This document shows positions 1-64,000 of a stretch of DNA of 64,000 bases, one piece after another (positions within the stretch are counted from its first letter, which is position 1; the number at the start of each line of letters is the position of its first letter). Position numbers and translations under genes: made by a program. The stretch spans positions 1 to 64,000 of IMG/VR virus record IMGVR_UViG_3300042191_000299; one strand, written 5' to 3'. The notes under the pieces were generated by a model that saw nothing but the letters and a program-made list of their open reading frames with translations, was not told the DNA's origin and searched no databases. The stretch is from a virus.

Positions 1-59
1 CCGCAGCGGGCAACGCTGTGCGCGCGTCGTAGGGAGAGCCAAAAGAAGCGAACGTGGCC

Positions 60-99
60 ATCGGCTTGCCCGATCAAACGTACACCGGCTTGCCCCGAT
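60..99. promoter_or_regulatory. two direct copies of CGGCTTGCCC(C)GAT; the first lies in an ATCGG-N5-CCGAT dyad; upstream of ORF 127
   Basis: Read directly at 60-74 and 85-99. Intergenic position. Confidence 0.3.
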
Positions 100-126
100 G
101 GCGCAAGGCGCGGTATCTTTGAGCGG

Positions 127-441
127 ATGAAGCACCCGCTCATCGTTGGTTCGGCCGTGGGCGCACTGGGCGTGCTCGCCTGGTGGAAGCGCTACACGAT
201 CCGGTCATGGTTCTCACACATCCGCTCGCCCTTCCACGGCGCCGCGCCCCCCACCGTCAACGATCCCAACGACGTCGTGCAACGCGTGTTGCAGTCGCGC
301 AAGCCGACGATCGTGGTGATCGCCAGCGGCTACGACGGCCCCCGCATCCGCGAGCTGGTGGCGGCGCTCCGGCGCGGGGCCCCGCGCGAGACCACGATCA
401 TCGACGCTGAAGGCTGGCCTTCGGCCGCACGGAGCAACTGA
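127..441 (+). CDS. hypothetical protein with N-terminal hydrophobic helix
   Basis: ATG ORF of 104 aa. N-terminus IVGSAVGALGVLAWW. Stop overlaps the next start (ATGA at 441). Confidence 0.55.
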   Translation: MKHPLIVGSAVGALGVLAWWKRYTIRSWFSHIRSPFHGAAPPTVNDPNDVVQRVLQSRKPTIVVIASGYDGPRIRELVAALRRGAPRETTIIDAEGWPSAARSN

Positions 442-770
442 TGCCCGACATCAAGCTGTATCTGTGCCCCACACTGGCCAAGATCGTGGCAGAGGTGACG
501 CCGCTGGTTGGAGGTCCGTCGAAGCCGAACGCCATCACCATCGGCGGCACGGTCATCTACGTCACGGCACCTGACGAGCGCATCGTTCGCCACGAGCAGG
601 TGCACATCCAGCAGCAGGCCGCGATGGCACCCTGGTGGGCGAAGTGGCTGCCGCTGCGCATCCGGGCATGGGCGGGGCTGCCGCGATTCGCACCGCTCTA
701 CCTGGCCGAGCACCGCACGAACGGCTACGTGAAGAACAAGTACGAGATCGAAGCGCGCGCAGCGGAGTAG
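441..770 (+). CDS. small HExxH-motif protein (DUF4157-like metallopeptidase signature)
   Basis: 109 aa. HEQVHIQQ matches the HExxHxxQQ pattern. Translationally coupled to ORF 127. Confidence 0.55.
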   Translation: MPDIKLYLCPTLAKIVAEVTPLVGGPSKPNAITIGGTVIYVTAPDERIVRHEQVHIQQQAAMAPWWAKWLPLRIRAWAGLPRFAPLYLAEHRTNGYVKNKYEIEARAAE

Positions 771-784
771 GTGTGCTGGTCGGA

Positions 785-875
785 GTCGCAGCTACGTGGC
801 CGCTGCGCAGGCTTTTCCGTCGAGCAAGATCCTCTGCCAGTCGCGCCAACAAAGCCGGCGCGCAGGCTCTAACCA
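785..875 (-). repeat. two adjacent solitary CRISPR-repeat-like units (785-821 and 840-875) separated by only 18 nt
   Basis: 785-821 matches the array-1 repeat at 29/37 positions. 840-870 is identical to the first 31 nt of array-1 unit 3996-4031. Same orientation as array 1. Lies between convergent genes. Confidence 0.75.
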
Positions 876-879
876 GCGA

Positions 880-1503
880 TCACGCTACCATGGCCGAGGC
901 GGCGCGGACACCGTCGAGGAACTTCGCCATCGGGAAGTGGGGTCCGGGGTCGGTGTGCTTGCTCAGCCCGAACGCTTCGGTGACGGCCGCGTGCGTGGTG
1001 ATGCCCCGCCCCTTTGCACGGAGCCCCGCTGCGTCCACGAACGAAATGGGCAGCATCCACCGACGGCAGATGCCGGCTGACAGCTGCGCAGCTCGCGACA
1101 GCACCGCCAGGCTGTAGGCGTCGTCCCACTCCTCGGGCGTCTGCCGTGCGCGGCCACACAACTCGATGCCGATGCCGTTGTGGTTGGCGCCCGGCGCGTG
1201 GAAGGCGATGTCCAGCTCGCGCACGGACTGAGTGATGGAATTGTTGTCGACGCAGTAGTGCCAGGATACTTTTCGCGGTTTCCCGTCGGCGCCAACCGGA
1301 CCTGCGTGGCACCGGCGCATGAGCGACTCTGCTGCCACCGACGACTCGCCAACCTCGGCGGTGTGCAACACGATCAGGTCAACGACGGTGCGGGGGCCTA
1401 GGCGGTACCACTTCGCAGGTAAAAATGGAATGTCCAGCACGCCTAACGATCGTAACTGCGGGGCAGGGGCAAGGTCAAACGGGTCTCTCGTCGGATCAAC
1501 CAA
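880..1503 (-). CDS. N-acetylmuramoyl-L-alanine amidase (amidase_2/PGRP-type endolysin)
   Basis: Motifs DLIVLHTAE, WHYCVD, GIELCG and KHTDPGPHFP are typical of zinc amidase_2. The listed start is TTG; GTG at 1440 is equally possible. Confidence 0.8.
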   Translation of the reverse strand: MVDPTRDPFDLAPAPQLRSLGVLDIPFLPAKWYRLGPRTVVDLIVLHTAEVGESSVAAESLMRRCHAGPVGADGKPRKVSWHYCVDNNSITQSVRELDIAFHAPGANHNGIGIELCGRARQTPEEWDDAYSLAVLSRAAQLSAGICRRWMLPISFVDAAGLRAKGRGITTHAAVTEAFGLSKHTDPGPHFPMAKFLDGVRAASAMVA

Positions 1504-1755
1504 GCCGATCCGCGGGCACTATCTACCAATGTGCCAGCCGGGGGTGTCTCGAACACCGACGGGAGCATCGAGATGGCCAGCAGCGCCGCCCGCAGAGCGC
1601 CTTCAGAATCCGTCGAGCGGCATTGTCTACGTCGACAGGGCGCGGCCCGTTGCTGTCCTTGTCCACCTCACGTTGGATGTAGATGAACGGCTTGCCATCC
1701 CGCTGGATGTTGCGGCTGCCGTACGGCGCAGTGAATCGACATGCTCGTTTTGCCC

Positions 1756-2055
1756 TCAGCGCATCCTCCGGCGACGTGCGCCGCGCAGCGATTCAGACGA
1801 CGTTTCGCCCGCCAGCTTGCACGCGATCTCAGCGCCGCTCTTCTTGCACACAGCACTGGCCGGCGACAGCACAAAGTCTAGACGTGCCTTCCCGGTGACG
1901 TGGACCCCACGGAAACGCACCGTGCGCGCCCTCACGTGCTGCGAACGGTACTGCTGTGGCTCGAAGCCTTTGCTACAGCCAAGCCGCACCTCCGCGCGAC
2001 CGGCGCCATCCAGCACGATGAACCGGACGATGCAATCTTTGGGCGTGAGCGCCAT
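1756..2055 (-). CDS. hypothetical protein
   Basis: Internal ATG of the listed 1756-2244 ORF overlaps the upstream stop (TGATG). High GC3. The C-terminus is Arg-rich and uncertain. Confidence 0.4.
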   Translation of the reverse strand: MALTPKDCIVRFIVLDGAGRAEVRLGCSKGFEPQQYRSQHVRARTVRFRGVHVTGKARLDFVLSPASAVCKKSGAEIACKLAGETSSESLRGARRRRMR

Positions 2056-2288
2056 CAGCGACGCCTCCAGCACTTCCGGCGGCGCGACCCCGCCAGCCCC
2101 GCGCCCGGACCGCGCCTCACGATCTCCACCCCTTCGATGGAGCAATTGGACCCAACGCTCCACGGATTGAAGTCGGCGCCCTTTCGGATCGCCGCAGAGG
2201 GCGTGGGTCCGACCACGGGGACCTTCTTCCGCCCGTGCGGGCACCTGACGGTGACCTCGGCGATCCAGATGGAGGGGAGCTGCGCCAT
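2055..2288 (-). CDS. hypothetical protein
   Basis: 77 aa. ATG lies 1 nt after the upstream stop. High GC3 throughout. Confidence 0.45.
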   Translation of the reverse strand: MAQLPSIWIAEVTVRCPHGRKKVPVVGPTPSAAIRKGADFNPWSVGSNCSIEGVEIVRRGPGAGLAGSRRRKCWRRR

Positions 2289-2289
2289 T

Positions 2290-2631
2290 TCATTTCGTCA
2301 GTTTGTAGACGCCGATGCCCAGCCCCAACGTCGCCAGGGCCATGCCCAGGCCGAGCCAAATCTTCTCGGGAATGATACCCATCGCGGGCCCCTGCAGCGA
2401 CGGCGTCATCAGCCCTTCGCCCACCGCGCACTTGCGGGAGATGGCCGTGTGCACGGCGGCGATCTTCTTGTGCACCGCGCGCGCCAGCGACGGCTTGTTG
2501 GCGGTGGCCTGCGAATAGGCGTCGAGTCCGGCCCACGCCTGCACGATGGTCTGCTGGGCCACTTGGCAATTCCCGGCGGCCAGTGCCGCCTTCGCGTAGT
2601 TCACCGCGGCCAGGATCTCTGCTCGCGTCAC
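2290..2631 (-). CDS. hypothetical protein with C-terminal TM anchor (lysis-cassette candidate)
   Basis: GTG start overlaps the upstream stop (GTGA). C-terminal IWLGLGMALATLGLGIGVY. Confidence 0.5.
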   Translation of the reverse strand: MTRAEILAAVNYAKAALAAGNCQVAQQTIVQAWAGLDAYSQATANKPSLARAVHKKIAAVHTAISRKCAVGEGLMTPSLQGPAMGIIPEKIWLGLGMALATLGLGIGVYKLTK

Positions 2632-3095
2632 GCTTGGCTCCTGTAGTAGGCGATGCCCCCCACGACAGCTCCGGTGAGTACCAGCGCGCCGAGCCCGAAC
2701 CACAGCACCCTGCGCATCATGCGTGCGCGATCAGCCAGCAGCGTGTTCTGGCGCTGCACCGCCTCCAGCTCCTGTGGCGACAGCGCGCCCATGTGCACAG
2801 CCATCGGCCCGTCACGGCCGGTGCCACGCGGAGCCCCGACACCGCACGCGAGCATCGTCAGATCGTGCGTGTGGCCGTCACTCGGATCCGGCTGGACCTT
2901 GAAGTTTCGCACCACATGGTAGTGGCCGCTCGCCAGGTCAGTGTTCCCTGTGCCCTCTTTGTTCAACCACGCGCCGTGGTTGTGCACAGGATACATCCGC
3001 CCCGGATTCTGCGTCGTGAGCTGACACGGGAATCCGGGGGGCTGGACGGACGCGTACTTGACGGCGTCCGGATTGGGGTACTGCGTGTGGCGCAT
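2628..3095 (-). CDS. hypothetical protein, His-rich, C-terminal TM anchor
   Basis: Starts at MRHTQYP. Contains GHYHVV..DGHTHD. C-terminal VLWFGLGALVLTGAVVGGIAYY. Confidence 0.5.
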   Translation of the reverse strand: MRHTQYPNPDAVKYASVQPPGFPCQLTTQNPGRMYPVHNHGAWLNKEGTGNTDLASGHYHVVRNFKVQPDPSDGHTHDLTMLACGVGAPRGTGRDGPMAVHMGALSPQELEAVQRQNTLLADRARMMRRVLWFGLGALVLTGAVVGGIAYYRSQA

Positions 3096-3105
3096 CGGCC
3101 CCTTT

Positions 3106-3846
3106 TCAGTAGCCGGCGTAGGGGTTCTGCCGAACGTTGCCCTGCGCGTCCGAATACTGCGTGACGCGACCACCGCAGATGGTGACGAACAGGCCGTCGC
3201 GGCGGGGTCCGATGCGCTCGCACTGCTCGTTCACTGGGGCGGGGATGAACGTCTGGATGAAGCGATGCGACCGGCGACGAGGAACGCCGAACACCGCGCC
3301 GAGGAATCCCTTGATGCCCGTGGCGAGGGGCGCCGCGGGAGTTGGAACGGCCACCACCACCGGCGTGACGGCGGGGGGAGCCGCCTCGGGAGCCAGCGGC
3401 GCCGTCTGGAATGGCATCGATCGCTGAATGCGCTGGCCGGCGTTACGCACGCCGTTGCGAATGTTCGAGCCGCTCGGCGACACGCCCGGGATCACGCCGG
3501 CTCGCATCACCATGTACGGGTCGACGTGCGAATGCCCCATCGGCATCGTTCCCCCGGTGGAGCCGAAGCCACCGAAGCCACTTCCCGCCACGCCACCGGC
3601 CTTGGGCACCACGGGGGCGACCGGCACGACGGGCGGCGCCGGCAGGGGTACCGCTGGCAGCTCGGACGGCCCCATATAGTTGTTGTAGGCTGGCCGATAC
3701 ATCCCCGCCGCGGACGTCATCGCGTGCGTCACCTGCGTGAGCGGGTGGAAGTGGGTGAAGAACCCCGAGTTCGGCAGCTTGGGTTGAAAATTCGGCGACG
3801 CGCCGGCGGGGCGCTGAAACGGTGTGCGCGTGGCTCCAAGAATCAT
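3106..3846 (-). CDS. Pro/Gly-rich hypothetical protein
   Basis: 246-aa ATG ORF. First gene of the minus-strand block that ends with the endolysin. Confidence 0.5.
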   Translation of the reverse strand: MILGATRTPFQRPAGASPNFQPKLPNSGFFTHFHPLTQVTHAMTSAAGMYRPAYNNYMGPSELPAVPLPAPPVVPVAPVVPKAGGVAGSGFGGFGSTGGTMPMGHSHVDPYMVMRAGVIPGVSPSGSNIRNGVRNAGQRIQRSMPFQTAPLAPEAAPPAVTPVVVAVPTPAAPLATGIKGFLGAVFGVPRRRSHRFIQTFIPAPVNEQCERIGPRRDGLFVTICGGRVTQYSDAQGNVRQNPYAGY

Positions 3847-3920
3847 GTGATCACCTCGTTAGAGAAAGAATAGGGCTAGACGAGGCACCGGGTCAAATGA
3901 GGGGGGATGACCCGCGTGAC

Positions 3921-4390
3921 GTCGCATCTTCTAAGCCGGTGCGCAGGCGCTGTGACTTTGTCCTTCGCGATAGCCCCGCCAAGCTCATGAATCACGTCGC
4001 GCCAACAAAGCCGGCGCGCAGGCTCTGTGACTCGACCACCGGAACCCTTCCGCGAGCGACGAGACGGTAGTCGCACCAACAAGGCCGATGCGCAGGCTTT
4101 TGAGACCGTAATCCCAGCCAGCAGCTCGTCGAGCGTCGGCGTGTCGCACCAACAAGGCCGATGCGCAGGCTTTTGAGACATGGTGCAACCATCATCCCGG
4201 CGTTGTGCTTGTGTCGCACCAACAAGGCCGATGCGCAGGCTTTTGAGACACAGACGCAGGAGTTCGACGCCTACTCGCAGGCGTCGCACCAACAAGGCCG
4301 ATGCGCAGGCTTTTGAGACTCTACTTTCTTCGCGACACCACCAACGACAGATGGTCGCACCAACAAGGCCGATGCGCAGGCTTTTGAGAC
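3921..4390 (-). CRISPR. CRISPR array 1: 7 units (5 identical 37-nt repeats plus 2 divergent 36-nt distal units), 6 spacers of 33-39 nt
   Basis: Repeat GTCGCACCAACAAGGCCGATGCGCAGGCTTTTGAGAC at 4070, 4143, 4213, 4283 and 4354. Divergent units at 3921 and 3996. Spacers at 3957-3995, 4032-4069, 4107-4142, 4180-4212, 4250-4282 and 4320-4353 are all unique. The degenerate end is distal to the effector gene. Confidence 0.93.
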
Positions 4391-4440
4391 CTACCCCATA
4401 AAAAGCCGCGTCTTATTCAGCTATTGAGTTGTCAATCGCG
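4391..4440 (-). promoter_or_regulatory. CRISPR leader (relatively AT-rich), homologous to the array-2 leader
   Basis: Minus strand reads ATTGACAACTCAATAGCTGAATAAGACGCGGCTTTTTATGGGGTAG. This is about 80% identical to 49527-49573 and lies in the same position relative to the first repeat. Confidence 0.65.
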
Positions 4441-4481
4441 CGAACCCCCCGAACGCCACCACCGTAGGCGGCGGCCAGCAC

Positions 4482-6170
4482 CTACGTTCGCGCGCCGTTC
4501 TTTGCACTCAGCGCCAGCAGATTGTTGCACGCGTTCAAATCTTGATCGCGTACACGCCCGCATGCAGCGCACGTGTGCATGAGCTGCGACTGATCCCATG
4601 TATCCTCACAGCCACATTCGTCGCAGCGCCGCGTGGTCATCGCCGGGTCGAGCTTGACGAATGTGCGCCCGAGCTTCCTGGCTGTGTCGATCAGGGCTAT
4701 CCGCAGTTCGTGCGGAGATCCCATCATCCGCCAGTATCGCTCGGCGTTCGGAACGGGTGCGTCTTCCGCCTTTGGCTTGGCCGCAAACTTGCGCAGGTCG
4801 AAGTCCTCCAGCACCAGCGTGTCGTACCGGGCAAGGAGCGTGCGCGCAAACATGCGGTAGAAATCCAGCCGGCGCGCGAGCGCCTTCTCACGCTGGTTGA
4901 TCGACCAGTCGCGGTAGTGCCAGAAACGCCGAACGCGCCACTCGTTGAGCGGCGAGAAGATCGCTTCGTCACCAGCGAACCGGTTGTCCTTCCACCACCA
5001 CACCGCTGATGACAGCCGTTTCGCGTTTCGCCACTGCGCCAGGTTCTCCAGACGCGCCGCGTGCTCGGGGGGCAGCGTGTTGGCCTTAGCCCAGGTGACC
5101 AGCTCGCCCCGCATCTTCTCGAACCAGTGGGTCTCCACACCTAACAACTGCGACGGGTAGTCCAGGGCGGACAGAAGCTCGTTGTCGAGTCGCACCTCCC
5201 CCTCGTTTCCCTTGTCGTCCTTCCAGTACGCCACGCGCAGGCCGCCGTTGCCCTTCTCGGCGACACGCCATCCGAGGTCGAGCGCCACACGGCCTTCGCC
5301 AGCAGCCACGGCTTGAGCAAACTCGCGGGACTCCACCGTGATGTGCAGTTCGTACGCCCAGGCGCGTCCGCGGCGCCAGCGGTACAGCCACGCCCACATG
5401 ATTTTCGCATCGTCCGGCAGCGGTCGATGGACGACAGCCGTGAACGTCACCCACAGCGGATCGCGTCCGACCGAACCGGCGCGGAGACTGCATTCAGCCA
5501 AATACTTGCCGCGCGACCGTCGCGTGCCGGGCAGCTCCCGCATACGAAAACGCCGGTCGCCCGCAAGCCGCGCCACGGTCATGCCCTTCTGGATCTGCAC
5601 AGCGATGCGCCCTTCGCCCGTGCGTGGCTTATGCCGAGGGTCCATCAGGGCCTTGCGCTGCTGCTCGGCTGCCTTCTCGCACACCAAATATGTGCCCCAG
5701 TACAGGTCCGACGCTGCGCGCTCTTCGATGATGCGCGCGTGGTGCCGCGCCTCAATTTCGTCCAGCCGTGCCTTGGTGGGGGGATCTGCTGCAGCTGCAG
5801 ATCGTTCCGCCTTCCAGGCTTTTCGCGCAACAGCGAGCTGCGCCTTGGCCTCTTTGATCGTCTGGCGCGTCTCGGCCGTCATCGTGCGCTTGCGTGCGGC
5901 TGCGTTGGCCTCGCGTGCTTGCTTGTATAGCGTCTCCACCGTCGCCTCTTCCCGGGCCACCCGCTGCCCTATCTCGATAACAGTAGGGGCCTCGTCGAGC
6001 ACGGCGCGAACGGCAGTGCGCCGCTCCAGCTCCAGCGTGACGAGCTTGGTGCGGTAGTCATCCGCCTTGCAATACTGATCGTCGGCGAGGGCTTGCCCTT
6101 CGGTGATGCCGCGGGGGTGGACACCGTAGACGTAGATGCGTGTAGGAACGGACGACGTTTTTCGCTTCAT
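4482..6170 (-). CDS. cas12: miniature type V CRISPR effector (TnpB/Cas12-like RuvC nuclease), 562 aa
   Basis: ATG 6170 overlaps the upstream stop (ATGA); the longer 605-aa listing adds a Pro/Arg-rich N-terminus. RuvC-I VALDLG (D298), RuvC-II LVLEDF (E455), zinc ribbon CDECGC..HTCAACG, RuvC-III RDQDLNACNN (D544). N-terminal strand IYVYGV plus a long helical insert. The array begins 91 nt downstream. Confidence 0.85.
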   Translation of the reverse strand: MKRKTSSVPTRIYVYGVHPRGITEGQALADDQYCKADDYRTKLVTLELERRTAVRAVLDEAPTVIEIGQRVAREEATVETLYKQAREANAAARKRTMTAETRQTIKEAKAQLAVARKAWKAERSAAAADPPTKARLDEIEARHHARIIEERAASDLYWGTYLVCEKAAEQQRKALMDPRHKPRTGEGRIAVQIQKGMTVARLAGDRRFRMRELPGTRRSRGKYLAECSLRAGSVGRDPLWVTFTAVVHRPLPDDAKIMWAWLYRWRRGRAWAYELHITVESREFAQAVAAGEGRVALDLGWRVAEKGNGGLRVAYWKDDKGNEGEVRLDNELLSALDYPSQLLGVETHWFEKMRGELVTWAKANTLPPEHAARLENLAQWRNAKRLSSAVWWWKDNRFAGDEAIFSPLNEWRVRRFWHYRDWSINQREKALARRLDFYRMFARTLLARYDTLVLEDFDLRKFAAKPKAEDAPVPNAERYWRMMGSPHELRIALIDTARKLGRTFVKLDPAMTTRRCDECGCEDTWDQSQLMHTCAACGRVRDQDLNACNNLLALSAKNGART

Positions 6171-6406
6171 TTGAGTACCTCGGTTAGAAGGGTCCGGAGC
6201 GCGTCCAGGCGCGCGGTTGGAAACTCCGTGACGCACTCGTTGCGTGAGATTTCGTGGTCTGTGCTGCACAGCCGTCGCAGCGACCGGAAGATGCGGCACG
6301 CGGCGACCTTCACTTGGTCACGCGTGCCGTGGCGCAGATCGTCCATGTCACCAGCGATCAACTCCTCGCGCACGCCGAGCTGGTCGAGCAGCTGCGCGAG
6401 CGTCAC
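6167..6406 (-). CDS. small helical protein, paralogue 3 of 3 (C-terminal LLTEVLK)
   Basis: 79 aa. ATGA overlaps at both ends. Shares its C-terminal motif with the two upstream ORFs. Confidence 0.6.
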   Translation of the reverse strand: MTLAQLLDQLGVREELIAGDMDDLRHGTRDQVKVAACRIFRSLRRLCSTDHEISRNECVTEFPTARLDALRTLLTEVLK

Positions 6407-6624
6407 TTGAGCACCTCAGCCAGAAGAGCCCGAGCGTCGTCGAGGCCCGGATGATCAACATCGCTGCGAAGCGTGGACAACTCCGCCGGCAACGGTTCAA
6501 GCAGGCGAGCAATCGTTTCGAACACCTTGCGCGTGCGCGGCCCCGCGCCGTGGGTGCACGAAATTCGCGCGGCTGCCAGCTCCTGGGGCGACACGTTGAC
6601 GTGGAGAAGAAGCGCCGCGTTCAT
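6403..6624 (-). CDS. small helical protein, paralogue 2 of 3 (C-terminal LLAEVLK)
   Basis: 73 aa. ATGA overlaps at both ends. Confidence 0.6.
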   Translation of the reverse strand: MNAALLLHVNVSPQELAAARISCTHGAGPRTRKVFETIARLLEPLPAELSTLRSDVDHPGLDDARALLAEVLK

Positions 6625-6866
6625 GAGGGCAGTACCTCCGCGATCAGTGCCGTGACGTCCGAAAACGCAGCGACTGCTGGTGCCGGATCCTCGCCGAAGT
6701 CAATCGCCCGCGCAAGCGCGTCGCGCCCCGCGGCCACGCGCTTGTCGATGACAGTGAGAACACGAAGTAAGCTGTCCCGCTGCTGGACGGGCGCGTCGGC
6801 GAGCAGGCGCCGCACGTGCTCAACGTCTCCTATGTGCACGTCGACTACCGTGTTGCCAGTGCTCAT
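6621..6866 (-). CDS. small helical protein, paralogue 1 of 3 (C-terminal LIAEVLPS)
   Basis: Internal ATG (MSTGNTVV) overlaps the RHH gene stop. 81 aa. Confidence 0.55.
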   Translation of the reverse strand: MSTGNTVVDVHIGDVEHVRRLLADAPVQQRDSLLRVLTVIDKRVAAGRDALARAIDFGEDPAPAVAAFSDVTALIAEVLPS

Positions 6867-7057
6867 TTCTTCACTGTCTTCTGCGTGGCGGCGGCGACAG
6901 CCTGGCGCACGAACCGGCTCAAGCTCTGGCCGCGCGCGGCCGCGTGCTGCTTCCACACCCCCCATTCGTAGTCGCCCACGCGCAGTGACCGCGGGGGCAT
7001 GGTTTCGGTGCCGGGGAGCAGCGCAACACGGAGAACGGGCAACGGCTTTTTTGGCAT
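6863..7057 (-). CDS. ribbon-helix-helix (CopG/Arc-like) DNA-binding protein
   Basis: 64 aa. Strand RSLRVGD followed by helices EWGVWKQHAAARG and SLSRFVRQAVAAA. First gene of the effector operon. Confidence 0.7.
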   Translation of the reverse strand: MPKKPLPVLRVALLPGTETMPPRSLRVGDYEWGVWKQHAAARGQSLSRFVRQAVAAATQKTVKK

Positions 7058-7066
7058 CAGTCGCGA

Positions 7067-7098
7067 ACACTACCACAGCAATACACGAGCGCAATACG
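7067..7098 (-). promoter_or_regulatory. candidate promoter/operator of the RHH-effector operon
   Basis: Minus strand reads TTGCGC-N16-TAGTGT, ending about 10 nt before ATG 7057 (near-leaderless). It overlaps two direct GTATTGC repeats, also found at 39234-39268. Confidence 0.45.
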
Positions 7099-7119
7099 CA
7101 AACCGACATACGCGCGCCT

Positions 7120-7350
7120 TCATTTCCGCCCCTTCACCGCGTCGATGAGCCCCGCGAGCGTGTTGCGCACCTGCCCCATCGCCATCGTGCTGGCCATGGT
7201 GGCGTAGGTGTACGCCCAGCCGATCAGGCAGGAAACGGAGCAAACCACAATGGCAACCGTCTGCACCCCTTGCGCGTTGACCCGTTGAACGGCGAAGTGC
7301 GCCCGCACGTGTTTGCGGCACTTCGCGCACGTGAGCGGCACAGCGGTCAT
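7120..7350 (-). CDS. hypothetical small protein with one hydrophobic segment
   Basis: Starts at MTAVPLTCAKC, overlapping the ThyX stop. 76 aa. Confidence 0.5.
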   Translation of the reverse strand: MTAVPLTCAKCRKHVRAHFAVQRVNAQGVQTVAIVVCSVSCLIGWAYTYATMASTMAMGQVRNTLAGLIDAVKGRK

Positions 7351-8216
7351 CCGGGCACGCTTTCGTTGGGCAGGGACATGCGGTAGGACCGCCACCCGGT
7401 GAGCTTGCCCACACGCTCGTCCGTCGCCAGCGCCTGCGCCACATGCTCCCCAGGTGCCGCGTGTGGCGGGTCCTGCACGATCAGTTTGTCGTGCAGCGCG
7501 ATGTCTTCGCGAATGTCACGCTTCCCGGCGTGTGTCAAGTAGCTCACACGTGCAGCTCGCCCGACGGCAATTTTGACGAGCAGCGCGTTGTGGGCGGCAC
7601 GCTCAGGCTCGCGGTGAATGCGCACACTCGGATCGATGAGCCCCCAGACGGCATTTCGATCCTCCGTCTCGATGAACGGCAGATGCCATTCGCCCGCCGC
7701 CAACTTCAGCGGCACCGATGCCTCCTTCGCGGCGCGCATCATCCGTGCGATCGTCTGGAAGTGTGGCTCTGCAGCCTTGTGACACCGGAGCGCCCACAGG
7801 TTGTTCCAGTCTGTTGCTGTGAAAATGACGGTGATCCACATCCACGGCTCAAGCAAACGATTCGTGACCTGCTTCGCAACTTCCAGCGCCATCATTCCTC
7901 GGGCGTGCTCCACGGCACTGTCACGGGCGCTCAGCCACATCTTGATGGCCTTTTCTCGCGCCTCCCCTGTCAGCTCCTCTTCGGCCTGCATGCCCTTCTG
8001 GGCCTTACCGATGTGGTCGGGGATGAACGGATCTTCCAGCACCCGCTGAATCATCTTCTCGATTGGGATCGCCCGCGAGCTGGCCGACGACCGCGATAAC
8101 GCACAGTGCGTGAGCAGCTCGGAATGGATGATCCGCGGATACGTGGCCACGATGGTGGTGATCCTCCTGCCGCTCGGGCCGATCGAGTCGGCAATTACTT
8201 TCGCTGAAAATGCCAT
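7347..8216 (-). CDS. thyX: ThyX-like FAD-dependent thymidylate synthase homologue
   Basis: Starts at MAFSAKV. HSELLTHCALSRSSASSRAIP resembles the ThyX RHRxxSxxxxSxR block, but HC replaces HR. Confidence 0.65.
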   Translation of the reverse strand: MAFSAKVIADSIGPSGRRITTIVATYPRIIHSELLTHCALSRSSASSRAIPIEKMIQRVLEDPFIPDHIGKAQKGMQAEEELTGEAREKAIKMWLSARDSAVEHARGMMALEVAKQVTNRLLEPWMWITVIFTATDWNNLWALRCHKAAEPHFQTIARMMRAAKEASVPLKLAAGEWHLPFIETEDRNAVWGLIDPSVRIHREPERAAHNALLVKIAVGRAARVSYLTHAGKRDIREDIALHDKLIVQDPPHAAPGEHVAQALATDERVGKLTGWRSYRMSLPNESVPG

Positions 8217-8268
8217 CAGGCGCTCCTCTCGGTGATCGGGCATACCTGTGTTGTCAGGCGCGTTTCTT

Positions 8269-8955
8269 TCACCCACATTTCGAAACCGGGGATGGTCGGG
8301 AGGGTCGTGTCTGCATAACGGCGGACAGCGTGGTCGCGATGCGCTCGTGTACCTCCTCGGGGGTACCGTGACCATCGACCGTCACCCATCGGCCAGGCGC
8401 GCCGGGTGCTGCCCAGATGCGCTTGTAGTTCTCCCGGACAGTGCGCTGCTTTGCGCGGTCCTTCTCGTATCGATCGCGCAGCGTCGGGCGCCGGCGCAGG
8501 GCCTCCTCTTCCGTCACGTCGATGAAGATGTTGATGGCGGGATCGGGTAGGCACGCCTGGACACGCCACAGCCACTCCTCCGAAAGACCGTCGGCGCTGC
8601 CGTACGCTACAGCAGAGGGTTTCCAGCGATCCAGCACCAAGTGACTGCCTTGGGCCGTGCTGAAGTGAATCACAGGCGCGGCAGCCGCCTTGTCCGCCAG
8701 CATCAAGCGCTGAAAAACCAGCGCATCGTCCGGCGCGCGCGTGTAGCCTTTTCCCTCGTTGCCGAATCCCCCCGGAGTGGACACGGCCGTGAGCTGCGTG
8801 CGCCCCTGCAGATGGTCGAGGATCGCTTTGCCCGTAGGTGTGTCGTAACGAGGAAAAGCCAGCGGTGGCTTAAGCGGAGAACACAGCTTCTGCGCCAACA
8901 GCTCCGCTTGGGTGTGCTTCCCCACGGCATCACCGCCTTCGATGCAAATCAACAT
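8269..8955 (-). CDS. tmk: thymidylate (dTMP) kinase
   Basis: Starts at MLICIEGGDAVGKHT (P-loop). DRW/AYG lid-region pattern. Confidence 0.8.
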   Translation of the reverse strand: MLICIEGGDAVGKHTQAELLAQKLCSPLKPPLAFPRYDTPTGKAILDHLQGRTQLTAVSTPGGFGNEGKGYTRAPDDALVFQRLMLADKAAAAPVIHFSTAQGSHLVLDRWKPSAVAYGSADGLSEEWLWRVQACLPDPAINIFIDVTEEEALRRRPTLRDRYEKDRAKQRTVRENYKRIWAAPGAPGRWVTVDGHGTPEEVHERIATTLSAVMQTRPSRPSPVSKCG

Positions 8956-8957
8956 GG

Positions 8958-9713
8958 TCACTCCTTCATTGTTGGGTCGAGCGGCCCCTCGACAACTCGT
9001 TGGGCCACGCAGTATCGGCAATGCGGGTCATGCACGTGGTGCTCCTGGCACACCCACGGCAACGGCGGCAGCTCCTCGACTTCAATTCCACCCACCGCGG
9101 CCGTCACTGCCTCTACCGCCGCCTCGGGGTTGAACCCAGTGAGCAGCGCGGCCGCTTCCTTGTCGTCGCCCCCCGCGTACACGCGCCTCGCGCGCTCGGT
9201 CACCGCCACCTTGGCCTGCTCGGCCGGTGTCAGCTTGCGCGAGATCGCCACCGCCTGCTCGGTGTAGTTCGCGTCTTGCCCCGGCTCCCGGCCGCCGATG
9301 GTGTTGTGGATGTAGCAGAAGCGCGACGGTGGCACGAAGCACGCCAGGCCCACCCCCCCGCCGGCCAGGCCGAGACGCAGAAACTGCCCCACCTGCACCG
9401 CGTTCATTCCGTCGAAGCCGCGCACGCCCAGGTGATGGAACACGCCGGTGCAGCCGAGCTTGGCAATGTCGCCGCCGGTGTGGCATTCGCAGGCGAGAAG
9501 AATGCGCCGCACGCGCATTGCTGAGGCGGCGCGTGCTTCGGCCGTAGTTTCGTTCAGGCCAAACGTCATGCGCTCAATCAGCCGCTGGTCACTGACCACA
9601 GCGCGTCCGTTTTCGAACGTGACGACCAGTTCCTTGTCCGGATCAGACGGGCGCACCGGCTGGTGGGCGATTCGGGGCTTGCGCTTGAACAGACGGGCGA
9701 TGAACTTGAACAC
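8958..9713 (-). CDS. hypothetical protein
   Basis: 251-aa ATG ORF with balanced composition and Cys/His-rich ends. Confidence 0.55.
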   Translation of the reverse strand: MFKFIARLFKRKPRIAHQPVRPSDPDKELVVTFENGRAVVSDQRLIERMTFGLNETTAEARAASAMRVRRILLACECHTGGDIAKLGCTGVFHHLGVRGFDGMNAVQVGQFLRLGLAGGGVGLACFVPPSRFCYIHNTIGGREPGQDANYTEQAVAISRKLTPAEQAKVAVTERARRVYAGGDDKEAAALLTGFNPEAAVEAVTAAVGGIEVEELPPLPWVCQEHHVHDPHCRYCVAQRVVEGPLDPTMKE

Positions 9714-9725
9714 GGTGGTCTCCTT

Positions 9726-10751
9726 TTATCGATACATCTTGTGCATGCGGTGCTCGCGCTGCGCGTCGCCGGCACCGCCGGTGAAGCGTTGATGCGCCAC
9801 ACCCATCCGCGTGACTGGCCGGTTGACGAGCTGCTCGGCGGTGGCGCGTCTAGCCGCCTCGATAGTCCGATTGAGGTACCGCGCGCCGGTGGTGCGGTAC
9901 TTCATCAGCCCCACCGGCTGCGTCTCGTAGACCCAGTGGATCATTTCGTCAGGCACACCGGCACTGACAAGTGCGCACACCACTACCCAGTCGGCCTCGC
10001 TGCGCGTGACCTGGCGCTCGGAGTAGGCGTTCTTCTCCCCACTGTCGATGATGTCGATCACTCCCGGCGGGAGGCGCTGGCGCAGCTCCAGCCAATCCAC
10101 CGGCGGGTCCACCGGCACGGGGATCCCCTCCTGTGGCTGGCGCGCCGGCCCTGCCCCCAGTCGATCGAGCGCCAGATCGATCTGGTCGATGGTGTACGTA
10201 CGCTCCGGGTTGACCGACGTGAGGTAGCACCAGCTTGGCGGCGTCTTCCAGTTCACCGTGCCGGCGAGGCGCAAGATCCGGTTCACATTGAAAATGCAGT
10301 CCGAACCGGTGTACTTGCACAGCCGTTCCCAAACGACTTTCGCCTTCGTCGGGTCGGCCGGCTCGGACAGACGCAGATACATGTGCGCGCCATTTCCCGA
10401 TGAGCCAACGGCTGTCGGTGGAATGCCGCCTGCGGCCAGGCGCTTCTCCACCTCGCCGATGGACGTGCGCTCCGGCTGCAGGTCCAGCCCCACCGTCGAC
10501 ACGAATGGCACGTCGTGCTCGAAGCCGGTCATGGCTTTTCGTGGATTGACCGACACGAACGCGGAGAACCGCTCGGCGTTGATCTCCAAGGCGTATTCCG
10601 CCGCCACGTCCGCAGTGAAAAAGTAGCGCTTGATCGGCTTGCGCTTCGGTGCAAGCCCCGTGATCTCGATGAGCGTCGCGGCGGTAGGCACAGGGTGCAG
10701 CAGCTCGATGAGCGTGCGCGCGTGGTGCAGCTGCACTTCCGCTTGCGTCAC
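9726..10751 (-). CDS. DNA primase-like protein (plasmid/phage RepB-prime-like family, tentative)
   Basis: GTG overlaps the upstream stop. SSGNGAHMYLRL and NRILRLAGTVNWK motifs. C-terminal SRSEADWVVVCALVSAG helix bundle. Confidence 0.5.
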   Translation of the reverse strand: MTQAEVQLHHARTLIELLHPVPTAATLIEITGLAPKRKPIKRYFFTADVAAEYALEINAERFSAFVSVNPRKAMTGFEHDVPFVSTVGLDLQPERTSIGEVEKRLAAGGIPPTAVGSSGNGAHMYLRLSEPADPTKAKVVWERLCKYTGSDCIFNVNRILRLAGTVNWKTPPSWCYLTSVNPERTYTIDQIDLALDRLGAGPARQPQEGIPVPVDPPVDWLELRQRLPPGVIDIIDSGEKNAYSERQVTRSEADWVVVCALVSAGVPDEMIHWVYETQPVGLMKYRTTGARYLNRTIEAARRATAEQLVNRPVTRMGVAHQRFTGGAGDAQREHRMHKMYR

Positions 10752-11242
10752 GCCCACACCTCGATTGCTGTCGCGTAGCCAGGGCGACTCGGATGCTTCG
10801 GTGCGCCCGTGGCTGTCTTGCCGAGACACCACGCTACTTTTTTCGTCAGTACGACGAGTTGGCGGATGTGTTCAGCGCGGGCTGCAGTCAGTTTCGCCGG
10901 GCCTGAATCACCCCAGCCCACCATGACGACACTCGCTTCGTTGATGAGGCGCGCCAGGTGCGCGTCGTTTTCGGGCCCGATAGGATAATCCGTTGCTGCG
11001 AGCGCGGCAGGGTTCCTCGATCGAAGCGCAAACAGATTCGCCACTTCCAGCCAACCGTACTTCCACCGCTGCGTGAAGCCAATGCACTTGCGAATCGTCG
11101 CGTCGTCATCTACTGCGTCTGCCGTCGACGGGTTGAGCATGATCCACAGCACGAAGCCACGGGCAAACAGTGCTGGCTCCCACCGGCGGCGGAGCGTGTA
11201 GCGGTACGTGCCGCAGTTGCTAATAACAGCGCTGCGTTCCAT
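10748..11242 (-). CDS. DUF1643-like protein
   Basis: Starts at MERSAVISNCGTYRYTL. LWIMLNPSTAD is typical of DUF1643. Confidence 0.6.
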   Translation of the reverse strand: MERSAVISNCGTYRYTLRRRWEPALFARGFVLWIMLNPSTADAVDDDATIRKCIGFTQRWKYGWLEVANLFALRSRNPAALAATDYPIGPENDAHLARLINEASVVMVGWGDSGPAKLTAARAEHIRQLVVLTKKVAWCLGKTATGAPKHPSRPGYATAIEVWA

Positions 11243-12858
11243 CAGTAGAGCTTCCCGATGTAGACGGCGGCCATCTCTTGTGCACGCGTGATCGCCGTAT
11301 ACGTCCAACGACGGCCCTCTTCTTCGTCGAAGCGCACCGACGGCTCCACGACAATGAACACCCACGGCCACTGCGACCCCTGGCTTTTGTGTGCCGTCCA
11401 CGCGTACCCGAAATTCGCGTGGATGTGTGGCGCCACGGTGTCGCCGGCAGTGAAGTGGTTGTTCACGCGCGCCCAGCGGTTCGCGGCATCTACGATCCCG
11501 CGCTGTCCTACCGTGAGGCGTCCATGCAGTTCTTCAAGCGACAGCGTCAGCGGAACGCCACCCAGGTGTGTCGCGCCAAAACGGGTGTCTTCGTGCACGC
11601 CCTTCCAGCGGTCGGTCACACGCTCGAATCCCTCGGGCGAATCGTCCCACCCCTCGAACGTGAACGTCTCGCCGTTCATCAGCCCTGCATCGTAGTTGTT
11701 CTTCATGACCAGCAGCGGCTCGCCCACCTGCGGCATCTCGTTGTAGATGCCCAGCGTGGCGCGGATGCCCGCGTTCAGGTGAAAGCGCGTCTGGTTGCGG
11801 TGGCAGATGGTCACGCCACCGTTCTGGTGCGTTGCCACGGTGATCCCCGGAATCTGCCCATACTCTGCACGCGGTAGCTCCCGCAGTGCATTTATCCCTG
11901 CGCCGTTGCGCAGCGCCATCGACGCGCGGATCACTGGCGATCCTTGCGCCTGGCGGAGCACCTCGGTCATCTCCACACGCTCGGCGCCCAGACCTTCGGC
12001 AAAGGCCGGCAGCAAGATCGAAAACGGTGGCGCGTTGGGCGGCTGCACGGGGGGCAGCTGGAAGCCGTCGCCGATGCACACCAGCTTAAGGTCGAGCTGC
12101 TTGCACGTCAGGTAGACGTCCTTCCACACGTCGGGGCCCACCATGGATGCCTCGTCAAGCAGCACCAGGCGCGACTTGGTCACCGGGATCTCTTCGAGCG
12201 GCCGCCGCGTGAACTTGGTGACGCCTGTCTTGTCGTCCTCCTTGGGCTTGTATAGCCACCGGTGGATGGTGCTGGCGTTGAGCCCGGTGGCCTCGCGGAT
12301 GCGCAGCGCCGCCTTGCCAGTGGGTGCGATGGCCGTGGGCGTTCCGTATTCCTGCTCGAACACGCGCAGCATGCTGGTTTTGCCCACGCCGGCAAAGCCC
12401 GCCAGGATCGCCAGGGCATGACCTCGAACCGACATGCACCGCTGCACCATCGCGCGGCCACGTTCCTGATCGCTCGTGAGCGTGAACGGCAACACGACGG
12501 GCTTTGGTGGTTCCGGGGGCGCCATCGCCGCGTATCGATCTTGGATCGCCGTGGCCATCTCCTGCTGCACCATGCGCCGGCTGAACCGTTGATCGATGCG
12601 CTTGGCCAGCTCGGTGAACCCCAGCGTGTGCAGGCGGAACATCGACGAGCGTAGCGCCACGTAGGTGAGCGTGTTGGTGGCGATGTCGTGGAGGATGGTG
12701 TTCGCTTCCGTTCGCGCCTCGGCAGGAACGGCCTCGGGGTTGTAGCCGTACTGCTGGCGGCAGTCGGGCCCGATGGCCAACTCGATCGACAACGCATCGG
12801 TGAGGGGACGGCCACACGCGGCGCAGTTGGTGGTGGCGAATTGCGCGATGACGGTCAT
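11242..12858 (-). CDS. RecD/Dda-like superfamily 1 DNA helicase with N-terminal Cys motif
   Basis: Walker A GFAGVGKTS, Walker B LVLLDEASMV, C-terminal YAWTAHKSQGSQW. N-terminal CAACGRPLTD..GPDCRQ (DUF6011-like). Confidence 0.85.
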   Translation of the reverse strand: MTVIAQFATTNCAACGRPLTDALSIELAIGPDCRQQYGYNPEAVPAEARTEANTILHDIATNTLTYVALRSSMFRLHTLGFTELAKRIDQRFSRRMVQQEMATAIQDRYAAMAPPEPPKPVVLPFTLTSDQERGRAMVQRCMSVRGHALAILAGFAGVGKTSMLRVFEQEYGTPTAIAPTGKAALRIREATGLNASTIHRWLYKPKEDDKTGVTKFTRRPLEEIPVTKSRLVLLDEASMVGPDVWKDVYLTCKQLDLKLVCIGDGFQLPPVQPPNAPPFSILLPAFAEGLGAERVEMTEVLRQAQGSPVIRASMALRNGAGINALRELPRAEYGQIPGITVATHQNGGVTICHRNQTRFHLNAGIRATLGIYNEMPQVGEPLLVMKNNYDAGLMNGETFTFEGWDDSPEGFERVTDRWKGVHEDTRFGATHLGGVPLTLSLEELHGRLTVGQRGIVDAANRWARVNNHFTAGDTVAPHIHANFGYAWTAHKSQGSQWPWVFIVVEPSVRFDEEEGRRWTYTAITRAQEMAAVYIGKLY

Positions 12859-13127
12859 CGTAGGAGGGCCCTCGCGGCACGGGCAGCATTGTATTGCGTT
12901 TGCAGTGCTTGGTCAGCCCACTCCGCTGCCTGCAGCCAGGCGCCAACACATTGGACCACCACGGCTTGGCTTGCGCCGTATGCGCGCTGCGCTTCTCTAG
13001 CAAGATCAACAACCGACGTTACACAGCGTCCCTTCAGGCAAATATCTCCCTCTTCTGTGAGAATGCGCCACTCCACGCCGGCAGGCGTCTGCCGCCACTC
13101 CACAAACACGACCGGCTCGGCGCTCAC
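12855..13127 (-). CDS. hypothetical protein
   Basis: GTG start in a GTGA overlap. Stop overlaps the helicase start. Confidence 0.45.
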   Translation of the reverse strand: MSAEPVVFVEWRQTPAGVEWRILTEEGDICLKGRCVTSVVDLAREAQRAYGASQAVVVQCVGAWLQAAEWADQALQTQYNAARAARALLR

Positions 13128-13459
13128 GCTGTCCTCAGCAACGCCTGCGCGGCTATCGCGGCCTTGTACGCCAGCGCCAGGGGCGCCGCGAGAATTTCCT
13201 CGATCTCCGCGTCGGCGCATGGCGGCACCTCCACAAGCTGAAAGCCCTGCGGATAGTGGCGCACGTATTCGTTCCTCATCGGCAGTGTCAGACCCGTATC
13301 GCTACGCATCCACGCCTCTGTGCTGCTCACGCCGTGTGCCAGCCGCGTTCCGTCTTCTGCCAGCGCCGCCCAATCCCAGTCCACGACGGATGCGCCGGGG
13401 AAATCGTTGACACGGCGAACCGCCCACAGAATGAAGATGATCGGCAGATCGGCGCTCAC
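13124..13459 (-). CDS. hypothetical protein
   Basis: GTG start in a GTGA overlap with the upstream stop. 111 aa. Confidence 0.45.
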   Translation of the reverse strand: MSADLPIIFILWAVRRVNDFPGASVVDWDWAALAEDGTRLAHGVSSTEAWMRSDTGLTLPMRNEYVRHYPQGFQLVEVPPCADAEIEEILAAPLALAYKAAIAAQALLRTA

Positions 13460-13701
13460 GGCTGTCCGCCTTCCGCGACGCGCGCCCACACATCGCCGTG
13501 GCACGGCTTTGGTTTGCACCAGCATCCGAGGCGCTTGCCTTGAAGCGACGTGGCTTGTGCCAGCAGGTCGGGGCGGCTGCGCAGATGCGCGCGGAACAAA
13601 CGAATGGCCGCCGGGCCGCGAAACGGATTTCCGAACACAGACGGGCGCCCGATGTATACGTCGTACGGCTCGACGCGAATGTTGACCACACGGGTGCTCA
13701 C
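13456..13701 (-). CDS. DUF4326-like protein
   Basis: VVNIRVEPYDVYIGRPSVFGNPF...GCWCKPKPCHGDV pattern. GTG overlaps the polymerase stop. Confidence 0.6.
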   Translation of the reverse strand: MSTRVVNIRVEPYDVYIGRPSVFGNPFRGPAAIRLFRAHLRSRPDLLAQATSLQGKRLGCWCKPKPCHGDVWARVAEGGQP

Positions 13702-16157
13702 GACGCCTCCTTCCAATTCCCGGCCACCTTCGGATCTGCAGGAAACAGCATCGGCCCGATTCGCTTCGCCATCGCCTGCTGGATGATCCGCTTCATGTCT
13801 TCGGCCTCGTGCTGTGCACACTCGACGACGATCTGGTCGTGGCCGTTCACCACCAGACCGCGGTGGTTGGCATAGTCGAAGGGGTAGGCGGCCACCACGG
13901 CAGCGATGGCCGTGTTCTGCAGATCGGCGCTCGCGCCCTGGATAGGCAGGTTTCCCATTTCTGTGGCGCTCTCGCCGCCGATGAAAAAGCGCTTCCGCTT
14001 GTGAAACTGCGTGGCGATGTAGCCGACGCTGCGCCACCCACGGATGAGCATCTTCTTCCATTCGAGGATCGCCGGGTGCAGCTTCCACCACGCGCTGAAC
14101 GTGCGCTCCACCTCGGGCAGCGTGATGTGCGGGAACAGCGGCCGCAGGTTGTCGTCACGCAACAGGGACAGCGTCTGGAAGATGGTGGGCGGCTGGGCGT
14201 CGTAGTTGAGCGCGTACACGAACCGCTTGACGAAGTTTCGCACCTCGTCGTTCACGTCCTTCGGCTGGCAGCGAAACAGGCCACACGCATTGAAGATGTG
14301 GACGTCGGGGCCCCGCCCCTCGTCGAACGCCTGGAATGCCTGGATGAGCGGCTCGTCGCCCGCCAGCAGCGCGATCATCCTAAGTTCCACGGCACTCATG
14401 TCTGCTGCCACGAACACGTTGCCGAGCGCAGGAGTGAACATGGCGCGCAGACGCTTGGGGATGTTCTGCATGTTCGGCTCGTTCGATCCCCAGCGCCCCG
14501 ACGTCTTCCCCGGGCGCCACACCGCACGCAGCCGTCCGTCCGCGTGAACCGGCGGGCCCCCTACCAGCTTGCCGTTCTCCACGTGCCCGGTGTTCGTGCC
14601 GAGGATCTTCTCCGCTTCGCGGTAGCCGATGAGCCCGTGGATGATTCGCGTGGCGCGCTCGTCCAGGCCCAATCCCAGCAGGTCGAGCAGCGTGTTCTCG
14701 TCCGTCGATGCCTCACCGCTGTCCGTGTAGTGGTCATCCAGCATCGGTAGACCAAGATCCTCGTACAGCAGCTTGCGCACCTGCGGATAGGACCCCGGAT
14801 TGATGTCCCGCCCCGCCACCGCCTTGAATTCGGCCAGCAGGCGGTCGGACTTCTCCTGATACTCGACGGCAAACTCCAAGCGCTTGGCCTGGTCGACGCC
14901 GATGCCGATCGCGGACATCGACCGACCGATGCGAAACAGCTCCGCGTCGATCCCGTAGATGTGCGTCTGCTGCGCCCACGTGAGGTTCTGCTCGACGTAC
15001 GGCGCCGAGGTGTAGGTCACCGCAATGTCGTAGGACAGGTAGCGATCGAGGAGGGCATCATCGCGCACGTTGCTGTGCTTGAATGAATCCTTCCAGAATG
15101 GCGCATCCGTGTAGACGCTCCCGAGGAAGTCCAAGCGGTGCGGCAATTCCGACGTCACGCCAATCTGGTGCGCCACCAGCGTGTCGAACACCTTTTCGTC
15201 TACCAGCGGCATTCCATGCCGCCACAGCACCACCGAGTCGAACGCGATGCCGTTGTGTAGGTCGACGCGCGGTGCCCGCTGCAACCACCCCGCGATGGCG
15301 CGGCTCTGCGCCTGGATCTCATGCTCGGGCAGCATAAGGTGGCCCTTCACTGACAGGGGCGAATAGATCATGACCTCGGTGGCGTTGCCGATTCCAACGC
15401 GGCGCAGGCCACACGTCCAGGCGTCTTTGCCGTCGGTCTCCACGTCGACCGCCAGGCGATCCGGGTGGGCCACCAGGAAGTTCTCCACCTCAGCGGCACT
15501 CCTCGGTACAAAGTAGGCCGGGTCGCGCCACGTGTTGCCCCCACGGGAGATGCGCACGGCCTTGGTCACGTCGGCGTGGAAGATGGGGCGCATCGTCCGC
15601 CCCTCTTCGCGCATCACGAAGGCGGCGTGTGGAATCGGCACCGCCATCGGCCCGTTCGGGATCTGCAGGGGCGCCCCCCGCATCTTCATGATCGATGCGT
15701 TCACGCCCACCGCGGTCAAGCTCGCGCCGCCCATCAGTACGGCGAAGCGTGCTCGCTTCAGCTCGTTGAGCAGGCGAGGGCGGCAGCAGTCAATCACGCT
15801 GGGCAGTTTGCGGCGCTTCATCTCCTGCAGGTGCTTCTTCATCTCCGCCAGCGGAGCGCAGAGCGCAGCATTCGTGAATCCCACGCGACTCATGTCGGCG
15901 CCGGCGTTGCGTAGGGCTGTGCGGATCTCTCGGCCGCTGGCGCCGATGAGCGTTTCGCCCTTGTCGATCTCGTTGTGGCCAGGGGCCTCGGCCACCACCA
16001 GGACGTCGACGTTGTCCGGGATGGACGGCGGCACGGGGCCGCGCTGCGCGTTCCTCATAGAACACTGATCGCAGCGCGCCCCCTGCGCCATCGCCCAGGC
16101 GTGGTGCTCACCCGGGGGGCGACTGTCGATGTCGACGGTGTAGGCTTCAATCGTCAC
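13698..16157 (-). CDS. polA: family A DNA polymerase with 3'-5' exonuclease domain and N-terminal family-4 UDG-like domain
   Basis: UDG-like VLVVAEAPGHNE..GASG. Exo motif AVDVETDG. Pol motifs DMSAVELR, NLPIQGASAD and GHDQIVVEC. GTG start. Confidence 0.9.
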   Translation of the reverse strand: MTIEAYTVDIDSRPPGEHHAWAMAQGARCDQCSMRNAQRGPVPPSIPDNVDVLVVAEAPGHNEIDKGETLIGASGREIRTALRNAGADMSRVGFTNAALCAPLAEMKKHLQEMKRRKLPSVIDCCRPRLLNELKRARFAVLMGGASLTAVGVNASIMKMRGAPLQIPNGPMAVPIPHAAFVMREEGRTMRPIFHADVTKAVRISRGGNTWRDPAYFVPRSAAEVENFLVAHPDRLAVDVETDGKDAWTCGLRRVGIGNATEVMIYSPLSVKGHLMLPEHEIQAQSRAIAGWLQRAPRVDLHNGIAFDSVVLWRHGMPLVDEKVFDTLVAHQIGVTSELPHRLDFLGSVYTDAPFWKDSFKHSNVRDDALLDRYLSYDIAVTYTSAPYVEQNLTWAQQTHIYGIDAELFRIGRSMSAIGIGVDQAKRLEFAVEYQEKSDRLLAEFKAVAGRDINPGSYPQVRKLLYEDLGLPMLDDHYTDSGEASTDENTLLDLLGLGLDERATRIIHGLIGYREAEKILGTNTGHVENGKLVGGPPVHADGRLRAVWRPGKTSGRWGSNEPNMQNIPKRLRAMFTPALGNVFVAADMSAVELRMIALLAGDEPLIQAFQAFDEGRGPDVHIFNACGLFRCQPKDVNDEVRNFVKRFVYALNYDAQPPTIFQTLSLLRDDNLRPLFPHITLPEVERTFSAWWKLHPAILEWKKMLIRGWRSVGYIATQFHKRKRFFIGGESATEMGNLPIQGASADLQNTAIAAVVAAYPFDYANHRGLVVNGHDQIVVECAQHEAEDMKRIIQQAMAKRIGPMLFPADPKVAGNWKEAS

Positions 16158-16210
16158 GGGTTAGGTCACAGGAAGCAGCGTCCTCCGTCACACCCATCAA
16201 CAGAACTGGT

Positions 16211-16247
16211 GTCCGCGCTATCTGGTTCGGCGCGCAGGCGCGAAATC
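16211..16247 (-). repeat. weak, degenerate CRISPR-repeat-like element
   Basis: CGGCGCGCAGGCGCGA matches the 27092 unit core (12 identical consecutive nt). Intergenic, between minus-strand genes. Confidence 0.3.
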
Positions 16248-16349
16248 GGCACTAGCGCAGCGGCGTAGCCCTCTTTCCACGCTATGCTGAGCGAACGATA
16301 GTCTATGTAAGGACACACCGTGCGCACGCGAACTTGCTTCGCCACGGTC

Positions 16350-16634
16350 CTACAGCCCCCTGGTCACGCCCGGTTGCTTCATCGTGTCGGGGTTCTCCAC
16401 GGCGAACGCCTTGAACCCCGCCAACAGTGCATCGATCTGGCCGAGCTGGAAGTCGTTGCACCCATCGTCGGCGCACAGCTGCCGGTAGTACAGCAGCATC
16501 GGCACGGCCAGACGGTCGCGAGCGCGGAACAGGATCAGCGGCTCATTGTCGGGCACTGGCACGCCGTTGCCTGTCTTGACGATCTGGCCCTTCTCATCGA
16601 TGTGGTGTTTCAGGTCAATTTTTCGGTGGATCAT
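16350..16634 (-). CDS. hypothetical protein
   Basis: 94 aa. AAAGGAG RBS 6 nt upstream of the ATG. Confidence 0.6.
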   Translation of the reverse strand: MIHRKIDLKHHIDEKGQIVKTGNGVPVPDNEPLILFRARDRLAVPMLLYYRQLCADDGCNDFQLGQIDALLAGFKAFAVENPDTMKQPGVTRGL

Positions 16635-16794
16635 CGGAGGTCTCCTTTGGTGGTGGCATCAGCTTTTCAATCGTCGCCTTGAAACTGGCCCACAGCGCTG
16701 GCGTGAAATCGCACGTCAGCTCGCCCTCATCCGAGGTGAAGACCACCTGAACGCCATTGCTGCCGGGCGCAAACGCAATTCTCGCTTTAGCCAT
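16615..16794 (-). CDS. hypothetical small protein
   Basis: Starts at MAKARIAF with a GGAG-like RBS. 59 aa. Confidence 0.45.
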   Translation of the reverse strand: MAKARIAFAPGSNGVQVVFTSDEGELTCDFTPALWASFKATIEKLMPPPKETSDDPPKN

Positions 16795-16804
16795 CGAGCG
16801 CCTA

Positions 16805-17095
16805 CTACTCCGTGTGCTCTGCGTCGTCTGCGAGACTGGCGAATTTCTCGCGTTCGACGATTCGCTCGGCGAGCTGCGTTGCCACCTCTGGTGGTTGCAC
16901 TGGTGGCGGCATTGGTGGCCCCTTCGCACGCGCCAACCGTTCCTGCGCAGCAGTGCCCACGCCGATCAGGTCATCGGCGTGGTGTTTGATCGTCTGCCAG
17001 TCGGCTTCGTCGACCGGACTCTCCGCGGCGAGCAGAAACTCAGAGAGTACCCGGTCGAGCCGGCCGATCATCGCGTCGAAAGCGTCGCGGGTCAC
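16805..17095 (-). CDS. hypothetical protein
   Basis: GTG start 3 nt after the upstream stop. 96 aa, helical composition. Confidence 0.5.
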   Translation of the reverse strand: MTRDAFDAMIGRLDRVLSEFLLAAESPVDEADWQTIKHHADDLIGVGTAAQERLARAKGPPMPPPVQPPEVATQLAERIVEREKFASLADDAEHTE

Positions 17096-17098
17096 GGC

Positions 17099-17932
17099 TC
17101 AGTCCTGCAGCAGCAACCGCTTCGGATCGCACCCGAACGCCACGCCGTGCATGTTCGCGGCCACGCACGTGTCCAGCAGCGCCTTCGCCGCACGCTGGTA
17201 GTCCGCCAGCCCGATACGCCCTCGCATCAGCAGGTAGCGCATGTAGATGAACGCCGTCTTCACCGCATCAGTGAGGCAGTAGGATTCCAGCTGCTGGATC
17301 TGCCCGTTCTTGAACATGTCCAGCACCTTGCCGCCGTTGGCCTCGCACTTCGTGGGCAGCCCGATGACCGTCGCCATCGCATCTAGCGAGAAGCCTTTCT
17401 TTTGCACGGCGCCAAACTCCGTGAGCGTGTCGCACAGATCCACGTGGCTGTCCTCGCCGTACCGGTAGCGCACGTCTTTTGTGTACCAGTGCTGCGGCAG
17501 CCCCCAGCGGAATGCGCGCAGGGCCAACACAGGCACGTCGAACGCGCGTCCGTTGTACGTGACCAGCGTGGCGCCGTTGGTGTTGCCGATAAGGTCCGCC
17601 CAGTCGGTCAGCATGCGGCGCTCTTCGAGCCCGTACGACGACGTGCCGAGACAGCCCCCTGCGGTCATGGCCAGGTTATCGTCGAGCAGCACGTAGCCGA
17701 TTGCCACGGGCTTGCACGCGTAGAGCGGCGGGAACGGCTCTTTATCCTCAGCAGGTGTTGCGGGTGCCTTCTTGCGGCTGCGTGATTTCTTGGCCGGCTG
17801 GATATCCGGTTGGGCCACGCCATTCGCTTCGGCCGTTGCCGGCGGCTCAGGCGCAGGTGCCGGCGGCGGCTCTGGCGGTGTCCACAGCGTGTAGTCGGGC
17901 ACTGTCTCGATGTCAAAGATAAGTGTGGGCAT
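17099..17932 (-). CDS. 3'-5' exonuclease (PolB-exonuclease-like RNase H fold)
   Basis: N-terminal LIFDIETVPD (Exo I), YNGRAFDVPVL (Exo II). 277 aa. Confidence 0.7.
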   Translation of the reverse strand: MPTLIFDIETVPDYTLWTPPEPPPAPAPEPPATAEANGVAQPDIQPAKKSRSRKKAPATPAEDKEPFPPLYACKPVAIGYVLLDDNLAMTAGGCLGTSSYGLEERRMLTDWADLIGNTNGATLVTYNGRAFDVPVLALRAFRWGLPQHWYTKDVRYRYGEDSHVDLCDTLTEFGAVQKKGFSLDAMATVIGLPTKCEANGGKVLDMFKNGQIQQLESYCLTDAVKTAFIYMRYLLMRGRIGLADYQRAAKALLDTCVAANMHGVAFGCDPKRLLLQD

Positions 17933-18192
17933 CAGATGGTCCCCAGTTGCGCGCTGTGTTGCGCGATGTCCATGCGCCGCTTCGCGATGATTCTAGCGAC
18001 CTGGTCGGCATTCAGCGGACCAAACGTCGGCGATTTCGCGTCGCCAAACGATCCGAAATCAATCCCGCCACCTGACGACAGCACAAGGACGATGCGCCCG
18101 CTATCGTCTTGCAGGGCTGCTGTAATGGTCTCGCCCACCAGATGCCTCAGCACGCTCGTGCTGTTGGCCGACCCTTTGTACTCAGTAATCAT
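17932..18192 (-). CDS. hypothetical protein
   Basis: Only the last 86 codons of the listed 401-aa ORF look coding. Starts at MITEYKG. Confidence 0.5.
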   Translation of the reverse strand: MITEYKGSANSTSVLRHLVGETITAALQDDSGRIVLVLSSGGGIDFGSFGDAKSPTFGPLNADQVARIIAKRRMDIAQHSAQLGTI

Positions 18193-18204
18193 TTGATGTG
18201 CTCC

Positions 18205-18284
18205 CCCCGAAATAAAACCCGAAGCCGGCGCAGTTAGCCGTCTCTCGACAGCGCGTGTACGCTCTTCCCCGCGCCGGCTTCGGG
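18205..18284 (-). terminator. long hairpin with T-tract (intrinsic terminator-like)
   Basis: CCCGAAGCCGGCGC (18218-18231) pairs with GCGCCGGCTTCGGG (18271-18284). On the minus strand it is followed by TTTTATTT. Confidence 0.5.
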
Positions 18285-18308
18285 CAGTTGGTCTTTTTAG
18301 CCTTGCCC

Positions 18309-19274
18309 CTACACGGGGGGCGTGAACCCGGGACCGCCCGGAAAACCCGGGAAGGCGGAGCCAGCAGCGGGCGCCGGAGCACCGTTGGTGGGCTGCGTGA
18401 CCGCTTGCTGCGGTTGTGCCATCTGCTGCTGCTGCGGTTGTGCCGGTGGCGTGAACGTGAACCCGCCAGCTTGTGCCTGCACCGGCGGGGTTCCCGCAGG
18501 TGCAGGCGGCTGTTGGAATGTCTGCTGCTGGGGAGGCGGCGACGCAAAGCCTTGCTGCGGCTGCATCGGTGCGGCAGCTTGCGGCGCCGGTGCGAATGCT
18601 TGTGTTTGCGGGAACCCCGTCGGCGCAGCCGGCGCCCCCGGCAATCCCCCTGCCATTCCCGGAAATGCCGGCGGCAACCCACCAGGCAGCGCCCCAGCAG
18701 ATCCCGGAGCACCCGCGTTGTTTCCGCGTGGCTTCGGTGTCCAGCGGTGGCGCTTGCTGGCCACAGCCTGCTCGTATTCCTCCTTGGAAACCCACGCGTC
18801 TACGCCCGTGCGCATGCCGCCGCTGTCGTCGCTGTACGCCGCAGTCCGAAGCCAGCACAGCTGCTGTGCGAACATCCCCGGCGTGTACCGCATTGCCCCC
18901 TGCGCTGCCTGCATGCCTCCGATCGAGCGCATCAGGGTGCGCCACGTGAACCACGTGTCCTTCTTCGTCCCCCGCGGGTCGGGCAGCAGCTTGGAGACGC
19001 TCTTCCCAGCAACATCCTGGTCGAGCAACTCGACAGCAATCCACACGCCCTTTTGCTCGACGAATTTCTCCGAGCGGATCCGCGCGGCGTAGTAGCCGTC
19101 CATGTCGAGGACATCGGGAATGTCCATCGGCTGCCAATTCGGATCGGCGGGAATGTCGAGCACGAATCCTGCGCTAGGACCGCCCATCATCGGCGCCCAC
19201 GCCTGCTGTCCTGGTACCATCTGACCGCCCGGCATACCGGGGGTCATTCCTGGGAATCCACCTGAAAAACTCAT
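18309..19274 (-). CDS. hypothetical protein with P/Q/G-rich C-terminal tail (SSB-like role suggested only by position)
   Basis: ATG 19274 preceded by AAAGGAG. 321 aa. Sits beside the Sak4-like ATPase. Confidence 0.55.
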   Translation of the reverse strand: MSFSGGFPGMTPGMPGGQMVPGQQAWAPMMGGPSAGFVLDIPADPNWQPMDIPDVLDMDGYYAARIRSEKFVEQKGVWIAVELLDQDVAGKSVSKLLPDPRGTKKDTWFTWRTLMRSIGGMQAAQGAMRYTPGMFAQQLCWLRTAAYSDDSGGMRTGVDAWVSKEEYEQAVASKRHRWTPKPRGNNAGAPGSAGALPGGLPPAFPGMAGGLPGAPAAPTGFPQTQAFAPAPQAAAPMQPQQGFASPPPQQQTFQQPPAPAGTPPVQAQAGGFTFTPPAQPQQQQMAQPQQAVTQPTNGAPAPAAGSAFPGFPGGPGFTPPV

Positions 19275-19303
19275 CACTGGCTCCTTTGTTTGTTTGGTTT
19301 CGA

Positions 19304-20083
19304 TCACAGTCCGTCGTACGGAGGCGTTCTGCTACGCAGGAAAGCCCCCAGGTCAGCCGGCACCAATGCGCTACCGCACCCCTCACGATTCTTCGTGCGC
19401 CACATGCGCCAGTCCGGCGGCGGCACCACGTTGCTCAATTCTGTCGGCCACGTCTCACCGCCGGTCCAGTAGACGCGCATCGGCGGCCGGCCAATCGCGT
19501 GCAGGTGATCCACGCGCAGGACGGTGTCGACGAGACCGTAGTACTGCTCGATCATCGTCTTCGGTGCGAGGAGGGGTCCGCCTTTGTTGAAGATGCCCTC
19601 TTTCACCTCAGGACCGATGCCGTGGCAGATGAACACGCTGTGCAACCCCAGCATGCGGATCCACTCGCGGATGTTGTACAGCGCCGCACGCATCGCGTTC
19701 CAAATCTCGTAGCCGTTCTTCGAGCCCTTCGCCACCTCCACCTCTTTGTTGAGGTACATCATGAACGTGGACAGCGTGTCGACGACAACCGCGCTGTAGT
19801 TGCCACGGTGCTGGGCGAGCCAGCCGATGGTCTCCGTCATCGCCGGCCACGATTTCACCGGCAGCTCAGGGTGGTCTGGGATCGGGAGCCCGCGCGCCAA
19901 GATGGGTTTCAGCGCACCGTCCTCGCACGGAATGTAGAAGGCCGTGCAGCGCCCGTTCTTGATGAACGCTTTCACAGCATCGGTAGTCTTCTCCGTGCCG
20001 GGGGCGCCGTACAGCATGACGTTGCACGGCTGCACAGCGACGTTGGCGTGCGCCTGCGCGCCCGTGACGATGTTGATGGCCAT
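19304..20083 (-). CDS. Sak4-like RecA-fold ATPase (AAA_24 family)
   Basis: Starts at MAINIV. Walker A LYGAPGTEKT, Walker B AVVVDTLS. Confidence 0.7.
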   Translation of the reverse strand: MAINIVTGAQAHANVAVQPCNVMLYGAPGTEKTTDAVKAFIKNGRCTAFYIPCEDGALKPILARGLPIPDHPELPVKSWPAMTETIGWLAQHRGNYSAVVVDTLSTFMMYLNKEVEVAKGSKNGYEIWNAMRAALYNIREWIRMLGLHSVFICHGIGPEVKEGIFNKGGPLLAPKTMIEQYYGLVDTVLRVDHLHAIGRPPMRVYWTGGETWPTELSNVVPPPDWRMWRTKNREGCGSALVPADLGAFLRSRTPPYDGL

Positions 20084-20349
20084 CAGGCTTTTCCCTCGTT
20101 GTCGTCGGGTAGATCGGGATCGGCCAGCAGGTACTCGCTCCTGTCCTGCAAATCGACCAGCAGCTCCGTCAACCACGCAACGGTTGACTTGCGCCGCCGC
20201 GACTGTGTGTAATACACGAAGCTCGTGATCGTTCGGAGCGTTTCGGTGAACGACCAGCCCTGTTCGCGGAAGAAGTCGAGGAGTGCCTCACGGCGCGCCG
20301 TGCATTCGCGGCGCTCGCGATCGGACGTCATGTGTGGAATGGCGCCCAT
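20083..20349 (-). CDS. hypothetical protein
   Basis: Starts at MGAIPHM, overlapping the upstream stop. 88 aa. Confidence 0.45.
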   Translation of the reverse strand: MGAIPHMTSDRERRECTARREALLDFFREQGWSFTETLRTITSFVYYTQSRRRKSTVAWLTELLVDLQDRSEYLLADPDLPDDNEGKA

Positions 20350-21233
20350 CACGTTCTCCTCTTGTACTCGACCAGGCGGTGTGGACCCTCGGAGCAGATT
20401 TCGTAGAAATCGCATTTTCCGTACTTACGGACGCAATTCTCGTTGTGTCGGGGGCGATTCGCCGGATCGGGAAACCGTCTACGCACGTCCTGCATACGCA
20501 TCAGCACCTCCTGCGTGTCTGCGCCAAGGCGCCCGTACGCCTCGTGCGATATCGGCACATCGAACCGCTGGAAGTGCGGCTCGGGGTACTCCCGCGACAT
20601 CGCGTTGATGATGACCCGGTTGATGGGGTATCCGTGGGCGCGGGCCAGCGCCAGACAGGTCAGCATCTGCCGGTCGGTGGCGTAGCTGCTGCCCTTGTGG
20701 TTGGACACTTTGCTACCTGTTTTATGGTCGCACAGTATCACCTCGTGCCCGTCCCACACGACCAGGTCCAGCCGTGCGGTGTACGGCTCGGTGTTGCCGT
20801 CGGGCATGCGGAAGGGCACCTCGAACTGGTGCTCCACCAGCAGCGGCTTCCAGGGGCGCACGGAGCCGTTGGCGATCAATCGATCGTAGTAGGCACAGTA
20901 GCTGTCGTAGACGCGCAGCGCCTCAGCCGCCAGGTCGGGCCGGTCCTGTCCGCAGATCCAGATGGCGTGACGCCCGTCGGGGTACACTAGCCAGTCGGGC
21001 CGCACGTCGAGCAGCAGCCCGTAGCGGTAGGCAAGCCCCACGTGCACCAGCGTGCCGAGCGCGGGAGCTTCCTTCTCCAAGTTCGGCCGCAGCATCAGCT
21101 CGTAGCCGAATCCCTCCAGCTGGGGGCACACGGCGAAGGCACCAACTCTATGAGGGCCTTGCTTCGAACTACCACCAGGCCAGACGACGTTGCTGCTGGA
21201 TTGAGTGTGCCCCGGTGAATGGACGTCAGGCAT
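20349..21233 (-). CDS. PD-(D/E)XK nuclease (Cas4/RecB-like recombination exonuclease)
   Basis: LDLVVWD..ILCDHKTG core. C-terminal Cys cluster C..YGKCDFYEIC. Confidence 0.7.
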   Translation of the reverse strand: MPDVHSPGHTQSSSNVVWPGGSSKQGPHRVGAFAVCPQLEGFGYELMLRPNLEKEAPALGTLVHVGLAYRYGLLLDVRPDWLVYPDGRHAIWICGQDRPDLAAEALRVYDSYCAYYDRLIANGSVRPWKPLLVEHQFEVPFRMPDGNTEPYTARLDLVVWDGHEVILCDHKTGSKVSNHKGSSYATDRQMLTCLALARAHGYPINRVIINAMSREYPEPHFQRFDVPISHEAYGRLGADTQEVLMRMQDVRRRFPDPANRPRHNENCVRKYGKCDFYEICSEGPHRLVEYKRRT

Positions 21234-21765
21234 TTCGAAAGTGCTCCTTCACCCACACAGAGCACTGCCGGGCGTGGTCGATGGCCTGCTCGACGTCGGC
21301 CTGCGCACGATGCACCCCGTTGTTGCCTTTCGGGAACGCCGGCATGCCGTGCGAACGGCAGAACAGCTTGATCGCGCTCACGTCGTAGTGCCGATGAGAG
21401 AACACCTGGCGCAACACGCGGAAGTGGTGGTCCATAAAATTGTGGTCGAACTGCACGCTCGCGCCCGCGAGAATCGGCCGCTCCTCAGGATCGTCGATGA
21501 ACGGAATCAGGTGGAGCAGCTCGTGCTCAACAGTGGGCAACTGAATCGTCGACGCAGCACACTGGGCCAGGAGCCCGTTTTTGGTGTGCATCCGCTTCAC
21601 TTCGGCATCCATCAGACGCGGATGCGCGTTGTGGATGACCGCGTGGTAAATCGGCGTAGCGTTGAATGGATCCTCCAGGGTCGCCTCGGAAATGGCGATC
21701 TCCAGTATCTCGTGAATGCCCGGGTTCGGCCCCGACGTTTCTAGGTCTGTCCATAGAAGTCTCAT
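21226..21765 (-). CDS. oligoribonuclease-like DEDDh 3'-5' exonuclease
   Basis: Starts at MRLLWTDLETSG. Motifs SVQFDHNFM and HRAQADV. Lower GC3 than its neighbours. Confidence 0.7.
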   Translation of the reverse strand: MRLLWTDLETSGPNPGIHEILEIAISEATLEDPFNATPIYHAVIHNAHPRLMDAEVKRMHTKNGLLAQCAASTIQLPTVEHELLHLIPFIDDPEERPILAGASVQFDHNFMDHHFRVLRQVFSHRHYDVSAIKLFCRSHGMPAFPKGNNGVHRAQADVEQAIDHARQCSVWVKEHFRNA

Positions 21766-21949
21766 TCGCGCCCTTTCGCCCACGTGGTGTACGTGCCCTT
21801 TACGATCATTCGGCAGCACCGCTTGCACTGCTCGGCGGGAAACTCCTGCGTCAGCGCTCCCATCCGATTCCTGTCTAACCGAATGCGCGGCGTGCACAGC
21901 GCGCGTGGTCACCCCCGGCCATTCACCACGTGCAACTTCTTTTCGTTCT

Positions 21950-23656
21950 TCACGCCTTTACCCCCGCCGTTAGCCGCGCGAACAGACCATCGATGATCGA
22001 CTCGTCACTCTTCACGTTGCCGCCGAGCATCGTTTGCATTTCCTGCTGATCTGATTCCGCGCCGAGCGCCGACTCGATGGTGGCCAGCTTCTCGATCACC
22101 GTCTCCACCACGCCTTCGTCGATGGTGCCGGTGCCGATCACGTAGCGCACCAGCACACGCTTCTCACTCCCCCGGCGGTGGGCGCGCTTCTCTGCCTGCA
22201 ACAGCTTCCACGGCTCGGGCACCAGATCGGCGAAGATCACCAAGTCGGCGCCAACCAGCGAAATGGCGATGCCCACCGAATCGATGGTGGCGACGAATGC
22301 CGCGGGCGATGAGCTGTCGCGGAACACCGTGGCCTGCTGGTCGCGGCCGTCGGGGGACAGCTCACCGTGCACCAGGAAGATCGGGCAGTCGATCTTGGTG
22401 CGCACGGCCTTGGCGATCTCGTCGGCTTGCTCGCGCATGTACGTGTAGACGATCACCTTCTGCTTTGCGTTCAGCGCTTCCAGTGTCTGCTCGACGATGG
22501 CCCCCCGCTTCGCCCGTGCCGTTGCACGCAGAGCTTTGGCGACGAAGCCGGACTTGGTCAGCGCCAGATGGCCTTCGTGCACCGTCGGCGCCGTCATCGT
22601 CACGTCAATCTTGAAAATCTCGCGGCGCTTCTCCGGCAGCTGCAGGCCCACGGAGGCGGTGCTGCGGCCGAGGCAGAAGAACCCGAGCCGCGCCGCCAGC
22701 TCTTGCGTGTTGTCAGCGCCCGTGTCCTTCCAGCCGTATTGACCGAGGGCTGCTCCGCAATATTTTTTCGCCCAACTCCAGTACGACATGCCCGCTATGC
22801 CATCGCTGATGAAATCGATCAGCGCCCAGAGATCCCGCACGTAGTTGGGCATCGGCGTACCGGTGAGTGCCCAGACCACCGGCACGCGCCGGCACATCTT
22901 CTTCGCTGTCTGCGTGCGCTTCGATGAGCGCCCGCGGAGCATGTGCGCCTCATCGGCGATGACAAGCAAAAAACCTGTGGCAGCGATGAGCCCTGCCCAG
23001 CCAGGCAGATGGTTGATGTCGTGGACCACCCCCGAGGCATCGCGCTTCGTCTTGCCGTATAGAATGTCGTAGTTCGCAATCACGTAGCGCGTCCGGGGGA
23101 TCTCCGTGGGGGTGAGCGTGTCGAGCACTTCCGCCTCGGCGCCCACCCATTTCTTCACCTCGCGCTGCCAGTGGCGCTTAGCCAGTGCCGGGCACAAGAT
23201 CAGCACCACCGGCGTAGTGGGTACGGGAACGATGCCAAGCGCCAGCCGCGCCTCGGCCGCGATCAGCGCCTGCGCCGTCTTGCCCAGGCCCATCTGATCG
23301 AACAGCCCCGCGTAGTCCCTCTCAGCCAAGAACGCGGCGCCCTCGGTCTGGTACTCCGACAGCGGCGGATCGGTCAGCCGGCTGAATTCGATCGCCTTCT
23401 CTCGGGCCCCGGCCACGCCAGGCCACCGCACCGGTCGCGAGCTGGCACCACCCAGCACCTTCTCCACCAGCCACGCAGCGTCGACGGCGGCGTGCGTTGC
23501 GCCTATCTTCGACACCAGCACCCCCGGGGCGTGCCATTCGTCGATCTGCCCCGGGTAGACGTACGGGCGCCCGCCCCGAGGGTGCGTGCTCGCCTGCAGG
23601 ATCGCACGATGCTGGATCACTGGTGGCAGCGGAATCTGTTGGATAGTCGACGACAT
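21950..23656 (-). CDS. SNF2-family helicase
   Basis: YQTEGAAFL, MGLGKTAQAL, DEAHMLRG. C-terminal helicase motifs. Confidence 0.85.
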   Translation of the reverse strand: MSSTIQQIPLPPVIQHRAILQASTHPRGGRPYVYPGQIDEWHAPGVLVSKIGATHAAVDAAWLVEKVLGGASSRPVRWPGVAGAREKAIEFSRLTDPPLSEYQTEGAAFLAERDYAGLFDQMGLGKTAQALIAAEARLALGIVPVPTTPVVLILCPALAKRHWQREVKKWVGAEAEVLDTLTPTEIPRTRYVIANYDILYGKTKRDASGVVHDINHLPGWAGLIAATGFLLVIADEAHMLRGRSSKRTQTAKKMCRRVPVVWALTGTPMPNYVRDLWALIDFISDGIAGMSYWSWAKKYCGAALGQYGWKDTGADNTQELAARLGFFCLGRSTASVGLQLPEKRREIFKIDVTMTAPTVHEGHLALTKSGFVAKALRATARAKRGAIVEQTLEALNAKQKVIVYTYMREQADEIAKAVRTKIDCPIFLVHGELSPDGRDQQATVFRDSSSPAAFVATIDSVGIAISLVGADLVIFADLVPEPWKLLQAEKRAHRRGSEKRVLVRYVIGTGTIDEGVVETVIEKLATIESALGAESDQQEMQTMLGGNVKSDESIIDGLFARLTAGVKA

Positions 23657-23781
23657 GCGCGCGGCGGCTCACTGGCGTGCTGGCCAGGGAAGAGCGTACG
23701 GGTCGAACTTGTAACGCCGTCGCGCAATGGCGTCAACTAAAAAATTTCTCACTGTGTGAGTATTGAAGATCGCAAAGTTTG

Positions 23782-23810
23782 TTGACGCCCACCTGATAGG
23801 TCTGTTACAC
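23782..23810 (+). promoter_or_regulatory. candidate promoter in an AT-richer divergent intergenic region
   Basis: TTGACG-N17-TTACAC, ending 11 nt before GTG 23822. A CTCAC-TGT-GTGAG dyad lies at 23749-23761. Confidence 0.3.
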
Positions 23811-23821
23811 GACACAGACCC

Positions 23822-25075
23822 GTGCTTCTGGATCGGATCAGCAATGCGCTACCGCAGGGTTACGGTTTCCTGCGGAGCTACGTCGAATACGCTGCCCAGT
23901 GCAGTGACGCGCCCGAGATTTATCACGTGGGCGTCGGGCTCACGATCTTGAGCGGCGCCATCGCCAAAAAGCTACCGTGCCCGTGGATTGCCGGGCGTGC
24001 GCTGATCCCCAACCTGTACACGCTGCTCGTCGGCCCAAGCCGGGCCTCGCGCAAGACAGGCTCGATGGATGCCGGCATTGACATTCTACAGACGGCACAG
24101 AACGAGCTGGTGATCCCGATCCCAGGATCGTACGAAGAGCTGGTCACGCAGATCCGTTCGACGCCCAGCGGGCTCCTCACCTACCGTGAGTTCGGGCACT
24201 TCCTCAAAACCACGCAGCGCGGGTACGGCGAGCCACTGCGTACGGTGCTGATGGATCTCTACGATTGGCCACCCGATCGTCCCTATGTTCGCAACCTGAG
24301 AAAAGCAAAAACGATCGTCGAGCCCCCCATCTGCCTCTCGATGTTGAGCAGCATCGCCACGGATCTGCTGTTTCAGTTCTCCGACACAGAGGATTGGACC
24401 GGCGGGTTCCTCGGTCGGATGCTGCTGCTCTACGGCGAGCGCGACACGTTCAAGATGCCCGTCACGTGGTCGTCGGCACGGCAGCAGCTCATCGGCCTGC
24501 TGCACGGTCTGGCGCACTATCCAGTCCCAGCCTGCGGTGGTTTCTCACCCCAGGCGTGGCAACAGTTCTCGCAGTGGTCGCAGTGGCGCGACGGGCAGAC
24601 GGTGAACGCGCCCGCCCGCATGCAGACGCACATCTCGGGCGCCACCACGCTGGCCGCCAAGGTGGCGTTGCTCTATTCGGCTGACGCGGGCGAGGTAGCG
24701 GCGGGCAACGGCTGGCTGGTGTCGTACGAGAGCCTTCGCCGCGCGGTGCTGTTCGTCGAGGAGCTTTACATCCCGTCGATCATGCACCTCGGAGATCGCC
24801 TGGCGCTCGGCATCTGGGAGCGCGACAGGCAAAAGGTCGTCGACGCCGTCACCGAGCGTGGGCAGGTGGGCATCACGCGCCGCGATCTGCTGAAGCGCGT
24901 GCGTATGGAATCCACGTTCCTCGAAACCATTATCAACACGCTTCGGGAAGAGGGAACGATCGTCAGCGGCAGCGAAGCGAAGGGCCAGCCGGTCTATCGC
25001 GCGGCCACCAATGGCTTCGTGCCACCACCACGTGTGGGCACGGTGACGCCAATCGACCAGGCGACGGCGCCGTGA
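23822..25075 (+). CDS. DUF3987-like protein (replication-associated, tentative)
   Basis: 417 aa. LLVGPSRASRKTGS P-loop-like motif. GTG start. Confidence 0.45.
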   Translation: MLLDRISNALPQGYGFLRSYVEYAAQCSDAPEIYHVGVGLTILSGAIAKKLPCPWIAGRALIPNLYTLLVGPSRASRKTGSMDAGIDILQTAQNELVIPIPGSYEELVTQIRSTPSGLLTYREFGHFLKTTQRGYGEPLRTVLMDLYDWPPDRPYVRNLRKAKTIVEPPICLSMLSSIATDLLFQFSDTEDWTGGFLGRMLLLYGERDTFKMPVTWSSARQQLIGLLHGLAHYPVPACGGFSPQAWQQFSQWSQWRDGQTVNAPARMQTHISGATTLAAKVALLYSADAGEVAAGNGWLVSYESLRRAVLFVEELYIPSIMHLGDRLALGIWERDRQKVVDAVTERGQVGITRRDLLKRVRMESTFLETIINTLREEGTIVSGSEAKGQPVYRAATNGFVPPPRVGTVTPIDQATAP

Positions 25076-25611
25076 CACAGGTGTCGCGGCTTTTGGCCTC
25101 CCCCAACCGACAGCGCCTCGTCGCGGACATTCCTCTCCTCGGCACAGACCGCACGGCACGCGTCGACTACCGCGACCTGCACCACGTGTGCGATCACGAC
25201 TGGCGTCTCTACCAGACGTCGTCGCGGCACCCTCGGCGCACCGACTACGCCATCACGCGCATCAACGGTCGCAACGTGTACCTGCACTTGCACCTGTGGC
25301 ACTGCTGGGAGTTGCCGACGGTTCCTGTTGTCGACCACGAAGACGGTAACGGCCTGCACTGCACGTGGCTGAACCTGCGCGACGCCACCGTGGGGCAGAA
25401 CAACTGCAACCGGGGCCCGCTGCGCACCAACACCTCGGGATTCAAGGGTGTGACCTGGCACAAGCGTGACGAGCGGTGGCAGGCAGCGATCGGCACCGGC
25501 AATGAGCAGCGCTTCCTCGGCTACTTCGCTGATGCCGCCGAGGCAGCACGTGCCTACGACGAGGCGGCCAAGAAATTCCACGGTTCGTTCGCGGTCCTCA
25601 ACTTCCGCTAG
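25072..25611 (+). CDS. HNH endonuclease with AP2 DNA-binding domain (homing-endonuclease type)
   Basis: VVDHEDGNGLHCTWLNLRDAT..QNNCN (HNH). SGFKGVTWHKRDERWQAAI..YDEAAKKFHG (AP2). Confidence 0.8.
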   Translation: MTQVSRLLASPNRQRLVADIPLLGTDRTARVDYRDLHHVCDHDWRLYQTSSRHPRRTDYAITRINGRNVYLHLHLWHCWELPTVPVVDHEDGNGLHCTWLNLRDATVGQNNCNRGPLRTNTSGFKGVTWHKRDERWQAAIGTGNEQRFLGYFADAAEAARAYDEAAKKFHGSFAVLNFR

Positions 25612-25621
25612 GAGAACGCCC

Positions 25622-25828
25622 ATGCCTAAATGCTTTTGCCCGACGTGCGCCCGTGCTACGTGGTTTCGCAGTCAGCTCACAGACACGCAGGTGCGTCTGG
25701 CGGACTCCGCCGTGGACAAAGAATACGCGTTGCGCCGCGAGCTTGGATGGGAGACGGATCGGCCGCTGATCCTTGCCGCCGAGCAGGCCGTGCGAGCACG
25801 TACAGCGCAAGGCGTGTTGGCGGTTTAG
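25622..25828 (+). CDS. hypothetical small protein
   Basis: ATG-initiated, 68 aa. Starts MPKCFCPTCARATWF. Confidence 0.45.
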   Translation: MPKCFCPTCARATWFRSQLTDTQVRLADSAVDKEYALRRELGWETDRPLILAAEQAVRARTAQGVLAV

Positions 25829-25838
25829 CTGATTGGGC

Positions 25839-26048
25839 TCAATTCAGCAGCTGCGCCTCTTTCAGTAACTTGGCGATGGCTTCCGCATCAGTGGACATGA
25901 ACCACACGCACGACGGGAAGGGATCGTGGATCACCGTCAGGTCCGACAGCATAATTACCCCCTTGCAGCCCTCCCCCGGACACGGGCGCTTGACACGAAT
26001 ACGTGCGCAGTACTCTTTTCGGCGCCGTGCATGCTTCGCGCGACTCAT
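25839..26048 (-). CDS. hypothetical small protein
   Basis: 69 aa. ATGA coupling with the upstream ORF. Confidence 0.45.
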   Translation of the reverse strand: MSRAKHARRRKEYCARIRVKRPCPGEGCKGVIMLSDLTVIHDPFPSCVWFMSTDAEAIAKLLKEAQLLN

Positions 26049-26245
26049 CGCGATCGCGCGCTAGGCATCGGGCGCCGGGTGATCTCGGCAACGCGCAACC
26101 GAAACAGGGCCTCGCCAACGTCACAGGTCGGGTCCGACGCTTCGATCACGCAGCGGCCCTCGCACTGCACGCTGCCGACGTGCTCGGTGTACCAGCCCTT
26201 AGCTCCTAAGGCCGACAGCACGTCCATGCGCGAGCGCTCGGCCAT
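26045..26245 (-). CDS. hypothetical small protein
   Basis: 66 aa. Tight spacing with its neighbours. Confidence 0.45.
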   Translation of the reverse strand: MAERSRMDVLSALGAKGWYTEHVGSVQCEGRCVIEASDPTCDVGEALFRLRVAEITRRPMPSARSR

Positions 26246-26246
26246 T

Positions 26247-26468
26247 TCAGCTCTCCCAGCCCGTCATCGCCTCGACTTCCGTCGAGCTGTCGACCAGTTG
26301 CAGTTTCTCCGCGATGTCCGGCCGCAGCGTCCGCAGTGAGCCGGGCGAGCCCATGTACGACACCACGCGTGTCCTGGGATCGCGCGATATGATGAGCAAC
26401 TCGGCGATCCCAAGCTTCTGGGCCAGCCCACCTACGGTTTGGACAAACTGTTCGTACGGCGTCGGCAT
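26247..26468 (-). CDS. hypothetical small protein
   Basis: 73 aa with balanced composition. Confidence 0.5.
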   Translation of the reverse strand: MPTPYEQFVQTVGGLAQKLGIAELLIISRDPRTRVVSYMGSPGSLRTLRPDIAEKLQLVDSSTEVEAMTGWES

Positions 26469-26478
26469 GGTCGCGATT

Positions 26479-26718
26479 CTAGCTCCGTTTGGTTGTGGGG
26501 TCTTCCCCTTCGATTTGCGCCGCTGCTGTTTGCACCTGCGTGGCGATGAGCCCCAGCATTGCCTTCGAGCCCTCGGGCCCGTTGTTGCCGGTCATCTTCA
26601 TGACGGCGCGACCACCGGCCTGGTACCGGTAGATCACCGTAGCGTCGATGCCGCGTTGTTTGAGGCTCTTGAGGAAGGAGTGCACGAGGTCTTCGAGGGT
26701 GATGGTTTCGTTGGGCAT
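26479..26718 (-). CDS. hypothetical small protein
   Basis: Starts at MPNETITLEDL. 79 aa. Confidence 0.5.
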   Translation of the reverse strand: MPNETITLEDLVHSFLKSLKQRGIDATVIYRYQAGGRAVMKMTGNNGPEGSKAMLGLIATQVQTAAAQIEGEDPTTKRS

Positions 26719-26720
26719 CG

Positions 26721-26867
26721 TCAATCCTTCCGTTCTTTCCACCAGCGCGCGATCTTCATTCCCAGCACACCACTGCACGCGCCAACGCCAGCGCACACCA
26801 GCCACTCTGCGAGCGTGTGGGGCGGCTCCAGCAGCCGAGCACCGAAGCGAACAATCGCGTCGCCCAT
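26721..26867 (-). CDS. possible 48-aa membrane peptide (below the ORF-track cutoff)
   Basis: Hand translation gives MGDAIVRFGARLLEPPHTLAEWLVCAGVGACSGVLGMKIARWWKERKD. TGATG overlap with the upstream stop. Confidence 0.35.
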   Translation of the reverse strand: MGDAIVRFGARLLEPPHTLAEWLVCAGVGACSGVLGMKIARWWKERKD

Positions 26868-27091
26868 CAGCGCGCCTTTCTGATCACAGCGAGCACGCGC
26901 GCCTCAAGCTGCTCCAGCGCCAACTCGGTCACGCTGCCCATGGTCGGGCGATCTGTTCTCTCGGCTCCCGTCACGCGCCAGCCGTGCAGCGAGACCAGCG
27001 ACACCAGGCGCTGCAGACGGTCAAGTGCCTCCTGGTTGCGGACGCGAACGGAATTGAGTTGTGCACGTGCCATCAGCTCTCGTTGCTCCAC
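26867..27091 (-). CDS. hypothetical small protein
   Basis: GTG 27091 immediately follows the solitary repeat unit. An alternative ATG lies at 27073. Confidence 0.45.
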   Translation of the reverse strand: MEQRELMARAQLNSVRVRNQEALDRLQRLVSLVSLHGWRVTGAERTDRPTMGSVTELALEQLEARVLAVIRKAR

Positions 27092-27128
27092 ATCGCACCA
27101 ACGAAGCCGGTGCGCAGGCGCGATTCAC
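27092..27128 (-). repeat. solitary CRISPR repeat unit (sense to local transcription)
   Basis: Minus strand reads GTGAATCGCGCCTGCGCACCGGCTTCGTTGGTGCGAT. 27 consecutive nt are identical to the array-2 repeat. It fills the gap between the HerA-like stop (inside the unit) and the next start. Confidence 0.8.
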
Positions 27129-28882
27129 TGTTCAAGAAACACCTCGGATAGGTTGAGCGTCTCGCCGTCATCGCCGATCAGCTCCAGGTCACGCAACGAT
27201 TTGATCGTGCGTCCAAACGACGAGCTGGTCTGGCTATAGCCCGTCATTGCCGACAATTTCTCGCGTGACAGTGCATTCGCACCATGGATAGCGTTGTCGT
27301 AGATCGCCGATAGCATCCCAGCTTCCTGCGGCTGCAGTGTGCACATCCAATGGTCCAGCAGCGCACGCCCCGTGGGCAACGGCGCGGTCGTGCCGGCCAG
27401 CTCTCGGCCAGCGGTGGTGATCGTGTAGCGCGCCGGCGTCCCTTCGATGAGCCCGTCTTGCGCGAGCCGCGCGATGTTGCGGGGGAAGGCGCTCGACGAG
27501 CGGCGATAGCCGGACAACGTCGAGATTTGTGAAGCGCTGGCGGACCCCCGCTGCGCCACCACCGCCAGCAGCTCCCGCGCATATTGGGGGAGGGTGCCTT
27601 CGACTTCGGGCCGTCGCGCAGGCGCCGAATTCGCCTTTGCCAACATGCCGTTCATGTTGGGGGTGTTGCGTATCTTGCCAGGATCAAAGACGCCGTTGTG
27701 CTGGTTCAGCGGTACGGGCTGCGGCGCCGTTCGTCGGACCGCGGTCAGCAGCTCGTTCAGCTGCACGGACAGCTTCTGCTGCGTCGGCGCCAGGCGATCC
27801 GCCCAGCTCTCGATCACTTTGACCATCGCGGCGCTGAACGCGTTTTCGCTCTTGGCCAGCGACTCCACGATCTTCTCAATGCGCGCCAGCTCGGCCGGCT
27901 TCACCGCCGCCACTTCCTTCGCCGGCGCCGCAACGGCCGCGGGCTTCTTCGTCAACTCGCGCTCCAGCTCGGCGACGCGCGCACGTAGTGTTTTGGGGTC
28001 GCTGGCCTTGGCCTCCTCGATGGTGGCTGCCATCGCCGTGCGCACCTCGTCGAGATCAATTGGCGCCAGCTTGTGGCTTTGCGTGTCGGATCCATCGGGC
28101 GTCGCCGACGCGTCGAACGTTCGCTTCTTGCGGAACACCGTCCGCACGGCGCCCGACTCTTCCCATGCGATCATCGTTCCCTTGGGCAAATCGGGCAACA
28201 GCTTAATCATGTCGTCCGATGCACCGTTGGCATTCGCCCATCCGTCGATGCGCTTGATGTCCTCTGGCGCCTTGAGCTTGCCTGTGAAGATTTTGTCCGA
28301 AAGGTTGAGCGCCCCCTTGTTCACCTCCGCCGCACGCTGTGAAACGATGGTCCCACCGATGCCGTAGTTGCGGCCGATCTTCCACAGGCGCTTCGTCGCC
28401 CCTGCCATCGGCGCCTGGGCCGCGTCGACGAACTGCGGAAAGAATTCGTGGCCTTCCTCGAAGACCATGTGCAATGGCGATTTGTTGCGCTTCTTGAGAT
28501 TGAAAACCTCGCGGCACAGATCGGTGGCGAAACGGCGCTGCTCACCCTCGGTGAAGTCGCTGATATCGAGCACGCACGACATTCGATGGTTCACGATGAG
28601 CGACGCGACCAGCGCACCGCCTGTTGGCTCAAGCGGCACGTCGCCATGCAGGCCTCCAAACACAGGAACGTCGTAGCCCTTCGACTTGCCGTTGGTCGAC
28701 AGGCGCAGTCCGTACCAGGACCCGACGGGATCCACGACCACCACCTGCACGCCTGCATCGAGAAACTCTTCGACCAGCACGCCGGCGGCGTAGCTTTTCC
28801 CTGTGCCGCGCGTGCCCAGGAAGGCGTACGTGGACGTCGCGGCGTTCTTCGGCAGCGTGACGTCGTGCGACAAGCGGTACAT
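27125..28882 (-). CDS. HerA/FtsK-like (DUF87-type) P-loop ATPase with two C-terminal winged-helix repeats
   Basis: Walker A FLGTRGTGKSY, Walker B-like HMVFEEGHEF. C-terminal repeats ...ISTLSGYRRSSSAFPRNIARL and LSAMTGYSQTSSSFGRTIKSL. Confidence 0.7.
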   Translation of the reverse strand: MYRLSHDVTLPKNAATSTYAFLGTRGTGKSYAAGVLVEEFLDAGVQVVVVDPVGSWYGLRLSTNGKSKGYDVPVFGGLHGDVPLEPTGGALVASLIVNHRMSCVLDISDFTEGEQRRFATDLCREVFNLKKRNKSPLHMVFEEGHEFFPQFVDAAQAPMAGATKRLWKIGRNYGIGGTIVSQRAAEVNKGALNLSDKIFTGKLKAPEDIKRIDGWANANGASDDMIKLLPDLPKGTMIAWEESGAVRTVFRKKRTFDASATPDGSDTQSHKLAPIDLDEVRTAMAATIEEAKASDPKTLRARVAELERELTKKPAAVAAPAKEVAAVKPAELARIEKIVESLAKSENAFSAAMVKVIESWADRLAPTQQKLSVQLNELLTAVRRTAPQPVPLNQHNGVFDPGKIRNTPNMNGMLAKANSAPARRPEVEGTLPQYARELLAVVAQRGSASASQISTLSGYRRSSSAFPRNIARLAQDGLIEGTPARYTITTAGRELAGTTAPLPTGRALLDHWMCTLQPQEAGMLSAIYDNAIHGANALSREKLSAMTGYSQTSSSFGRTIKSLRDLELIGDDGETLNLSEVFLEQ

Positions 28883-28920
28883 CGAGGTGACACACGCGTA
28901 TCACGGCACGTGTCTGCCTG

Positions 28921-30141
28921 TCAACTGGTGGGCTTCATGCCAGGAAACTGGCGATGGAATTCCGCGTGCGTTTGTTCGAGCCACGTGCCAGTCATCTGCG
29001 CGGCCACCTCGGGGGGAACCGGCGGGCCCCCCTCGTCGGGCTTTCGCCACGACCAATCGTCTGGTGGCGGGGGCGCGGCGATCGGAATCGGCACGGCGCC
29101 CGAGTCCTCCACAGGCGGCACCAACGTCAGCGCCAGCCCGGACAACTCGCGATCACGCTGCGCACGCGCCTCCTCCGGGGATGGCCAGTGCGCCGGCGGC
29201 GCGGCGATCGGTGGTGAGGCTTGCACCACGTTGCTCGGCGCCACCCCTTCCGGTACATCCACCACGCCGTAGTGGGCCAGCACGGCGGCGAAGCCTGCCG
29301 GATCTGCCGCACGTGAGATCACCACGTGGTCCACGCGCCGCTCGGCCAGGCGCTGCCGAAACGCGTTCACGTCCGCGGTGACCGAGCCCTGCAGTGGCAC
29401 GAGGGCGTCGGAAAGTGGGCTTGGTACCGTCAGCGCCACCACCGACATGGCCTTGCTGGTGGTGCGCGCCGGTACGTTGTGGTCGGGGGGCAACGCCCCG
29501 AAGAGTAGCGCCTCAGGGGGCATGCGCCCAATGTCGCGGTGGCCCCACGCGTCCTCGAACGCGGCCGCCAGCACCTCAAGCTGCTCGGTGGTCAGCTCCA
29601 GGCACGTGCACTCGATGCACGGATCTTGGTGTGACGGAACGTCCTTCGCGGGAACGTGCAGCGTCCAGCGATCGGTGGGCACCCAGTCGAACCGCGCGGG
29701 GATGGGCGTTGCCGTCTTGGTCGCTGCATCCAGGCGCACGCTCGCGTACGCCAGCAGGCGCGGCACGAACTTGTTGGGCGATGGCGGCACGATGGCGTGG
29801 CAGCGGAGCCGGCCGACCTGCTTTGCGTCCAGCAGTAGCACCCGCCGCACAGGCCGGACACGGGCCTCGTAGGATTCGGAGATCCAGCGCCAGTAGGCCC
29901 GCACGGAGGTCAGCTCGGCGACGTTGGCGATGGTGGTGGGCTGGGCGGCGCGCCCTTTGCTGATCGAGCGGGCTGCGGTGCGGGCGTAGAGCGCAGCAGT
30001 CGCCGGGGACACGCCACGGGCCATCAACGACGCGATGAACCCCTTGGCGTTCAGGTACTGCGTGGTGCTGGTGGCGACCGTGACCACGGCATCGCCGATT
30101 CGGTACTGCACGGCTGCGTCTGATTTTGGCCTGCGTCCCAT
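28921..30141 (-). CDS. hypothetical protein, Pro-rich C-terminus
   Basis: 406-aa ATG ORF. The N-terminus faintly resembles an integrase SAM-like domain, but no catalytic R..HxxR..Y was seen. Confidence 0.55.
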   Translation of the reverse strand: MGRRPKSDAAVQYRIGDAVVTVATSTTQYLNAKGFIASLMARGVSPATAALYARTAARSISKGRAAQPTTIANVAELTSVRAYWRWISESYEARVRPVRRVLLLDAKQVGRLRCHAIVPPSPNKFVPRLLAYASVRLDAATKTATPIPARFDWVPTDRWTLHVPAKDVPSHQDPCIECTCLELTTEQLEVLAAAFEDAWGHRDIGRMPPEALLFGALPPDHNVPARTTSKAMSVVALTVPSPLSDALVPLQGSVTADVNAFRQRLAERRVDHVVISRAADPAGFAAVLAHYGVVDVPEGVAPSNVVQASPPIAAPPAHWPSPEEARAQRDRELSGLALTLVPPVEDSGAVPIPIAAPPPPDDWSWRKPDEGGPPVPPEVAAQMTGTWLEQTHAEFHRQFPGMKPTS

Positions 30142-30152
30142 GAGGGAAACGC

Positions 30153-30200
30153 TATGTCAGTTATGTGTATAGATCAATATATAATATATAAGCTGATCCC
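30153..30200. other. sharply AT-rich tract (DNA-unwinding-element-like)
   Basis: tatgtcagttatgtgtatagatcaatatataatatataagctgatc sits in an otherwise GC-rich genome. Confidence 0.6.
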
Positions 30201-30203
30201 ATA

Positions 30204-30302
30204 CCGTGCGCGCGCGCGATTCAACTATCACATTTTTTAGGTCGGTTTTTACCCTAAACATTGACCTAAAAAATGTGATAGTTGAATCGCGCGCGCGCAC
30301 GG
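30204..30302. repeat. perfect 40-bp inverted repeat with a 19-nt non-palindromic spacer
   Basis: 30204-30243 (ccgtgcgcgcgcgcgattcaactatcacattttttaggtc) is the exact reverse complement of 30263-30302. Confidence 0.95.
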
Positions 30303-30372
30303 GAGAGTCAGCCCGCAAAATTCAAGTGCGCACCGTAGCCGACGGGTTGAGGTAGTCCCCCACCAGCGCCCC

Positions 30373-30401
30373 TTGACACGCGCCGCGCGTTGCCGCATCA
30401 T
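30373..30401 (+). promoter_or_regulatory. candidate sigma70-like promoter giving a near-leaderless HTH mRNA
   Basis: TTGACA-N17-CATCAT, ending 6 nt before ATG 30408. Confidence 0.4.
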
Positions 30402-30407
30402 TTCGCC

Positions 30408-30656
30408 ATGTCGCCCGCCGAAAACGCGCCCAATCCAATCGGGGCGGAGATCCGCCGGCTGCGTGACTCGCTCGGGATGACCCTGCAGGATTTCGGGCGC
30501 CACGTGGAGATCCCGTGGCAGACGATCCAGGCGTATGAAGGCGGTCGCGCGGTGCCGCCGGCGACGCGGCTGCTGCTGATCATGCACGCCACCCGGCGCG
30601 CGAAGGAACCGTTCCGCGTGGCGCCGGTAGCTCGCGCTGTGGCGTTGGCGGCTTAG
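30408..30656 (+). CDS. XRE/Cro-CI family helix-turn-helix regulator
   Basis: IGAEIRRLRDSLGMTLQDFGRHVEIPWQTIQAYEGG. The listed TTG at 30390 is an alternative start. Confidence 0.8.
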   Translation: MSPAENAPNPIGAEIRRLRDSLGMTLQDFGRHVEIPWQTIQAYEGGRAVPPATRLLLIMHATRRAKEPFRVAPVARAVALAA

Positions 30657-30685
30657 AGCCTGCGCACCGGCTTTGTTGGTGCGAC
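30650..30685 (+). repeat. solitary CRISPR repeat unit (sense to local transcription)
   Basis: AGAGCCTGCGCACCGGCTTTGTTGGTGCGAC matches the array-2 repeat at 30/31 positions. The HTH stop codon TAG lies at unit positions 5-7. Confidence 0.8.
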
Positions 30686-31046
30686 GACATCCAGATCTCG
30701 TGATTGACCGCCACCCACGCAATCGTGTACGGTGCGCGCCCCTGCCGTAGGTCGCGGGTGGCGGCGGCGGGGCTCGACAGAACACCGTAGGGCCGGCAGG
30801 GTTTTACTTCGACCGGCAGCACGTGCTAGTGATCTAGCAAATGGGCCAAGCATCGAGACGGAAGCGCATGCTACCGGCGGCATACCGGCCACTCGGGCGG
30901 GTGGCGCCGCAATCCACAAATAGTCCACAGGCGTTGCAGAGTGTACCGGCGTGCCCTCGCTGCCCATTCGCCGAGGCTCACGTGCACTACCTGACGCTGC
31001 AGCGGCCCGACGGTAGCGCTTTTTATCCACAGCCATCGTAAACGAC

Positions 31047-31313
31047 ATGGCCTCGCACACGCGTCTTCATTGTGTTCTGTGTGGAGTGGACCGTGCGCCG
31101 CGGTTCTTCGGCATTTCGGCTGAGGGCGCGTACGACCCCGCGCACGTCAATGAGCTGGGCTCGCGCACCTACCACTTCGGCGGCGCGTCGAACATCAAAG
31201 TCGACAAGGGCCCCGCGCCGATGAACATGGCCTACGGGATGCGAGCGGCGCTCAAGGCAGCACTGGCGCGCGTGGAGGCGGACATCGTGGAGGCCGGAGG
31301 CGAGCTGGATTGA
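31047..31313 (+). CDS. hypothetical small protein
   Basis: 88 aa. Contains CVLCG. ATG start. Confidence 0.5.
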   Translation: MASHTRLHCVLCGVDRAPRFFGISAEGAYDPAHVNELGSRTYHFGGASNIKVDKGPAPMNMAYGMRAALKAALARVEADIVEAGGELD

Positions 31314-31606
31314 AGCGGCGCGCCGGCGGCATGCGGTTTTCCGCGCGGCTCCAGGAGGGCGAACGGATCTGGGTGCTGACCCCTGCCGACGCTCACGGCG
31401 TCGTCGTGTCGGCGCGGACGATGCGACGTGGCGACCGCCACATTCGCTGGAAAGAAGTTCCGCCACGCGCGCAGATCGTTAAAACGGGCAGATATAGTCC
31501 ACGCGTGGGCACTGTAAACCGGCGCGATGAAGGGGAAACATGGGTTCGTACCAATGGTCCAACAGCGGTGGCCGCGTTCCGCGCCATGCACGCGTTGCTG
31601 CGGTGA
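31310..31606 (+). CDS. hypothetical protein, paralogue of the next ORF
   Basis: 98 aa. Shares the pattern W..V......DEG.(T)W(V)R....(AVAA)(F/L)RA with 31606-31836. Confidence 0.5.
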   Translation: MKRRAGGMRFSARLQEGERIWVLTPADAHGVVVSARTMRRGDRHIRWKEVPPRAQIVKTGRYSPRVGTVNRRDEGETWVRTNGPTAVAAFRAMHALLR

Positions 31607-31836
31607 TGCTGTCCGTGGGCACACCGATCACGGTGGTGGTCGGGCGGGGCGTGCTGATTCAGGCGTTCGTGGACAAGGTCGATTCCGTGCAGTTTCGCTG
31701 GAATGAGGTTGGCGCGTTGAGCAGAAGCGCGCTGCTTACCGCCGACGACGAGGGCACACTGTGGGTGCGCGGCTGGTGGAACTACGACTCCGACGCGGTG
31801 GCCGCACTGCGTGCCGCTGCGGCGCTCATGGCCTAG
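31606..31836 (+). CDS. hypothetical protein, paralogue of the previous ORF
   Basis: ATG in a TGATG overlap. 76 aa. Confidence 0.5.
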   Translation: MLSVGTPITVVVGRGVLIQAFVDKVDSVQFRWNEVGALSRSALLTADDEGTLWVRGWWNYDSDAVAALRAAAALMA

Positions 31837-32249
31837 TCTGTGTCTTTGAACAGCCCCGGGTGGTACCCGTGCTGGGATGGTGGCGTCGTGGGAGGTGGCG
31901 GTGCGGGGGGCTCCTCGACGATCGCCGAGCGCTCCAATCCCCACAGCAAAACCCCTTCAAATACGGGTGTTAGGAAAGTTGCCAACAAACTAGCAACACA
32001 CAGCTCTGTGACGACCACCCACCAGGGCGATGCTGCCTCCGCAGACCAGATGCTCACCGGGCGCAGGCCCACGGCGGCGAGCCCGAGGCCAATCCACGTG
32101 CCTGAGCACCCGGCGCAGGCCAGCAACGACGCCAGCCAGCCGTGGGCCCGGCTCCACAGCGGCCGCCCGATGCCTGAGCGCGCCACCACCCAGTGAATCG
32201 CCGCGCTGAGCATGCCCAGCACCACCAGTTGCTGCACGTCGAGGATCAC
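31833..32249 (-). CDS. multi-pass membrane protein
   Basis: Several hydrophobic segments. The start is uncertain: GTG 32249 or ATG 32213. Confidence 0.5.
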   Translation of the reverse strand: MILDVQQLVVLGMLSAAIHWVVARSGIGRPLWSRAHGWLASLLACAGCSGTWIGLGLAAVGLRPVSIWSAEAASPWWVVVTELCVASLLATFLTPVFEGVLLWGLERSAIVEEPPAPPPPTTPPSQHGYHPGLFKDTD

Positions 32250-32394
32250 GCGCTGCCCTTTTTGCACAGGTTGCGCACGATGTGCTGCCCTATTCGCGCA
32301 AAAACCTCGACGGCGCCGAACGCGAAGAGGAAAAACAGCAGCCGCTGCCACCACGTGAAGTCACGAAACGGCGCGGCGACGCGCTCCAACCAGC

Positions 32395-32862
32395 TCATCC
32401 GCTGCGCATCCGCTGTCGGAAGTCGGCCTGCGTCCTGGTGGCCTTCCAGTTCTCACACGTGGCCTGCATGTCGGTGGGGATGTTGTCGCGCTTGCAATAC
32501 CCGTAGCTGGATGGGTCGATCACCAGCGACTTGCGCCCAGGAAAATCCTTTGCGATCGGCGTCTTGAAGGTGCCGTCCGGTTGCACTTCCAGCCCCCTGG
32601 CGATGAAATAATCCGCCATGCGCTTGCGCCCCACGTTGTCCCACCGCCGGCACATCATGCACGGTCGCGTCTCGACGCCTGTGGCCAGCTCGATGCGCCC
32701 TTGCGCCAGCTGGTCGCCGTCGCCGCCGACGATGCGGATCTCCTGCCAGCACGTGGTGTTGGCCACTGCACAGGCCGGACACGGTTTCGGCGCGTGGGAT
32801 GCGTGGCCACAGGCTTCGCAGTTCACCGCGCCGATGGTGCCGCGCCAGATAATTGGCGTCAA
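32395..32862 (-). CDS. Cys-rich hypothetical protein
   Basis: 155 aa. Multiple CxxC pairs (CEACG, CPAC, CMMC). Confidence 0.55.
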   Translation of the reverse strand: MTPIIWRGTIGAVNCEACGHASHAPKPCPACAVANTTCWQEIRIVGGDGDQLAQGRIELATGVETRPCMMCRRWDNVGRKRMADYFIARGLEVQPDGTFKTPIAKDFPGRKSLVIDPSSYGYCKRDNIPTDMQATCENWKATRTQADFRQRMRSG

Positions 32863-32915
32863 GGGGATTGTTGGGACTTGACGCGGACATGGGCGTGGGA
32901 TGATGCTCGGGGACC

Positions 32916-34985
32916 ATGGCAGCCACCAAGCACGCGCAGCACGAGGTGATCAAGAGCCATCCCGATATGGCAAAGCTCGGTGCCTTCACGGGCCACACCG
33001 TGACGGTAACGAAACACCGGGTGCCCCGCGGCGGGGTGGGGTCGCCGGTGGTGCCCACGCAGCAGATGGCGCTCCAGCAAATCATCGCGCTGCAGTCGTC
33101 GTTGCCGCTCGAACACGGGCCGGGGTTCTACCGATTCGAGATCGTAGATACCGGCGGCAACGGCGTCGACGTGTTCATGCAGCAGCTTGGGCCAGATAAC
33201 CAGCAGGAGGGCGCACCGATGTCGTTTCCCACTCCCACCGCCGGCAGCGTGGTGCCATCAGGTGCCGACGTGATCAATCTCGGAGCCGGGTACTTCTACA
33301 ACGAGTCGTTGAAGACCCTCACCACGCCGTGGCGTGAGATCGTCAACTGGGAGCCGGGGATGCAATTCCCCAAGCCGCCGTCGATGATGGGCGCCCAACA
33401 GCAATCGCCCTTGCAGATCGTGCCGCCGGGCGCCACGCCGTGGAATTGGCCGCAACAGCAGCAGGGCTGGGGCGGGTTCCCTGTCAACGACACGGCGTCC
33501 GAACAGGTCAAGGTGCTGCAGGCCAAGATCGCGGAGGACGATCGCCGGCGCGAGATGGACCGCTTGCGTGACGAGATGAACCGCAAGCAAGACGAAACGC
33601 TGAAGCTCGTCACCGGCGCCATCGAGAAGATGACGCTGGCGCTGGCGGCGAAGCCTGCGGGGCCGTCCGAAGAGACGATGCAGTTGAAGCGCGAGCTGGA
33701 TGACCAGCGCCGGCGCAATGAGGATCGCGAGCGCGAGGATCGCATGCGTGCGGAGATTCAGCGCCACCAGGACAAGACCGCGGAGACGCTGCGTGTGCTG
33801 TCCGAAAACAAGCAGGACCCGATGCTGCCGATGTTGATGCAGCTGATCTCGTCGCAGCAGACGTCGGCCATGGAAGCCGTCAAGGCGATCCAGTCGTCGA
33901 CGACCGTGGCGGCAGCCGCGTCGGAGCGCTCCACACAGCAGATGGTGGAGCGCATGTCGGCGTCAATCCTCACGCCGTTGCAGCTCACGCAGATCATGCA
34001 GCAGGCAAAGGGCGACGCGGGGCAAGCGGCAGCACACGTGATCGAAGCAGCCAAAGACGCCATGACCATGCAGCGGGACGTGTTCACGCAGTTGCTCGAT
34101 CTGTCGAACCAGGGCGGTCAGCCTGCGTGGGTGAGCGTGGCGACGGCGGCCATGGATAAAATCGGCACTGTCGGCGCGGCGCTCGCAGAGCGCAACCGCC
34201 TGCAGACCCAAGCGCAACAGCCCCAGATGGTTCGCCGCGCGATGCCCCCGCAGCAGATGCGCCAGCCGCCCGCGGCCGCGCCGATGCAAGCGATGCCTCA
34301 AGTTGCCGCTGCTGCCGGCGCCCAGCAGCAGCGCCTGTCCGCACACGAGCAGCGTGTGCACCGCGAGCTGTCGCCTTCGGAGCAAATGCGCGCGAACGCG
34401 GCCGCCAGCGTGAGCCATTTCGTCACAGCGCCGGCGGCGCCGGCTACCGCGCCGCTGGGCGCGGCTCCTGTTTTGGCGACCGCTGCAGCTCCTCCCACCG
34501 CCCCTCCGGCTGCAGCGGTCGCCTCTGTCCACCCTATTGCGCCAGCAAAGCGCAGCCGGGCCAAGAAACGCGCACCCGCGCCACCCCCACCGATCCCTGC
34601 TGCTGGGTATACGATTGCCCAACTGCGCGAGATGGATGTCGACGAGGTGCGCGCCGTCGTCAACCAGCTCGACGACCTGGCGCTGTTCGGCGACGCGCTG
34701 CTGGCGTACGTGGGGCAGCTGCGGCAGAGCAGCGATCCGCCAGAGAAGATCGCCGAGCAGGTGCTGGCAAGCCGGGCGTACCTGTCGAGCTTCGGCGACG
34801 TGCCACCGCCGGCAATGGAGCTGCTGTTGAGCGAGCAGATCGAAGTGCTGGTGGAGCGGCTGCTGCCCGAGCAAACCGAAGAGGTCCGCGCCGAGGTGGC
34901 GGGCGAGATCGAGGCGGCGCTCGAAGCGGAGGCGGGTGAAGGGGAAGAGGGTGAAGAGGGCGAAGAGGGCGAGAGCGCCGAGTAA
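32916..34985 (+). CDS. large coiled-coil / low-complexity protein with acidic EEGEEGEEGE tail (scaffold-like, tentative)
   Basis: 689-aa ATG ORF. Central charged heptad-like region and an Ala/Pro-rich segment. Confidence 0.6.
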   Translation: MAATKHAQHEVIKSHPDMAKLGAFTGHTVTVTKHRVPRGGVGSPVVPTQQMALQQIIALQSSLPLEHGPGFYRFEIVDTGGNGVDVFMQQLGPDNQQEGAPMSFPTPTAGSVVPSGADVINLGAGYFYNESLKTLTTPWREIVNWEPGMQFPKPPSMMGAQQQSPLQIVPPGATPWNWPQQQQGWGGFPVNDTASEQVKVLQAKIAEDDRRREMDRLRDEMNRKQDETLKLVTGAIEKMTLALAAKPAGPSEETMQLKRELDDQRRRNEDREREDRMRAEIQRHQDKTAETLRVLSENKQDPMLPMLMQLISSQQTSAMEAVKAIQSSTTVAAAASERSTQQMVERMSASILTPLQLTQIMQQAKGDAGQAAAHVIEAAKDAMTMQRDVFTQLLDLSNQGGQPAWVSVATAAMDKIGTVGAALAERNRLQTQAQQPQMVRRAMPPQQMRQPPAAAPMQAMPQVAAAAGAQQQRLSAHEQRVHRELSPSEQMRANAAASVSHFVTAPAAPATAPLGAAPVLATAAAPPTAPPAAAVASVHPIAPAKRSRAKKRAPAPPPPIPAAGYTIAQLREMDVDEVRAVVNQLDDLALFGDALLAYVGQLRQSSDPPEKIAEQVLASRAYLSSFGDVPPPAMELLLSEQIEVLVERLLPEQTEEVRAEVAGEIEAALEAEAGEGEEGEEGEEGESAE

Positions 34986-35033
34986 GCGAAACTGGTGTTG
35001 CACGCTGCTACACCAGTAAGCTATTCTTGGCAG

Positions 35034-35330
35034 ATGGCACTCAGCCGAAAAGACGTAACCTTCCCTGCGTGGGTAGAGCGTATTCGCGACGCCTGCCTTT
35101 CTGAAGCAGTCAAGGAGGTCCTGCAGGCGCGCGGTACAGCAATCCGGAGCGGCGCGCTGCAGGACAAGAATTGCCTTTCGGCTTTCCGCAGCGCCGACAT
35201 GACCATCGAGCAAATCGAGTACGGCCGTGTGCAGGGCAAACCGGCGTGCGCAAAGGCAGCCACGGCGTTGCGCAAGTTCACGACTGCTGCCGAGTGCGCT
35301 GCGCCCAGCGCGACGCGGAGACGACGATGA
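35034..35330 (+). CDS. hypothetical protein
   Basis: Starts at MALSRKDVTF. 98 aa. Confidence 0.45.
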   Translation: MALSRKDVTFPAWVERIRDACLSEAVKEVLQARGTAIRSGALQDKNCLSAFRSADMTIEQIEYGRVQGKPACAKAATALRKFTTAAECAAPSATRRRR

Positions 35331-35503
35331 CCACGAAGACACAGCCCGTTCGTATTCGGCAAGATGTCCACGCCGCGATCGTAACCTGCCAACAGGAGGT
35401 ACTTCGCCGCGGGTGGAAAGCGTTCGGTATTGCTAGAGCCGACCAGCCTACGCTGTCTGCGGTCATCGAAGAGGCCGTGAAGCGGCTCCGCCCCAGGAGT
35501 TGA
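35327..35503 (+). CDS. small ribbon-helix-helix-like protein (tentative)
   Basis: ATGA overlap. VRIRQDVHAAIV...TLSAVIEEAVKRL. Confidence 0.4.
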   Translation: MTTKTQPVRIRQDVHAAIVTCQQEVLRRGWKAFGIARADQPTLSAVIEEAVKRLRPRS

Positions 35504-35535
35504 CACGCCAGACCGCCCGGCCGTACGCTAGTTGA

Positions 35536-35718
35536 ATGGCGAAACGACGGCGCAAGAAGATCTTCGGGTTGTTCGGTCGGGCGAAGAGCCGCCGTGGCGG
35601 CAAGATGGCGGCGCGGATGCGCAACAAGCCCGCGGCGTGCAAGCGCGAGCTGGGCGACTGCATGCGCGCCAAGCGCGGTCCCGGGCGCTGCATGAAGGCG
35701 TACCACGCCTGCGGGTAA
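35536..35718 (+). CDS. very basic small protein
   Basis: 60 aa. Starts MAKRRRKKIFGLFGRAKSRRGGK. Confidence 0.45.
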   Translation: MAKRRRKKIFGLFGRAKSRRGGKMAARMRNKPAACKRELGDCMRAKRGPGRCMKAYHACG

Positions 35719-35870
35719 GCGCTGGTGGATCATCGTCCACAGCAGGGTTGGGTCGCCCCCGCACGGGGTGGCGCTGCATTGGCGGTGTCCCACGGGCCGC
35801 GGGTGGGGGCCGTGCGGCCGGTGCCGGTGGTGCGCGCTGGAGGAATCGGGATGCTGCGGAGGAAGCGCTG

Positions 35871-36116
35871 ATGGCCGCGCGCTGCACACCGTGGAAGGAA
35901 CAGCATTTCGCCTCGGGCGCGACGGCGATCGTCAGCACGTGCGGGGCGGGTGTTGAACTGCAGGTGCGCCCCGATGACTGGGCGAAACAGTCGGGCCCGT
36001 CGGGCTACATCGTGAAGCGCAATGGCCGCATCGTTCGGCACGGATACGTGCGGACGCTGACCGGCGTGAAGAAGGCCGCGCGGCGCCAGGCTGGAGCGAA
36101 GGGCGGCGTGCCGTGA
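35871..36116 (+). CDS. hypothetical small protein
   Basis: Starts at MAARCTPWKEQHF. 81 aa. Confidence 0.4.
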   Translation: MAARCTPWKEQHFASGATAIVSTCGAGVELQVRPDDWAKQSGPSGYIVKRNGRIVRHGYVRTLTGVKKAARRQAGAKGGVP

Positions 36117-36376
36117 GCAGCAAGGGCGAATACTGCGCGGTGCGACTCGTGCACAAGATATCGCCGTCCGCGAAGGACACGATGGACGTCAGGATTTCAC
36201 CCACCGCGTTTTCGAACAAGAACACGCTGGCGAAGGCACTCCGCAAGGCTGGTGTCCTCACGTCGGGCGTTCGCCTCCGGTCCTTTCGCGTCGAGGGGGA
36301 CAAGGTTGTCGCCTTCCCGACCGGCCGGTTCAACGTGTGGCACTCGGTCATCATGACCTGCGAAAGGGACGAGTAG
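36113..36376 (+). CDS. hypothetical small protein
   Basis: 87 aa. GTGA overlap with the upstream ORF. Confidence 0.5.
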   Translation: MSSKGEYCAVRLVHKISPSAKDTMDVRISPTAFSNKNTLAKALRKAGVLTSGVRLRSFRVEGDKVVAFPTGRFNVWHSVIMTCERDE

Positions 36377-36379
36377 GCC

Positions 36380-36574
36380 GTGAGCGTCAACGCCGCCGTC
36401 TGCAAGCTCTACCAGGCGCTCTCCAAAGAGCACGGGGGCAACTACACCGTCACCGTGACGGGCGGGGGGCGCATGCTGGCGAAGAGCGCGGGCGTCAACG
36501 CCCCGTATGTCGGCCCGGTGTGCACCGGGATGATGGCGGGGGCCCGGCGGCGAAAGCGGAGGCGCCGACGATGA
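36380..36574 (+). CDS. hypothetical small protein with poly-Arg tail
   Basis: 64 aa. Ends RRRKRRRRR. Confidence 0.45.
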   Translation: MSVNAAVCKLYQALSKEHGGNYTVTVTGGGRMLAKSAGVNAPYVGPVCTGMMAGARRRKRRRRR

Positions 36575-36990
36575 AACCAGTGCTCGCCCTTCTGCTCTCA
36601 GTGGGCGCCATCGGCGCAGGCGCGTTCGTGCTCCACCGGTCCAGCGGTGGGTTGTCGTTGAGTGGCGCTCAGCGCCGTCGATCCACCTTCCGTGGCCCGG
36701 CCGAGACCCGCGAGCTGGAGCGGTTCTGCGAAAACGACGGCGATCTCTACCGTCAGCAGGTGCAGCCGATTGAGAAGAACCTGAAGAAGAAGCTGGCCAA
36801 AGGCGTCTTCGACCCCGCCAAGGCCGAGAAGCTGTGGGGCTACCTGGCGGAGAATTGCGCCAAGAAGTATGCGCGCGAGTTTGGAGACGGCATGCCCTGG
36901 CACAAGATGTTCTCCACGGCCGACCGGCGCGAGGTGGCGCGATCGTTCAACAGGAGCTTCATGCGCGAGGAGGGGGGTATCTCCACGTGA
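36571..36990 (+). CDS. hypothetical protein with N-terminal signal/TM segment
   Basis: Starts at MKPVLALLLSVGAIGAGAFVL. 139 aa. Confidence 0.55.
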   Translation: MKPVLALLLSVGAIGAGAFVLHRSSGGLSLSGAQRRRSTFRGPAETRELERFCENDGDLYRQQVQPIEKNLKKKLAKGVFDPAKAEKLWGYLAENCAKKYAREFGDGMPWHKMFSTADRREVARSFNRSFMREEGGIST

Positions 36991-37202
36991 AGACCAAGAA
37001 AGAAGCGCACAAGAATGACCTGCGGCGGCTGATCGCCCCCGAGCGGGTCAAGGTCATCCTGAGGCGCATCAGGCAGGGGGCGTTCGGCGCTACCGCGGCC
37101 GAGATCGGCAGCAGCGTGATCCTGCATGGCGAGATCCAAAGCGCACTGCAGAACCACACCGAGGCGACCACCGCCCGCAAACGTGGTAGAGCCAAAGCAT
37201 GA
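36987..37202 (+). CDS. hypothetical small protein
   Basis: GTG in a GTGA overlap. 71 aa. Confidence 0.4.
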   Translation: MKTKKEAHKNDLRRLIAPERVKVILRRIRQGAFGATAAEIGSSVILHGEIQSALQNHTEATTARKRGRAKA

Positions 37203-37360
37203 TTGTCCTTTGGTCCATTCTGTGTCTGATCGTGGGGCTGCTGCTCTACGCGTACCCCAGCAACGCCAAGATTCAGCGCATCGGCGAGATCATGATCTTC
37301 TGGGGAATCGGGGTGACGCTGCTGGCACTCACCCGCGCCGGCCCGGTCAAGTTGTTGTAA
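37199..37360 (+). CDS. 53-aa two-TM membrane peptide (below the ORF-track cutoff)
   Basis: Hand translation gives MIVLWSILCLIVGLLLYAYPSNAKIQRIGEIMIFWGIGVTLLALTRAGPVKLL. ATGA overlap. Confidence 0.45.
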   Translation: MIVLWSILCLIVGLLLYAYPSNAKIQRIGEIMIFWGIGVTLLALTRAGPVKLL

Positions 37361-37373
37361 GGGAGGGACAGCG

Positions 37374-37565
37374 GTGACACACAGCCAAATCAATCGGGCG
37401 TGGCATAGATGCATAGTTCGTGCATCGCGCGCACCGACCAAGAAGGCACTGAAGATCATCGCCAGGTGCGCTGTCCGTATAGGGGACCCGATCGGCGACG
37501 ACCGTGAGCTGCGGCAGCTCGTCCGCGAGGCGCACAAGATAGACTGGCGCAAACTCCGCAGCTGA
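37374..37565 (+). CDS. hypothetical small protein
   Basis: GTG preceded by AAGGGAGGGA. 63 aa. Confidence 0.5.
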   Translation: MTHSQINRAWHRCIVRASRAPTKKALKIIARCAVRIGDPIGDDRELRQLVREAHKIDWRKLRS

Positions 37566-37567
37566 AT

Positions 37568-37741
37568 TCACGCCTCGGCGAGTAGCGCTTGCGCTGCGCG
37601 CATGGCGCGCACCTCACCAGAGTCCCACGCGTGGTGTCCGTACACCCAGCATATTCCTTCGTCGCCGACTACGGGATATGCGGGTACCCACGAATGCATG
37701 AACACACCGTGCACGAGCGTGGTTACCGGCGTCGGCTTCAT
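37568..37741 (-). CDS. hypothetical small protein
   Basis: Starts at MKPTPVTTLVHG. 57 aa. Confidence 0.4.
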   Translation of the reverse strand: MKPTPVTTLVHGVFMHSWVPAYPVVGDEGICWVYGHHAWDSGEVRAMRAAQALLAEA

Positions 37742-37891
37742 GTGCGCCAGCGAGCGCGCTCCACCAGCTGCACAGCGCGCGGGACACGAACAGCTGTCTG
37801 CCACACTTCGGCACACGCCGTGTAGCGCACGCGGCGCGACCAGCGACCGGGCCCGGAGCCTGTGCGGCGGTAGAGCGTCATAACCACTCGT

Positions 37892-38332
37892 TCACACTGG
37901 CGGGAACGGCGGCGCCTGCGGACACGGCACCAGCCAAGAATCGCCCGGCACGTCGATCGCGTGGGCGTGTAGCTGGACCCGCTTCACGTGAAGGGCGCGG
38001 AAGCACCGAGGGCCCTGCGCGGGCGGTTCGTCGACGTCGTGGAAGCGTACCGTGCCGGTGCTGCAGGTCCGGTAGTGCTTGGCGGCCTTGGCGTGCGCGG
38101 CCATCCACTCCTGGTGCGCCAGCGCGATTCTACCGGCGTGCAAGGCGGCGGCGTTGACGAGCAGGCGGTCGATTTCTGCCGCCGCCGCTGCTTTCGGGCT
38201 GCACTCGGCGACGCACCAGGCGCAGAGACCCTCGGCGACGCCGGAGCCAGTGCCGCTGCAGCCGGTGAGACGGCCGTGGTTGGGGCTAGAGCACTGGCAG
38301 GTGAAGTAGCGGTCCGCTGTACCGGCGGCCAT
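37892..38332 (-). CDS. Cys-rich hypothetical protein
   Basis: Starts at MAAGTADRYFTCQCSSPNHG, in a TGATG overlap with the upstream stop. Confidence 0.5.
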   Translation of the reverse strand: MAAGTADRYFTCQCSSPNHGRLTGCSGTGSGVAEGLCAWCVAECSPKAAAAAEIDRLLVNAAALHAGRIALAHQEWMAAHAKAAKHYRTCSTGTVRFHDVDEPPAQGPRCFRALHVKRVQLHAHAIDVPGDSWLVPCPQAPPFPPV

Positions 38333-38520
38333 CACTGCACCAGCCTCACCAGCACCTGCCGACCGTGCGTGATGACGTCGGCCGACCACGCCGGCGCAAT
38401 CCACACCCCTGCGGCGCAGGCGACGCCCAGCACGAACAGCACGCAGGCCACCGCGCCGAACAGACGGAGCACCAGGGCGAGCGTCAGCACGGCCACCAGC
38501 CCGACCAGCACGCCGATCAC
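38332..38520 (-). CDS. two-TM membrane peptide
   Basis: 62 aa. Almost entirely hydrophobic (IGVLVGLVAVLTLALVLRLFGAVACVLFVLGVACAAGVW). Confidence 0.55.
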   Translation of the reverse strand: MIGVLVGLVAVLTLALVLRLFGAVACVLFVLGVACAAGVWIAPAWSADVITHGRQVLVRLVQ

Positions 38521-38723
38521 GCGGCACCTCGCGTGGTCCAGCGCCCAAACAGCGGTGCGTGGAACAGGACCGAATTGTGCGCCTGCAAGCGGGCGTGCGA
38601 CCAGATCAGTAGCTCGCCCACCGTGACGGTGGACGGGCGCTTCTCCGGGTGCAGATCCAAGTAGTCGGCGAGTAGCTCGTCGAGCGCGTGGTGGAGGCTG
38701 TGGTTGCGATCGGCGCGGTTCAC
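38517..38723 (-). CDS. hypothetical small protein
   Basis: 68 aa. ATGA overlap. Confidence 0.5.
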   Translation of the reverse strand: MNRADRNHSLHHALDELLADYLDLHPEKRPSTVTVGELLIWSHARLQAHNSVLFHAPLFGRWTTRGAA

Positions 38724-38724
38724 G

Positions 38725-39186
38725 TTACGCCGCCTTCCTGAGCAGCTTCAACGACGCCCGGATGATCTCGTCGGCCGTGCCGTTCGAGCCCACGCGTGCC
38801 AGCACCGGCTCGATTTCGCCGTTCGTGTAACCGAGGTACTTCAATCCGCCGCGTGCATCCTTCACCGTGACCGGCTCCATGGTGCGAATGGGGATCACCT
38901 TGGCGTGTGGCGCGTGAACAATAGGGTGCTCTTCGCGGGCGGCCTTTCCTTGCTCGGAGGTGAACGTCCACCTGAAGAAGCGGATCCACAGCTGCAGCGG
39001 CACGATGCACAGCAGCCCGAAGGTGAACGCCGAGAGCGCCACCGCGGTGCAGCCGGTCTGGCCGAACAGCCACGTGGTGAACTTGGCGAGCAGCTCACCC
39101 ACGATGCCGGTGGTGGTGCCGAAGGCCAGAAAGAACGAGAAGGACAGGAGCGTGATACCGAGGAAGGGACGGAATTTGGTTTTCAT
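38725..39186 (-). CDS. membrane protein with RuvA-domain-III-like C-terminus (tentative)
   Basis: N-terminal TM segments. C-terminal GLKYLGYTNGEIEPVLARV..ADEIIRASLKLL. Conserved RBS AAGGAAAAACGCC. Confidence 0.55.
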   Translation of the reverse strand: MKTKFRPFLGITLLSFSFFLAFGTTTGIVGELLAKFTTWLFGQTGCTAVALSAFTFGLLCIVPLQLWIRFFRWTFTSEQGKAAREEHPIVHAPHAKVIPIRTMEPVTVKDARGGLKYLGYTNGEIEPVLARVGSNGTADEIIRASLKLLRKAA

Positions 39187-39203
39187 GGCGTTTTTCCTTT
39201 CGA

Positions 39204-39221
39204 CTGCCAGTTATACAGCAA
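39204..39221. promoter_or_regulatory. 18-bp quasi-palindromic motif, copy 1 (CTGCCAGTTATACAGCAA)
   Basis: One of 5 near-identical intergenic copies (NTGC-CAGTTANNNN-RCAR). On the minus strand it contains TATAAC about 30 nt upstream of ATG 39186. Confidence 0.6.
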
Positions 39222-39233
39222 TCGGCGCGCCGT

Positions 39234-39287
39234 GCGCAATACTTGAGCGCAATACGTTATGTATTGCGTCAGTGTGGTGGTTTTGCG

Positions 39288-39292
<5 letters not shown>
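39234..39292. promoter_or_regulatory. cluster of short repeats: GCGCAATAC x2 direct plus 1 inverted; TTGCGTCAGT x2
   Basis: GCGCAATAC-TTGA-GCGCAATACG-TTAT-GTATTGCG at 39234-39268. TTGCGTCAGT at 39264 and 39283. GAGCGCAATACG is also present at 7087-7098. Confidence 0.55.
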
Positions 39293-39960
<668 letters not shown>

Positions 39961-39986
<26 letters not shown>

Positions 39987-40161
39987 CTATCGCCGCCACC
40001 ACTTCGGGCGCCACCGTGAGGGAGCTTTTGCAGCTCCTACAGGTGCGCAGGCAGTAGAGCACCCGGCCGTCACTGTCGGGCCACTCTTTGCCGGGGTCGG
40101 TGGTGGCGGCGACCTGGGCAGGGTCGGTGCGGTCGATGTCGGGATGTCCCGTGACACACAT
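39961..40161 (-). CDS. hypothetical small protein
   Basis: GC3 rises sharply from ATG 40161 (MCVTGHPDID). Overlaps the next gene by 26 nt. Confidence 0.35.
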
Positions 40162-40211
40162 GGCGTGTCTTGCACCTCGGCAAATTGCTCTTGCAGCTTT
40201 AGCCACATTTG

Positions 40212-40538
40212 TCAGCTCGCCATCAGCGCCAGGGCGGCCCATCGCCAGTGGAACAGCTCTTTGCCGAGCATCGTGAGTTGGCAGAGGTACATGGGCGATG
40301 TCTGTGGCGGGTGCCCAACGAGGCGCTTGTCTACCGTCACGTTGCCACCGTACAACGCGTGAATGTGCCCGCACGCGCCGCTGTTAAGCGTGAAGTCGAC
40401 TTCGTCTGGTCGATCAATCTCGTGTCCACCGCACGAGCACGTCAGCAGGCGAGCTGTGCGGGTAGCGGAGCGCCTACTGTGGATTGCCACCCAGTGCCCG
40501 GTGGTGTTGCCCAGTTGTGCCACCAGCGCGACCTTCAC
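40212..40538 (-). CDS. hypothetical protein
   Basis: GTG in a GTGA overlap with the upstream stop. 108 aa. Confidence 0.45.
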   Translation of the reverse strand: MKVALVAQLGNTTGHWVAIHSRRSATRTARLLTCSCGGHEIDRPDEVDFTLNSGACGHIHALYGGNVTVDKRLVGHPPQTSPMYLCQLTMLGKELFHWRWAALALMAS

Positions 40539-41101
40539 GGCCCACTCCACGGAAACTTCGGCAGCGCACGCACCTCGCCAGCTGTGCTTGCTCCGATGGT
40601 AGCCACGTCGCATGCTCCGATGAACGCCGCAGGAGCCCACGGCGCCTGCGTCACCACGCGGCGAGTCTCCTTCGCACGCGGCCAGTACAGCGTGGCCACG
40701 CCCTGGTCGACGCGCACCACGAACGTGCACGGATCGTCGAGGCCCTTCCACGGCGTGGGGGTGGCGTCGCCTACAATCATCGTGTACGCCGCGTGGCAAG
40801 CCCTTGGCTTGGTGCTACGGTCACACGCAGGTGGGTCGGCCATGACCAGTGCGATCGTCAGCACCGTGTCGTCGTGCCGCATGATGCACAGGTCGTCGTC
40901 TTCAGCGCATTCGACGGCGACTGTGTGCGGGCGCGGGGGACCGTAGTTCCACGCTGGCGCGCGGGGGTCGACGGGAATCTGTACCGGGCCCGCAAACGGG
41001 TCGACAAACTCGCTAGCCGGCTTGAAGTTGCGGAAGATGTTGAAGTCGATCGTCTGGCTTGGCGGAGCCAGGAGCGACAAGACCAAAAGCAGCGCGTGCA
41101 T
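40535..41101 (-). CDS. secreted protein (signal peptide)
   Basis: N-terminal MHALLLVLSLLAPPSQ. 188 aa. Confidence 0.6.
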   Translation of the reverse strand: MHALLLVLSLLAPPSQTIDFNIFRNFKPASEFVDPFAGPVQIPVDPRAPAWNYGPPRPHTVAVECAEDDDLCIMRHDDTVLTIALVMADPPACDRSTKPRACHAAYTMIVGDATPTPWKGLDDPCTFVVRVDQGVATLYWPRAKETRRVVTQAPWAPAAFIGACDVATIGASTAGEVRALPKFPWSGP

Positions 41102-41199
41102 TAGAAGATCCCTTCGAGTAAGGCAACGATGATATCTGAAACAGGCTCCACCGCGCCGAGCGTGATGATGCCGAGGAGGGCAATAGCAAAGGCTTTCAT
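41101..41199 (-). CDS. 32-aa hydrophobic peptide
   Basis: MKAFAIALLGIITLGAVEPVSDIIVALLEGIF. ATGA overlap with the upstream stop. Confidence 0.35.
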   Translation of the reverse strand: MKAFAIALLGIITLGAVEPVSDIIVALLEGIF

Positions 41200-41447
41200 T
41201 GGCGTGCCCCCAGCTGCACAGAGACGATCGGCAGGGGCGATTGTGGTGGCGCCTCCAGCAGGATCAGCTCGTGCATGGCGCAGCAGGTCCACCAGGTCGC
41301 GAGGATGCTGCACGTGTAGGTGGCGTTCTCTGACACCTGCGCGGCGATCTCCCAGATGTGCTGGTTCACCTCAAGCTGCTCGAACACAATGCAGCGGATG
41401 GTGGCGGAGCGGCGGGGGGTGCGTCCAGGGGCGCCCAGCGCGGTCAC
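41196..41447 (-). CDS. hypothetical small protein
   Basis: GTG in a GTGA overlap. 83 aa. Confidence 0.45.
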   Translation of the reverse strand: MTALGAPGRTPRRSATIRCIVFEQLEVNQHIWEIAAQVSENATYTCSILATWWTCCAMHELILLEAPPQSPLPIVSVQLGARQ

Positions 41448-41728
41448 GCGGCACCTCGCACGGTCGCGACAATCGCGTCAATGGCTTCGCGTGCCCTGCG
41501 ATAGCTCGGGGTGTTGCTGGTTGGAGTGCCGTCAGGCTCCTCGAAGCGCACGCGGTAGCGCAACGCCGGGTTGGGGGCCAACCCGGGCAAGTACAGCGCG
41601 AGCTGTGCGACGTGCACGCCGTCCACCAGGATTCGCCAGCCGATCATGCAGTCGGCCATTCGGCTCGTCTCGGGTGCAGGCAGGCGCTGGACACCCCGGT
41701 GACGGACGAGCTTGCCCTTGCCGGTCAC
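41444..41728 (-). CDS. hypothetical small protein
   Basis: GTG in a GTGA overlap. 94 aa. Confidence 0.45.
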   Translation of the reverse strand: MTGKGKLVRHRGVQRLPAPETSRMADCMIGWRILVDGVHVAQLALYLPGLAPNPALRYRVRFEEPDGTPTSNTPSYRRAREAIDAIVATVRGAA

Positions 41729-42021
41729 GACTGCACCTCAGCCGCGCGCTGGTATTCCTCTTCGGCGAGGGGCTCCGATACCGACACTAGCTCGTACAGC
41801 GCCTTGGGGTGCTCGGCCTCGATCACACGGCGGGCGCCGTCCTCGGTCAGCGCAACCGCTCGGTAGACGCCGTCGTCCATGGAAGATCTGAACGTCCAGA
41901 TGCGGCCCCAGGGACTCTCCGGCAGTTGTGCGCCGAAGTACGCGACACCCATGTATTGCCGATAGCGCTCGGTGTTGTCGAACTGGACCACCCCGTGCGC
42001 ACTTCCAATGTAGTGTGACAT
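41725..42021 (-). CDS. hypothetical protein
   Basis: 98 aa. Conserved RBS GGGAGAAACGCCAAATG. First gene of the minus-strand block. Confidence 0.6.
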   Translation of the reverse strand: MSHYIGSAHGVVQFDNTERYRQYMGVAYFGAQLPESPWGRIWTFRSSMDDGVYRAVALTEDGARRVIEAEHPKALYELVSVSEPLAEEEYQRAAEVQS

Positions 42022-42038
42022 TTGGCGTTTCTCCCTTG

Positions 42039-42056
42039 TTGCCAGTTATACAGCAA
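42039..42056. promoter_or_regulatory. 18-bp quasi-palindromic motif, copy 2 (TTGCCAGTTATACAGCAA)
   Basis: Minus strand reads TTGGCG-N17-TATAAC upstream of ATG 42021. Confidence 0.6.
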
Positions 42057-42241
42057 CTGGTATGCCGCGCCAAGTTCCTCGATCGTGGCCACTTCGCAGC
42101 ACCGGTGTGCCGTTTTGGTGTCGCCGGATCGCCACACCCGATGCACACGCGCCACACACGTCGCGGTGCGCCATGAAGAAAAAGCTTGTCAGCCCACCTG
42201 TTAGTCGTGGTATGAGTTTGGCATCGAGGGCTTGATGCCGA

Positions 42242-42259
42242 TTGCCAGTTAACTGACAA
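42242..42259. promoter_or_regulatory. 18-bp motif, copy 3, variant (TTGCCAGTTAACTGACAA)
   Basis: Lies 17 nt upstream of ATG 42276, followed by the conserved RBS block. Confidence 0.5.
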
Positions 42260-42275
42260 GGAAGGAAAAACGCCA

Positions 42276-43448
42276 ATGACCAACCTGACCGCCATCCTCC
42301 GCGCCGCTCTCTTCTGCCCCGGGCCCGAGGGCTTCTGGGGTCTGCCACTGCTCCTGTGGGGGGAGCCGGGCGAAGGGAAGACCGCCGTCATCAAGGCTCT
42401 GGCATTGCAGCTGGGGCTCCCCTTCCACCGCCTGTCGCCGGCCGAGCAGGGCGAGGGCCGCTTTGGGGTGGTGCCAGTCCCGGGCATCGATGGCCTGCTG
42501 CATTACCCACCGCCGGCCGATCTGGTCACGCTGTTCGGTGACGGGGGACTCCTGTTCGTGGATGAGATCTCCACCGCGCCGCCGGCGCTGCAGGCCCCCC
42601 TGTTGGGGCTGGTGCAGCTGCGCACTTTGGGCAACCACACCTTCCCTGCCCGCACACGCATGATCGGTGCCGGCAACGAGACCCGCGACGCCGCGGGCGG
42701 CTGGGACCTGGCGCCCGCGCTCTGCAACCGGTTCGGCCACATCGACTACAGCGGCCTCGAAGCGAACGCGTGGGCCGGTGGGCTGTTGGGGCACTTCTCG
42801 AACATGGATGGAGCGAGCCCAGGCGATCCTCTGCCGGCGGCCGCGCTGGAGGCGATGGTCATGGAGGCGTGGCCCGCGGCGGACGCCCACGCGCGCGGCT
42901 TCGTCAGCGCCTTCATTCGCGTGCGGCCCGAGCTGCTGCGCAAGCGCCCCGCCAAGGGCTCCCCCAACCGCGCCTGGCCGAGCCCCCGCTCGGTCGAATA
43001 CGCCACCGTGGCGCTCGCCTCAGCAAAGGTACACAACCTGTCCGAAGCAGACACCGACGAGCTGATGAGCGCCTTCGTGGGGCAGGGCTGGGTGAGCGAA
43101 TACCGCGCGTGGTCGGCCATGGCCGATCTGCCCAACCCTAGCGAGCTGTTGGACGGCAAGGTCAAGTTCGAGCACGACAATCGTCGGCTCGATCGCACGA
43201 TGGCCGTGCTGTCCGCGTGCGCTGCGCTGGTGATTCCTGTCGATGCGAAGAACCGCCTTGATCGCGTCCGAACGCTGTGGGGTTTGATCGCCGCGGTGTC
43301 TAAGGATGCGCCCGACACCGTCATCCCGATCGCCCGCGAGATCCTCAAGGTGCGCCTGCTGCTGAAAGGCGCGGGCATCCAGCAAGACACCTTGGCGGCG
43401 CTCCTGCCTCTGATGGTGCAGGCTGGCATCGCATCGGACGTGGTGTAG
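42276..43448 (+). CDS. MoxR/CobS-like AAA+ ATPase
   Basis: Walker A LLWGEPGEGKT, Walker B LLFVDEISTAPP, sensor CNRF. Confidence 0.8.
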   Translation: MTNLTAILRAALFCPGPEGFWGLPLLLWGEPGEGKTAVIKALALQLGLPFHRLSPAEQGEGRFGVVPVPGIDGLLHYPPPADLVTLFGDGGLLFVDEISTAPPALQAPLLGLVQLRTLGNHTFPARTRMIGAGNETRDAAGGWDLAPALCNRFGHIDYSGLEANAWAGGLLGHFSNMDGASPGDPLPAAALEAMVMEAWPAADAHARGFVSAFIRVRPELLRKRPAKGSPNRAWPSPRSVEYATVALASAKVHNLSEADTDELMSAFVGQGWVSEYRAWSAMADLPNPSELLDGKVKFEHDNRRLDRTMAVLSACAALVIPVDAKNRLDRVRTLWGLIAAVSKDAPDTVIPIAREILKVRLLLKGAGIQQDTLAALLPLMVQAGIASDVV

Positions 43449-43450
43449 CC

Positions 43451-44788
43451 GTGGCGAAAGCGGCCATGTCGCCACGTCAGAGAGTCGGCGTAGCCGTTGC
43501 GCGCATCACCGATCCGGGCACCGGCTACGCCCCATACTTCGGCGCCATGCTACGGGGCTTCGTGCGCCGCGAGATGTCCGCCGAGATGGAAGCGGCCATG
43601 AACGCCGTGGGGCTGATGCCGTCAATGGCGGTGTCAGCGGACGGGATCCTGTTCTGGTCGCCGACATTCGTCATGGAGCGGTCGATCGGCGAGCTGGCCT
43701 TCGTGCTCATGCACGAGACGATGCACGTGGTGCTCAAGCACTTCAGCCGCGCGAAGGCGCTGGGCGTGACGCCGGAGCGCCAGGCGCTGGCGAACATGGC
43801 GCAGGACGCGTGCATCAACGAGGAACTGCGGAAGGGCTGGCCGCACTTGGGCAAGGAAGGCATCTACCCCGAGTCGTTGGGGCAACCGCTGGGGCTGGTG
43901 TTCGAGGAGCGTTACCGCCGGCTGCTGCAGGAAAGGGCGAAACAAGACGGCGGCGCGGCTGACGGTGGTGGTGAAGGTGGTGCCGACAAAAAGCAGGGCG
44001 ATGGCCCGGGGCGCGGATGGTGTGGCAGCTGCGCCAACCATCCTGTGCCCGGGGAGGCACCCCCGGGCAGCAGCCGCGACGCGCGGTCAGAGGCGGAGAT
44101 GGAACGCTTTCGGCGTGAGACGGCCCACGCGGTGAAGGCGCAGTCCAACAAGGGACGGGGCATCGTGCCGGACAGCCTCAATCGATGGGCGGACCAGATG
44201 CTGGCGCCCCCCGTGGTCGACTGGCGCACGAAGCTGGCCCGGTCGGTGCGCGCCGCGGTGTCCTACCGACCGGGTGCGGTGGACTTTGCCTGGACGAAGG
44301 TGTCACGGCGCCAGGCAGGAATCGGCTACGGGCCGGGGCGCCCGATCGTACCCGGGTTCCGCGCACCGGTGCCCCGGGTCGCCTGCATCGTCGACACATC
44401 AGGGTCAATGGGCGAGGTCGAGCTGACGGCGGCCGCGAGCGAGCTGCAGGGAGTGCTGGGGGCGGTGGGCGCCGACGTCACGGTGTGCACGGTCGATGCG
44501 GCGGTGCACGACCTGCAGCAGGTGTCGTCGATTCAGGCGGCGTGCGCGCTGATGAAGGGCGGCGGGGGAACGTCGATGACCCCTGGGTTCGAGGCGCTCG
44601 CCAAGCACCAGCCGCGCTCCGAGGTGGTTATCGTGCTGACTGACGGTGAGATCGGCGATGGCTACCCTGCAGTCGAACCGGCGTGGTGCAAGACGATCTG
44701 GTGCGTGGTGGGGAGCTACGCCGGCGATCCCTGCCCGTGGGGTGAGACGATCCACATTGAAGAGCAGCACGCGCAGGAGGCAGCGTGA
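43451..44788 (+). CDS. VWA-domain protein with N-terminal HExxH (DUF2201-like) domain
   Basis: MHETMHVVLKH. MIDAS motif CIVDTSGSM. VVIVLTDGE. GTG start (alternative ATG at 43466). Confidence 0.8.
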   Translation: MAKAAMSPRQRVGVAVARITDPGTGYAPYFGAMLRGFVRREMSAEMEAAMNAVGLMPSMAVSADGILFWSPTFVMERSIGELAFVLMHETMHVVLKHFSRAKALGVTPERQALANMAQDACINEELRKGWPHLGKEGIYPESLGQPLGLVFEERYRRLLQERAKQDGGAADGGGEGGADKKQGDGPGRGWCGSCANHPVPGEAPPGSSRDARSEAEMERFRRETAHAVKAQSNKGRGIVPDSLNRWADQMLAPPVVDWRTKLARSVRAAVSYRPGAVDFAWTKVSRRQAGIGYGPGRPIVPGFRAPVPRVACIVDTSGSMGEVELTAAASELQGVLGAVGADVTVCTVDAAVHDLQQVSSIQAACALMKGGGGTSMTPGFEALAKHQPRSEVVIVLTDGEIGDGYPAVEPAWCKTIWCVVGSYAGDPCPWGETIHIEEQHAQEAA

Positions 44789-44970
44789 AGCCTCTCGTCA
44801 AAAAGCTCGAACGCGCGCTGGCCAAGCTGCCGGGCACGGAGGGCCGCAAGATCGCCCGCCGCAATGCCCGGCAGCGCGTTCTGGCTGCACTCCGTGCCGT
44901 GCGGGCACACGTGGACCGTGAATTCCCTGCGATCGTGGCGCGTAAGGGGGGGCACACATCGTACGGTTGA
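44785..44970 (+). CDS. hypothetical small basic protein
   Basis: 61 aa. GTGA overlap with the VWA gene stop. Confidence 0.45.
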   Translation: MKPLVKKLERALAKLPGTEGRKIARRNARQRVLAALRAVRAHVDREFPAIVARKGGHTSYG

Positions 44971-45199
44971 CCAGCGCCTAGCACACCTCAGGCGCAAGGG
45001 GTGGGTCCAAAAAGACGCCCTCTTTGCGGCGCGCTACGCTGCGGTAGGTGTGCCCATTCGTAATATCGGGGGCGACCTGTTCGTGCCTGGTTGGGCCCAC
45101 GCGATCGGCTACAACAAACAGACCGAGCTGCGCGCCGCCAAGCGCTCTGTGAAGGCGCGCAAGGCAGCGCTCGCGACGGCAGCCCTTTTGCAGACGTAA
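44918..45199 (+). CDS. hypothetical protein (start uncertain)
   Basis: Frame of the listed ORF 44864-45199. The first plausible start is GTG 44918, overlapping the previous ORF. Its stop lies inside the solitary repeat. Confidence 0.4.
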   Translation: MNSLRSWRVRGGTHRTVDQRLAHLRRKGWVQKDALFAARYAAVGVPIRNIGGDLFVPGWAHAIGYNKQTELRAAKRSVKARKAALATAALLQT

Positions 45200-45229
45200 G
45201 AGCCTGCGCGCCGGCTTCGAAGGCGCGAC
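45194..45229 (+). repeat. solitary CRISPR repeat unit (sense to local transcription)
   Basis: GAGCCTGCGCGCCGGCTTCGAAGGCGCGAC. Paired A>G / T>C changes keep the hairpin CGCGCC/GGCGCG. The stop codon TAA lies at unit positions 4-6. Confidence 0.75.
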
Positions 45230-45280
45230 CGTGAATGGACTAGTTACCGAACCTGAATCCCAAACAAAGGAAAAACGCCA

Positions 45281-46186
45281 ATGACCACCACCGCCACTCC
45301 CGCCACTGTTCAACGCGATTACCTCGTCACGCCAGAATCCGTCGCCACTGCCGGCGCCATAAGTTATTGGCGTCTCAGCGGTGCAATCAATTTGGCTCGG
45401 CTCAGCGCCGCCTGGGGTACCCAGTCCCTCGACCCCAAGCTCCTCCCCACCCCTCCCGGAGACGAGGTGGCGCTGGGCCGAGCCGTTCGTGACCAGGCAG
45501 AGCGCCGCCGGCTCGTGCGACCACTGGAAAAGCGCGGCGCGTGGGCCATCGTGGCGGAGACTGCCAAAGATGATCGCATCGACTTCAAGACGCTGGCGCG
45601 CGTGTACTACGACAAGCCCGAGGGATCGGAGATCGGCACGCCGCGCTTCGTTCGCGAAGAGGCCACGTCGGACATGTACGAGGCGCTGGTCACGAACATC
45701 CGCGGCGCCTACGAGCGCCACCGCGGCGAACTGGAGTCGAACGACATCTCCGGGTGGCTGGTCAAGCTCGGCTATCGCCTGGACGTCGTGGCGCTGCGGG
45801 ACACTGGGGGCATCTACTTCGTGCCACGGCAAAACGTCGACATCTGGCGGCGCGTCGTTGCGGCCATCGAGAGCGTCAGCAGCCATCGGGTGTTCAAGAT
45901 TCCAGCGCTGCGCAACAGCGAGGCGATCGAGGCCATCACGGAGGCGGTCACGGCCGAGGCGGTGGCGATCGTCGACCGACTGGAGGCCGAGCTGGCGCTG
46001 ACCGGCGACGACGCGCTGGGTGACAGGGCGCTCAAGACGCGCGCCGCCGAATGCTCTGCATTGTTGAGCAAGGTGAACGGGTACGAAGCGCTGCTCGAAT
46101 CGCGCCTGGTGGTGGCCGAGCGTGTGCTGGCGCTGCAGGGCACGCTGGCCGCTGCGACGCTGATGCAAGGCGACGACATCGAGTAG
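45281..46186 (+). CDS. hypothetical protein (third gene of the MoxR-VWA block)
   Basis: 301 aa. Conserved 21-nt RBS/start block identical to that of 42276. Confidence 0.6.
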   Translation: MTTTATPATVQRDYLVTPESVATAGAISYWRLSGAINLARLSAAWGTQSLDPKLLPTPPGDEVALGRAVRDQAERRRLVRPLEKRGAWAIVAETAKDDRIDFKTLARVYYDKPEGSEIGTPRFVREEATSDMYEALVTNIRGAYERHRGELESNDISGWLVKLGYRLDVVALRDTGGIYFVPRQNVDIWRRVVAAIESVSSHRVFKIPALRNSEAIEAITEAVTAEAVAIVDRLEAELALTGDDALGDRALKTRAAECSALLSKVNGYEALLESRLVVAERVLALQGTLAAATLMQGDDIE

Positions 46187-46232
46187 ACCATGCTTATCCG
46201 GTTGACACACCAAGAGGGGGATTGAGTCGCTG

Positions 46233-46439
46233 ATGGAAGAATTCATCTTGCGGGTGGCATGGAGTAGCACGCCGAACCACCTGATCCGTCGCGGAGAAGT
46301 TATGGCCGACGTCGGTCTTCCGCCTCCCGATCCGCCGTTGACCGACGCGGAAATGCAGCAGATTACTTTTGCCGCCAAGATGGAGGCCCTGAAGTGTCTT
46401 CGACGACGGAAAAAGAGCCGTGGTGTATCAACCGGATAA
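46233..46439 (+). CDS. hypothetical small protein
   Basis: 68 aa. Lower GC than its surroundings. Confidence 0.35.
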   Translation: MEEFILRVAWSSTPNHLIRRGEVMADVGLPPPDPPLTDAEMQQITFAAKMEALKCLRRRKKSRGVSTG

Positions 46440-46466
46440 GCGTGGAGTAGACTTTGGTTTGGATAA

Positions 46467-46517
46467 CCCCCGACCGGTGTCTGGCGAGATTGGCGTTTTT
46501 CCTTCACCGGTCGGGGG
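46467..46517. terminator. 13-bp-stem hairpin whose loop carries an orphan reverse copy of the conserved RBS block
   Basis: CCCCCGACCGGTG (46467-46479) pairs with CACCGGTCGGGGG (46505-46517). The loop contains the reverse complement of AAGGAAAAACGCCAAT. A weak T-tract follows on the plus strand. Confidence 0.4.
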
Positions 46518-46540
46518 CGACTCCTTTTAGGGGGGTGCGC

Positions 46541-47203
46541 ATGCGCTATCTGCTGTTCGTGTTGGTGCTCGGGTGTGGTGAGACTGTCTTGCCGTTCGGT
46601 GGCGAGGAACCATGGAGTATAGGCGGCGCGGGCACCGGCGGCGCGACGGCGCCGACTGGTGGCGTGGGCAGTGGCGGCGGCGGCGTCGCTACCGGTGGTA
46701 GCGGTACAGGCGGCGCAACTGGTACCGGCGGCGCTGTTATTTCAACGGGTGGCGCTGCAAGCGGGGGCGCACAAGCTGCGACGGGTGGCGTGCCTGGTAC
46801 AGGCGGCGCAGCGAATGGTGGCGCTGCAAGTGGCGGAGCACCTTCGACGGGCGGCGCGCCTGCAACGTCAACAGGTGGCGCTTCGACAGGCGGTGCCTCT
46901 GGGACCGGCGGCGCCCCCAGCATGGCCCGTCCGTGCGAAGGGTTTTGCTCTCCGCCAGTGACCGTCCCTCCCGGGATGAACTCCGGAGCGCTAGGCACGG
47001 GTCGTGGCTGCTACGAGGTGATCGGCACTATTACTGCGGTGGTGTGCGGAAACTTCATTGCTCCGCGGACGCTGTACAATTCAGGCATCCCATTGAACTG
47101 CAACAGTTCGGCCACACCAGCAGCAGGTACACAGCGGAACGGCGGATACTGCTTTACGGCTCCGGAGGGCGCGGGCCCGGACGCGTATTTCACGACGTAT
47201 TAG
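46541..47203 (+). CDS. lipoprotein with Gly/Thr/Ala-rich (TGG)n linker and Cys-containing C-terminal domain
   Basis: Lipobox LVLGC. Long GGA(T/S)GG repeats. C-terminal domain has 6 Cys. Confidence 0.7.
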   Translation: MRYLLFVLVLGCGETVLPFGGEEPWSIGGAGTGGATAPTGGVGSGGGGVATGGSGTGGATGTGGAVISTGGAASGGAQAATGGVPGTGGAANGGAASGGAPSTGGAPATSTGGASTGGASGTGGAPSMARPCEGFCSPPVTVPPGMNSGALGTGRGCYEVIGTITAVVCGNFIAPRTLYNSGIPLNCNSSATPAAGTQRNGGYCFTAPEGAGPDAYFTTY

Positions 47204-48078
47204 GGCCCCGGTCGGACCGGCGCGTTGCGCAGCTCATGCACCAGCGTGACTGCTGGGCGCGCATCAGCGATCGTGAACCCGCGCCCAGCCAGCGTCGCCT
47301 CGTACACGCCCGTGTGCAGCTCCGCAAAGCCGTCGTTGAAATCCATCGGCTCGCCATCGATCGCCATGACACGCGTCGGCTCCCCGTGCAGTGACAACCG
47401 CCAATTCACGTTGGCGTGTTTGAGCGCCAGGAAGCCGCGCGCCTGGTTGTCCCCCCGCTCGTACATGCGGTGCTCCTCACATGGCCCGAAGAGCCACAGC
47501 AGCAGGTCGAACATGTGAACGCCAATGTTCGTGATGAGCCCACCGGAGCGTTCGACGTTGCCCTTCCAGCTGTGGGCGTACCAGCGGCCGCGGGGGGTAA
47601 CGTAGTCGAGCGTGACCCGGTGGGGGCCAGGCTGGGCGCCGAGGTACTTCTTGAGCGCGCCGATGCGGGACAGGAGGCGACACTGCAGGACGGTGTAGAC
47701 GCGCTTACCATACAGTTGCTCGTCCTCTTCTAGCGCGTCGAGGTTCCACGGCGCGAGCGTGAGCGGCTTTTCGCAGATGACGTTGGCGCCGGCCCGCAGC
47801 CCCATCTGGGCGTGCACGTCGTGCAGATGGTTGGGGGAGCATACAGTCAGCCAGTCAATGCCCTGGCCGGCGCGGCGCAGGCGGTGGAGATACCGGTCGA
47901 AGCGCTCGGGCTCCGTGAAGAAGTCAGTCTCGCGGTTGTAGCGGTCCAAGATCCCTGCGGCATCGTGCGGATCGAGTGCTGCCACAAGCGTGCCACCAAC
48001 GGCGCGGATCGCTTCGAGGTGGCGAGGGGCGACGAAGCCAGCACAGCCAGTCATGGCGAAGCGAGGAGGCGCAGTCAC
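47200..48078 (-). CDS. Gfo/Idh/MocA-family sugar-nucleotide oxidoreductase (WbpB-like)
   Basis: N-terminal RFAMTGCAGFVAPRHLEAI, then EKPL and a characteristic C-terminal domain. GTG 48078 is preferred; ATG 48054 is the alternative. Confidence 0.75.
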   Translation of the reverse strand: MTAPPRFAMTGCAGFVAPRHLEAIRAVGGTLVAALDPHDAAGILDRYNRETDFFTEPERFDRYLHRLRRAGQGIDWLTVCSPNHLHDVHAQMGLRAGANVICEKPLTLAPWNLDALEEDEQLYGKRVYTVLQCRLLSRIGALKKYLGAQPGPHRVTLDYVTPRGRWYAHSWKGNVERSGGLITNIGVHMFDLLLWLFGPCEEHRMYERGDNQARGFLALKHANVNWRLSLHGEPTRVMAIDGEPMDFNDGFAELHTGVYEATLAGRGFTIADARPAVTLVHELRNAPVRPGP

Positions 48079-48100
48079 ATCATCCACGATACTTGACGGC

Positions 48101-48118
48101 GTGCCAGTTATCCAGCAG
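48101..48118. promoter_or_regulatory. 18-bp quasi-palindromic motif, copy 4 (GTGCCAGTTATCCAGCAG)
   Basis: Lies between the divergent sugar genes and ends 1 nt before ATG 48120. Confidence 0.55.
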
Positions 48119-48119
48119 C

Positions 48120-49397
48120 ATGCGGAGCGTGTCGGATCCACTGTTTGTCGAGCTGAGGGAGAAGATCACGCTGCGCACCGCGCGCGTCGTAGTAGTGGGC
48201 GGAGGATACGTGGGACGGCCGCTGGCTGATGCGTGCGTGGGCGCCGGTTTCCACACGACCGTCTACGATACAAACGAATCTAAGTGCGCGGAGCTGCGCG
48301 CGGTGAACCATCGCGCCGTGACCGTCTCCGCCGTTCTCCGCAGCGCTGATGTGGTGGTGATCTGCGTCCCCACGCCGCTCAACAAGACGAAGGACCCCGA
48401 CAATACGCACGTGCTGGCGGTGGCCGAAGAGCTGCTGGATAACGCGCACGCACCTCGCCTGGTGATTCTTGAAAGCACAACGTTTCCTGGCTTCACACGC
48501 CAGGTGTTTGCCCCGAAGCTGCATCTGTCTATTGCCAACCGTGACTTCGTCGCCTTCTCGCCAGAGCGCACCGACCCCGGCAACGCCGAATACAATATCA
48601 GCAACACGCCGAAGATTGTGGCAGGTGCGGACGAGGAAAGCGCTGGGCTGGCGACGGCGTTCTACGAAGCATTCGTGGAACGCAAAAACGTCGTCCAGGT
48701 CAGCTCCACTGACACAGCCGAGATGGTCAAGCTGCTGGAGAACACTTTCCGCGCCGTGAACATTGGCCTCGTCAACGAGGTGGCGATCATGTGTCGGCAC
48801 CTCAATCTCGACGTGTGGGAGGTGATCGAGGCGGCCGCCACCAAGCCGTACGGATTCATGCCATTCTACCCGGGGCCCGGCATCGGGGGGCACTGCATTC
48901 CCGTGGACCCCCTCTACCTGTCATGGCAACTGAAGACGCTGCAGTACGATGCGCGCTTCATCCAGCTTGCCGACCAGATCAACTCGGCAATGCCGGCGCT
49001 GGTGGTGGACCGCGTGACCGAGGCTCTCAATGGTTTGGGCTTGGCGGTGCGCGATGCGAATATTCTTCTGCTCGGCGTGGCCTACAAACCGGGTGTGGGT
49101 GACGTGCGAGAGTCACCCGCGTTGGAGATTTTGGCCTGTTTTGAGAAACGCGGCGCTGCGGTAGTGTATTTTGATCGGTATGTTGAAAGTGTCACCACGA
49201 AGCGGTATGCGGTACTACCGTCGTGTCGGCGTCTGGACAGCGCCCTGTACGCAGCATGTGCCTGCGCGGTCATCGTCACGGACCACCCCGACGTGGATTA
49301 TGAGGAGATCGTGCGCAGCGTGCCGGTGACGGTGGACTGCCGGAACGCGACGAAGGCATTTCGCGCGAAGTACCCCGGGAAGGTGGTGATGCTTTGA
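48120..49397 (+). CDS. UDP-sugar 6-dehydrogenase family (WbpA/WecC-like nucleotide-sugar dehydrogenase)
   Basis: Rossmann VVVVGGGYVGRPLA, catalytic GGHCIPVDP. 425 aa from ATG 48120. Confidence 0.8.
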   Translation: MRSVSDPLFVELREKITLRTARVVVVGGGYVGRPLADACVGAGFHTTVYDTNESKCAELRAVNHRAVTVSAVLRSADVVVICVPTPLNKTKDPDNTHVLAVAEELLDNAHAPRLVILESTTFPGFTRQVFAPKLHLSIANRDFVAFSPERTDPGNAEYNISNTPKIVAGADEESAGLATAFYEAFVERKNVVQVSSTDTAEMVKLLENTFRAVNIGLVNEVAIMCRHLNLDVWEVIEAAATKPYGFMPFYPGPGIGGHCIPVDPLYLSWQLKTLQYDARFIQLADQINSAMPALVVDRVTEALNGLGLAVRDANILLLGVAYKPGVGDVRESPALEILACFEKRGAAVVYFDRYVESVTTKRYAVLPSCRRLDSALYAACACAVIVTDHPDVDYEEIVRSVPVTVDCRNATKAFRAKYPGKVVML

Positions 49398-49523
49398 TGT
49401 GCCCGCGAGCGCCGCGGTGGTGAGCCGATCTCGGGAGGCGCTCGATCACAGCAGTTTCGCGTGCTTGCACTTCGGTTGCCGTACATTCTTGGCTGGCATG
49501 AGCGCGTGAAACAGCCACCGCTC

Positions 49524-49573
49524 GAAACTGACAATCAAATAGCCGAACAAGACACGGCTTTTTCTAGTGAGCC
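49524..49573 (+). promoter_or_regulatory. CRISPR leader 2, homologous to the array-1 leader
   Basis: ACTGACAATCAAATAGCCGAACAAGACACGGCTTTTTCTAGTGAGCC aligns with the minus strand of 4391-4436. Confidence 0.65.
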
Positions 49574-49756
49574 GTCGCAGAGCCTGCGCACCGGCTTCGT
49601 TGGTGCGACCTCCAGAAGGAGGTCCTGTGTGCGGCGGTACCACCGGTCGCAGAGCCTGCGCACCGGCTTCGTTGGTGCGACCCAGGAACGACGACCAAAC
49701 GCGACTTCACGATCCGAAGGTCTCCAGAGCCTGCACACCTTGACCTCGTGCCAGTT
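49574..49756 (+). CRISPR. CRISPR mini-array 2: two identical 36-nt repeats plus one degenerate terminal unit, 2 spacers (36 and 38 nt)
   Basis: GTCGCAGAGCCTGCGCACCGGCTTCGTTGGTGCGAC at 49574 and 49646. Degenerate unit at about 49720. Spacers at 49610-49645 and 49682-49719. Orientation is opposite to array 1 on the map. Confidence 0.85.
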
Positions 49757-49765
49757 ATCCAGCAA
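49748..49765. promoter_or_regulatory. 18-bp quasi-palindromic motif, copy 5 (GTGCCAGTTATCCAGCAA)
   Basis: Overlaps the decayed end of array 2. Lies 17 nt upstream of ATG 49782. Confidence 0.55.
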
Positions 49766-49781
49766 CATCCCCGGACTGCGA

Positions 49782-51965
49782 ATGAACCTCGTCGTTCTGG
49801 ATTCCACGGCCATCGCCGGCGTCACCAAGGGGCCGGGCAGCCCCGCCTACTTCTCGCGATACCTCATCGAGCATCTGCGGCGGCAGGGCCACACGATCAC
49901 GATCTATGGCACGTTCAACGAACAGGCGTGCGCGGCAGCCGATGCGGTGTGGGCCGAGTGGTGCAACGAGCTGGCCTACGCTGCGGCAGCGAGCAATGTG
50001 TGCAAGAGGCTCATCATCCGCATGCGCGGCTACGACGTGTGGGGGCCACTGGAGCGGCTGAACTGGGCGGCGGTGGACCACCTTGTGTTCGAGAGCAATT
50101 TCATCAAAGAGCTTGTTGAGGAGCAGAGCAGCGACATCGGCGTGCAGACGCATGTGATCCCGAGCGGTGTGGACCTGGCGAACATTCCGTTTCGTGTGCG
50201 TCACCAGTCGAATGGCGCAAGTGCGACTGGAAGAGGCGGCTACCGCGACCATCCACCCGTCGTCGCTTTGGTTGCACGCGCCGTGGCAGACAAGGGATTC
50301 CAACTCGCGTTAGAATGGGCGCGCCAGACAGACATTAAGCTGCATGTGGCGGCGGCGCTTGGCGAAGCGAATCCGCGACTGATGCGCTACCTGCAGCGCG
50401 CGGCGCCCCGCAACGTGACCATCCATGACACGGTCGACACCATTCCGTGGTTGGAGTCGATCCACGCGAACTTTCTGTTGTCTGCGTCGACGTGGGAGAC
50501 GCTCGGCTACACGATCGCCGAGGCGATGGCGATGGGGATCAAACCGCTGATCCACGACGTCCCTGGTGCAGCGATGAATTGGCCGTTGTGGCTGCTGTGG
50601 CGAGACTTTGATCAGCTGAACAGCCTCATCAATGGTACGTACGATTCGCGGAGCTATCGAACCTTTGTCGCCGAGCACCTCGACGCCGCCAAGGGCTCTG
50701 CGGCATTCCAGGCGCTGCTCGAAGCGCCGAGCACCGACATGGTGAACGTCGTCGAAGTGTCCGAGCTGGCCAAGCTGGTGGTGCCGACCGAACCAGCACG
50801 GCTGGTGTTCCTGGCACCGTTGCGCGGGGGACCGGCCATTCGCGCCATTCGTCAGTACCTTGGCCACATGGGCGCGCTACGATTCTCCGCCACGGAGGGC
50901 AGGACGTTCGTCGACTTCACGCCCGGTCCAGAGCGGCGGCTACTCGCGCTCGACACGATCGTGCGGGACGACGTGGCCGGACTGCGGCGCATGCTGTTCA
51001 GTGTGCTGCCCCACGTCGACGAGATCGTGATTGGAATCGACATGCGCTCAGAGGCGGGAGATGCGCTATGGGATCTCGCAAAAGCCTACGCTGATAGGGT
51101 GCACACGTTCAACGGCGCAGACATCGACATGACCGAGGAGGCGTGGGCGGCAAACAAGATCGATTTCTCCGCTGCACGCAACCGCGGCCGCGCGCTGGTC
51201 CAGTCGCCGTGGACGCTGGTACTTGACAGTGACGAGTATCTTCGCGAGACCGTGGATCTACGCGAGCTTGTCAGCAAGGCTGGTCCGGAAGAAGGCGCCT
51301 TCAGCGTGCTGGTGGCGATCACAGACAATGGCACACCGGTGTTTGAGCAGCGCGACTTCCAACGACTCGCGCGGAGCCAATACCGCTGGACGCAGGCGGC
51401 GCACAACCAGCTGCAGTGCGCGCTGAATACGCCGCCCGCGCACATCGCCACTGTGATCGTATCCGACACCAGCTTGCGCGGCGAGGACATGGTAGAGCGA
51501 CGAAACGCACAGCGGGATCAGGGCATTGTGGATCTGGTTGCCGCCGCCGGCAAAGGGCACCTGGACGCGTTGTTTCACGTGGCGAAGCACACGGCGGCTG
51601 CCGGAGACCTGGCGAAAGCTGTGACCCTGTGCGAGGAATTCCGCGCGCGCGTTGTCCCCAACACGCGCAGAGTCGCGCAGCGACAATGGGTGGCGCTGGC
51701 ATTGGGGTTCCGTTTCGGACGAGAGGGCAACTTTGCCGAGGCAGGCCGCTGGGCATGTCGCGCGCTGCTGGATGGCGCCAGCGTGCCCGCATTTTGTCTG
51801 CTGGGCGACGCCGCGGAAGCGGAGGGCGACTTAGCTCGGGCTGTGCACTGGTATCAAGCGGCATGCGCCGTCGATTTGGATGATCGCCTGGGGTGGCCGC
51901 ACATCACGGACGCACGACACGCGCGCCTGGCTGGCCTACAAGCGGCACTCCGTGCGCAGGCGTGA
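49782..51965 (+). CDS. multidomain glycosyltransferase (GT4-like N-terminal half, GT2-like DxD domain, TPR-like C-terminus)
   Basis: ETLGYTIAEAMAMGIKPLIHD (GT1/GT4 motif). IVIGIDMRS...LVLDSDEYL (GT2). The listed longer ORF runs through the CRISPR array and is rejected upstream of ATG 49782. Confidence 0.75.
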   Translation: MNLVVLDSTAIAGVTKGPGSPAYFSRYLIEHLRRQGHTITIYGTFNEQACAAADAVWAEWCNELAYAAAASNVCKRLIIRMRGYDVWGPLERLNWAAVDHLVFESNFIKELVEEQSSDIGVQTHVIPSGVDLANIPFRVRHQSNGASATGRGGYRDHPPVVALVARAVADKGFQLALEWARQTDIKLHVAAALGEANPRLMRYLQRAAPRNVTIHDTVDTIPWLESIHANFLLSASTWETLGYTIAEAMAMGIKPLIHDVPGAAMNWPLWLLWRDFDQLNSLINGTYDSRSYRTFVAEHLDAAKGSAAFQALLEAPSTDMVNVVEVSELAKLVVPTEPARLVFLAPLRGGPAIRAIRQYLGHMGALRFSATEGRTFVDFTPGPERRLLALDTIVRDDVAGLRRMLFSVLPHVDEIVIGIDMRSEAGDALWDLAKAYADRVHTFNGADIDMTEEAWAANKIDFSAARNRGRALVQSPWTLVLDSDEYLRETVDLRELVSKAGPEEGAFSVLVAITDNGTPVFEQRDFQRLARSQYRWTQAAHNQLQCALNTPPAHIATVIVSDTSLRGEDMVERRNAQRDQGIVDLVAAAGKGHLDALFHVAKHTAAAGDLAKAVTLCEEFRARVVPNTRRVAQRQWVALALGFRFGREGNFAEAGRWACRALLDGASVPAFCLLGDAAEAEGDLARAVHWYQAACAVDLDDRLGWPHITDARHARLAGLQAALRAQA

Positions 51966-51971
51966 CCGCGT

Positions 51972-52001
51972 TTGACCCTCTACCAGCCCCCCCGGTACAC
52001 T
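51972..52001 (+). promoter_or_regulatory. sigma70-like promoter of conserved leader module 1
   Basis: TTGACC-N18-TACACT. Same architecture as 62458-62487. Confidence 0.5.
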
Positions 52002-52051
52002 CGACGCTGACATAGGGGCTTCACGGCCTCATCCTGGTGACCAGAGCAACT

Positions 52052-52092
52052 GGCGCCCCCTGCGGAGATTGTTCCGTGGCGGGCGCCTTTTT
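52052..52092 (+). terminator. intrinsic terminator closing conserved leader module 1
   Basis: GGCGCCC...GGGCGCC stem followed by TTTTT. Lies 80 nt upstream of ATG 52172. Confidence 0.65.
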
Positions 52093-52171
52093 GCGTTTCA
52101 GTCGCCAACCTTTGCTGCGGTCGGGCCGTAGCCGAGCTTTGGGAATCCCGTCCCGAGAAGGTTGAACACAC

Positions 52172-52648
52172 ATGGCATCGAATCTAGGAAACAAGGCCAA
52201 GAAGCTCTATTTCGACGTGGCGCTGACAGCGACGAACCAGTCGTTCTTGTGCACCCAGTTTGCGCCAACCACGCCGGGAGACCGGTACGGATCGCTGCTG
52301 GCGGCGCTGGAAAACTGCACAGGCGGCACCGTGTCGAAGATCAAGCAGTCGCGCGCTGTCCGCGCGTACTTCGTGCCGGGAAACGCTTTCACAGGTAAAA
52401 ACATGCCGGCTGTCAACTTCGTGCAGCCGACGGTCAACGGGACGGGGAAGGGGGCACTGACATTCCTGCCGTACATGACATCACCGGGCGCGACGATCGC
52501 GGGCTTTGCCGGCCACGAAGCGATCTATGGCACCGCTGGATCTGTGCGGCACTTCTCCGTGCTTCTGCAGGCATCCACAGTGTTGGGCGAGGGTGAATCA
52601 GTCAACGGCGTGCTCTGCGTCGAGCGCCAGCACTCGATCGAGGTCTGA
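52172..52648 (+). CDS. hypothetical beta-rich protein (structural candidate)
   Basis: 158 aa, ATG start. First gene after the promoter-terminator module. Confidence 0.6.
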   Translation: MASNLGNKAKKLYFDVALTATNQSFLCTQFAPTTPGDRYGSLLAALENCTGGTVSKIKQSRAVRAYFVPGNAFTGKNMPAVNFVQPTVNGTGKGALTFLPYMTSPGATIAGFAGHEAIYGTAGSVRHFSVLLQASTVLGEGESVNGVLCVERQHSIEV

Positions 52649-52660
52649 CCGAACCAAGGC

Positions 52661-53200
52661 GTGGAGTACTTCCAGGTACCGATCGCTGACCTGCCGCTCC
52701 TGCAGCGGGTGGCCGACTTCCTTGTGGGGTTGCCGGTCGCCGCTGCAGAGGCGCGAGTCGAGACGGTGGGCGATTGGGTGCACGAGCTGGCCGCGGGGCC
52801 CCCGCAAGGCGATCTAGACCTGCCCACCGCGTGCCGATCCGCACACGTGGTCGAAGCGCACATTGACCTGAACCGCGTGCTCGACCACAAGTACGAGGTC
52901 CGCGCCGTGCACTACTACCCGCGCGGTGGCGGCATGGGCTGGCACACCAATTCACTGCGGCCAGGCTGGCGACTCTACGTGCCCCGGCTGCTCGATCCGA
53001 ATCCTGCGTCGGGCATTGTGTTGGAAGATCGGCGCATCCCCGACCGTCCTGGCTACGCCAATCTGTTCCGCGTTGGGCACGGCGCCTGGCATGCAGTAGT
53101 CGCCCACACAGCGCGGTTTTCTGCCGGGATCCGACTGCCCGACGACGCACCGGAGATCGACCAGCTGCTCAACCGCACGCCGTCGCTGGTGGAGTGCTGA
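52661..53200 (+). CDS. hypothetical protein, weak cupin/oxygenase-like motifs
   Basis: 179 aa. GMGWHTNS..GWRLYV..AWHAV. The assignment is weak. Confidence 0.5.
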   Translation: MEYFQVPIADLPLLQRVADFLVGLPVAAAEARVETVGDWVHELAAGPPQGDLDLPTACRSAHVVEAHIDLNRVLDHKYEVRAVHYYPRGGGMGWHTNSLRPGWRLYVPRLLDPNPASGIVLEDRRIPDRPGYANLFRVGHGAWHAVVAHTARFSAGIRLPDDAPEIDQLLNRTPSLVEC

Positions 53201-53205
53201 CGGGG

Positions 53206-54225
53206 CTACGCAGCCTTCGCCTTGGCGCCGCCACGGGTCAGCATCATCACGACAATCAGCGCGACGCCGATGCCACCGCCGATGAGCAGATGTGACGACT
53301 TGATCCCACCGGGTCCTTTGCCCCCGCCGCCAGCCGCTGCAGTAGCCTCAGCCGCAGTGGCCGCCGTCTCCACCTCGTCCTGCAGCTGCGTCATGTCCAC
53401 TTCGCCCTGAGGAACGGCGGCAGCTGCAGCAGCGCCGGCCTCGGCGGCAGCTTGCGCCTGCTCGGCAGGGGTGACGGGCTGGCCGGTGGCAGGATTGATG
53501 GGCGCTTCGCCACTCCGCGACGTCTGCTGCAGCACGATTGCGATGATCGAGAGCAGCACGGGAATGGCAGCGATGACGGCGGCCGCCGAGATTGGCTCGC
53601 CAAAGGCGCCAAAGCTGCCGTACATCATCGTGGTCTCTTCGGCAAAGGGGCCCGCCAGCTGTGCGAGCATGAAACCGAATGGGGGCGTCTGGCGCGTGAG
53701 GTAACTCTTCGTCCATGACCGTGCCTCAGCGTGCTCTGCTGCGGTGGGCGTGGTCGACTTGCGCCGGTCCCACGCGATCTTCCGTGCACGGCGCGTCTTC
53801 AGTGTGTTGATCTTGCTGACGACAGGGCGGAGTGCCGTTTTCGACAGTCCGGTTTTGATCAGGCCGGCGGTCACTTTCGTTTGCTTGATCGCCAGGCGCG
53901 TGGGGATCTCGTGGGCCTTCATGGCGAGACGTCCTGCTTGGTCGACCCCGGGCAAGACGCCTTTGTTCACCGCTTTGGTGGTCAGGCTGCTGGTGACCCG
54001 CAGCGGTGCCGTCACGACGCGTGACACGCTCTTCGGCAGCACCTTCTGCGCGGCTTTGACCGTGAGGTTCGTGGGAATAGTGACCGTCTTGGCTGCCGCC
54101 TTCACGACGAACTTTGTCGGTACGGTGACCGTCTTGGTGACGGCGCTGGCCGCTTTCTTGACCGCGGAGAATGGGCTGAACCCCAGATCCGCGGCGTCTT
54201 CCAGACTTGTTTGACCGAAAATCAT
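53206..54225 (-). CDS. membrane protein with Lys/Thr/Val-rich internal repeats
   Basis: Starts at MIFGQTSLEDAADLGFSPFS. Repeats TKTVTVPTKFVVKAAAKTVTIPTNLTVKAAQK. Two TM segments. The listed longer ORF has a junk N-terminus. Confidence 0.6.
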   Translation of the reverse strand: MIFGQTSLEDAADLGFSPFSAVKKAASAVTKTVTVPTKFVVKAAAKTVTIPTNLTVKAAQKVLPKSVSRVVTAPLRVTSSLTTKAVNKGVLPGVDQAGRLAMKAHEIPTRLAIKQTKVTAGLIKTGLSKTALRPVVSKINTLKTRRARKIAWDRRKSTTPTAAEHAEARSWTKSYLTRQTPPFGFMLAQLAGPFAEETTMMYGSFGAFGEPISAAAVIAAIPVLLSIIAIVLQQTSRSGEAPINPATGQPVTPAEQAQAAAEAGAAAAAAVPQGEVDMTQLQDEVETAATAAEATAAAGGGGKGPGGIKSSHLLIGGGIGVALIVVMMLTRGGAKAKAA

Positions 54226-54812
54226 GGGCGTTTCTTCGCGCGCATCTTCTTCACTACCACCACCGCGCCGATGGCGGCCGCGAGCACCCCCACGCCGATG
54301 AAGATCGTCCGCTTGCTGATGCCCTCGCTGGAGGGCGGCGCCTCGGGCACCGGTGGATCGGCTGCGTCCTGCGCAGGGGTGAGATCCGCCTCGGGCTGTC
54401 CAGGCTGGACGGATGGGGTGGGCGCAGGCATTTGGGGTGGCGCCACAACCATCGAGGACGGCTGCATTGCTGGTGTGGTCACAGCCGACGGATAGACGAC
54501 CGAGCTGGTGGCCTGCGCGCGGAACGCGGCCTGCTGGCGTGCGAAGTCGGCCTGCTGCTGCAGGAACGCGTTGCGGTGTTGCTGCCGCTGTTGCCGAAAC
54601 GCGACCGACGGCGGCACCCATGATGCCGGCGCTGCCGGCGCGGAACCCCGGGGGAACACCCCTGGTGCCACGGTCTGCACCGGTCGGATCACGGCTTGCT
54701 GCGCAACCGCAGGCATCATCGGCCGCGACGGCATCATGCCACGATTGGCGGGCATTCCGCGCACCAACGGCGTCATGACATTCGGACGAACCGGGGGAAT
54801 ACCGAAGTACAT
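54222..54812 (-). CDS. Pro/Gln/Met-rich protein with C-terminal TM anchor
   Basis: 196 aa. ATGA overlap. C-terminal IFIGVGVLAAAIGAVVVV. Confidence 0.55.
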   Translation of the reverse strand: MYFGIPPVRPNVMTPLVRGMPANRGMMPSRPMMPAVAQQAVIRPVQTVAPGVFPRGSAPAAPASWVPPSVAFRQQRQQHRNAFLQQQADFARQQAAFRAQATSSVVYPSAVTTPAMQPSSMVVAPPQMPAPTPSVQPGQPEADLTPAQDAADPPVPEAPPSSEGISKRTIFIGVGVLAAAIGAVVVVKKMRAKKRP

Positions 54813-54815
54813 GGG

Positions 54816-55184
54816 TCATTTCCTCATCATGAGAAAGAGCACGAGGGCGCCGGCTCCGATGGCGGCAATGGTGAGAATCTGGCTGTTGCGATTGATGGGT
54901 CCGGGGTCCTCTTCCATCATCATCGGCACGGGCGTCGGGGGTGGCGCCACTGGCGTGGGGCGGCGGAGCAACGCCTGCGCCTGGGCAACGTACCCCTGCG
55001 CTTGCTGGTACTGCTTGGGTGCGTACTGCTGGGCGGCCACGTTGGCCACCTGCTGCGTGCGGGGGTCCTTCAGGATTTTGAGCGTTGCCTTGGTGGGTAT
55101 CGTGTGCGCCTTGACGACGACGTTGCCGACCTTTTTGAAGGCGTCTGTGACGGAGAACCCCAGCGATGCCTGTCCAAGTACCAC
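54816..55184 (-). CDS. membrane-anchored protein, N-terminal paralogue of 53206-54225
   Basis: GTG start at VVLGQASLGFSVTDAFKK, parallel to MIFGQTSL..GFSPFSAVKK. C-terminal TM. Confidence 0.5.
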   Translation of the reverse strand: MVLGQASLGFSVTDAFKKVGNVVVKAHTIPTKATLKILKDPRTQQVANVAAQQYAPKQYQQAQGYVAQAQALLRRPTPVAPPPTPVPMMMEEDPGPINRNSQILTIAAIGAGALVLFLMMRK

Positions 55185-55197
55185 CTCTTCATAGTAG

Positions 55198-55818
55198 GTG
55201 GGGGACCGTGGGCGCGTCAACCGCTTGACCGGAGTGGCACCGGCCGTGCATCCTGAGTGGACAGTGCTGTACGACGGCGGACCAACTCTGCGCGCACACA
55301 CGGTGCATTCGTTGGATGATCGCGTGCGGATTCTGCGGCGTCTCGTGTGGCTCGGTGACCGTGCGTTCGGCCGGGGGCGCAATCCCATCGGCGGCCTGCA
55401 GGACCCGCGCATGCGCCAGATCGGGCTGGCCGTGACTCAGGGGTGCCGTGCACGCAACGACATGTGCGAGCTGGCAGCAATCTTCCAGTTCGTACAGGAG
55501 AACGTCCGTTACACCGGCGACATCGTGAACAAGGACACATTCGCGACGGCGTACCGGACGCTGCAGCTGGGAGGCGAGGACTGCGATGGACATGCGGTTT
55601 TGAATTCCGTGCTCGCCGGTGAAAACGGTTTTCAGACCAAGTTCCGTATCACGTCCAACACTGGCGCCACGTGGGACCACATCTTCTGCATGGCAGGCGT
55701 GCCCAAGCATTCGCCCACGCGGTGGATCGCCCTCGACACCACGCTGCCGGGTGCCAACAAGTTCGGTGTGCAGCCTCCGATGGCGAAGTACAAAGACTTT
55801 GAGGTGAGTGAACCATGA
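55198..55818 (+). CDS. transglutaminase-like cysteine protease fold protein
   Basis: GGEDCDGHAVL (Cys), WDHIF (His), ALDTT (Asp). The start is uncertain. Confidence 0.6.
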   Translation: MGDRGRVNRLTGVAPAVHPEWTVLYDGGPTLRAHTVHSLDDRVRILRRLVWLGDRAFGRGRNPIGGLQDPRMRQIGLAVTQGCRARNDMCELAAIFQFVQENVRYTGDIVNKDTFATAYRTLQLGGEDCDGHAVLNSVLAGENGFQTKFRITSNTGATWDHIFCMAGVPKHSPTRWIALDTTLPGANKFGVQPPMAKYKDFEVSEP

Positions 55819-56033
55819 GGGGCAAGACGTGCATCGTGTTCAATTCTCAGACGCGGGGCACTCCGAGCCGCGTCATCGAGTGTGTCAAGGGCGGCAGGCG
55901 ATCAGCCGACGTCACACAGCGCTTGCGGTCGTTGAACAGGTCTGTCGGCATGGGCGGGTTTTATTCAGCTCACCCCGAGCGTGTGATTCGTGGCTGGATC
56001 GAGCGGGGCGAGACGGAGTGGAAGTTGCCGTGA
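55815..56033 (+). CDS. hypothetical small protein
   Basis: 72 aa. ATGA overlap. Confidence 0.5.
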   Translation: MRGKTCIVFNSQTRGTPSRVIECVKGGRRSADVTQRLRSLNRSVGMGGFYSAHPERVIRGWIERGETEWKLP

Positions 56034-56263
56034 ACGACTTTCGGGTAAAAGTGCGGGGCACGCCGGAGATCGTCGCGGACGGCTTTCGCACGAAAACAGC
56101 AGCGTGCAAGGCCGCGCGCCACGCTGCGGCGATGGCGATCCCGCCGGGGTCTTTCCGCGCCGTGGTTCAGGGATACAACGCAGGATCGGCTGACGCACCC
56201 GGCGACTGGTTTGCCGTGACGTGTCCTGATCCGGACGCGCCCGTGCGGAGACGCCGGCGATGA
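56030..56263 (+). CDS. hypothetical small protein
   Basis: GTG in a GTGA overlap. 77 aa. Confidence 0.45.
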   Translation: MNDFRVKVRGTPEIVADGFRTKTAACKAARHAAAMAIPPGSFRAVVQGYNAGSADAPGDWFAVTCPDPDAPVRRRRR

Positions 56264-56409
56264 GCGCTGCATCGTATCAGCAGTGCTACAAGCGCGAGAT
56301 GGCTGCGTACAAGCTGCTGGTGCGCGCCAAGACGCCCGCGGCGATACGAAAGGCGCGTGTACGGTGGCAACGGCTCGTAGCTGCGTGTGAAGCGGAAGGT
56401 CGTAGATGA
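56260..56409 (+). CDS. 49-aa hypothetical peptide (below the ORF-track cutoff)
   Basis: Hand translation begins MSAASYQQCYKREMAAYKLLVRAK. ATGA overlaps at both ends. Confidence 0.4.
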   Translation: MSAASYQQCYKREMAAYKLLVRAKTPAAIRKARVRWQRLVAACEAEGRR

Positions 56410-56615
56410 GCAACACGCGCACGCTCACCCTTCCCGATGGAGGCAGCATCACGGTACCGCTGCCGGGCGCCAACGCGCAGTTTGTGATGCGCCCGGCGTC
56501 GATGCTCGCGTCGGCAGACGCCGCCTCGATGGCGCCGCTGATCTTGATCGGCGTGGTGATCGGCGTGGGGATCGGCGTCGCCGCGACAGCCTACTACCTG
56601 CGACGGAAGCGCTGA
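56406..56615 (+). CDS. small protein with C-terminal TM anchor
   Basis: 69 aa. LILIGVVIGVGIGVAATAYYL. Confidence 0.55.
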   Translation: MSNTRTLTLPDGGSITVPLPGANAQFVMRPASMLASADAASMAPLILIGVVIGVGIGVAATAYYLRRKR

Positions 56616-56806
56616 TGGCGCTAGCACCTCCCCCGGCAGGCGCGCAGCCGACAACATTTCACCTGTTTTGGGCCGGGGTCAGTCGCATGCTGGCCGCGCT
56701 GCTGGGCGATAAGGCCCACGCCGACCTGATCATCACCGTGCGCGGCGGCAAGGTGGAGATGGTGCGCGTGAACCGCAGCTTCTTGCCTACTGACCTGCCA
56801 CGGTGA
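56615..56806 (+). CDS. hypothetical small protein
   Basis: ATG in a TGATG overlap. 63 aa. Confidence 0.4.
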   Translation: MALAPPPAGAQPTTFHLFWAGVSRMLAALLGDKAHADLIITVRGGKVEMVRVNRSFLPTDLPR

Positions 56807-56807
56807 C

Positions 56808-57386
56808 TTGATGGGCAAGGTGATCGCGGGCCTGACGTTCGTCACTGGTGCTGTCATCGCCGGGTTGTTGCTGACTCGTCGATCACAGCTCGGCGCGCCG
56901 TGGGTGCTGCCCGAGCCCGACTCACGGGAGATGGATCGCTGCCTGCGCTCAGCATCGCGTGAGGCGCGCCCGCGCACGTACGGCGTGAAATCGGTCGCTG
57001 TGCGCGCGCTGCTCGACGCCAACCCCAAGCTGCTAGATCTGGTCGAACGCGACTGCGGCGCCGACTGCAAGGCGTACACGGCGTGGGTAAACCACGGGCG
57101 CCGTGGACCAAAGCCCCGAGCCCGACCTGGCGATGGGCGCTTCGACGCGCTGAATGAGCAGTTCGAGAAGCGCACCCCCGGGCGCAAGATCGCCAGTTGG
57201 CGTGAAGCGCTGGCCGTTACGGCACCACGGACGCGCCACTGGGAAGATTTCGCCGAGCGCATGCCAGCGCTGGAGGAAGCGGTGGGGTTCCGCTTGAACC
57301 TACCTGACCGTGCCGAAGCGGTGAAACGTGCACGCGGATACGTCGACCGGTGCCGCAACGTGCGCGAAGAGCCCGTGCCGTTCTAG
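56808..57386 (+). CDS. hypothetical protein with N-terminal TM anchor
   Basis: 192 aa. VIAGLTFVTGAVIAGLLL. Confidence 0.55.
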   Translation: MMGKVIAGLTFVTGAVIAGLLLTRRSQLGAPWVLPEPDSREMDRCLRSASREARPRTYGVKSVAVRALLDANPKLLDLVERDCGADCKAYTAWVNHGRRGPKPRARPGDGRFDALNEQFEKRTPGRKIASWREALAVTAPRTRHWEDFAERMPALEEAVGFRLNLPDRAEAVKRARGYVDRCRNVREEPVPF

Positions 57387-57434
57387 GCAGGTAGACTTGC
57401 TCCCGGGGCACGCGCTGGCGTAGCCTTAGAGGCG

Positions 57435-58145
57435 ATGTACTTTGGCGGCCCCAACGATGATCTGCTGACGCCGTCGTTTCTGCCGACGAACGACGCGCTG
57501 CTGAAGCCAAAGATCGCCACGCCGCGGTTCGATCTGCACGTCAAGCGGATGCAGGAGGCGCTCAACGATCTGGCGCAGCGCGTGCGCGATCCCGCGGTGG
57601 GCACGTCGGCGGACGGCATCGTCGGGCCCAACACGCTCAAGGCTGTGAACCGAGCTGTGCCGAGGTACGCCACCTTCGCGCCACCCGAGTTCCGTACTGG
57701 CAAGCTGGTGGCGTCGAAGGTCAAGGCGTACGCGGCGCAGATCACCACGTATTTGAACAAGGCTGGCTCGGCGACGTCGAGCCCCGTGGCCATGGCGTCG
57801 GTCAACCGTACGGCGGCGTCGTACCGATCGCCATCGCCCGCCCTTGCGACGCTCACACCCACACCATCAGCGCCGTATGCACCCACGTCGTCACCCGGAG
57901 GACTCCCGATGAACCCGCCGTATTACCCGCCGTCCCCCTATCCCTCGTCAGGATATCCGGCCTACGCGCCACCGCGCGCCGGCGGTCTGCCCACCGACCG
58001 GGCCACGCTGGACGTCAAGGCGTTCATCCCCGCGCAGTACCAGCACGTGCGCTTGTCGCCCGTGGGTGGGCTGCTCATCGTTGGCGGCGCGCTGGCGGTG
58101 ATCATGCTCATCATGCAGAACCGCAAGCTCGCCAGGAAGCCGTAA
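57435..58145 (+). CDS. peptidoglycan-binding-domain protein with Pro/Tyr-rich linker and C-terminal TM
   Basis: VKRMQEALNDL...DGIVGPNTLKAVNR (PG_binding_1-like). C-terminal VGGLLIVGGALAVIMLIM. Confidence 0.6.
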   Translation: MYFGGPNDDLLTPSFLPTNDALLKPKIATPRFDLHVKRMQEALNDLAQRVRDPAVGTSADGIVGPNTLKAVNRAVPRYATFAPPEFRTGKLVASKVKAYAAQITTYLNKAGSATSSPVAMASVNRTAASYRSPSPALATLTPTPSAPYAPTSSPGGLPMNPPYYPPSPYPSSGYPAYAPPRAGGLPTDRATLDVKAFIPAQYQHVRLSPVGGLLIVGGALAVIMLIMQNRKLARKP

Positions 58146-58150
58146 AGGCC

Positions 58151-58372
58151 GTGGCGCGCCGGCTGACAAAAGACGATGTCGATGCCGCGCGAATCGGCGC
58201 GCGTGTGTGCGGGTCGATTTCTGCGAACAACGATGCTGCTGCGTGCTTTCGGCATCTTGCGCGTGGAAACGAGCGGCGGGCGCTGAACGCGTCGGGGCCC
58301 AAGCGGCTTGTGCACGCGCTGTTGGATCTGGCGACAGCAGCAAAGGCCGCTGCAGACAAGCGGGCACGATGA
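58151..58372 (+). CDS. hypothetical small protein
   Basis: GTG start. 73 aa. Confidence 0.4.
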   Translation: MARRLTKDDVDAARIGARVCGSISANNDAAACFRHLARGNERRALNASGPKRLVHALLDLATAAKAAADKRAR

Positions 58373-58608
58373 GCGACGGCAACGATTTCCACGTTGCGTG
58401 CTACTTCACGCGGGTCTTCTCGTCCGGCCTCGATGAAGCGAAGAGCCTCCCGGACGAAAAAGCAGCGATGACCTTCGCAAAGAAGTGCGTGAAAGAGGGC
58501 CGGGGCACCAACCCGCACGCACTGGTGGACAACCACTACGAAGGCATACACCGCACGGTGGGGCTGACGAAGTCGGGGCGGCTGCAGGTGAAGGCGAGGA
58601 AGTTCTGA
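58369..58608 (+). CDS. hypothetical small protein
   Basis: ATGA overlap. Starts MSDGNDFHVACYF. 79 aa. Confidence 0.5.
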   Translation: MSDGNDFHVACYFTRVFSSGLDEAKSLPDEKAAMTFAKKCVKEGRGTNPHALVDNHYEGIHRTVGLTKSGRLQVKARKF

Positions 58609-58841
58609 TGTCCTGGGAAGCGAAGGTGCACCGTGTGATTGCGCGCCTGGCCGCGACGGCACACAGGCAAAGCAACACCGATCGGGCAGGCAAACGGTAC
58701 AAGCGCCACCGACCGTACCGCCTGCCCGAAGCGGCAGAACAGCTGGTCAGGTGCCTTGGCGACCGTGATCGATCCCGCGGTGAGCGCGCGTGCAAGGCGA
58801 CGATGGAACAGCTGCGCCGGGAAGGCGTAAAGATCGACTGA
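58608..58841 (+). CDS. hypothetical small protein
   Basis: TGATG overlap. Starts MSWEAKVHRV. 77 aa. Confidence 0.45.
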   Translation: MSWEAKVHRVIARLAATAHRQSNTDRAGKRYKRHRPYRLPEAAEQLVRCLGDRDRSRGERACKATMEQLRREGVKID

Positions 58842-59056
58842 TGCACGTCCTTGGACAAGAGCCCGGCCAATTCTGTCAGCTCGGGCAGCAGCCGGGGCTG
58901 TTCCACCAGTTCGGTGACTTCCAAGCCGATGCGCGGCAGGCAATCCAGGTGGCGCCCGACTACTTCGTGTGGTGGTACACCGTGAAATCGGTGGGCCTGG
59001 GCGTGGCGGTGGCCGCGCTGGCGTTCGTGATTGGCCGTGCGACGGTGAAGCGATGA
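58841..59056 (+). CDS. small protein with C-terminal TM
   Basis: TGATG overlap. C-terminal VGLGVAVAALAFVIG. Confidence 0.45.
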   Translation: MHVLGQEPGQFCQLGQQPGLFHQFGDFQADARQAIQVAPDYFVWWYTVKSVGLGVAVAALAFVIGRATVKR

Positions 59057-59238
59057 AGGTTCAGGTCGATCTGCATGCCGTGAAGCTGCTGGTGATCGCA
59101 CAGAAGATACGGTCCTTCTCACGGGAGAGCCCGGACGGGCAGCGCCAGCGCAACATCCTGGGTCGCGAGTTCAGCCGGGAGATGCGCGCAGCCGGTTTGC
59201 CACGGCTGCACAAGCGCGGCGCGCGGGTGAACTGGTAA
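59053..59238 (+). CDS. hypothetical small protein
   Basis: ATGA overlap. 61 aa. Confidence 0.45.
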   Translation: MKVQVDLHAVKLLVIAQKIRSFSRESPDGQRQRNILGREFSREMRAAGLPRLHKRGARVNW

Positions 59239-59538
59239 ATGGCAAAGACACGACGCTGCAAAGCCGGCAGCAACGGCCCCGTTATCAGCGAGACCACCGC
59301 CCTTCAGATCGAGCGCCGTGCACGCGAGCTGCGGACGAAGTACAAGACGCGTGCCCCCCACATGGCACTGACGTACGCGGCGACCGAGGTGCTCGGATGC
59401 CAGCCTCGCCGTGCGGTTGCCGGTGAGGGATCGCTGAACTACTTCCGCGCCATTGGCCGGTTCCACTGGGACGGCAGTGGCGAGCGCGCGGCGCGTGAAG
59501 CGTACAAGGAAGGGCACAGAAAGGGGTACCTACGCTGA
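59239..59538 (+). CDS. hypothetical protein
   Basis: 99 aa. ATG 1 nt after the upstream stop. Confidence 0.5.
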   Translation: MAKTRRCKAGSNGPVISETTALQIERRARELRTKYKTRAPHMALTYAATEVLGCQPRRAVAGEGSLNYFRAIGRFHWDGSGERAAREAYKEGHRKGYLR

Positions 59539-59819
59539 TGGCATCTCCAACGACACTGCTGCTTTGTGCGACGCGATTCTGGGCGCTTCGAGATGCGCCC
59601 ACAACTCGCACACTGAAAAGGTCTGTTCGCCGTGTCGTGCTCAAGCAAGGCGTCAGGCCACGGGCGATCGATGCAGCGGAGCGCTCGCTGGTGAAGCGTG
59701 GCCTGATTCGTGTCGACGAACACGGTATCCAGCTCACCCCCAAGGGGTTGAAGGTCACGGGGCGCGCGTGCCCGCGCATCGACTTGCCCCCGTGGGACAA
59801 CCGCGCGATCTACCGGTAA
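59538..59819 (+). CDS. hypothetical protein, winged-helix-like (tentative)
   Basis: 93 aa. ...ERSLVKRGLIRVDEHGIQLTPKG. Confidence 0.45.
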   Translation: MASPTTLLLCATRFWALRDAPTTRTLKRSVRRVVLKQGVRPRAIDAAERSLVKRGLIRVDEHGIQLTPKGLKVTGRACPRIDLPPWDNRAIYR

Positions 59820-59824
59820 ATCGA

Positions 59825-60250
59825 ATGGCTCGCGTAGAAGACGTCACCGGCTACCTGATTCGCAATGCCGTGGGGCCGGGCGAACACGTGAAGCGTGTAC
59901 AGCAGGCGCGTCCGGCGTTCAACTTGACCCCGGCGCTGCAGGCGTTTCTCGAAAAGTGGCGTACGCCTGGAGATAAGACCATCGGACGGATCTCAAATGC
60001 CCTCGCGTACGGCCGCGCGGTCACAGGTGGCAAGAAATCCCACCACACGAACATGATCCGCCTCATCAAAGGCGGGCACATCGTGGCGTGCGAGGTCGCG
60101 GCGCCGCCACCGGCAGGTAGCAACGCGCACAGAGATTCACCGTACGGTGACCGCTTCTACTTTCTGAAAGCCGGGCGCGCCTGCCCCTCAGAGATCGAGC
60201 CGAGCGCAGCCACGTTCCAGGGCGCACGCCGCCGCAAGCCACAGCGCTGA
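59825..60250 (+). CDS. hypothetical protein
   Basis: Starts at MARVEDVTGYL. 141 aa. Confidence 0.5.
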   Translation: MARVEDVTGYLIRNAVGPGEHVKRVQQARPAFNLTPALQAFLEKWRTPGDKTIGRISNALAYGRAVTGGKKSHHTNMIRLIKGGHIVACEVAAPPPAGSNAHRDSPYGDRFYFLKAGRACPSEIEPSAATFQGARRRKPQR

Positions 60251-60253
60251 AAG

Positions 60254-60457
60254 ATGAGCGCCCACAAAGATGTGCGATCGGCGCTCAAGCGGGCACTGCA
60301 CCACGCAAAGTTGGGCATGTGCGCGTCAGCAATCTCCACCGTGGGCTCCGCGACGAACATCTACAGCCACTTGGGCTTCCGTGATGCGCGCCTGGAGAAG
60401 GCAGTCCGCCGCGTTGGCAGGATTGTCGGTTTGAGGTGCACGCCGAAGAAGGTGTGA
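60254..60457 (+). CDS. hypothetical small protein
   Basis: 67 aa. ATG start. Confidence 0.45.
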   Translation: MSAHKDVRSALKRALHHAKLGMCASAISTVGSATNIYSHLGFRDARLEKAVRRVGRIVGLRCTPKKV

Positions 60458-60460
60458 ACC

Positions 60461-60757
60461 ATGGCCGGCCGTTCTCCCGTCCGTCTGCAGAATCGCGCGC
60501 CGGCGTGGCCCGGTGGTCCACGCATCGATCGATGGGTGTGCGACGTCCGCTTGCAGTCGGCGCGGTTTCAGGATCGCCTGGACCACCAGCGCACGGCTAT
60601 CGTGCATCGCTCGACGAAGTACCCGCAGGCGTGGCAGGTGTCTTTCTTCGACGACCAGGGCGCCGCGAGCGACATCCGTAGAACCACGTGTAACGAGGCA
60701 CTACGTGAGCTGTCGCCGAGCCGGTGGCGCCTGCGCGACGTGCGGCCGAAGCGCTAG
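60461..60757 (+). CDS. hypothetical protein
   Basis: 98 aa. ATG start. Confidence 0.5.
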   Translation: MAGRSPVRLQNRAPAWPGGPRIDRWVCDVRLQSARFQDRLDHQRTAIVHRSTKYPQAWQVSFFDDQGAASDIRRTTCNEALRELSPSRWRLRDVRPKR

Positions 60758-61065
60758 TAGCGGGCTTTTCGCGCCCATGCGATGAGCTTGGCTGGCGTTG
60801 GCGAATATGCCCACATCACGAGCGCGAGATGCCGGCGTGTGGGGGCGCCGTTCTGCCACAGTGGCTCGCGCCGCTTCCGCACCTGCGCCATGTGGCGCTC
60901 GATGAATCCTTCGCGTTTACGGCACCAGTCCGTGTCGAGGTCGTTCGTCTTCCATGCAGACAGGAACCCGCGGGGACTGCGTGCCACCTTCGAGACGCCG
61001 CGGGCGGCTGCCACAGCTTCAGCGCGCTCGACAACACCGCGAGGAAGTGCACGACGACAAGTCAT
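60754..61065 (-). CDS. hypothetical protein
   Basis: 103 aa. Convergent with the previous gene (4-nt overlap). Confidence 0.5.
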   Translation of the reverse strand: MTCRRALPRGVVERAEAVAAARGVSKVARSPRGFLSAWKTNDLDTDWCRKREGFIERHMAQVRKRREPLWQNGAPTRRHLALVMWAYSPTPAKLIAWARKARY

Positions 61066-61074
61066 TTGGCGGGA

Positions 61075-61308
61075 CTAACCGCGGGTCATCACGGGTGTCT
61101 TCTCGCGCCGTTTCGCCTCTTGCACGGCGTTTGCACACGCTGCCGCCATTCCCGACTGAACCGCCGTGAGCTGTTCGACCGTTGGCTCATGGTCACCAAT
61201 GCTTCGAATCGCGTCGATGGCGCCCTGCAATAGCTTCCGCGACAGGTCGGGGTGGTCCGCCAGGATGTCGAGCGCAGTCACCAGCAAGGGCAGGAGCGCG
61301 AGCAGCAT
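61075..61308 (-). CDS. hypothetical small protein with N-terminal hydrophobic segment
   Basis: ATG in a TGATG overlap. Starts MLLALLPLLVTALDIL. Confidence 0.45.
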   Translation of the reverse strand: MLLALLPLLVTALDILADHPDLSRKLLQGAIDAIRSIGDHEPTVEQLTAVQSGMAAACANAVQEAKRREKTPVMTRG

Positions 61309-61532
61309 CAATCGTCCATCCTCGTCATCACCAGCCACGTGGCGCCAGCGAAGATCCAAAAGACCACCGTGGACGCGAGCACAGAAGCCACGTCCTGGCG
61401 GCGTCGCGAGTCGTTCAACATGAATCGGCGCGCCAGGTACCCCGCCGCGCCGCTCGCGACACCACCGACCGTTGCTGGCACGACGAAGTGCGCGAAGCTG
61501 GGTTCGGCGCGTGAGGCGGCAAGCTGGCGCAT
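61308..61532 (-). CDS. small membrane protein
   Basis: 74 aa. Two hydrophobic segments. Confidence 0.5.
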   Translation of the reverse strand: MRQLAASRAEPSFAHFVVPATVGGVASGAAGYLARRFMLNDSRRRQDVASVLASTVVFWIFAGATWLVMTRMDD

Positions 61533-61852
61533 TAGCGACAGATGCCCTTGGTAAAGCCCCTCTTCGCCGGGCGTTTCGCGATGCGGCCGCGCCGAACGGT
61601 GACGTTCCAGTCTCCTCCGTAGCGGTCGGCCTCACCCTGCGCGTCGCGCGCCGCACGTCGGACGGCAACACTGCGGTCGAGCCCGCGCCCGGACCACGTG
61701 TCGCCGTGCTGGTGGCCGTTGACGCTGACGAGCGGCAGCCACCCACCGACGTGCTCATTTGCGTTGGGCACGGCGCAGTAGCGGATCTTCACCTTGTCGT
61801 GCTCGGGGTAGATGGTGTGCCCGCGGTCGTCCGAACGGTGTGCGCGTGCCAT
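61532..61852 (-). CDS. hypothetical protein
   Basis: Starts at MARAHRSDDRGHTIY. 106 aa. Confidence 0.5.
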   Translation of the reverse strand: MARAHRSDDRGHTIYPEHDKVKIRYCAVPNANEHVGGWLPLVSVNGHQHGDTWSGRGLDRSVAVRRAARDAQGEADRYGGDWNVTVRRGRIAKRPAKRGFTKGICR

Positions 61853-61915
61853 CCCATTCAGGATAACACGCACCCAGTTGACTCCGCCAAACGTCTGCCT
61901 GCACACTTACAGCCG

Positions 61916-62164
61916 ATGCACCATCGCGCGCTGATGCTCCGTGCGGCCGATCCGGACAAGTGCCCCGTGAACATGTGGGACTACTTGATCCCGGCGGCGA
62001 TCGGTGGCACGACGGGGCTGCTGTCTGGCTTCGGCGTGCGGTACCTGCTGCGCAGAGACCACCCGCAGACGGTCGATTCAGCTGCGCACATTGTCGAAGG
62101 CGCCGTCACGCTGCTGGTGGGGGGCATGACGTTCATCTTGCGACTGCGCCACCGCGTCCCCTAG
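61916..62164 (+). CDS. small membrane protein (start uncertain)
   Basis: Tail of the listed ORF 61472-62164. Hydrophobic IPAAIGGTTGLLSGFGV and VTLLVGGMTFIL. Confidence 0.4.
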   Translation: MHHRALMLRAADPDKCPVNMWDYLIPAAIGGTTGLLSGFGVRYLLRRDHPQTVDSAAHIVEGAVTLLVGGMTFILRLRHRVP

Positions 62165-62439
62165 CGAATTCGACACGTGCTCGCGACGAGCCGGCGTGTG
62201 GACGATACGAGATCGTGCGCCGCCGCGACGATGCTGACCGTGCCGGCCGTTATGTGGGGCTCGGCGCGGCCGACCGCGAGAGCGGAGCGGACCAGTGCAC
62301 GAATGGACGCCCCGCAGTCACCGCGGCTCAGGTGGTCTTGCGCGCTGATCGCCTCGGTGTGCACGAGGTCTACGATGCGCGCGAGCTTGTCGCGTGTGTC
62401 GGGCGATCCAAGACCCCTGCTGCGGCGACGCTTGGCCAT
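62161..62439 (-). CDS. hypothetical small protein
   Basis: Starts at MAKRRRSRGLGS. 92 aa. Confidence 0.45.
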   Translation of the reverse strand: MAKRRRSRGLGSPDTRDKLARIVDLVHTEAISAQDHLSRGDCGASIRALVRSALAVGRAEPHITAGTVSIVAAAHDLVSSTRRLVASTCRIR

Positions 62440-62457
62440 CTCAAGATCCTCTACTAT

Positions 62458-62487
62458 TTGACTTTTCCTCGCAACTACCCACACACT
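62458..62487 (+). promoter_or_regulatory. sigma70-like promoter of conserved leader module 2
   Basis: TTGACT-N18-CACACT. Confidence 0.5.
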
Positions 62488-62537
62488 GGTCTCTCGACAT
62501 AGCGGCACCCGCCGCACCTCTGGCGACCAGAGCAACT

Positions 62538-62579
62538 GGCGCTCCTCGGAAGGTTCACCCCTTCCGGCGAGCGCCTTTT
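62538..62579 (+). terminator. intrinsic terminator closing conserved leader module 2
   Basis: GGCGCTC..CGGAAGG-loop-CCTTCCG..GAGCGCC followed by TTTT. Lies 41 nt upstream of ATG 62620. No plus-strand gene sits upstream for it to terminate. Confidence 0.7.
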
Positions 62580-62619
62580 CCTATTTCTGGCGCCGAAAAC
62601 CACCACGAAAAAGGCGTCA

Positions 62620-63273
62620 ATGCTCCAACACAATGTACCCGGCGGACACGGTTCGATCCCGGCGCTTGTGATGTCGACGGGGCTCATTCAGCCGGTGAAT
62701 CCGGCCAACGCGCGCCGTGACGTGTCCGCTGCTCACGTGCTCGACGTGACGTCCACGCCGGTGAACCAGTCCATCCCGTCGCAGTTTCTTCGCATGCCGA
62801 CGGGCATGCCTGTTCCGCAGCCCGTGCCGCAGGCGCCCCCGGGGGCCCTCACCGCGTCTGTGGCGCAAACGGTGACCGCGGTACCGCCGGCGCCGATGAT
62901 GACTGCGCCCACCAGCCCCATGCCGCGCGGGCCGAGCGACCGCATGGCTTGGCAGCGCAGCCACGCGCAGCATCCGATGGTCAACGAGATCCGGCGGCTG
63001 CATCCCAACGCGTCCTTGATGGGCGCTGCTGCTCCCGCGCTCGGTGAGTGGCAGGGGCGGCCGCTGGCCAAGTTCGAGATCGCCGCCAACCCCCCCGAAC
63101 AAGGCGCGCGGCAGGTGACCGGTGCGCTTCGGCGAGCCGCGCAGCTGTTGCGCCAGACGGGGCTGCACAACCTGCCCCCCGAGATGATCGGCGGCCCCCT
63201 GGCGGCGCTCGCGCGCGGCGGCGCCGTCGAATTGCATTTCCAGAATGGGGTCGTCCTGAAGACGGCCCTTTGA
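62620..63273 (+). CDS. Pro-rich hypothetical protein (late/structural candidate)
   Basis: 217 aa, ATG start. Confidence 0.55.
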   Translation: MLQHNVPGGHGSIPALVMSTGLIQPVNPANARRDVSAAHVLDVTSTPVNQSIPSQFLRMPTGMPVPQPVPQAPPGALTASVAQTVTAVPPAPMMTAPTSPMPRGPSDRMAWQRSHAQHPMVNEIRRLHPNASLMGAAAPALGEWQGRPLAKFEIAANPPEQGARQVTGALRRAAQLLRQTGLHNLPPEMIGGPLAALARGGAVELHFQNGVVLKTAL

Positions 63274-63303
63274 AACGACCCCACCACAAGGAGCGAAGAC
63301 ACC

Positions 63304-63426
63304 ATGGCGAAACACTGCAAGTTCGGAACGAAGGTCAAGCGCGGTCGCCGCGTCTGCCGGAAGAGCCCCCGCAAGCGGCGGCGCACCAGCCTGATGGGCG
63401 CTCGTCGGCGTCGGCGCCGACGGTAG
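63304..63426 (+). CDS. 40-aa extremely basic peptide (below the ORF-track cutoff)
   Basis: Hand translation gives MAKHCKFGTKVKRGRRVCRKSPRKRRRTSLMGARRRRRRR. AAGGAG RBS 8 nt upstream. Confidence 0.5.
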   Translation: MAKHCKFGTKVKRGRRVCRKSPRKRRRTSLMGARRRRRRR

Positions 63427-63480
63427 TCCCACCGTCGTTCACCTAAACCGCAACAGCAAACGACGGAAGGAATCAAACCA

Positions 63481-64000
63481 ATGGCACGACGACGTCACTT
63501 CCGCGGGTTCGGCAACATGGGCGCCGAGCACGCGCACATCGCAGGCCCGCTGATCGGCGGCGGTGCGACCCAGCTCGGCATCATGCTGGCGCACCTGCAC
63601 GCAAAGAAAAACCCAAAGGCTCTTCGGCACGCCGGCCTCCACGGCGCCGTGCTGGGAGGAATCGTCGGGACAGCGCTGGCCATCTCGTCGAAGTACCGGG
63701 AAACCGGCATCTCGGCGCTGGCCACTGTCGGCATCATGACGCTGCCGCGCTTGCTGGAGGGCTTCATGGGCCTCGGGCATCGCGAAGAGCAGCTGAAGGA
63801 AGCCGAGATCAACGGGTTCGGCGTCATCACCCCTGAGGAGTACCATGCCCTGTCGGGCGCGGACGATCCGGCGGTGCAGCTGCTGGACTCGGGATCGGGC
63901 GGGACCGGGTTCGGAACCCACGTGGCCGAGGAGTACCGGCCGCTGGGCGCCGCTCCTGACATCGGCGTCGAGCTGCTCGGCAACGGGTTCGGCTCGAACT
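63481..64000 (+). CDS. hypothetical protein, 5' part only (runs off the window)
   Basis: ATG with a GGAAGG RBS. Open frame to the window end (MARRRHFRGFGNMGAEHAHIAGPLIGGG...). High GC3. Absent from the ORF track because it has no stop. Confidence 0.5.
   Translation, partial: MARRRHFRGFGNMGAEHAHIAGPLIGGGATQLGIMLAHLHAKKNPKALRHAGLHGAVLGGIVGTALAISSKYRETGISALATVGIMTLPRLLEGFMGLGHREEQLKEAEINGFGVITPEEYHALSGADDPAVQLLDSGSGGTGFGTHVAEEYRPLGAAPDIGVELLGNGFGSN

Follow-up and report, generated by a model that had tools for sequence, protein, structure and literature searches.

We identify the 562-aa product of a minus-strand open reading frame (ORF) as a full-length Cas12m (type V-M, formerly V-U1), and thus a new member of a characterised family. 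The gene, cas12m, lies at 4482..6170 of the window, by which we mean the whole 64,000-nt stretch of IMG/VR record IMGVR_UViG_3300042191_000299 that was analysed. Considered as a whole, the locus is best explained as a Cas12m cassette on a phage-like element of roughly 94 kb, with an effector that probably binds DNA without cutting it.

The assignment draws on profile, structure and motif evidence. The PADLOC Cas12u1 profile aligns with residues 10-555 over profile positions 3-530 of 533 (E = 2.6e-87), and PDB entry 23vw ('CRISPR-associated DNA-binding protein Cas12m') with residues 23-560 (E = 6e-66); further solved or known members follow, namely UnCas12m4a (1e-25), Cas12m2 (8hhl; 6e-23) and GoCas12m (3e-13). 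A second PADLOC model, PDLC01692, labelled 'Cas12f', spans the protein as fully as Cas12u1 does (E = 9e-84) and evidently includes V-U1 sequences despite its label. The AlphaFold2 model of the protein (pLDDT 93.1, pTM 0.85) was compared with known structures using Foldseek, which retrieved Cas12m2 8hhl (E = 6.6e-33, TM 0.79/0.75) and GoCas12m 8pm4 (TM 0.80/0.75), with a clear gap to the next family, Cas12f (TM ~0.43), as well as to TnpB and CasPhi.

The domain order is that of a WED strand followed by a coiled-coil REC (long helices at residues 26-172), WED, RuvC and a zinc-ribbon TNB. The RuvC triad is D-E-D, formed by D298 within RVALDLGWRV, E455 within TLVLEDFDL and D544 within RDQDLNACNN, and the CxxC...CxxC zinc ribbon consists of C516/C519 and C534/C537. 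The triad and zinc-ribbon motifs lie where a preliminary description of this DNA had placed them, and its view of a TnpB-derived RuvC/zinc-ribbon type V effector beside its own CRISPR array is supported. With D-E-D in the window protein and D-E-D or N-E-D in its homologues, the triad is consistent with either clade 3 or clade 4 in the scheme of Wu et al., as listed in PMC10442227, where the clades carry HEK/HQK, HDD, DED/NED and DED/DND/NED, DED being found in clades 3 and 4. We place the start codon at the ATG at 6170: it shares ATGA with the stop codon of the preceding ORF, a GAGG lies 9 nt before it, and the gene as predicted independently on a Logan contig begins at the same codon; a longer, GTG-initiated reading extends to 6299.

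In size, domain order and fold the protein is like MmCas12m2 (8hhl), GoCas12m (8pm4), MsCas12m, PmCas12m and the 577-aa Cas12m of 23vw, and it shares with known Cas12m the coiled-coil REC and the zinc-ribbon TNB. The locus also follows the known pattern, with 36-37-nt repeats, a pseudoknotted 5' handle ending in GAC, and neither a recognisable tracrRNA nor, in the ORFs scanned, adaptation genes. The sequence is nevertheless distant, being ~22-24% identical to Cas12m2 and GoCas12m in structural superpositions and ~33% identical, over 70% of the query, to a homologue on an Allomeiothermus silvanus plasmid. Its 562 aa fall slightly short of the Mm (596 aa) and Go (614-aa chain) proteins, and it is carried by a phage-like element, whereas the carriers of these crystallised or assayed members are plasmids or chromosomes.

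Other families of small RuvC effectors were considered and rejected. Pfam PF07282, the C-terminal domain common to TnpB and Cas12f, does match the protein (6.7e-10), and the RuvC and zinc-ribbon core is shared with both families, but sequence similarity to them is restricted to the last 70-125 residues, the TM scores are 0.37-0.43 and both lack the long coiled-coil REC. For TnpB, the NCBIfam models match the C-terminus only and below their cut-offs (guided_TnpB, 44.9 bits against a cut-off of 100, residues 432-553 only), and Foldseek gives TM 0.37 to ISDra2 TnpB. TnpB (~400 aa) lies in an IS element, usually with tnpA, and works with an omega RNA, in place of which this locus has a CRISPR array; no tnpA was recognised in the ten neighbouring ORFs scanned (PHROG, PADLOC). 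For Cas12f, whose effectors of 400-550 aa act as dimers with a tracrRNA, NCBIfam Cas12f2 reaches 18 bits against a cut-off of 450, the PDB Cas12f chains match residues 484-552 only, TM is ~0.43 and no anti-repeat was found. For Cas12j (CasPhi), phmmer gives E = 0.2 to CasPhi-3 and Foldseek TM 0.25-0.30 to 7odf, 7m5o and 7lyt.

The gene is followed by a leader of exactly 91 nt (4391..4481, minus strand), running from the cas12m stop codon to the first repeat, and by a CRISPR array (3921..4390, minus strand) of 7 repeats (36-37 nt) and 6 spacers (33-39 nt), as had been described. The five leader-proximal repeats (4354-4390, 4283-4319, 4213-4249, 4143-4179 and 4070-4106, minus strand) are identical 37-nt copies of GTCTCAAAAGCCTGCGCATCGGCCTTGTTGGTGCGAC, and the two distal ones (3996-4031 and 3921-3956, minus strand) are degenerate. 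A seventh spacer after the last repeat was considered and rejected, the sequence there being the conserved promoter of the downstream gene 3106-3846. Neither a sigma-70-type promoter nor a terminator was found in the leader, so that read-through from the cas12m operon would be the simplest model of transcription.

Each repeat is able to form a 3-bp plus 6-bp pseudoknot ending in AC. Across 26 distinct repeats from related loci, the pseudoknot pairing is present in 94.9% of cells, compared to 25-45% for slid partners; 67 cells show double changes, and none of 500 shuffles reaches the observed values. In the degenerate repeat at 3996-4031, as read from the sequence, compensatory changes (CGCGCC/GGCGCG) maintain stem 2. 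Folding of the single repeat gives z = -1.1, which is not significant by itself, and the argument for a crRNA pseudoknot is carried by covariation. The predicted layout is the same as that of the Cas12m2 crRNA, with a 6-bp stem ending at -3 followed by A(-2) (PMC10442227). Nothing points to a tracrRNA: between 2000 and 9000, complementarity to the repeat beyond the array reaches 11 nt at most, in a stretch located in a coding gene. An Rfam scan matched no family. An exact search of the repeat against IMG/VR and JGI metagenome contigs gave no match, and arrays with the same repeat are therefore absent from these contig sets.

The cas12m gene and its array are part of a larger unit whose borders are defined by comparison with a relative. 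The closest syntenic relative (L157, an IMG/VR sequence of 89 kb) has syntenic homologues of 20 window proteins at 33-76% identity; in it, the homologue of 7120-7395 is followed by 187 bp and then by the homologue of 3106-3846, with no cassette between them. Because 3910..7119 (minus strand) is missing from L157, the Arc-like gene, three small ORFs, cas12m, leader and array contained in it form an accessory cassette of 3.2 kb, and the definition of its borders is a new point of this study. The boundary was set by aligning the conserved promoter region of the window with that of L157: a promoter-like site for gene 3106-3846 (TTGACC, 18 nt, TATTCT; 3867..3896, minus strand) is conserved in L157 and marks the distal edge.

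The first gene of the cassette (6863..7057, minus strand), absent in L157, encodes an Arc-like ribbon-helix-helix repressor (phrog_6506 'Arc-like repressor', E = 5.6e-8; weak Pfam matches to RHH_1 and DUF6290). It is followed by three small paralogous ORFs from the Logan contig gene calls (6621-6866, 81 aa; 6403-6624, 73 aa; 6167-6406, 79 aa; minus strand), whose translations have a C-terminal motif AL(L/I)AEVL in common and whose stop and start codons overlap one another and the cas12m start. These three ORFs have no PHROG, PADLOC or Pfam match and no homologue in the other fetched loci.

As the preliminary description stated, the locus sits between lysis and nucleotide-metabolism genes, with an endolysin (880-1503) on one side and ThyX (7347-8375) and a thymidylate kinase (8269-9021) on the other, and none of the 10 neighbouring ORFs has a PADLOC match to cas1, cas2 or cas4. 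No Cas gene was matched by PHROG or Pfam among ~40 ORFs searched in the window. The description of the sequence as a viral genome calls for a caveat. It is supported by the endolysin, a phage-type replication module and the syntenic relative in IMG/VR; however, no structural gene (capsid, portal, tail or terminase) was recognised among the ~40 ORFs tested, nor among the large ORFs of no known family by PHROG, Pfam, PDB and phage tblastn searches. Viral nature is therefore not proven from the window, and the assignment rests on those three features. A PHROG match to terminase at 27125-28882 was rejected: Pfam identifies DUF87/HerA, the only phage match is annotated as HerA helicase, and the product is a HerA/DUF87-like ATPase. 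No tRNAs were found. For inference of the host, GTDB genomes contain only relatives at <=36% identity, scattered across many phyla and mostly on MAG contigs.

We considered whether the locus might be an inert or decaying relic, or whether a transposon gene of TnpB type just happens to lie beside repeats. The lack of adaptation genes, the short array with its two degenerate repeats and the sub-threshold, C-terminal matches to the TnpB models point in this direction. We nonetheless regard it as very improbable, since the 562-aa ORF is intact with all conserved motifs and a confident fold prediction, the full-length match is to Cas12m and not to the much shorter TnpB (about 400 aa, TM 0.37), no tnpA accompanies the gene in the ORFs scanned, and cas12m is translationally coupled into an operon. 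Furthermore, five repeats are identical and covariation has kept the repeat structure. Because the ORF is intact and these five repeats are identical, the locus is likely to be functional.

The preliminary description had also proposed that the effector may belong to a new phage-borne type V lineage. The profile search matches it to a characterised subtype, Cas12m, so the claim of novelty falls and the annotation stands; the predicted structure likewise has a Cas12m fold (TM 0.79-0.80), with no separate lineage, and the repeats are of Cas12m type. Among cluster representatives at 50% identity, at least 1,523 match the protein with E <= 1e-30, and relatives are present at 68 IMG/VR loci, ~40 of which have an array immediately downstream in the same orientation. 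Virus-encoded Cas12m has moreover been published already, in a 2025 landfill virome study (PMC12607003) and in a 2026 myxophage preprint (bioRxiv 10.64898/2026.09.14.751636).

The protein of that preprint, MvCas12m of myxophage MV-1, is like that of the window a phage-encoded D-E-D Cas12m beside a short array, and its locus also has no cas1/cas2/cas4, no tracrRNA and no protospacers found. By its description the myxophage protein is distinct, with 610 aa and the triad D305/E463/D555 (window protein: 562 aa, D298/E455/D544), and there are 8 spacers in its locus compared to 6. The preprint's claim of the 'first Cas12m in a bacteriophage' is contradicted by IMG/VR and by the virus Rctr197k (GenBank KX853510.1, 197 kb, 2016), from a methane-oxidising enrichment. 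Rctr197k encodes a D-E-D homologue (31% identity over 95% of the query) that is directly followed by an annotated CRISPR repeat_region with the same pseudoknot-type repeats, and its PolA is also distantly related (26%). It differs in its far longer array (~20 repeats), its jumbo-sized virus genome and the annotation of the gene, which reads only 'similar to transposase'. Cas12j (CasPhi) and Cas12l (Cas-lambda) offer a further parallel, with one small RuvC effector and an array on phage genomes without adaptation genes and, as here, a presumed role in competition between mobile elements. They form a separate lineage in which the RuvC site both cleaves DNA and processes crRNA, whereas the tested Cas12m do neither.

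The intact triad had been taken as an argument for nuclease, or at least crRNA-processing, competence. Along this line, the effector would be an active RNA-guided DNA nuclease whose D-E-D RuvC cuts targets as Cas12f, Cas12j and TnpB do and destroys phage competitors. Besides the triad and the intact zinc ribbon, its conservation speaks for such an activity: 45 of 55 IMG/VR relatives have D-E-D, as do most homologues from metagenomes, a pattern that suggests purifying selection. The same proposal has been made for MvCas12m (bioRxiv 10.64898/2026.09.14.751636), and the orthologues assayed are all distant from the window protein (~33% identity for the nearest one tested biochemically).

The published biochemistry, however, argues against cleavage. 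Bigelyte et al. 2024 (PMC11013384) included four D-E-D Cas12m among the eight orthologues selected, and all four bound DNA and none cleaved; dsDNA cleavage was absent for D-E-D, H-D-D and N-D-D types, and the D-E-D orthologues showed no collateral activity. PmCas12m also binds without cleavage (bioRxiv 10.64898/2026.03.26.714355). In Cas12m2, cleavage was not regained when the HDD triad was changed to DED, and the RuvC pocket binds the non-target strand via one Mg2+ ion, which provides a non-catalytic reason to keep acidic residues (PMC10442227). As to crRNA processing, MsCas12m D274A still processed pre-crRNA, so that this step is RuvC-independent (PMC11013384). Since tested D-E-D Cas12m bind without cutting, the intact triad is no evidence for nuclease activity. 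Furthermore, the IMG/VR contig L008 encodes a D-E-D relative and carries two spacers with perfect matches to the contig itself, a situation easier to tolerate without cleavage. By analogy with these proteins, the window Cas12m is probably not a nuclease, and we consider target destruction by this effector unlikely. Retention of D-E-D in the 45 of 55 relatives, as judged from sequence, nevertheless implies that the triad is under selection for some activity that the published assays leave unexplained.

The spacers were searched for targets. No full protospacer was found for any of the six, and the whole array compared with phage and plasmid databases gave chance-level matches only (best E = 0.04, across a repeat/spacer border). 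The 20-nt seeds of spacers 1, 3 and 5 have no match in IMG/VR. The seed of spacer 4 has four, two of them of 22 nt in an HK97-type capsid gene, which is suggestive only. The seed of spacer 2 has one IMG/VR match, which spans 22 nt of a small ORF next to a lysozyme-like gene. The 20-mer of spacer 2, which codes for FDAYSQA, occurs widely in HtrA-like protease genes of soil bacteria; a rival-phage target for this spacer was rejected, as its 53 metagenome matches are such bacterial genes and none extends beyond 21-22 nt. Matches of 20-22 nt, as obtained for spacers 2 and 4, are in keeping with GC-rich 20-mers that are common in coding sequence. A peptide-level search of the spacers against the window was uninformative.

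Within 74 kb of this genome there is no perfect self-target. The first 20 nt of spacer 2 have a near-match at 2507..2526 (plus strand) with 2 mismatches (positions 9 and 20) and GTG upstream, within a gene of the element itself (2290-2703) that is located two genes downstream of the array. Among random 20-mers from GC-rich viral loci, 0.47% reach <=2 mismatches in the window, which gives a chance of ~3% for six spacers (corrected empirical p about 0.03). We treat this self-match as a weak lead only and do not accept it as a target; the motif is missing from the L157 homologue of 2290-2703.

This near-match bears on the idea that the cassette is a regulatory device, in which Cas12m-crRNA represses genes of the element or the host, for example in lysis timing or host reprogramming. 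In addition to the spacer 2 near-match, the exact occurrence of its 20-mer in many soil bacterial protease genes, the relative with perfectly self-targeting spacers and the Arc-like repressor at the head of the operon are in line with this idea, and self-targeting would be harmless with a non-cleaving effector. On the other hand, one mismatch falls at seed position 9, and GTG does not resemble the known Cas12m PAMs, which are TTN, YTN or C-rich. In the 74 kb there is no near-match to any of the other five spacers, the spacer 2 20-mer is a common coding word so that its bacterial matches are unspecific, and the syntenic relative L157 manages without the cassette. We therefore judge a regulatory role to be quite improbable.

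We return to the preferred explanation, a Cas12m that binds DNA without cutting. The overlapping stop and start codons, together with a leader in which neither promoter nor terminator was found, suggest that the cassette is transcribed as a single minus-strand unit, from the Arc-like gene through cas12m to the array. The pre-crRNA would be cut into crRNAs of ~50-56 nt, composed of a pseudoknotted repeat-derived 5' handle and a guide of ~17-20 nt; here the sizes and the RuvC-independent processing are extrapolated from MmCas12m2, MsCas12m and PmCas12m, and the fold is shown by covariation. Judging from every Cas12m tested so far, among them MmCas12m, GoCas12m, MsCas12m, PmCas12m and other D-E-D orthologues, the Cas12m-crRNA complex would find PAM-flanked dsDNA, form an R-loop and remain bound to the uncut target, blocking its transcription or replication. 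The likeliest targets would be phages or further mobile elements that compete within the same host, with superinfection exclusion as the result. New spacers would have to be acquired through a host adaptation module in trans, or by recombination.

The attractive lead of a new type V lineage is thus corrected to another Cas12m, present as a well-delimited mobile cassette in a phage-like genome, with borders defined by a relative that does not have it. Together with Rctr197k and the 68 IMG/VR loci, it shows that D-E-D Cas12m with arrays are common on viral contigs. With its 562 aa the protein is, by analogy, probably a compact DNA binder that naturally does not cleave, and binders of this kind are now being engineered for editing of bases and epigenomes. 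It is a quite improbable extension that phage-borne D-E-D Cas12m cassettes are natural viral 'CRISPRi' devices that bind their own or host genes, beyond those of rival elements; if true, the conserved D-E-D pocket would be there to bind a strand, or for some RNA- or DNA-directed activity yet to be discovered, and not to destroy targets. Phage orthologues such as this one could help to explain why D-E-D is conserved in non-cleaving effectors.

The minus-strand ORF at 4482-6170 encodes 562 amino acids and carries the RuvC motifs RVALDLGWRV (D298), TLVLEDFDL (E455) and RDQDLNACNN (D544), together with the zinc-ribbon cysteines C516, C519, C534 and C537; the ORF and these residues are present as the preliminary description had placed them. 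The likely start codon is the ATG at 6170, rather than a GTG whose frame reaches 6299: it shares bases with the stop of the preceding ORF (ATGA), has GAGG in front of it and was also chosen when genes were called independently on a Logan contig that encodes an identical protein.

Two collections of family models recognise only the end of this protein: Pfam matches a C-terminal Cas12f1-like TNB domain, and the NCBIfam TnpB and Cas12f models cover the last ~125 residues only, far under their cut-offs. The PADLOC model for Cas12u1, an earlier name for Cas12m, matches the whole protein (E = 2.6e-87). Among PDB sequences, the best phmmer match is 23vw, a 577-aa entry titled 'CRISPR-associated DNA-binding protein Cas12m' (E = 6e-66, residues 23-560), followed by UnCas12m4a, Cas12m2 and GoCas12m. 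An AlphaFold2 model, for which 46 homologues were used as input, is confident (pLDDT 93.1, pTM 0.85), and Foldseek places Cas12m structures on top with a clear gap to all others (TM-score 0.79 for Cas12m2, 8hhl, and 0.80 for GoCas12m, 8pm4, versus about 0.43 for Cas12f, 0.37 for TnpB and 0.25-0.30 for CasPhi). The full-length matches and the structural ranking therefore identify the protein as Cas12m and the locus as a type V-M system, which leaves the earlier proposal of a possible new phage-borne type V lineage unsupported.

The CRISPR array (3921-4390, minus strand) starts exactly 91 nt past the cas12m stop codon on the same strand, the distance first read by eye. Its leader-proximal part consists of five identical 37-nt repeats (GTCTCAAAAGCCTGCGCATCGGCCTTGTTGGTGCGAC), its distal end of two degenerate 36-nt repeats, and its six spacers are 33-39 nt long. 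The degenerate repeats (3996-4031 and 3921-3956, minus strand) start GTCACAG-, the five young repeats GTCTCAA-; by eye, the former are nearer to the GTCACAA-/GTTGCAA- starts of several related arrays, and in the repeat at 3996-4031 stem 2 is preserved by compensatory changes (CGCGCC/GGCGCG). The closest relatives from metagenomes, the GenBank virus Rctr197k and ~40 of the 68 IMG/VR loci encoding Cas12m relatives likewise have an array directly downstream of cas12m, in the orientation of the gene.

Repeat structure was assessed on an alignment of 26 distinct repeats from loci of Cas12m relatives, as a 3-bp stem (columns 10-12/21-23) interleaved with a 6-bp stem (15-20/30-35) and followed by AC. 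More specifically, 94.9% of cells are paired, compared to 25-45% with slid partners; both sides have changed in 67 cells, eight of the nine pairs covary and none of 500 shuffles came up to the observed values. This pseudoknot is the architecture described for Cas12m2 and GoCas12m crRNAs (PMC10442227, PMC11013384). A U-G pair in the window repeat and the conserved 3' GAC establish that the transcribed strand is the gene strand. Near the locus we found neither a convincing anti-repeat nor, in line with the preliminary description, cas1, cas2 or cas4; type V-M systems typically lack the one as well as the other (PMC10691335).

The preliminary description had taken the intact D-E-D triad to argue for nuclease, or at the least crRNA-processing, competence, and here published Cas12m assays say otherwise. 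Wu et al. split Cas12m by triad into four clades, of which clades 3 and 4 carry DED, NED or DND (summarised in PMC10442227). Among eight orthologues studied by Bigelyte et al., four of them D-E-D, proteins with D-E-D, H-D-D and N-D-D triads were all reported to be PAM-dependent dsDNA binders that did not cleave, and pre-crRNA processing was retained in MsCas12m D274A (PMC11013384). PmCas12m likewise binds without cleavage, with a mature crRNA of ~33 nt handle and ~17 nt guide (bioRxiv 10.64898/2026.03.26.714355). Since published Cas12m of all three triad types bind without cleaving, the best-supported mechanism for the window protein is crRNA-guided binding that would block transcription or replication of its target. 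An RNA-guided nuclease seems to us unlikely given the D-E-D binders and the failure of Cas12m2 to regain cleavage when its HDD triad was converted to DED (PMC10442227), and is kept alive by the conservation of D-E-D in 45 of 55 IMG/VR relatives. Non-cleaving binding also fits L008 (IMGVR_UViG_3300005764_000026), where a D-E-D Cas12m coexists with two spacers perfectly matching their own contig.

These L008 self-matches span 35/35 and 31/31 nt, with the array at 7805-8709 and the protospacers at 5127-5187, within a Uma2-like endonuclease ORF ~850 bp upstream of cas12m. The two protospacers share 5 bp and are divergently oriented; no obvious common PAM emerges from CTGC and GAGG, the sequences upstream of them.

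No target was established for any window spacer in 74 kb of this genome, in phage and plasmid databases or with seeds in IMG/VR. Only spacer 2 matched the genome itself, its first 20 nt differing by two mismatches from the element's own gene 2290-2703 (corrected empirical p ~0.03). Its seed also has a 22-nt match in one IMG/VR contig and recurs in 53 contigs from soil metagenomes, encoding FDAYSQA of bacterial HtrA-like proteases there; being thus a common coding word, it was rejected as a diagnostic protospacer. Matches in the phage and plasmid databases were at chance level, and an exact search of IMG/VR with the 20-nt seeds of spacers 1, 3 and 5 found nothing. A 22-nt match of the spacer 4 seed in an HK97-type capsid gene is suggestive only. 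In a 36-kb IMG/VR phage (L039), leader-proximal spacer 1 matches 30/30 nt (13312-13341) in two near-identical phages, L034 and L036, ~5.7 kb downstream of their cas12m, which amounts to self-targeting or to the targeting of very close relatives.

The element carrying the system is phage-like in its gene set, which comprises an endolysin (880-1503), a family A DNA polymerase, helicases, primase, exonucleases, a Sak4-like annealing protein, ThyX and thymidylate kinase (7347-9021) and HNH endonucleases; the lysis and nucleotide-metabolism flanks seen earlier are thus present. Capsid, portal, tail and terminase genes were not found within the 64-kb window, and we consider it likely, though not proven, that the element is a virus. 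A PHROG call of terminase large subunit at 27125-28882 (minus strand) was rejected, the product being a HerA/DUF87-type ATPase; this ORF has an HVO_A0261_N-like region and a similar gene on the contig of relative P0003. Sugar- and DNA-modification genes, found in the window (47976-51965, plus strand) and in the 9.5 kb to its left on the 94.5-kb source contig (at 5452-7930 of L155), include UDP-glucose dehydrogenase, a group 1 glycosyltransferase, a DegT-type aminotransferase, a hexapeptide transferase and a D12-class adenine methyltransferase, and may serve DNA or cell-surface modification. A MoxR-like AAA ATPase and DUF2201 (VWA-like) gene pair (42276-44788, plus strand) is also found in the closest relatives from metagenomes, at a distance of ~1.5 kb from cas12m (L003, 6078-8516; L004, 315-2753), which suggests a shared element backbone. 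At 39358-39659 a GGC-rich unit of 9 nt is repeated ~33 times in tandem; the repeats lie within ORF 39288-39986 (minus strand), whose translation matches no family.

An 89-kb relative, IMGVR_UViG_3300049215_000496, encodes syntenic homologues of twenty window proteins at 33-76% identity (69% for PolA). There, 187 bp separate the homologue of 7120-7395 from the next gene, the homologue of 3106-3846, and the promoter-like element ahead of the latter gene can be aligned between the two genomes. This junction and alignment show 3910-7119 to be an accessory cassette, made up of a gene for an Arc-like ribbon-helix-helix protein, three small ORFs that are paralogous, cas12m, leader and array, with all coding genes linked via overlapping stop/start codons. 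The small ORFs (6167-6866, minus strand; 81, 73 and 79 aa) are translationally coupled to cas12m and look like tandem paralogues because of their common terminal motif AL(L/I)AEVL; they match no database family and have no homologue beside other cas12m genes.

Cas12m relatives were found on 68 viral contigs in IMG/VR, many of 100-230 kb. The 185,579 GTDB representative genomes yielded only 22, for the most part from short contigs of MAGs, a contrast that is only indicative as search patterns differed between scans. Rctr197k (KX853510.1) carries a homologue labelled 'similar to transposase' adjoining an annotated CRISPR region, landfill viromes contain virally encoded effectors that cluster with Cas12m/V-U1 (PMC12607003), and a preprint of September 2026 presents a myxophage Cas12m with array as the first from a bacteriophage (bioRxiv 10.64898/2026.09.14.751636). 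From known MGE-borne arrays (PMC11656645) we infer, rather than observe, that rival mobile elements may be the targets. The family is large: after clustering at 50% identity, at least 1,523 representatives match the window protein (E <= 1e-30). The nearest relatives of the window protein, on metagenomic contigs, are ~50% identical to it. Taken together, what was first observed at this locus stands, and its interpretation does so in part. Cas12m is well characterised in structure and biochemistry and its occurrence on mobile elements had been noted earlier; the window Cas12m is new as a sequence and known as a kind of system.

Follow-up and report, generated by a model that had tools for sequence, protein, structure and literature searches.

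A phage cassette led by a probable repressor gene and carrying Cas12m, a CRISPR array and three orphan small genes

The locus analysed here raises the question of what three small genes, sA, sB and sC, are doing between an RHH gene and the gene of a type V CRISPR effector. An earlier note on the same DNA had offered effector cofactors or inhibitors, anti-CRISPRs co-regulated by an Aca-like RHH protein, and unrelated cargo. Within the window, by which we mean the whole stretch of 64,000 nucleotides that was analysed, these genes belong to a 3.2-kb minus-strand cassette that runs from ~7090 to 3915 and is composed of a putative promoter/operator region, the RHH gene, sA, sB, sC, cas12m and a CRISPR array (Table 1). 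The reading we prefer, at a probability of roughly 55%, is that of a discrete repressor-led phage cassette under predicted RHH control, in which sA–sC are co-expressed cargo outside the conserved Cas12m machinery.

Table 1. Features of the cassette and of the second motif site, in coordinates of the window.
Feature	Position	Strand	Remarks
Putative promoter/operator	7067..7111	-	four phased heptads, read from sequence
Heptad GTATGTC, degenerate	7111-7105	-	
Heptad GTATTGC	7097-7091	-	
Heptad GTATTGC	7084-7078	-	
Heptad GTAGTGT, degenerate	7073-7067	-	
Proposed -35 TTGCGC	7094-7089	-	
Proposed -10 TAGTGT	7072-7067	-	nine nt ahead of RHH ATG
RHH gene	7057..6863	-	64 aa, first cassette gene
sA	6866..6621	-	81 aa
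sB	6624..6403	-	73 aa
sC	6406..6167	-	79 aa, GTG start
cas12m	6170..4482	-	562 aa
CRISPR leader	4391..4481	-	relatively AT-rich; TTGACA hexamer inside
CRISPR array	3921..4390	-	7 repeats (about 36-37 nt), 6 spacers of 33-39 nt
Second 20-nt motif copy GTATTGCGCTCAAGTATTGC	39255-39236	-	site spans 39236..39267
Inverted heptad GCAATAC at second motif site	39267-39261		

The four small ORFs ahead of the effector have the coordinates proposed earlier. Two independent gene callers (JGI and Logan, on an identical contig) give exactly these genes, and the GC1, GC2 and GC3 values of each ORF follow the coding-type pattern of bona fide genes in the window. The junctions had been described as 4-nt ATGA overlaps throughout; a 4-nt overlap is indeed present at all four, including the one between the sC stop and the cas12m start, which reads ATGA, but the sB/sC junction reads GTGA because the start codon of sC is GTG, which leaves ATGA at three of them. 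Such overlaps are found at 8 of the 14 junctions in the neighbourhood, that is, they are the local norm, and the run of overlaps in the cassette is therefore nothing special. Judged from this layout, the genes from RHH to cas12m make up one co-directional, translationally coupled unit with the type V effector as its last member.

The effector is a Cas12m protein (type V-M, formerly V-U1). It matches PDB entry 23vw_A over residues 23–560 (E=6e-66), Cas12m2 (E~1e-23), the PADLOC profile Cas12u1 (E=2.6e-87) and the Pfam family Cas12f1-like_TNB, and its start at 6170 is consistent with that of homologues (MKRKTSSVPTR versus MKRKTTSTPTR). The RuvC residues D298, E455 and D544 are invariant across the family alignment, and Cas12m variants with this D-E-D triad have been reported not to cleave dsDNA (PMC11013384). 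By analogy with what is known for the family, Cas12m and its crRNAs would silence target DNA by binding. The array contains five conserved repeats (GTCTCAAAAGCCTGCGCATCGGCCTTGTTGGTGCGAC) and two degenerate ones at its distal end, and the hexamer in its leader may serve as a promoter. The spacers gave no target when compared with the window, the fetched loci and the phage collection; the gene table lists no cas1, cas2 or cas4 in the 10 kb upstream, and the two downstream genes have no Pfam match. Members of the family occur on 49 IMG/VR contigs, which makes phage Cas12m common.

The host of the cassette is a tailed-phage genome, and its only syntenic relative that reaches the cassette site is IMGVR_UViG_3300049215_000496 (70% identity in PolA, 61% in the helicase and 58% in ThyX). 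This relative retains polA...tmk-thyX-g76 followed by g246-g181, with only about 170 nt from g76 to g246, and keeps the g246 promoter TTGACC, while the entire RHH-sA-sB-sC-cas12m-CRISPR block is absent; the block is therefore one discrete accessory unit. The indel is drawn from a single relative at ~60% protein identity, and stepwise assembly of the cassette, or its loss in the relative, could also have produced it.

The assignment of the first ORF to the RHH proteins is borne out by a match to PHROG 6506, 'Arc-like repressor' (E=5.6e-8). It is this phage-specific profile that carries the assignment, because the Pfam RHH_1 match of the 64-aa protein falls under the cutoff (14.4 bits vs 20.5); weak matches to DUF6290 and TacA were obtained as well. 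Distant matches to RHH/Arc-like genes of Gordonia phages were found by tblastn, a G-x-S turn between the RHH helices is visible in the sequence (GQSLSRFVRQAV), and the protein has a pI of 11.4.

The direct GTATTGC repeats noticed earlier at the promoter are present: the 62-nt gap ahead of the RHH gene contains two copies. This heptad occurs 11 times in the window (3.65 expected) and belongs to a 20-nt motif, GTATTGCGCTCNNGTATTGC, with exactly two sites in the window (0.06 expected), both of them on the minus strand, intergenic and ahead of operons. The second site precedes an operon of three genes, the first of which encodes a protein with transmembrane segments and a RuvA_C domain. An inverted heptad copy is found at this second site only, the cassette repeats being direct and lying over the -35 element and the spacer. 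The proposed promoter, TTGCGC-N16-TAGTGT, can be read in the sequence, but it agrees with just 6 of the 12 sigma-70 consensus positions and is absent from the output of the promoter scan, which passed neither of the two motif sites. The RHH ATG has no Shine-Dalgarno sequence, and together with its short distance from the -10 element this would imply a near-leaderless mRNA. The repeats in the gap resemble an operator, so autoregulation by RHH at the cassette promoter is plausible; a factor other than RHH could also bind the heptads.

A comparable arrangement was found in an unrelated MAG, of the Gemmatimonadales (locus L012), where TTGACA-N17-TATACA lies 7 nt ahead of the ATG of an unrelated RHH gene. 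The product of that gene belongs to DUF6290 (28.9 bits vs a cutoff of 27), and its stop overlaps a Cas12m-family gene followed by a CRISPR array, with no small ORFs in between. We count this locus in favour of RHH as the regulator and of the small ORFs as dispensable. The block-wide indel, the two-site 20-nt motif and this independent RHH-cas12m-CRISPR unit are the reasons why the RHH protein is likely the regulator and autorepressor of the cassette.

The three genes between RHH and cas12m had been described as helical tandem duplicates with a common C-terminal motif. The motif itself, [AT]L[LI][AT]EVL, occurs three times in the six-frame translation of the 64 kb, always at the C-terminus of sA, sB or sC. 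Duplication accounts for two of the three: sB and sC share 32% identity over their full length with a Smith-Waterman z of 5.7–6.1, a score reached by 0 of 2000 shuffles, and their sequences mark them as paralogues by duplication. On the other hand, sA is like neither beyond its last ~13 residues, with no significant similarity in the shuffle test (p=0.14 against sB, p=0.46 against sC) and an hhalign probability of 1.6% against sB/sC; its C-terminal ...ALIAEVL is the only part in common. The motif has an EV(L) core encoded by GAGGTRCT, which contains the Shine-Dalgarno sequence (GAGGT) for the overlapping gene that follows, and the common ...EVL ends are explained in part by this placement of the ribosome-binding site in the terminal codons of the gene before. 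The ending ...AIEVWA of an unrelated DUF1643 gene in the same phage has the same cause. The common motif should thus not count as proof of shared descent for sA, sB and sC, although its seven residues exceed what a Shine-Dalgarno sequence needs and hint at a function or origin common to all three, including sA. As for the predicted fold, sA is an acidic protein (pI 4.9) with three helices in a confident AF2 model (pLDDT 83.8), whereas the model of sB is helical at low confidence (pLDDT 55).

Database searches left all three genes as orphans. Exhaustive searches with sB and sC among 1.84 billion representative proteins yielded no credible homologue, only self matches and three long repetitive proteins. 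For sA, a word-indexed search of lower sensitivity, run against 5.8 billion sequences with 8 candidates scored, gave the self match alone. Pfam, PHROGs, NCBIfam and PADLOC offered no annotated family for any of the three, and Foldseek with the sA model, which has low power on an 81-aa helical bundle, returned nothing better than E=2. By their sequence properties sA, sB and sC are real, lineage-specific proteins.

The idea of a small accessory triplet tied to the effector found no support in a comparison with approximately 80 other Cas12m-family loci. By tblastn, the four small proteins gave 0 matches in 49 viral loci, 26 genome loci and 11 contigs with the closest effector clusters; the loci include seven of the closest clusters at 48–53% identity, in five of which the upstream sequence was sufficient to judge. 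No gene family recurs upstream of the fetched Cas12m-family effectors. Because none of sA–sC was found elsewhere in these searches, they do not count among the conserved components of Cas12m systems, and among the options of the earlier note unrelated cargo fits the conservation data best.

The following account of how the promoter is used, how RHH represses it and what sA, sB or sC do is inferred from sequence. Transcription would start a few nucleotides ahead of the RHH ATG, giving the near-leaderless mRNA, with read-through from thyX-g76 as a possible extra input. Ribosomes would be handed from gene to gene by the 4-nt stop/start overlaps, with sB, sC and cas12m each served by a putative GAGGT Shine-Dalgarno sequence in the gene before. 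As RHH accumulates, it would bind the phased GTATTGC heptads over the -35 element and spacer and shut the cassette off, as Arc does at P22 Pant, and it probably also represses the second operon, at which the 20-nt motif recurs. sA–sC, released in one early pulse together with Cas12m, would most likely be small binding proteins acting in phage-host or phage-phage conflict, in anti-defence or host take-over.

An acr-aca-type anti-defence operon is the best of the alternatives, though we regard it as unlikely. Here sA–sC would be anti-CRISPRs or would inhibit host immunity in another way, an Aca-like RHH protein would damp their strong early promoter, and cas12m with its array would be a co-regulated module of the same island for counter-defence or competition. 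The genes are small, partly acidic, helical and orphan, they lie beside a small repressor within an accessory cassette, and the operator-like motif recurs at a second operon, as for Aca14 (PMC13551039). However, the operon contains no known acr gene, its small proteins lack an annotated-family match in Pfam, PHROGs, NCBIfam and PADLOC, and no structural match was found for sA, even allowing for the weakness of Foldseek on such a bundle. Gene order also argues against this alternative, the RHH gene leading the operon while described aca genes, including aca14, come after the acr genes, as does the direct orientation of the repeats, those reported for Aca14 being inverted.

Dedicated modulation of Cas12m is improbable. 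According to this explanation, sA–sC would bind Cas12m or its crRNA complex as cofactors, chaperones or timed inhibitors, translational coupling would set their stoichiometry, and the common C-terminal helix would dock. Modulators that evolve fast, Acrs among them, tend to lack homologues, and the orphan status of sA–sC is compatible with a Cas12m-specific role; moreover, the small genes lie in the inserted cassette of cas12m, are coupled directly to its start codon and have a C-terminal motif exclusive to them within the 64 kb. Against it stand the absence of homologues from the approximately 80 fetched Cas12m-family loci, seven of the closest clusters included, the lack of a recurring upstream family, and L012, in which RHH, cas12m and CRISPR are combined without small ORFs. 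In addition, part of the motif is accounted for by the Shine-Dalgarno sequence, and characterised Cas12m enzymes function with crRNA alone (PMC11013384).

Still less probable is that the small ORFs are not functional proteins and are open frames kept in a long 5' leader, with no role beyond bringing ribosomes and Shine-Dalgarno sites to cas12m. Their orphan status and the coincidence of the conserved C-terminal part with ribosome-binding sites would agree with this, but all three have the codon-position GC pattern of real genes and were predicted by two independent gene callers, sB and sC have kept full-length protein similarity since their duplication, and sA has a confident in silico fold from a single sequence. 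Finally, a type II toxin-antitoxin pair, with an RHH antitoxin and one or more following toxin genes serving cassette stabilisation or abortive exclusion, is suggested by the RHH-first order typical of many such pairs and by weak profile matches to antitoxin families, and is hardly credible given that these fall well below their cutoffs (RelB 15.8 bits vs 50, TacA 13.6 vs 21, DUF6290 14.9 vs 27), that the best match of the RHH protein is the Arc-like repressor family, that no toxin family matches sA, sB or sC, and that the comparable RHH gene of L012 adjoins cas12m directly.

The repressor-led cassette can be extended to a more speculative and rather doubtful proposal, a self-contained and self-limiting conflict module. 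In this proposal, the Arc-like RHH protein would allow one early pulse of the Cas12m silencer and fast-evolving small proteins, whose common C-terminal helix would dock on one partner, either Cas12m or a defence protein of the host or a rival phage, and would also control the second, distant operon. If the partner were Cas12m, sA–sC would be the first proteins known to modulate a type V-M effector; if it were a host or rival-phage defence protein, they would be new anti-defence proteins.

If the preferred reading of a repressor-led cassette with cargo is correct, the locus would show in one concrete case how a phage carries a minimal CRISPR-Cas system as a package and keeps it under control, and a dedicated RHH autorepressor with a near-leaderless start would head at least two independent Cas12m cassettes. 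It would further show that mobile elements keep tight control over the dosage or timing of Cas12m, which silences rather than cuts, and it would supply a concrete operator sequence to test. For sA–sC the main value is negative, namely that annotation as Cas12m accessory proteins is to be avoided; their position in the cassette makes them reasonable candidates for anti-defence screens.

Among known systems, the immI region of phage P22 comprises the Pant-arc-ant operon, the RHH repressor Arc with its 21-bp Arc operator, and a second repressor, Mnt. As in P22, a small Arc-family RHH gene comes first in a phage accessory operon, and its predicted binding to repeated subsites over its own promoter would yield an early pulse of the downstream genes and then shut-off. 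Unlike in P22, relatedness to Arc is at the profile level only, the putative operator consists of direct GTATTGC heptads ~13 bp apart, and what follows downstream is a set of orphan genes and a CRISPR-Cas module instead of an antirepressor; no Mnt-like second repressor was identified.

Aca14, an RHH-type Aca, controls two operons, the one that encodes it and another, and a co-opted cas gene is among its targets (PMC13551039). Compared by description, the two systems share a regulator of the RHH and not the HTH type in a phage/MGE conflict operon, a binding motif, putative here, over promoter elements of the own and a second operon, and a link to a cas gene co-opted by an MGE. They differ in that the RHH gene opens the operon here and closes it there, that direct repeats cover the -35 element and spacer here whereas an inverted-repeat operator covers the -10 element there, and that the cas gene under joint control is csx20 there but here encodes a complete effector accompanied by its array, with no known acr gene in the operon.

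The V-M loci of MmCas12m and GoCas12m (PMC10442227, PMC11013384) have the same family of effector with an adjoining array, ~36-nt repeats and no adaptation genes, and the present protein is likewise compact (562 aa) and has the D-E-D RuvC triad that some cleavage-deficient Cas12m proteins carry. Described V-M loci consist of effector and array only, whereas this one is phage-borne and its effector closes a five-gene coupled operon behind RHH and three orphans. CasΦ (Cas12j) of huge phages is likewise a virus-encoded minimal CRISPR-Cas system. Both it and the Cas12m of myxophage MV-1, a 610-aa protein that a preprint calls the first phage example (bioRxiv 10.64898/2026.09.14.751636), combine one compact type V effector with a short array on a phage, as here, without cas1, cas2 or cas4, and all are presumed to be used against competing mobile elements. 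What sets the present cassette apart from these two systems is a probable dedicated regulator and predicted co-transcribed small genes, neither of which was described for them.

The RHH gene, the small ORFs sA, sB and sC and the effector gene form a five-gene row in which every junction is a 4-nt overlap. The overlap is GTGA at sB/sC and ATGA at the three others, whereas the earlier note had read ATGA throughout. The JGI and Logan gene callers predict the identical five genes on L009, a second contig with the locus that is 100% identical to the window. Each of the small ORFs has the high GC1, low GC2 and high GC3 of the bona fide genes of the window, and the effector start is consistent with the N-termini of its homologues. 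It should be noted that 4-nt overlaps are usual in this phage, occurring at eight of 14 nearby junctions.

Coordinates of the RHH-to-CRISPR block and of the second operator-like site with its operon
Feature	Coordinates	Strand	Remarks
RHH gene	7057..6863	minus	64 aa
sA	6866..6621	minus	81 aa
sB	6624..6403	minus	73 aa
sC	6406..6167	minus	79 aa, GTG start
Effector gene	6170..4482	minus	562 aa
CRISPR array	3921-4390	minus	about 90 nt downstream of cas12m
GTATTGCGCTCNNGTATTGC, second copy	39236-39255	minus	intergenic, ahead of three-gene operon
Site-2 operon, first gene	39186..38725	minus	
Site-2 operon, second gene	38723..38517	minus	
Site-2 operon, third gene	38520..38332	minus	

By sequence comparison, the effector is a Cas12m protein (type V-M, formerly V-U1), with matches to solved Cas12m structures (E=6e-66 and about 1e-23) and to PADLOC Cas12u1 (E=2.6e-87), and its RuvC residues D298, E455 and D544 are invariant in an alignment of 21 family members. 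The array has seven repeats of about 36-37 nt, five of them conserved and two degenerate, and six spacers; a perfect TTGACA lies in its leader (4391-4481). Searches of the window, of about 130 fetched loci and of the GenBank phage collection turned up no protospacer; the best spacer match, to Sulfitobacter phages (E=0.04), spans a repeat/spacer boundary. No Rfam families were detected in 3500-7600. Effector and array together are an ordinary type V-M locus. We found Cas12m-family effectors on 49 IMG/VR contigs (L036-L084), several of them longer than 100 kb, and two copies on a single contig, IMGVR_UViG_3300032770_000005 (L069 and L084). Phage carriage of Cas12m is common, in conflict with a 2026 preprint that states its myxophage Cas12m to be the first in a phage (bioRxiv 10.64898/2026.09.14.751636).

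Judged from a single relative of the phage, the whole block from RHH through sA, sB, sC and cas12m to the CRISPR array is one accessory cassette. The sole close relative that reaches the site, IMGVR_UViG_3300049215_000496 (L085; 70%, 61% and 58% identity in PolA, helicase and ThyX, respectively), has the gene order g568, polA, helicase, tmk, thyX and g76, followed directly by g246 and g181. In the corresponding region of L085 (18449-19586), the distance between g76 and g246 is about 170 nt, occupied at most by a 36-aa hydrophobic ORF, versus 3.27 kb in the window. Since L085 lacks the RHH-to-CRISPR block, the cassette appears as one indel extending roughly from 7090 to 3915. A promoter-like TTGACC hexamer precedes g246 in both genomes, and ATGTCGGTTTGCGTATTGC, a short sequence at the left edge, has an L085 counterpart (p about 0.009). 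No direct repeats flank the cassette. The g76/g246 site may be an insertion hotspot, at which the cassette may have been assembled stepwise. Another relative, L093, stops 2.4 kb before the insertion site is reached, none of 42 other ThyX loci is syntenic, a single metagenome scan with PolA recovered no relative of the phage, and megablast of the window against known phages gave no match. The phage PolA itself (13698-16058, minus strand) has an N-terminal uracil-DNA-glycosylase-family domain (Pfam UDG and DNA_pol_A) and is surrounded by a replication module with genes for a helicase, DUF1643, thymidylate kinase and ThyX.

The first product of the cassette is an Arc-like RHH protein, strongly basic (pI 11.4), that matches PHROG 6506 (E=5.6e-8), stays below threshold against Pfam RHH_1, DUF6290 and TacA, and has distant tblastn matches to RHH genes of Gordonia phages. 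In the 62-nt gap before its gene, two GTATTGC heptads lie 13 nt apart, with degenerate heptads on both sides of the pair, 14 nt upstream and 11 nt downstream. The heptad occurs 11 times in the window versus 3.65 expected, a count reached in none of 100 shuffles. Of the promoter proposed by the earlier note, TTGCGC-N16-TAGTGT, the sequence is indeed present, but it agrees with the consensus at only 6 of 12 positions and is not reported by a promoter scan. The RHH gene lacks a Shine-Dalgarno sequence, and a -10-like hexamer ends 9 nt before its ATG, as in the geometry of leaderless mRNAs; both observations speak for a transcription start at the predicted RHH promoter. RNA folding of the gap revealed nothing notable (z=+1.1).

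A 20-mer of this region, GTATTGCGCTCNNGTATTGC, is present in exactly two copies in 64 kb (0.06 expected). At the second copy (site 2, 39236-39267), an inverted heptad joins the motif to give GCAATAC-N5-GTATTGC, and a candidate promoter, TTGCGC-N18-TATAAC, overlaps it. The operon behind site 2 begins with a gene for a 153-aa protein that combines a RuvA_C domain (Pfam E=4.6e-7) with transmembrane segments at its N-terminus. No relatives of this protein were found by tblastn in any fetched locus; the P0003 contig (ENA ERZ1426817), which encodes an effector relative with 51% identity, has, about 650 nt downstream of cas12m, a gene for a 142-aa protein that weakly matches RuvA_C. At 39288-39986 (minus strand) there is also a 232-aa ORF without any family match, containing a long low-complexity stretch rich in Ala, Tyr and Asp with AAAYAAD-like repeats; the alternative frames and the opposite strand of this segment hold poly-Arg and poly-Gly/Val ORFs.

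An independent RHH-cas12m unit was identified in a Gemmatimonadales MAG contig (L012, positions 3776-6100 of JBBRQC010000020.1). There, an RHH gene that is unrelated to the one in the window (DUF6290 type, 28.9 bits versus a cutoff of 27) has TTGACA-N17-TATACA ending 7 nt ahead of its ATG, and its stop codon shares a GTGA overlap with the start codon of a Cas12m-family gene, the product of which shows 33% identity to the window's effector. A five-repeat CRISPR array lies 3' of the effector gene, and there are no small ORFs between the latter and the RHH gene. L012 has the same design as the window cassette minus the small ORFs, which strengthens the promoter predicted at the RHH start. Given this shared design, we regard the RHH protein as the one predicted to regulate the cassette; the RHH-Cas12m-CRISPR unit could probably dispense with sA, sB and sC.

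The three small proteins had been taken by the earlier note for tandem paralogues, which holds for only two of them. sB and sC are paralogues that align end to end with 32% identity, their Smith-Waterman and end-free global scores lying 5.7-6.1 SD above shuffled sequences (equalled in none of 2000 shuffles), and dropping the last 10 residues still leaves a weak signal (p=0.025). sA is alignable to them over its last ~13 residues only, with shuffle p-values of 0.14 and 0.46, no BLASTP alignment and an hhalign probability of 1.6%. The motif [AT]L[LI][AT]EVL has exactly three matches in the six-frame translation of the 64 kb, namely the C-termini of sA, sB and sC. Its E-V-L is encoded by GAGGTRCT, the Shine-Dalgarno sequence for the overlapping start codon that follows 5-9 nt downstream, in a phage whose ribosome-binding sites are GGAGG/GAGG. 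An independent case of a ribosome-binding site shaping a protein C-terminus in this phage is the unrelated DUF1643 gene, which ends in ...AIEVWA (10748-10770, minus strand) and whose GAGGT codons form the Shine-Dalgarno sequence for the overlapping gene that follows. The shared motif is in part a nucleic-acid constraint, and because this constraint acts on E-V-L, shared ancestry cannot be deduced from the motif; the Shine-Dalgarno sequence leaves the flanking (A/T)L(L/I)(A/T) residues unexplained.

We compared Cas12m-family loci from 49 IMG/VR contigs, 26 GTDB genomes and one GenBank phage match, Rctr197k, together with contigs of seven of the closest effector clusters (48-53% identity), five of which had sufficient upstream sequence. 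Across these loci, the identical copy, L009, was the only tblastn match of RHH, sA, sB and sC; an sB match in another locus, L104 (E=0.004), lies on the strand opposite a real gene and was put down to chance. Clustering of ORFs up to 1.8 kb upstream of the effectors produced no family common to different elements, and Pfam found no recurrent family among 91 upstream ORFs, the neighbours being as diverse as terminase, portal, deaminases and a macro domain. The closest effector relatives have runs of small co-directional ORFs before cas12m, often overlapping its start, that are mutually unrelated. Two of them encode a ~41-aa hydrophobic peptide (…VLVLGL(A/S)ES…) just upstream of cas12m (L003, 4022-4150; L004, 129-254), which has no counterpart in the window. 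With L009 the only match and no recurrent upstream family, the small ORFs never accompany effector homologues in the available data; as sA is also not demonstrably related to sB and sC, there is mostly no support for the idea that a type V effector has here a paralogous triplet of accessory genes.

The same proteins are orphans on a wider scale. An exhaustive HMM search of 1.84 billion representative proteins with an sB+sC profile recovered nothing beyond sB and sC themselves and three long repetitive proteins, and a word-indexed search of 5.8 billion sequences with sA (eight candidates scored) returned only sA itself. By exact look-up, RHH, sA and sB each form a singleton cluster in the word-indexed protein collection, and the window contains no additional paralogue of sA, sB or sC. 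None of the three matches a family in Pfam, PHROGs, NCBIfam or PADLOC. The acidic sA (pI 4.9) is predicted with confidence by AF2 from its single sequence to be a three-helix protein (pLDDT 83.8), for which Foldseek found only generic helical-bundle matches in PDB and BFVD, all with E>2; AcrIIC4, at E=9.9, is a meaningless match. The AF2 model of sB, built on the sB/sC alignment, is helical and too poor for a fold search (pLDDT 55). Our best estimate, given an accessory cassette with a small repressor upstream and an inter-MGE weapon adjoining, is that sA, sB and sC would be co-expressed, lineage-specific conflict proteins.

An Aca-like reading of the RHH protein is made respectable by the precedent of Aca14, an RHH-type Aca described recently as a repressor of its own operon and of an anti-defence operon next to it, with a link to a co-opted cas gene (PMC13551039), although the gene order and the repeat symmetry of the window cassette differ. 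A dedicated RHH gene at the head of a cas12m-CRISPR cassette is seen twice (in the window and in L012), and three orphan genes between regulator and effector in this phage only; we did not find this combination in the published literature searched. An RHH-first autoregulated operon is known from arc-ant of P22, and the RHH-first operon of the window, predicted to be autoregulated, can be likened to it or to an inverted acr-aca operon.

Follow-up and report, generated by a model that had tools for sequence, protein, structure and literature searches.

A solitary type V-M CRISPR repeat at a cistron junction of a phage operon: a viral repeat unit in an undescribed arrangement

The 64,000-nucleotide stretch analysed here (the window) is phage DNA, with genes for an endolysin, a family-B-like DNA polymerase and a Dda-like helicase, and forms part of a 94.5-kb genome. 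On its minus strand, at positions 27092-27128, lies a solitary repeat unit, GTGAATCGCGCCTGCGCACCGGCTTCGTTGGTGCGAT (exact 37-mer match), placed between two minus-strand genes. The upstream gene (27125-28882, minus strand) encodes a 585-residue P-loop ATPase with a DUF87/HerA-like N-terminus (PF01935, E=2.6e-7) and a winged-helix-like C-terminus; the protein also matches weakly a terminase-large ATPase of the PHROG collection, and its open reading frame has a coding score of 0.32 per codon. As stated in the initial annotation, this reading frame ends within the unit, its TGA occupying unit positions 2-4, inside the variable 5′ part of the repeat. The downstream gene (26867-27073, minus strand) is small, encoding 68 residues from an ATG at 27073, and has a modest coding score.

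The start of this small gene defines what occupies the position of a spacer. A mechanical open reading frame begins at a GTG at 27091, directly against the unit, and had led to the description of a unit that exactly fills a stop-to-start gap, with the first codons of the next gene in place of a spacer. That reading frame does exist, but the true start is most likely the ATG at 27073, as indicated by an independent gene call on the identical public contig L028, by the N-terminal ends of its small homologues in four relatives (L101-L104, all of which have a GW..G motif in common) and by a Shine-Dalgarno-like GGAG/GAGAG just 5′ of the ATG. With this start, the gap between the two genes amounts to 51 nt (5 nt, a 28-nt core and 18 nt with the ribosome-binding site). 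The 18 nt that follow the unit (GTGGAGCAACGAGAGCTG, 27074-27091, minus strand) are thus the ribosome-binding region of the small gene and not its first codons. Pairing of the unit loop with this downstream region was considered in a 91-nt fold and was not significant (z = -0.6).

The relationship of the unit to the CRISPR arrays of the same genome is close. Its 27-nt core, GCCTGCGCACCGGCTTCGTTGGTGCGA, is identical in both array-2 repeats (49582 and 49654), hairpin included, in agreement with what had first been noticed. With up to three mismatches allowed, the core is matched 11 times in the window and 0 times in 100 shuffles, and the array-1 repeats and other solitary copies differ from it by no more than three mismatches. 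The unit scores 47.5 bits (E=8.5e-10) against the repeat covariance model R1, which, with the identity of the core, extends the repeat match over most of its length. The predicted stem, CGCACC/GGTGCG, carries a 9-nt loop (GGCTTCGTT), is closed by a G.A pair and is followed by a 2-nt tail at the 3′ end. No other full or partial repeat occurs within about 100 bp: the nearest other unit, at 30649, is 3.5 kb away, and a covariance search with filters off over about 500 bp around the unit returned chance-level matches alone (8-9 bits, E of about 2-3). A scan of 24-32 kb revealed no promoter-like site upstream of the unit, and no Rfam family reached its gathering score anywhere in the window. The unit was also tried as an intrinsic terminator and rejected, the terminator scan being silent, the tail reading GTGGAGCAAC and the folding z-score being -1.3. 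The sequence supports the identification of the element, intergenic and in viral DNA, as a genuine solitary repeat unit (SRU) in the crRNA sense. The original definition of SRUs also stipulates that no cas genes be associated; here, cas12m and two arrays lie 21-22 kb away in the same genome, and the immediate surroundings of the unit contain no cas gene.

Beside the two arrays, six solitary units are present in the window. The unit at 30649-30685 (plus strand, 55 bits) covers the TAG of an XRE-type HTH gene (30408-30656) and is followed after 18 nt by a TTGACC-N18-TACGGT box. That at 45193-45229 (plus strand, 51.8 bits) comes after a TAA, 51 nt before an ATG at 45281, and has a compensated stem, CGCGCC/GGCGCG. 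Three units, all on the minus strand, were absent from the initial annotation. Two of them, 840-876 and 785-821, form a pair (785-876) separated by 18 nt, 3 nt past the endolysin stop codon at the end of a minus-strand operon, and the second of the pair has a compensated CGCAGC/GCTGCG stem. An open reading frame at 869-1312 was rejected as the gene beside the 840 unit, codon scoring leading instead to an endolysin gene at 880-1440. The third, at 1490-1526, is a diverged copy upstream of the endolysin gene (27.9 bits with the covariance model, E=5e-5) with a fully compensated stem, CGGATC/GATCCG, and a TTGACC-N17-TACGAT box 11 nt after it. The endolysin gene is consequently flanked by units on both sides.

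These units share both orientation and position. The crRNA sense initially reported for three of three units (27092, 30649 and 45193) extends to all six in the window, which, like both arrays, are co-directional with their flanking genes, and to about 27 loci in relatives. Five of the six overlap a stop codon, start at most 8 nt from one or are the second of a pair. In addition, four of the 16 promoter-like TTGACC..TAnnnT boxes of the window are found 11-58 nt downstream of unit loci, for an estimated expectation of about 0.03, so that several would-be guide segments overlap a -35 box.

The type V effector anticipated by the initial annotation is specifically a Cas12m. Its gene (4482-6170, minus strand) encodes 562 residues that match a Cas12m structure (PDB 23vw, E=6e-66), Cas12m2 (8hhl, E=6e-23) and PF07282, with a Cas12f1-like TNB domain; 49 homologues were found, and the invariant residues D298, E455 and D542/D544 suggest a D-E-D RuvC triad. 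Identity to the solved Cas12m structures is only about 30-50%. Array 1 (3921-4390, minus strand), directly downstream of cas12m, consists of five 37-nt repeats GTCTCAAAAGCCTGCGCATCGGCCTTGTTGGTGCGAC and two degenerate terminal repeats. Array 2, a mini-array at 49573-49744 on the plus strand recognized by repeat matching and the covariance model, comprises two repeats GTCGCAGAGCCTGCGCACCGGCTTCGTTGGTGCGAC, which span 49573-49681, plus a third, degenerate copy overlapping a promoter-like TTGACC box. The open reading frame at 49461-51965, which seems to traverse array 2, is spurious: the actual gene begins near 49782 and does not encode an effector. Judged by eye, its product has a glycosyltransferase-type look. 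As for the targets of the arrays, spacer 2 of array 1 matches its own genome at 18 of 19 nt (2507-2525), which suggests targets inside the phage family of the window. A comparison of 47 spacers of the repeat family with all collected loci gave chance-level matches of 16-20 nt alone, from which no PAM could be inferred.

Cas12m enzymes bind DNA without cutting it, silence transcription and mature their own crRNA, and DNA silencing uses a 17-bp heteroduplex (PMC10442227). In the Cas12m2 structure, the repeat forms a G(-23).A(-2) pair and a 6-bp stem, C(-22..-17)/G(-8..-3), with 2 nt following, while the first 7 nt of the 36-nt repeat (-36..-30) are disordered (PMC10442227); GoCas12m retains about 30 nt of its repeat (PMC11013384). 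Self-processing of pre-crRNA within the repeat is reported for other Cas12m orthologues only.

The units of the window reproduce this organization. Their conserved part begins about 30-31 nt from the 3′ end (about -31 to -1), and the 5′ 6-7 nt vary. Both proposals made at the outset, that the conserved 3′ portion of about 30 nt is what the effector keeps and that the 5′ 6 nt are free to vary and accommodate stop codons, agree with the 29-30 nt or so retained by Cas12m2 and GoCas12m (PMC10442227, PMC11013384) and with the location of the HerA-like TGA. The stem was followed in alignment A2, in columns 15-20 versus 30-35, with G14 and A36 flanking it. Among ten distinct copies, 98% of cells are paired, versus 15-48% with slid partners, and in two of the six stem pairs both partners have been exchanged (AU to GC and CG to GC). 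All elements of a type V-M scaffold can be recognized, namely a 3′ part of about 30 nt, a 6-bp stem, a G.A pair, a loop of 8-9 nt and a 2-nt 3′ tail, in a genome that encodes a cognate Cas12m with an array directly downstream of its gene. The conserved stretch and the compensatory stem changes in diverged copies imply selection on the fold, the loop and the single-stranded 5′ nucleotides, and this combined conservation is as predicted for a protein-bound RNA scaffold. Compared with the crRNAs of MmCas12m2 and GoCas12m, which have the same repeat length (36-37 nt), 3′ scaffold (about 30 nt), 6-bp stem, G.A pair and 2-nt tail, the unit is followed by the 5′ region of a gene instead of a spacer and a further repeat, and its loop has 9 nt rather than 8 (PMC10442227, PMC11013384). 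MmCas12m2 and GoCas12m process their own pre-crRNA and bind DNA without cutting it, properties expected of the Cas12m of the window as well.

Pattern scans of three public collections detected the same repeat family in IMG/VR viral contigs, metagenome contigs and Actinomycetota metagenome-assembled genomes (MAGs), where units are often spaced by kilobases, each on the strand of the neighbouring genes. The family also forms a regular array in a Micropruina (Actinomycetota) MAG contig and is present in other Actinomycetota MAGs, although these contigs may be phage or plasmid. An alignment-based scan of IMG/VR yielded 59 viral contigs with Cas12m relatives; single-protein IMG/VR scans with the HerA-like protein and with Cas12m gave no confirmed relatives, and positions 24001-32000 had no blastn match among INPHARED phages or PLSDB plasmids. 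For each locus, a repeat profile was made from its own array and then used to search outside that array. In this way, four Cas12m-encoding loci (L044, L050, L071 and L089) were found to contain intergenic, sense-oriented units outside the array that match that array. The layout in L071 is the same as at the 27092 locus, with a stop codon, a unit, about 20 nt including GGAG, and an ATG. Dispersed units also occur in a microbial-mat phage (L122/L013/L004), whose contig end overlaps, at 99.4% identity and with an identical repeat, a contig carrying Cas12m plus an array; this phage most likely encodes its own Cas12m system. A tblastn search with Cas12m of the examined parts of the first unit-bearing contigs and of the MAG contigs returned nothing, so that the microbial-mat phage is tied to Cas12m solely by the contig overlap. 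Altogether, and with gene calls from an in-house codon-score script, about 27 independent loci have units in the sense orientation and none has an antisense unit with a convincing score, the antisense matches being two weak ones. Because part of this census was seeded on Cas12m-positive loci and searched with their own repeats, the association of units with a self-encoded Cas12m is to some extent a product of its design.

The census of related genomes that had been called for bears out the orientation. The 27092 unit itself is lacking in all four syntenic relatives. In these, the HerA-like protein is 50-60% identical and followed by the same small downstream gene. The two genes abut (gaps of -4 to 37 nt), their junction has no unit, and none occurs in the 20 kb examined. 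The unit is thus dispensable for the operon and is a lineage-specific insertion; a metagenome scan for an empty allele with the 24 nt that follow it gave zero matches, and no empty allele near enough for comparison was found. Recent movement is recorded in the microbial-mat phages, which are 99.5% identical. Directly after the gene of an RRM protein, L013 carries a clean 48-nt insertion (7 nt, a full 36-nt repeat and 5 nt), and the site is empty in its siblings L004 and L122. At the 5′ edge of another unit in these phages, a 33-nt insert has the motif found ahead of the main array's first repeat, and a 1.2-kb accessory cassette located between two units is missing in one sibling. Units thus come and go, and recombine with the arrays, within short periods.

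SRUs were reportedly first catalogued by Faure et al. in 2019. Viral SRUs and their decoy function, as RNA anti-CRISPRs (Racrs), have since been published (Camara-Wilpert et al. 2023, PMC10651486), and viral solitary repeats have so far been understood as decoys against host CRISPR systems. The 27092 element resembles them as a single intergenic repeat copy in a phage, with sequence and fold kept and the expected character of a Cas-binding RNA. It differs in that the window has six units in 64 kb, promoterless and embedded in operons at stop codons, in a phage that itself encodes the cognate effector and arrays, with no acr genes recognized nearby. The element is therefore a viral SRU, a known category, in an undescribed arrangement. 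The SRU and Racr literature examined does not treat subtype V-M, and a 2026 preprint that reports phage-encoded Cas12m does not mention such units. Within the literature examined, no mention was encountered of V-M units in many copies per genome, promoterless at operon stop codons, strictly in sense, with a self-encoded effector and with insertion polymorphism.

Other stand-alone repeat-like elements that recruit an effector beyond immunity include CreA/CreR, scaRNA, tracr-L and mini-arrays (Shmakov et al. 2023, PMC10120712). RNAs of the CreA/CreR type lie within cas loci and have a spacer partly complementary to a promoter (PMC10120712), whereas the 27092 unit is 21 kb from cas12m and the window offers no second target for the sequence beside it. 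The arrangement of TnpB and its omegaRNA in IS200/IS605 elements, from which Cas12 descends, offers another likeness, with a scaffold followed by flanking genomic sequence as would-be guide in a small element polymorphic for presence and absence; however, neither a transposase nor transposon ends nor any TAM logic came to light, and the L013 flank differs from the empty site of L004 and L122, in contrast to an IS200/IS605 homing guide. Conserved sense hairpins between cistrons are also known from the RNase III sites of phage T7 and from bacterial REP elements, where they punctuate transcripts and confer differential stability. Those rely on host RNases or act as passive hairpins, while the element considered here is a CRISPR repeat, with a phage-encoded CRISPR effector as its presumed partner.

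Three roles were put forward at the outset, namely mRNA cutting by the effector, natural single guides and decoys. The explanation favoured here, to which we assign a probability of about 0.4, is binding, and probably cutting, of phage mRNA at the units by the Cas12m that the phage itself encodes. A copy of the phage's own type V-M repeat was inserted in the short junction between the HerA-like gene and the small gene and would be transcribed within the minus-strand polycistronic mRNA, its last 30 nt or so folding as a Cas12m crRNA scaffold. Phage-encoded Cas12m would bind the folded unit on the mRNA and, as with pre-crRNA, would cut where the scaffold begins on its 5′ side, 3-4 nt past the HerA-like stop codon, thereby splitting the transcript at a defined point. 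The enzyme would keep hold of the downstream RNA at its 5′ end, where the initial 18 nt are the ribosome-binding region of the small gene. The dispersed units would then serve as Cas12m-dependent punctuation that uncouples the stability and translation of neighbouring cistrons, much as RNase III sites do in T7 mRNAs. Transcription through the unit, binding of Cas12m, cleavage and an effect on expression are all inferred. In favour of this explanation stand, at the level of sequence, the repeat identity, the scaffold with its compensatory changes, the sense orientation, the intergenic sites next to stop codons, the presence of cas12m and the recurrence in other phages; as all units run in the direction of transcription, phage mRNAs would carry the predicted Cas12m-binding fold. 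Against it, the rapid turnover of units is no less in keeping with an arms race or a selfish element than with regulation. Since the 5′ flank, the presumed cut region, is not conserved in the units of the window, binding without cleavage is also possible.

If phage Cas12m does act at the units, it would represent a natural use of a CRISPR effector in mRNA processing or regulation, and a natural counterpart of engineered mRNAs with Cas12a or Csy4 sites. A wider and more doubtful proposal, for which the odds are clearly unfavourable, gives a nuclease-silent phage Cas12m a second job: repeats in operons would recruit it to mRNAs, where it would cut and cap at cistron boundaries or be sponged as a timer, and the repeats would spread as small insertions between near-identical genomes. 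The virus would have made itself a means of post-transcriptional control out of CRISPR components.

The closest competitor, unlikely but to be taken seriously, is that the units are Racr decoys, mRNA-borne copies that load the Cas12m of a host, a plasmid or a rival phage and thus blunt V-M silencing. A solitary repeat unit in a virus is what defines a Racr, and Racrs of type V-A inhibit Cas12a (PMC10651486). Suitable opponents may exist, given that V-M systems are enriched on plasmids and prophages according to the literature and that the Micropruina MAG array of the same repeat family points to compatible systems in likely hosts, although no Cas12m is found in the examined part of that contig. 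Fast gain and loss of units suits an arms race, and the sense orientation and scaffold conservation are expected of decoys equally. However, described Racrs usually have their own promoter and lie away from cas genes (PMC10651486), whereas the 27092 unit has no promoter of its own in the 24-32 kb scan and begins inside a stop codon. Moreover, the phage of the window and at least five other unit-bearing lineages have a Cas12m and arrays of their own that share this scaffold, which decoys would titrate too; because this holds in every lineage that can be checked, action of the phage's own Cas12m on its mRNAs is favoured over decoys. If the units are decoys nonetheless, Racrs extend to type V-M, with a promoterless, operon-embedded mode of delivery, and under either of these explanations the filled and empty sites of near-identical phages provide a tractable system for the movement of single repeats. 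A guiding role, in which the unit and the adjacent 17-20 nt would form a natural single guide that steers Cas12m to the neighbouring promoter or gene for autoregulation, or to the unit-less allele of closely related co-infecting phages in an exclusion reminiscent of TnpB/omegaRNA homing, is among the least probable explanations. It would suit an enzyme that silences by DNA binding with a 17-bp heteroduplex, the four of 16 promoter-like boxes that lie 11-58 nt behind unit loci, and the 18-of-19-nt self-match of array-1 spacer 2. At its own locus, however, the 3′ end of the repeat (GAC/GAT) sits at the PAM position, just as it does within arrays. The 18-24 nt behind the solitary units have no second match beyond chance in the 64-kb window (best, four mismatches in 18), so that no target-complementary segment with a PAM is recognized in the 64 kb searched of the 94.5-kb genome; likewise, no protospacers were found among the collected loci. 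In the one filled and empty pair available (L013 versus L004/L122), the 5 nt directly behind the repeat (ATGCA) came with the insertion and do not correspond to the empty site, so that the seed of such a guide would mismatch.

It is also conceivable, with a probability well below that of decoys, that the units have no function linked to Cas12m and are neutral or selfish by-products of array recombination, or hot spots and joints of cassette exchange, tolerated between genes in a harmless orientation. The clean 48-nt insertion between phages 99.5% identical, the 33-nt insert with the leader-proximal motif of the array, the 1.2-kb cassette between two units that one sibling lacks, the bracketing of the window's endolysin gene and the absence of the 27092 unit from relatives would all be accounted for in this way. 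Yet neutral insertions would not be 100% sense over about 27 loci, nor would the loop, the G.A pair and, by compensation, the stem persist in copies as diverged as 1490-1526 and 785-821. Very improbable, finally, is a generic hairpin independent of Cas12m, whether terminator, attenuator or 3′ stabilizer, as might be imagined from the position of units near upstream stop codons and, for several of them, at operon ends or just ahead of promoter-like boxes. Such a role is at odds with a 6-9-bp stem that lacks a T/U tract and has a folding energy ordinary among shuffles, and with a co-oriented gene starting 18 nt after the 27092 unit; the features conserved in the units are also the loop and the single-stranded 5′ nucleotides, and these are identical to those of the CRISPR repeat.

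Solitary copies of the Cas12m repeat differ in presence between phages that are otherwise 99.5% identical. In the microbial-mat phage contig L013, a solitary unit occupies positions 4797-4844, and the corresponding site is empty in its siblings L004 (2857) and L122 (6264), where the sequence reads GCGTTTC/ATGAATCC (slash, junction). The 48-nt insertion in L013 consists of ATGGATA, the 36-nt repeat and ATGCA, and ATG is present at both junctions. Elsewhere, a 33-nt insert lying directly 5′ of a solitary unit contains GAAAATGTTCGGCAGC (L013 3029-3061; also contigs L107 2092-2107 and L126 12393-12408), a motif also present ahead of the first repeat in the main array beside cas12m. This shared motif indicates that solitary copies and the array recombine with one another.

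A longer segment flanked by units also varies. A 1.2-kb segment between two units in L013 (3227-4421) is missing in L004; as judged by eye, a small protein resembling Phd/YefM is encoded there together with a partner ORF. The adjoining stretch (L013 4478-4780), likewise located between units, appears by eye to encode a 100-aa RRM-like RNA-binding protein with an RNP-1 motif, which is unusual in a phage.

Unit repeats also fragment assemblies. An assembly made independently from short reads of the window's phage is broken precisely at the unit pair after the endolysin gene, where the Logan contig L130 ends (window ~785-876) and the genome is split into contigs of 14-26 kb. Units may therefore be under-counted in metagenomes.

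L032, a contig carrying a Cas12m homologue of ~49% identity, has no regular array, its place being taken by two clusters of degenerate units (6000-6210 and 11800-12230) in which the spacers are short and irregular and many stems are compensated; the same AAAAAAATACTTGAC promoter-like box lies immediately beyond the end of each cluster. In the Micropruina MAG contig JBGAJF010000023.1, the window's repeat family forms a regular array of 13 repeats at 1789-2649, which includes duplicated spacers (1967-2000 is identical to 2234-2267), with no Cas12m within the 8 kb of contig examined.

In the window, four of the seven unit loci are followed, at a distance of 11-58 nt downstream, by a promoter-like box (TTGACC-N17/18-TAnnnT or CAnCAT): 1448-1479(-), 3868-3897(-), 30704-30733(+) and 49737-49768(+). 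These unit-linked boxes represent 4 of the 16 such matches in the window, against an estimated expectation of ~0.03. In array 2, one of these boxes overlaps the ‘degenerate third repeat’, and a near-identical 30-nt element at 48090-48121(+) precedes the gene 48129-49397.

One array-1 spacer matches the phage's own genome. The first 19 nt of spacer 2, which lies downstream of the repeat 4283-4319 on the minus strand, match window 2507-2525(+) at 18 of 19 positions (estimated chance expectation ~0.001-0.01 in total over the 16 spacers tested), within gene 2290-2631(-) of the operon leading to the endolysin. This match could reflect self-regulation or a spacer directed against the allele of related phages. 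Its 5′ flank, CGGCTTGTTGGCGGTG, bears an odd likeness to the repeat loop.

Between gene 2290-2631(-) and the unit at 1490, ~760 nt (1527-2289) contain no ORF with phage codon bias; one might expect holin or lysis genes in this region. At 39358-39659, 9-nt GGCGGCGGC-type units recur in a long tandem run (33 copies, 82% matches), which lies within ORFs on both strands and possibly encodes a glycine-rich or collagen-like protein segment.
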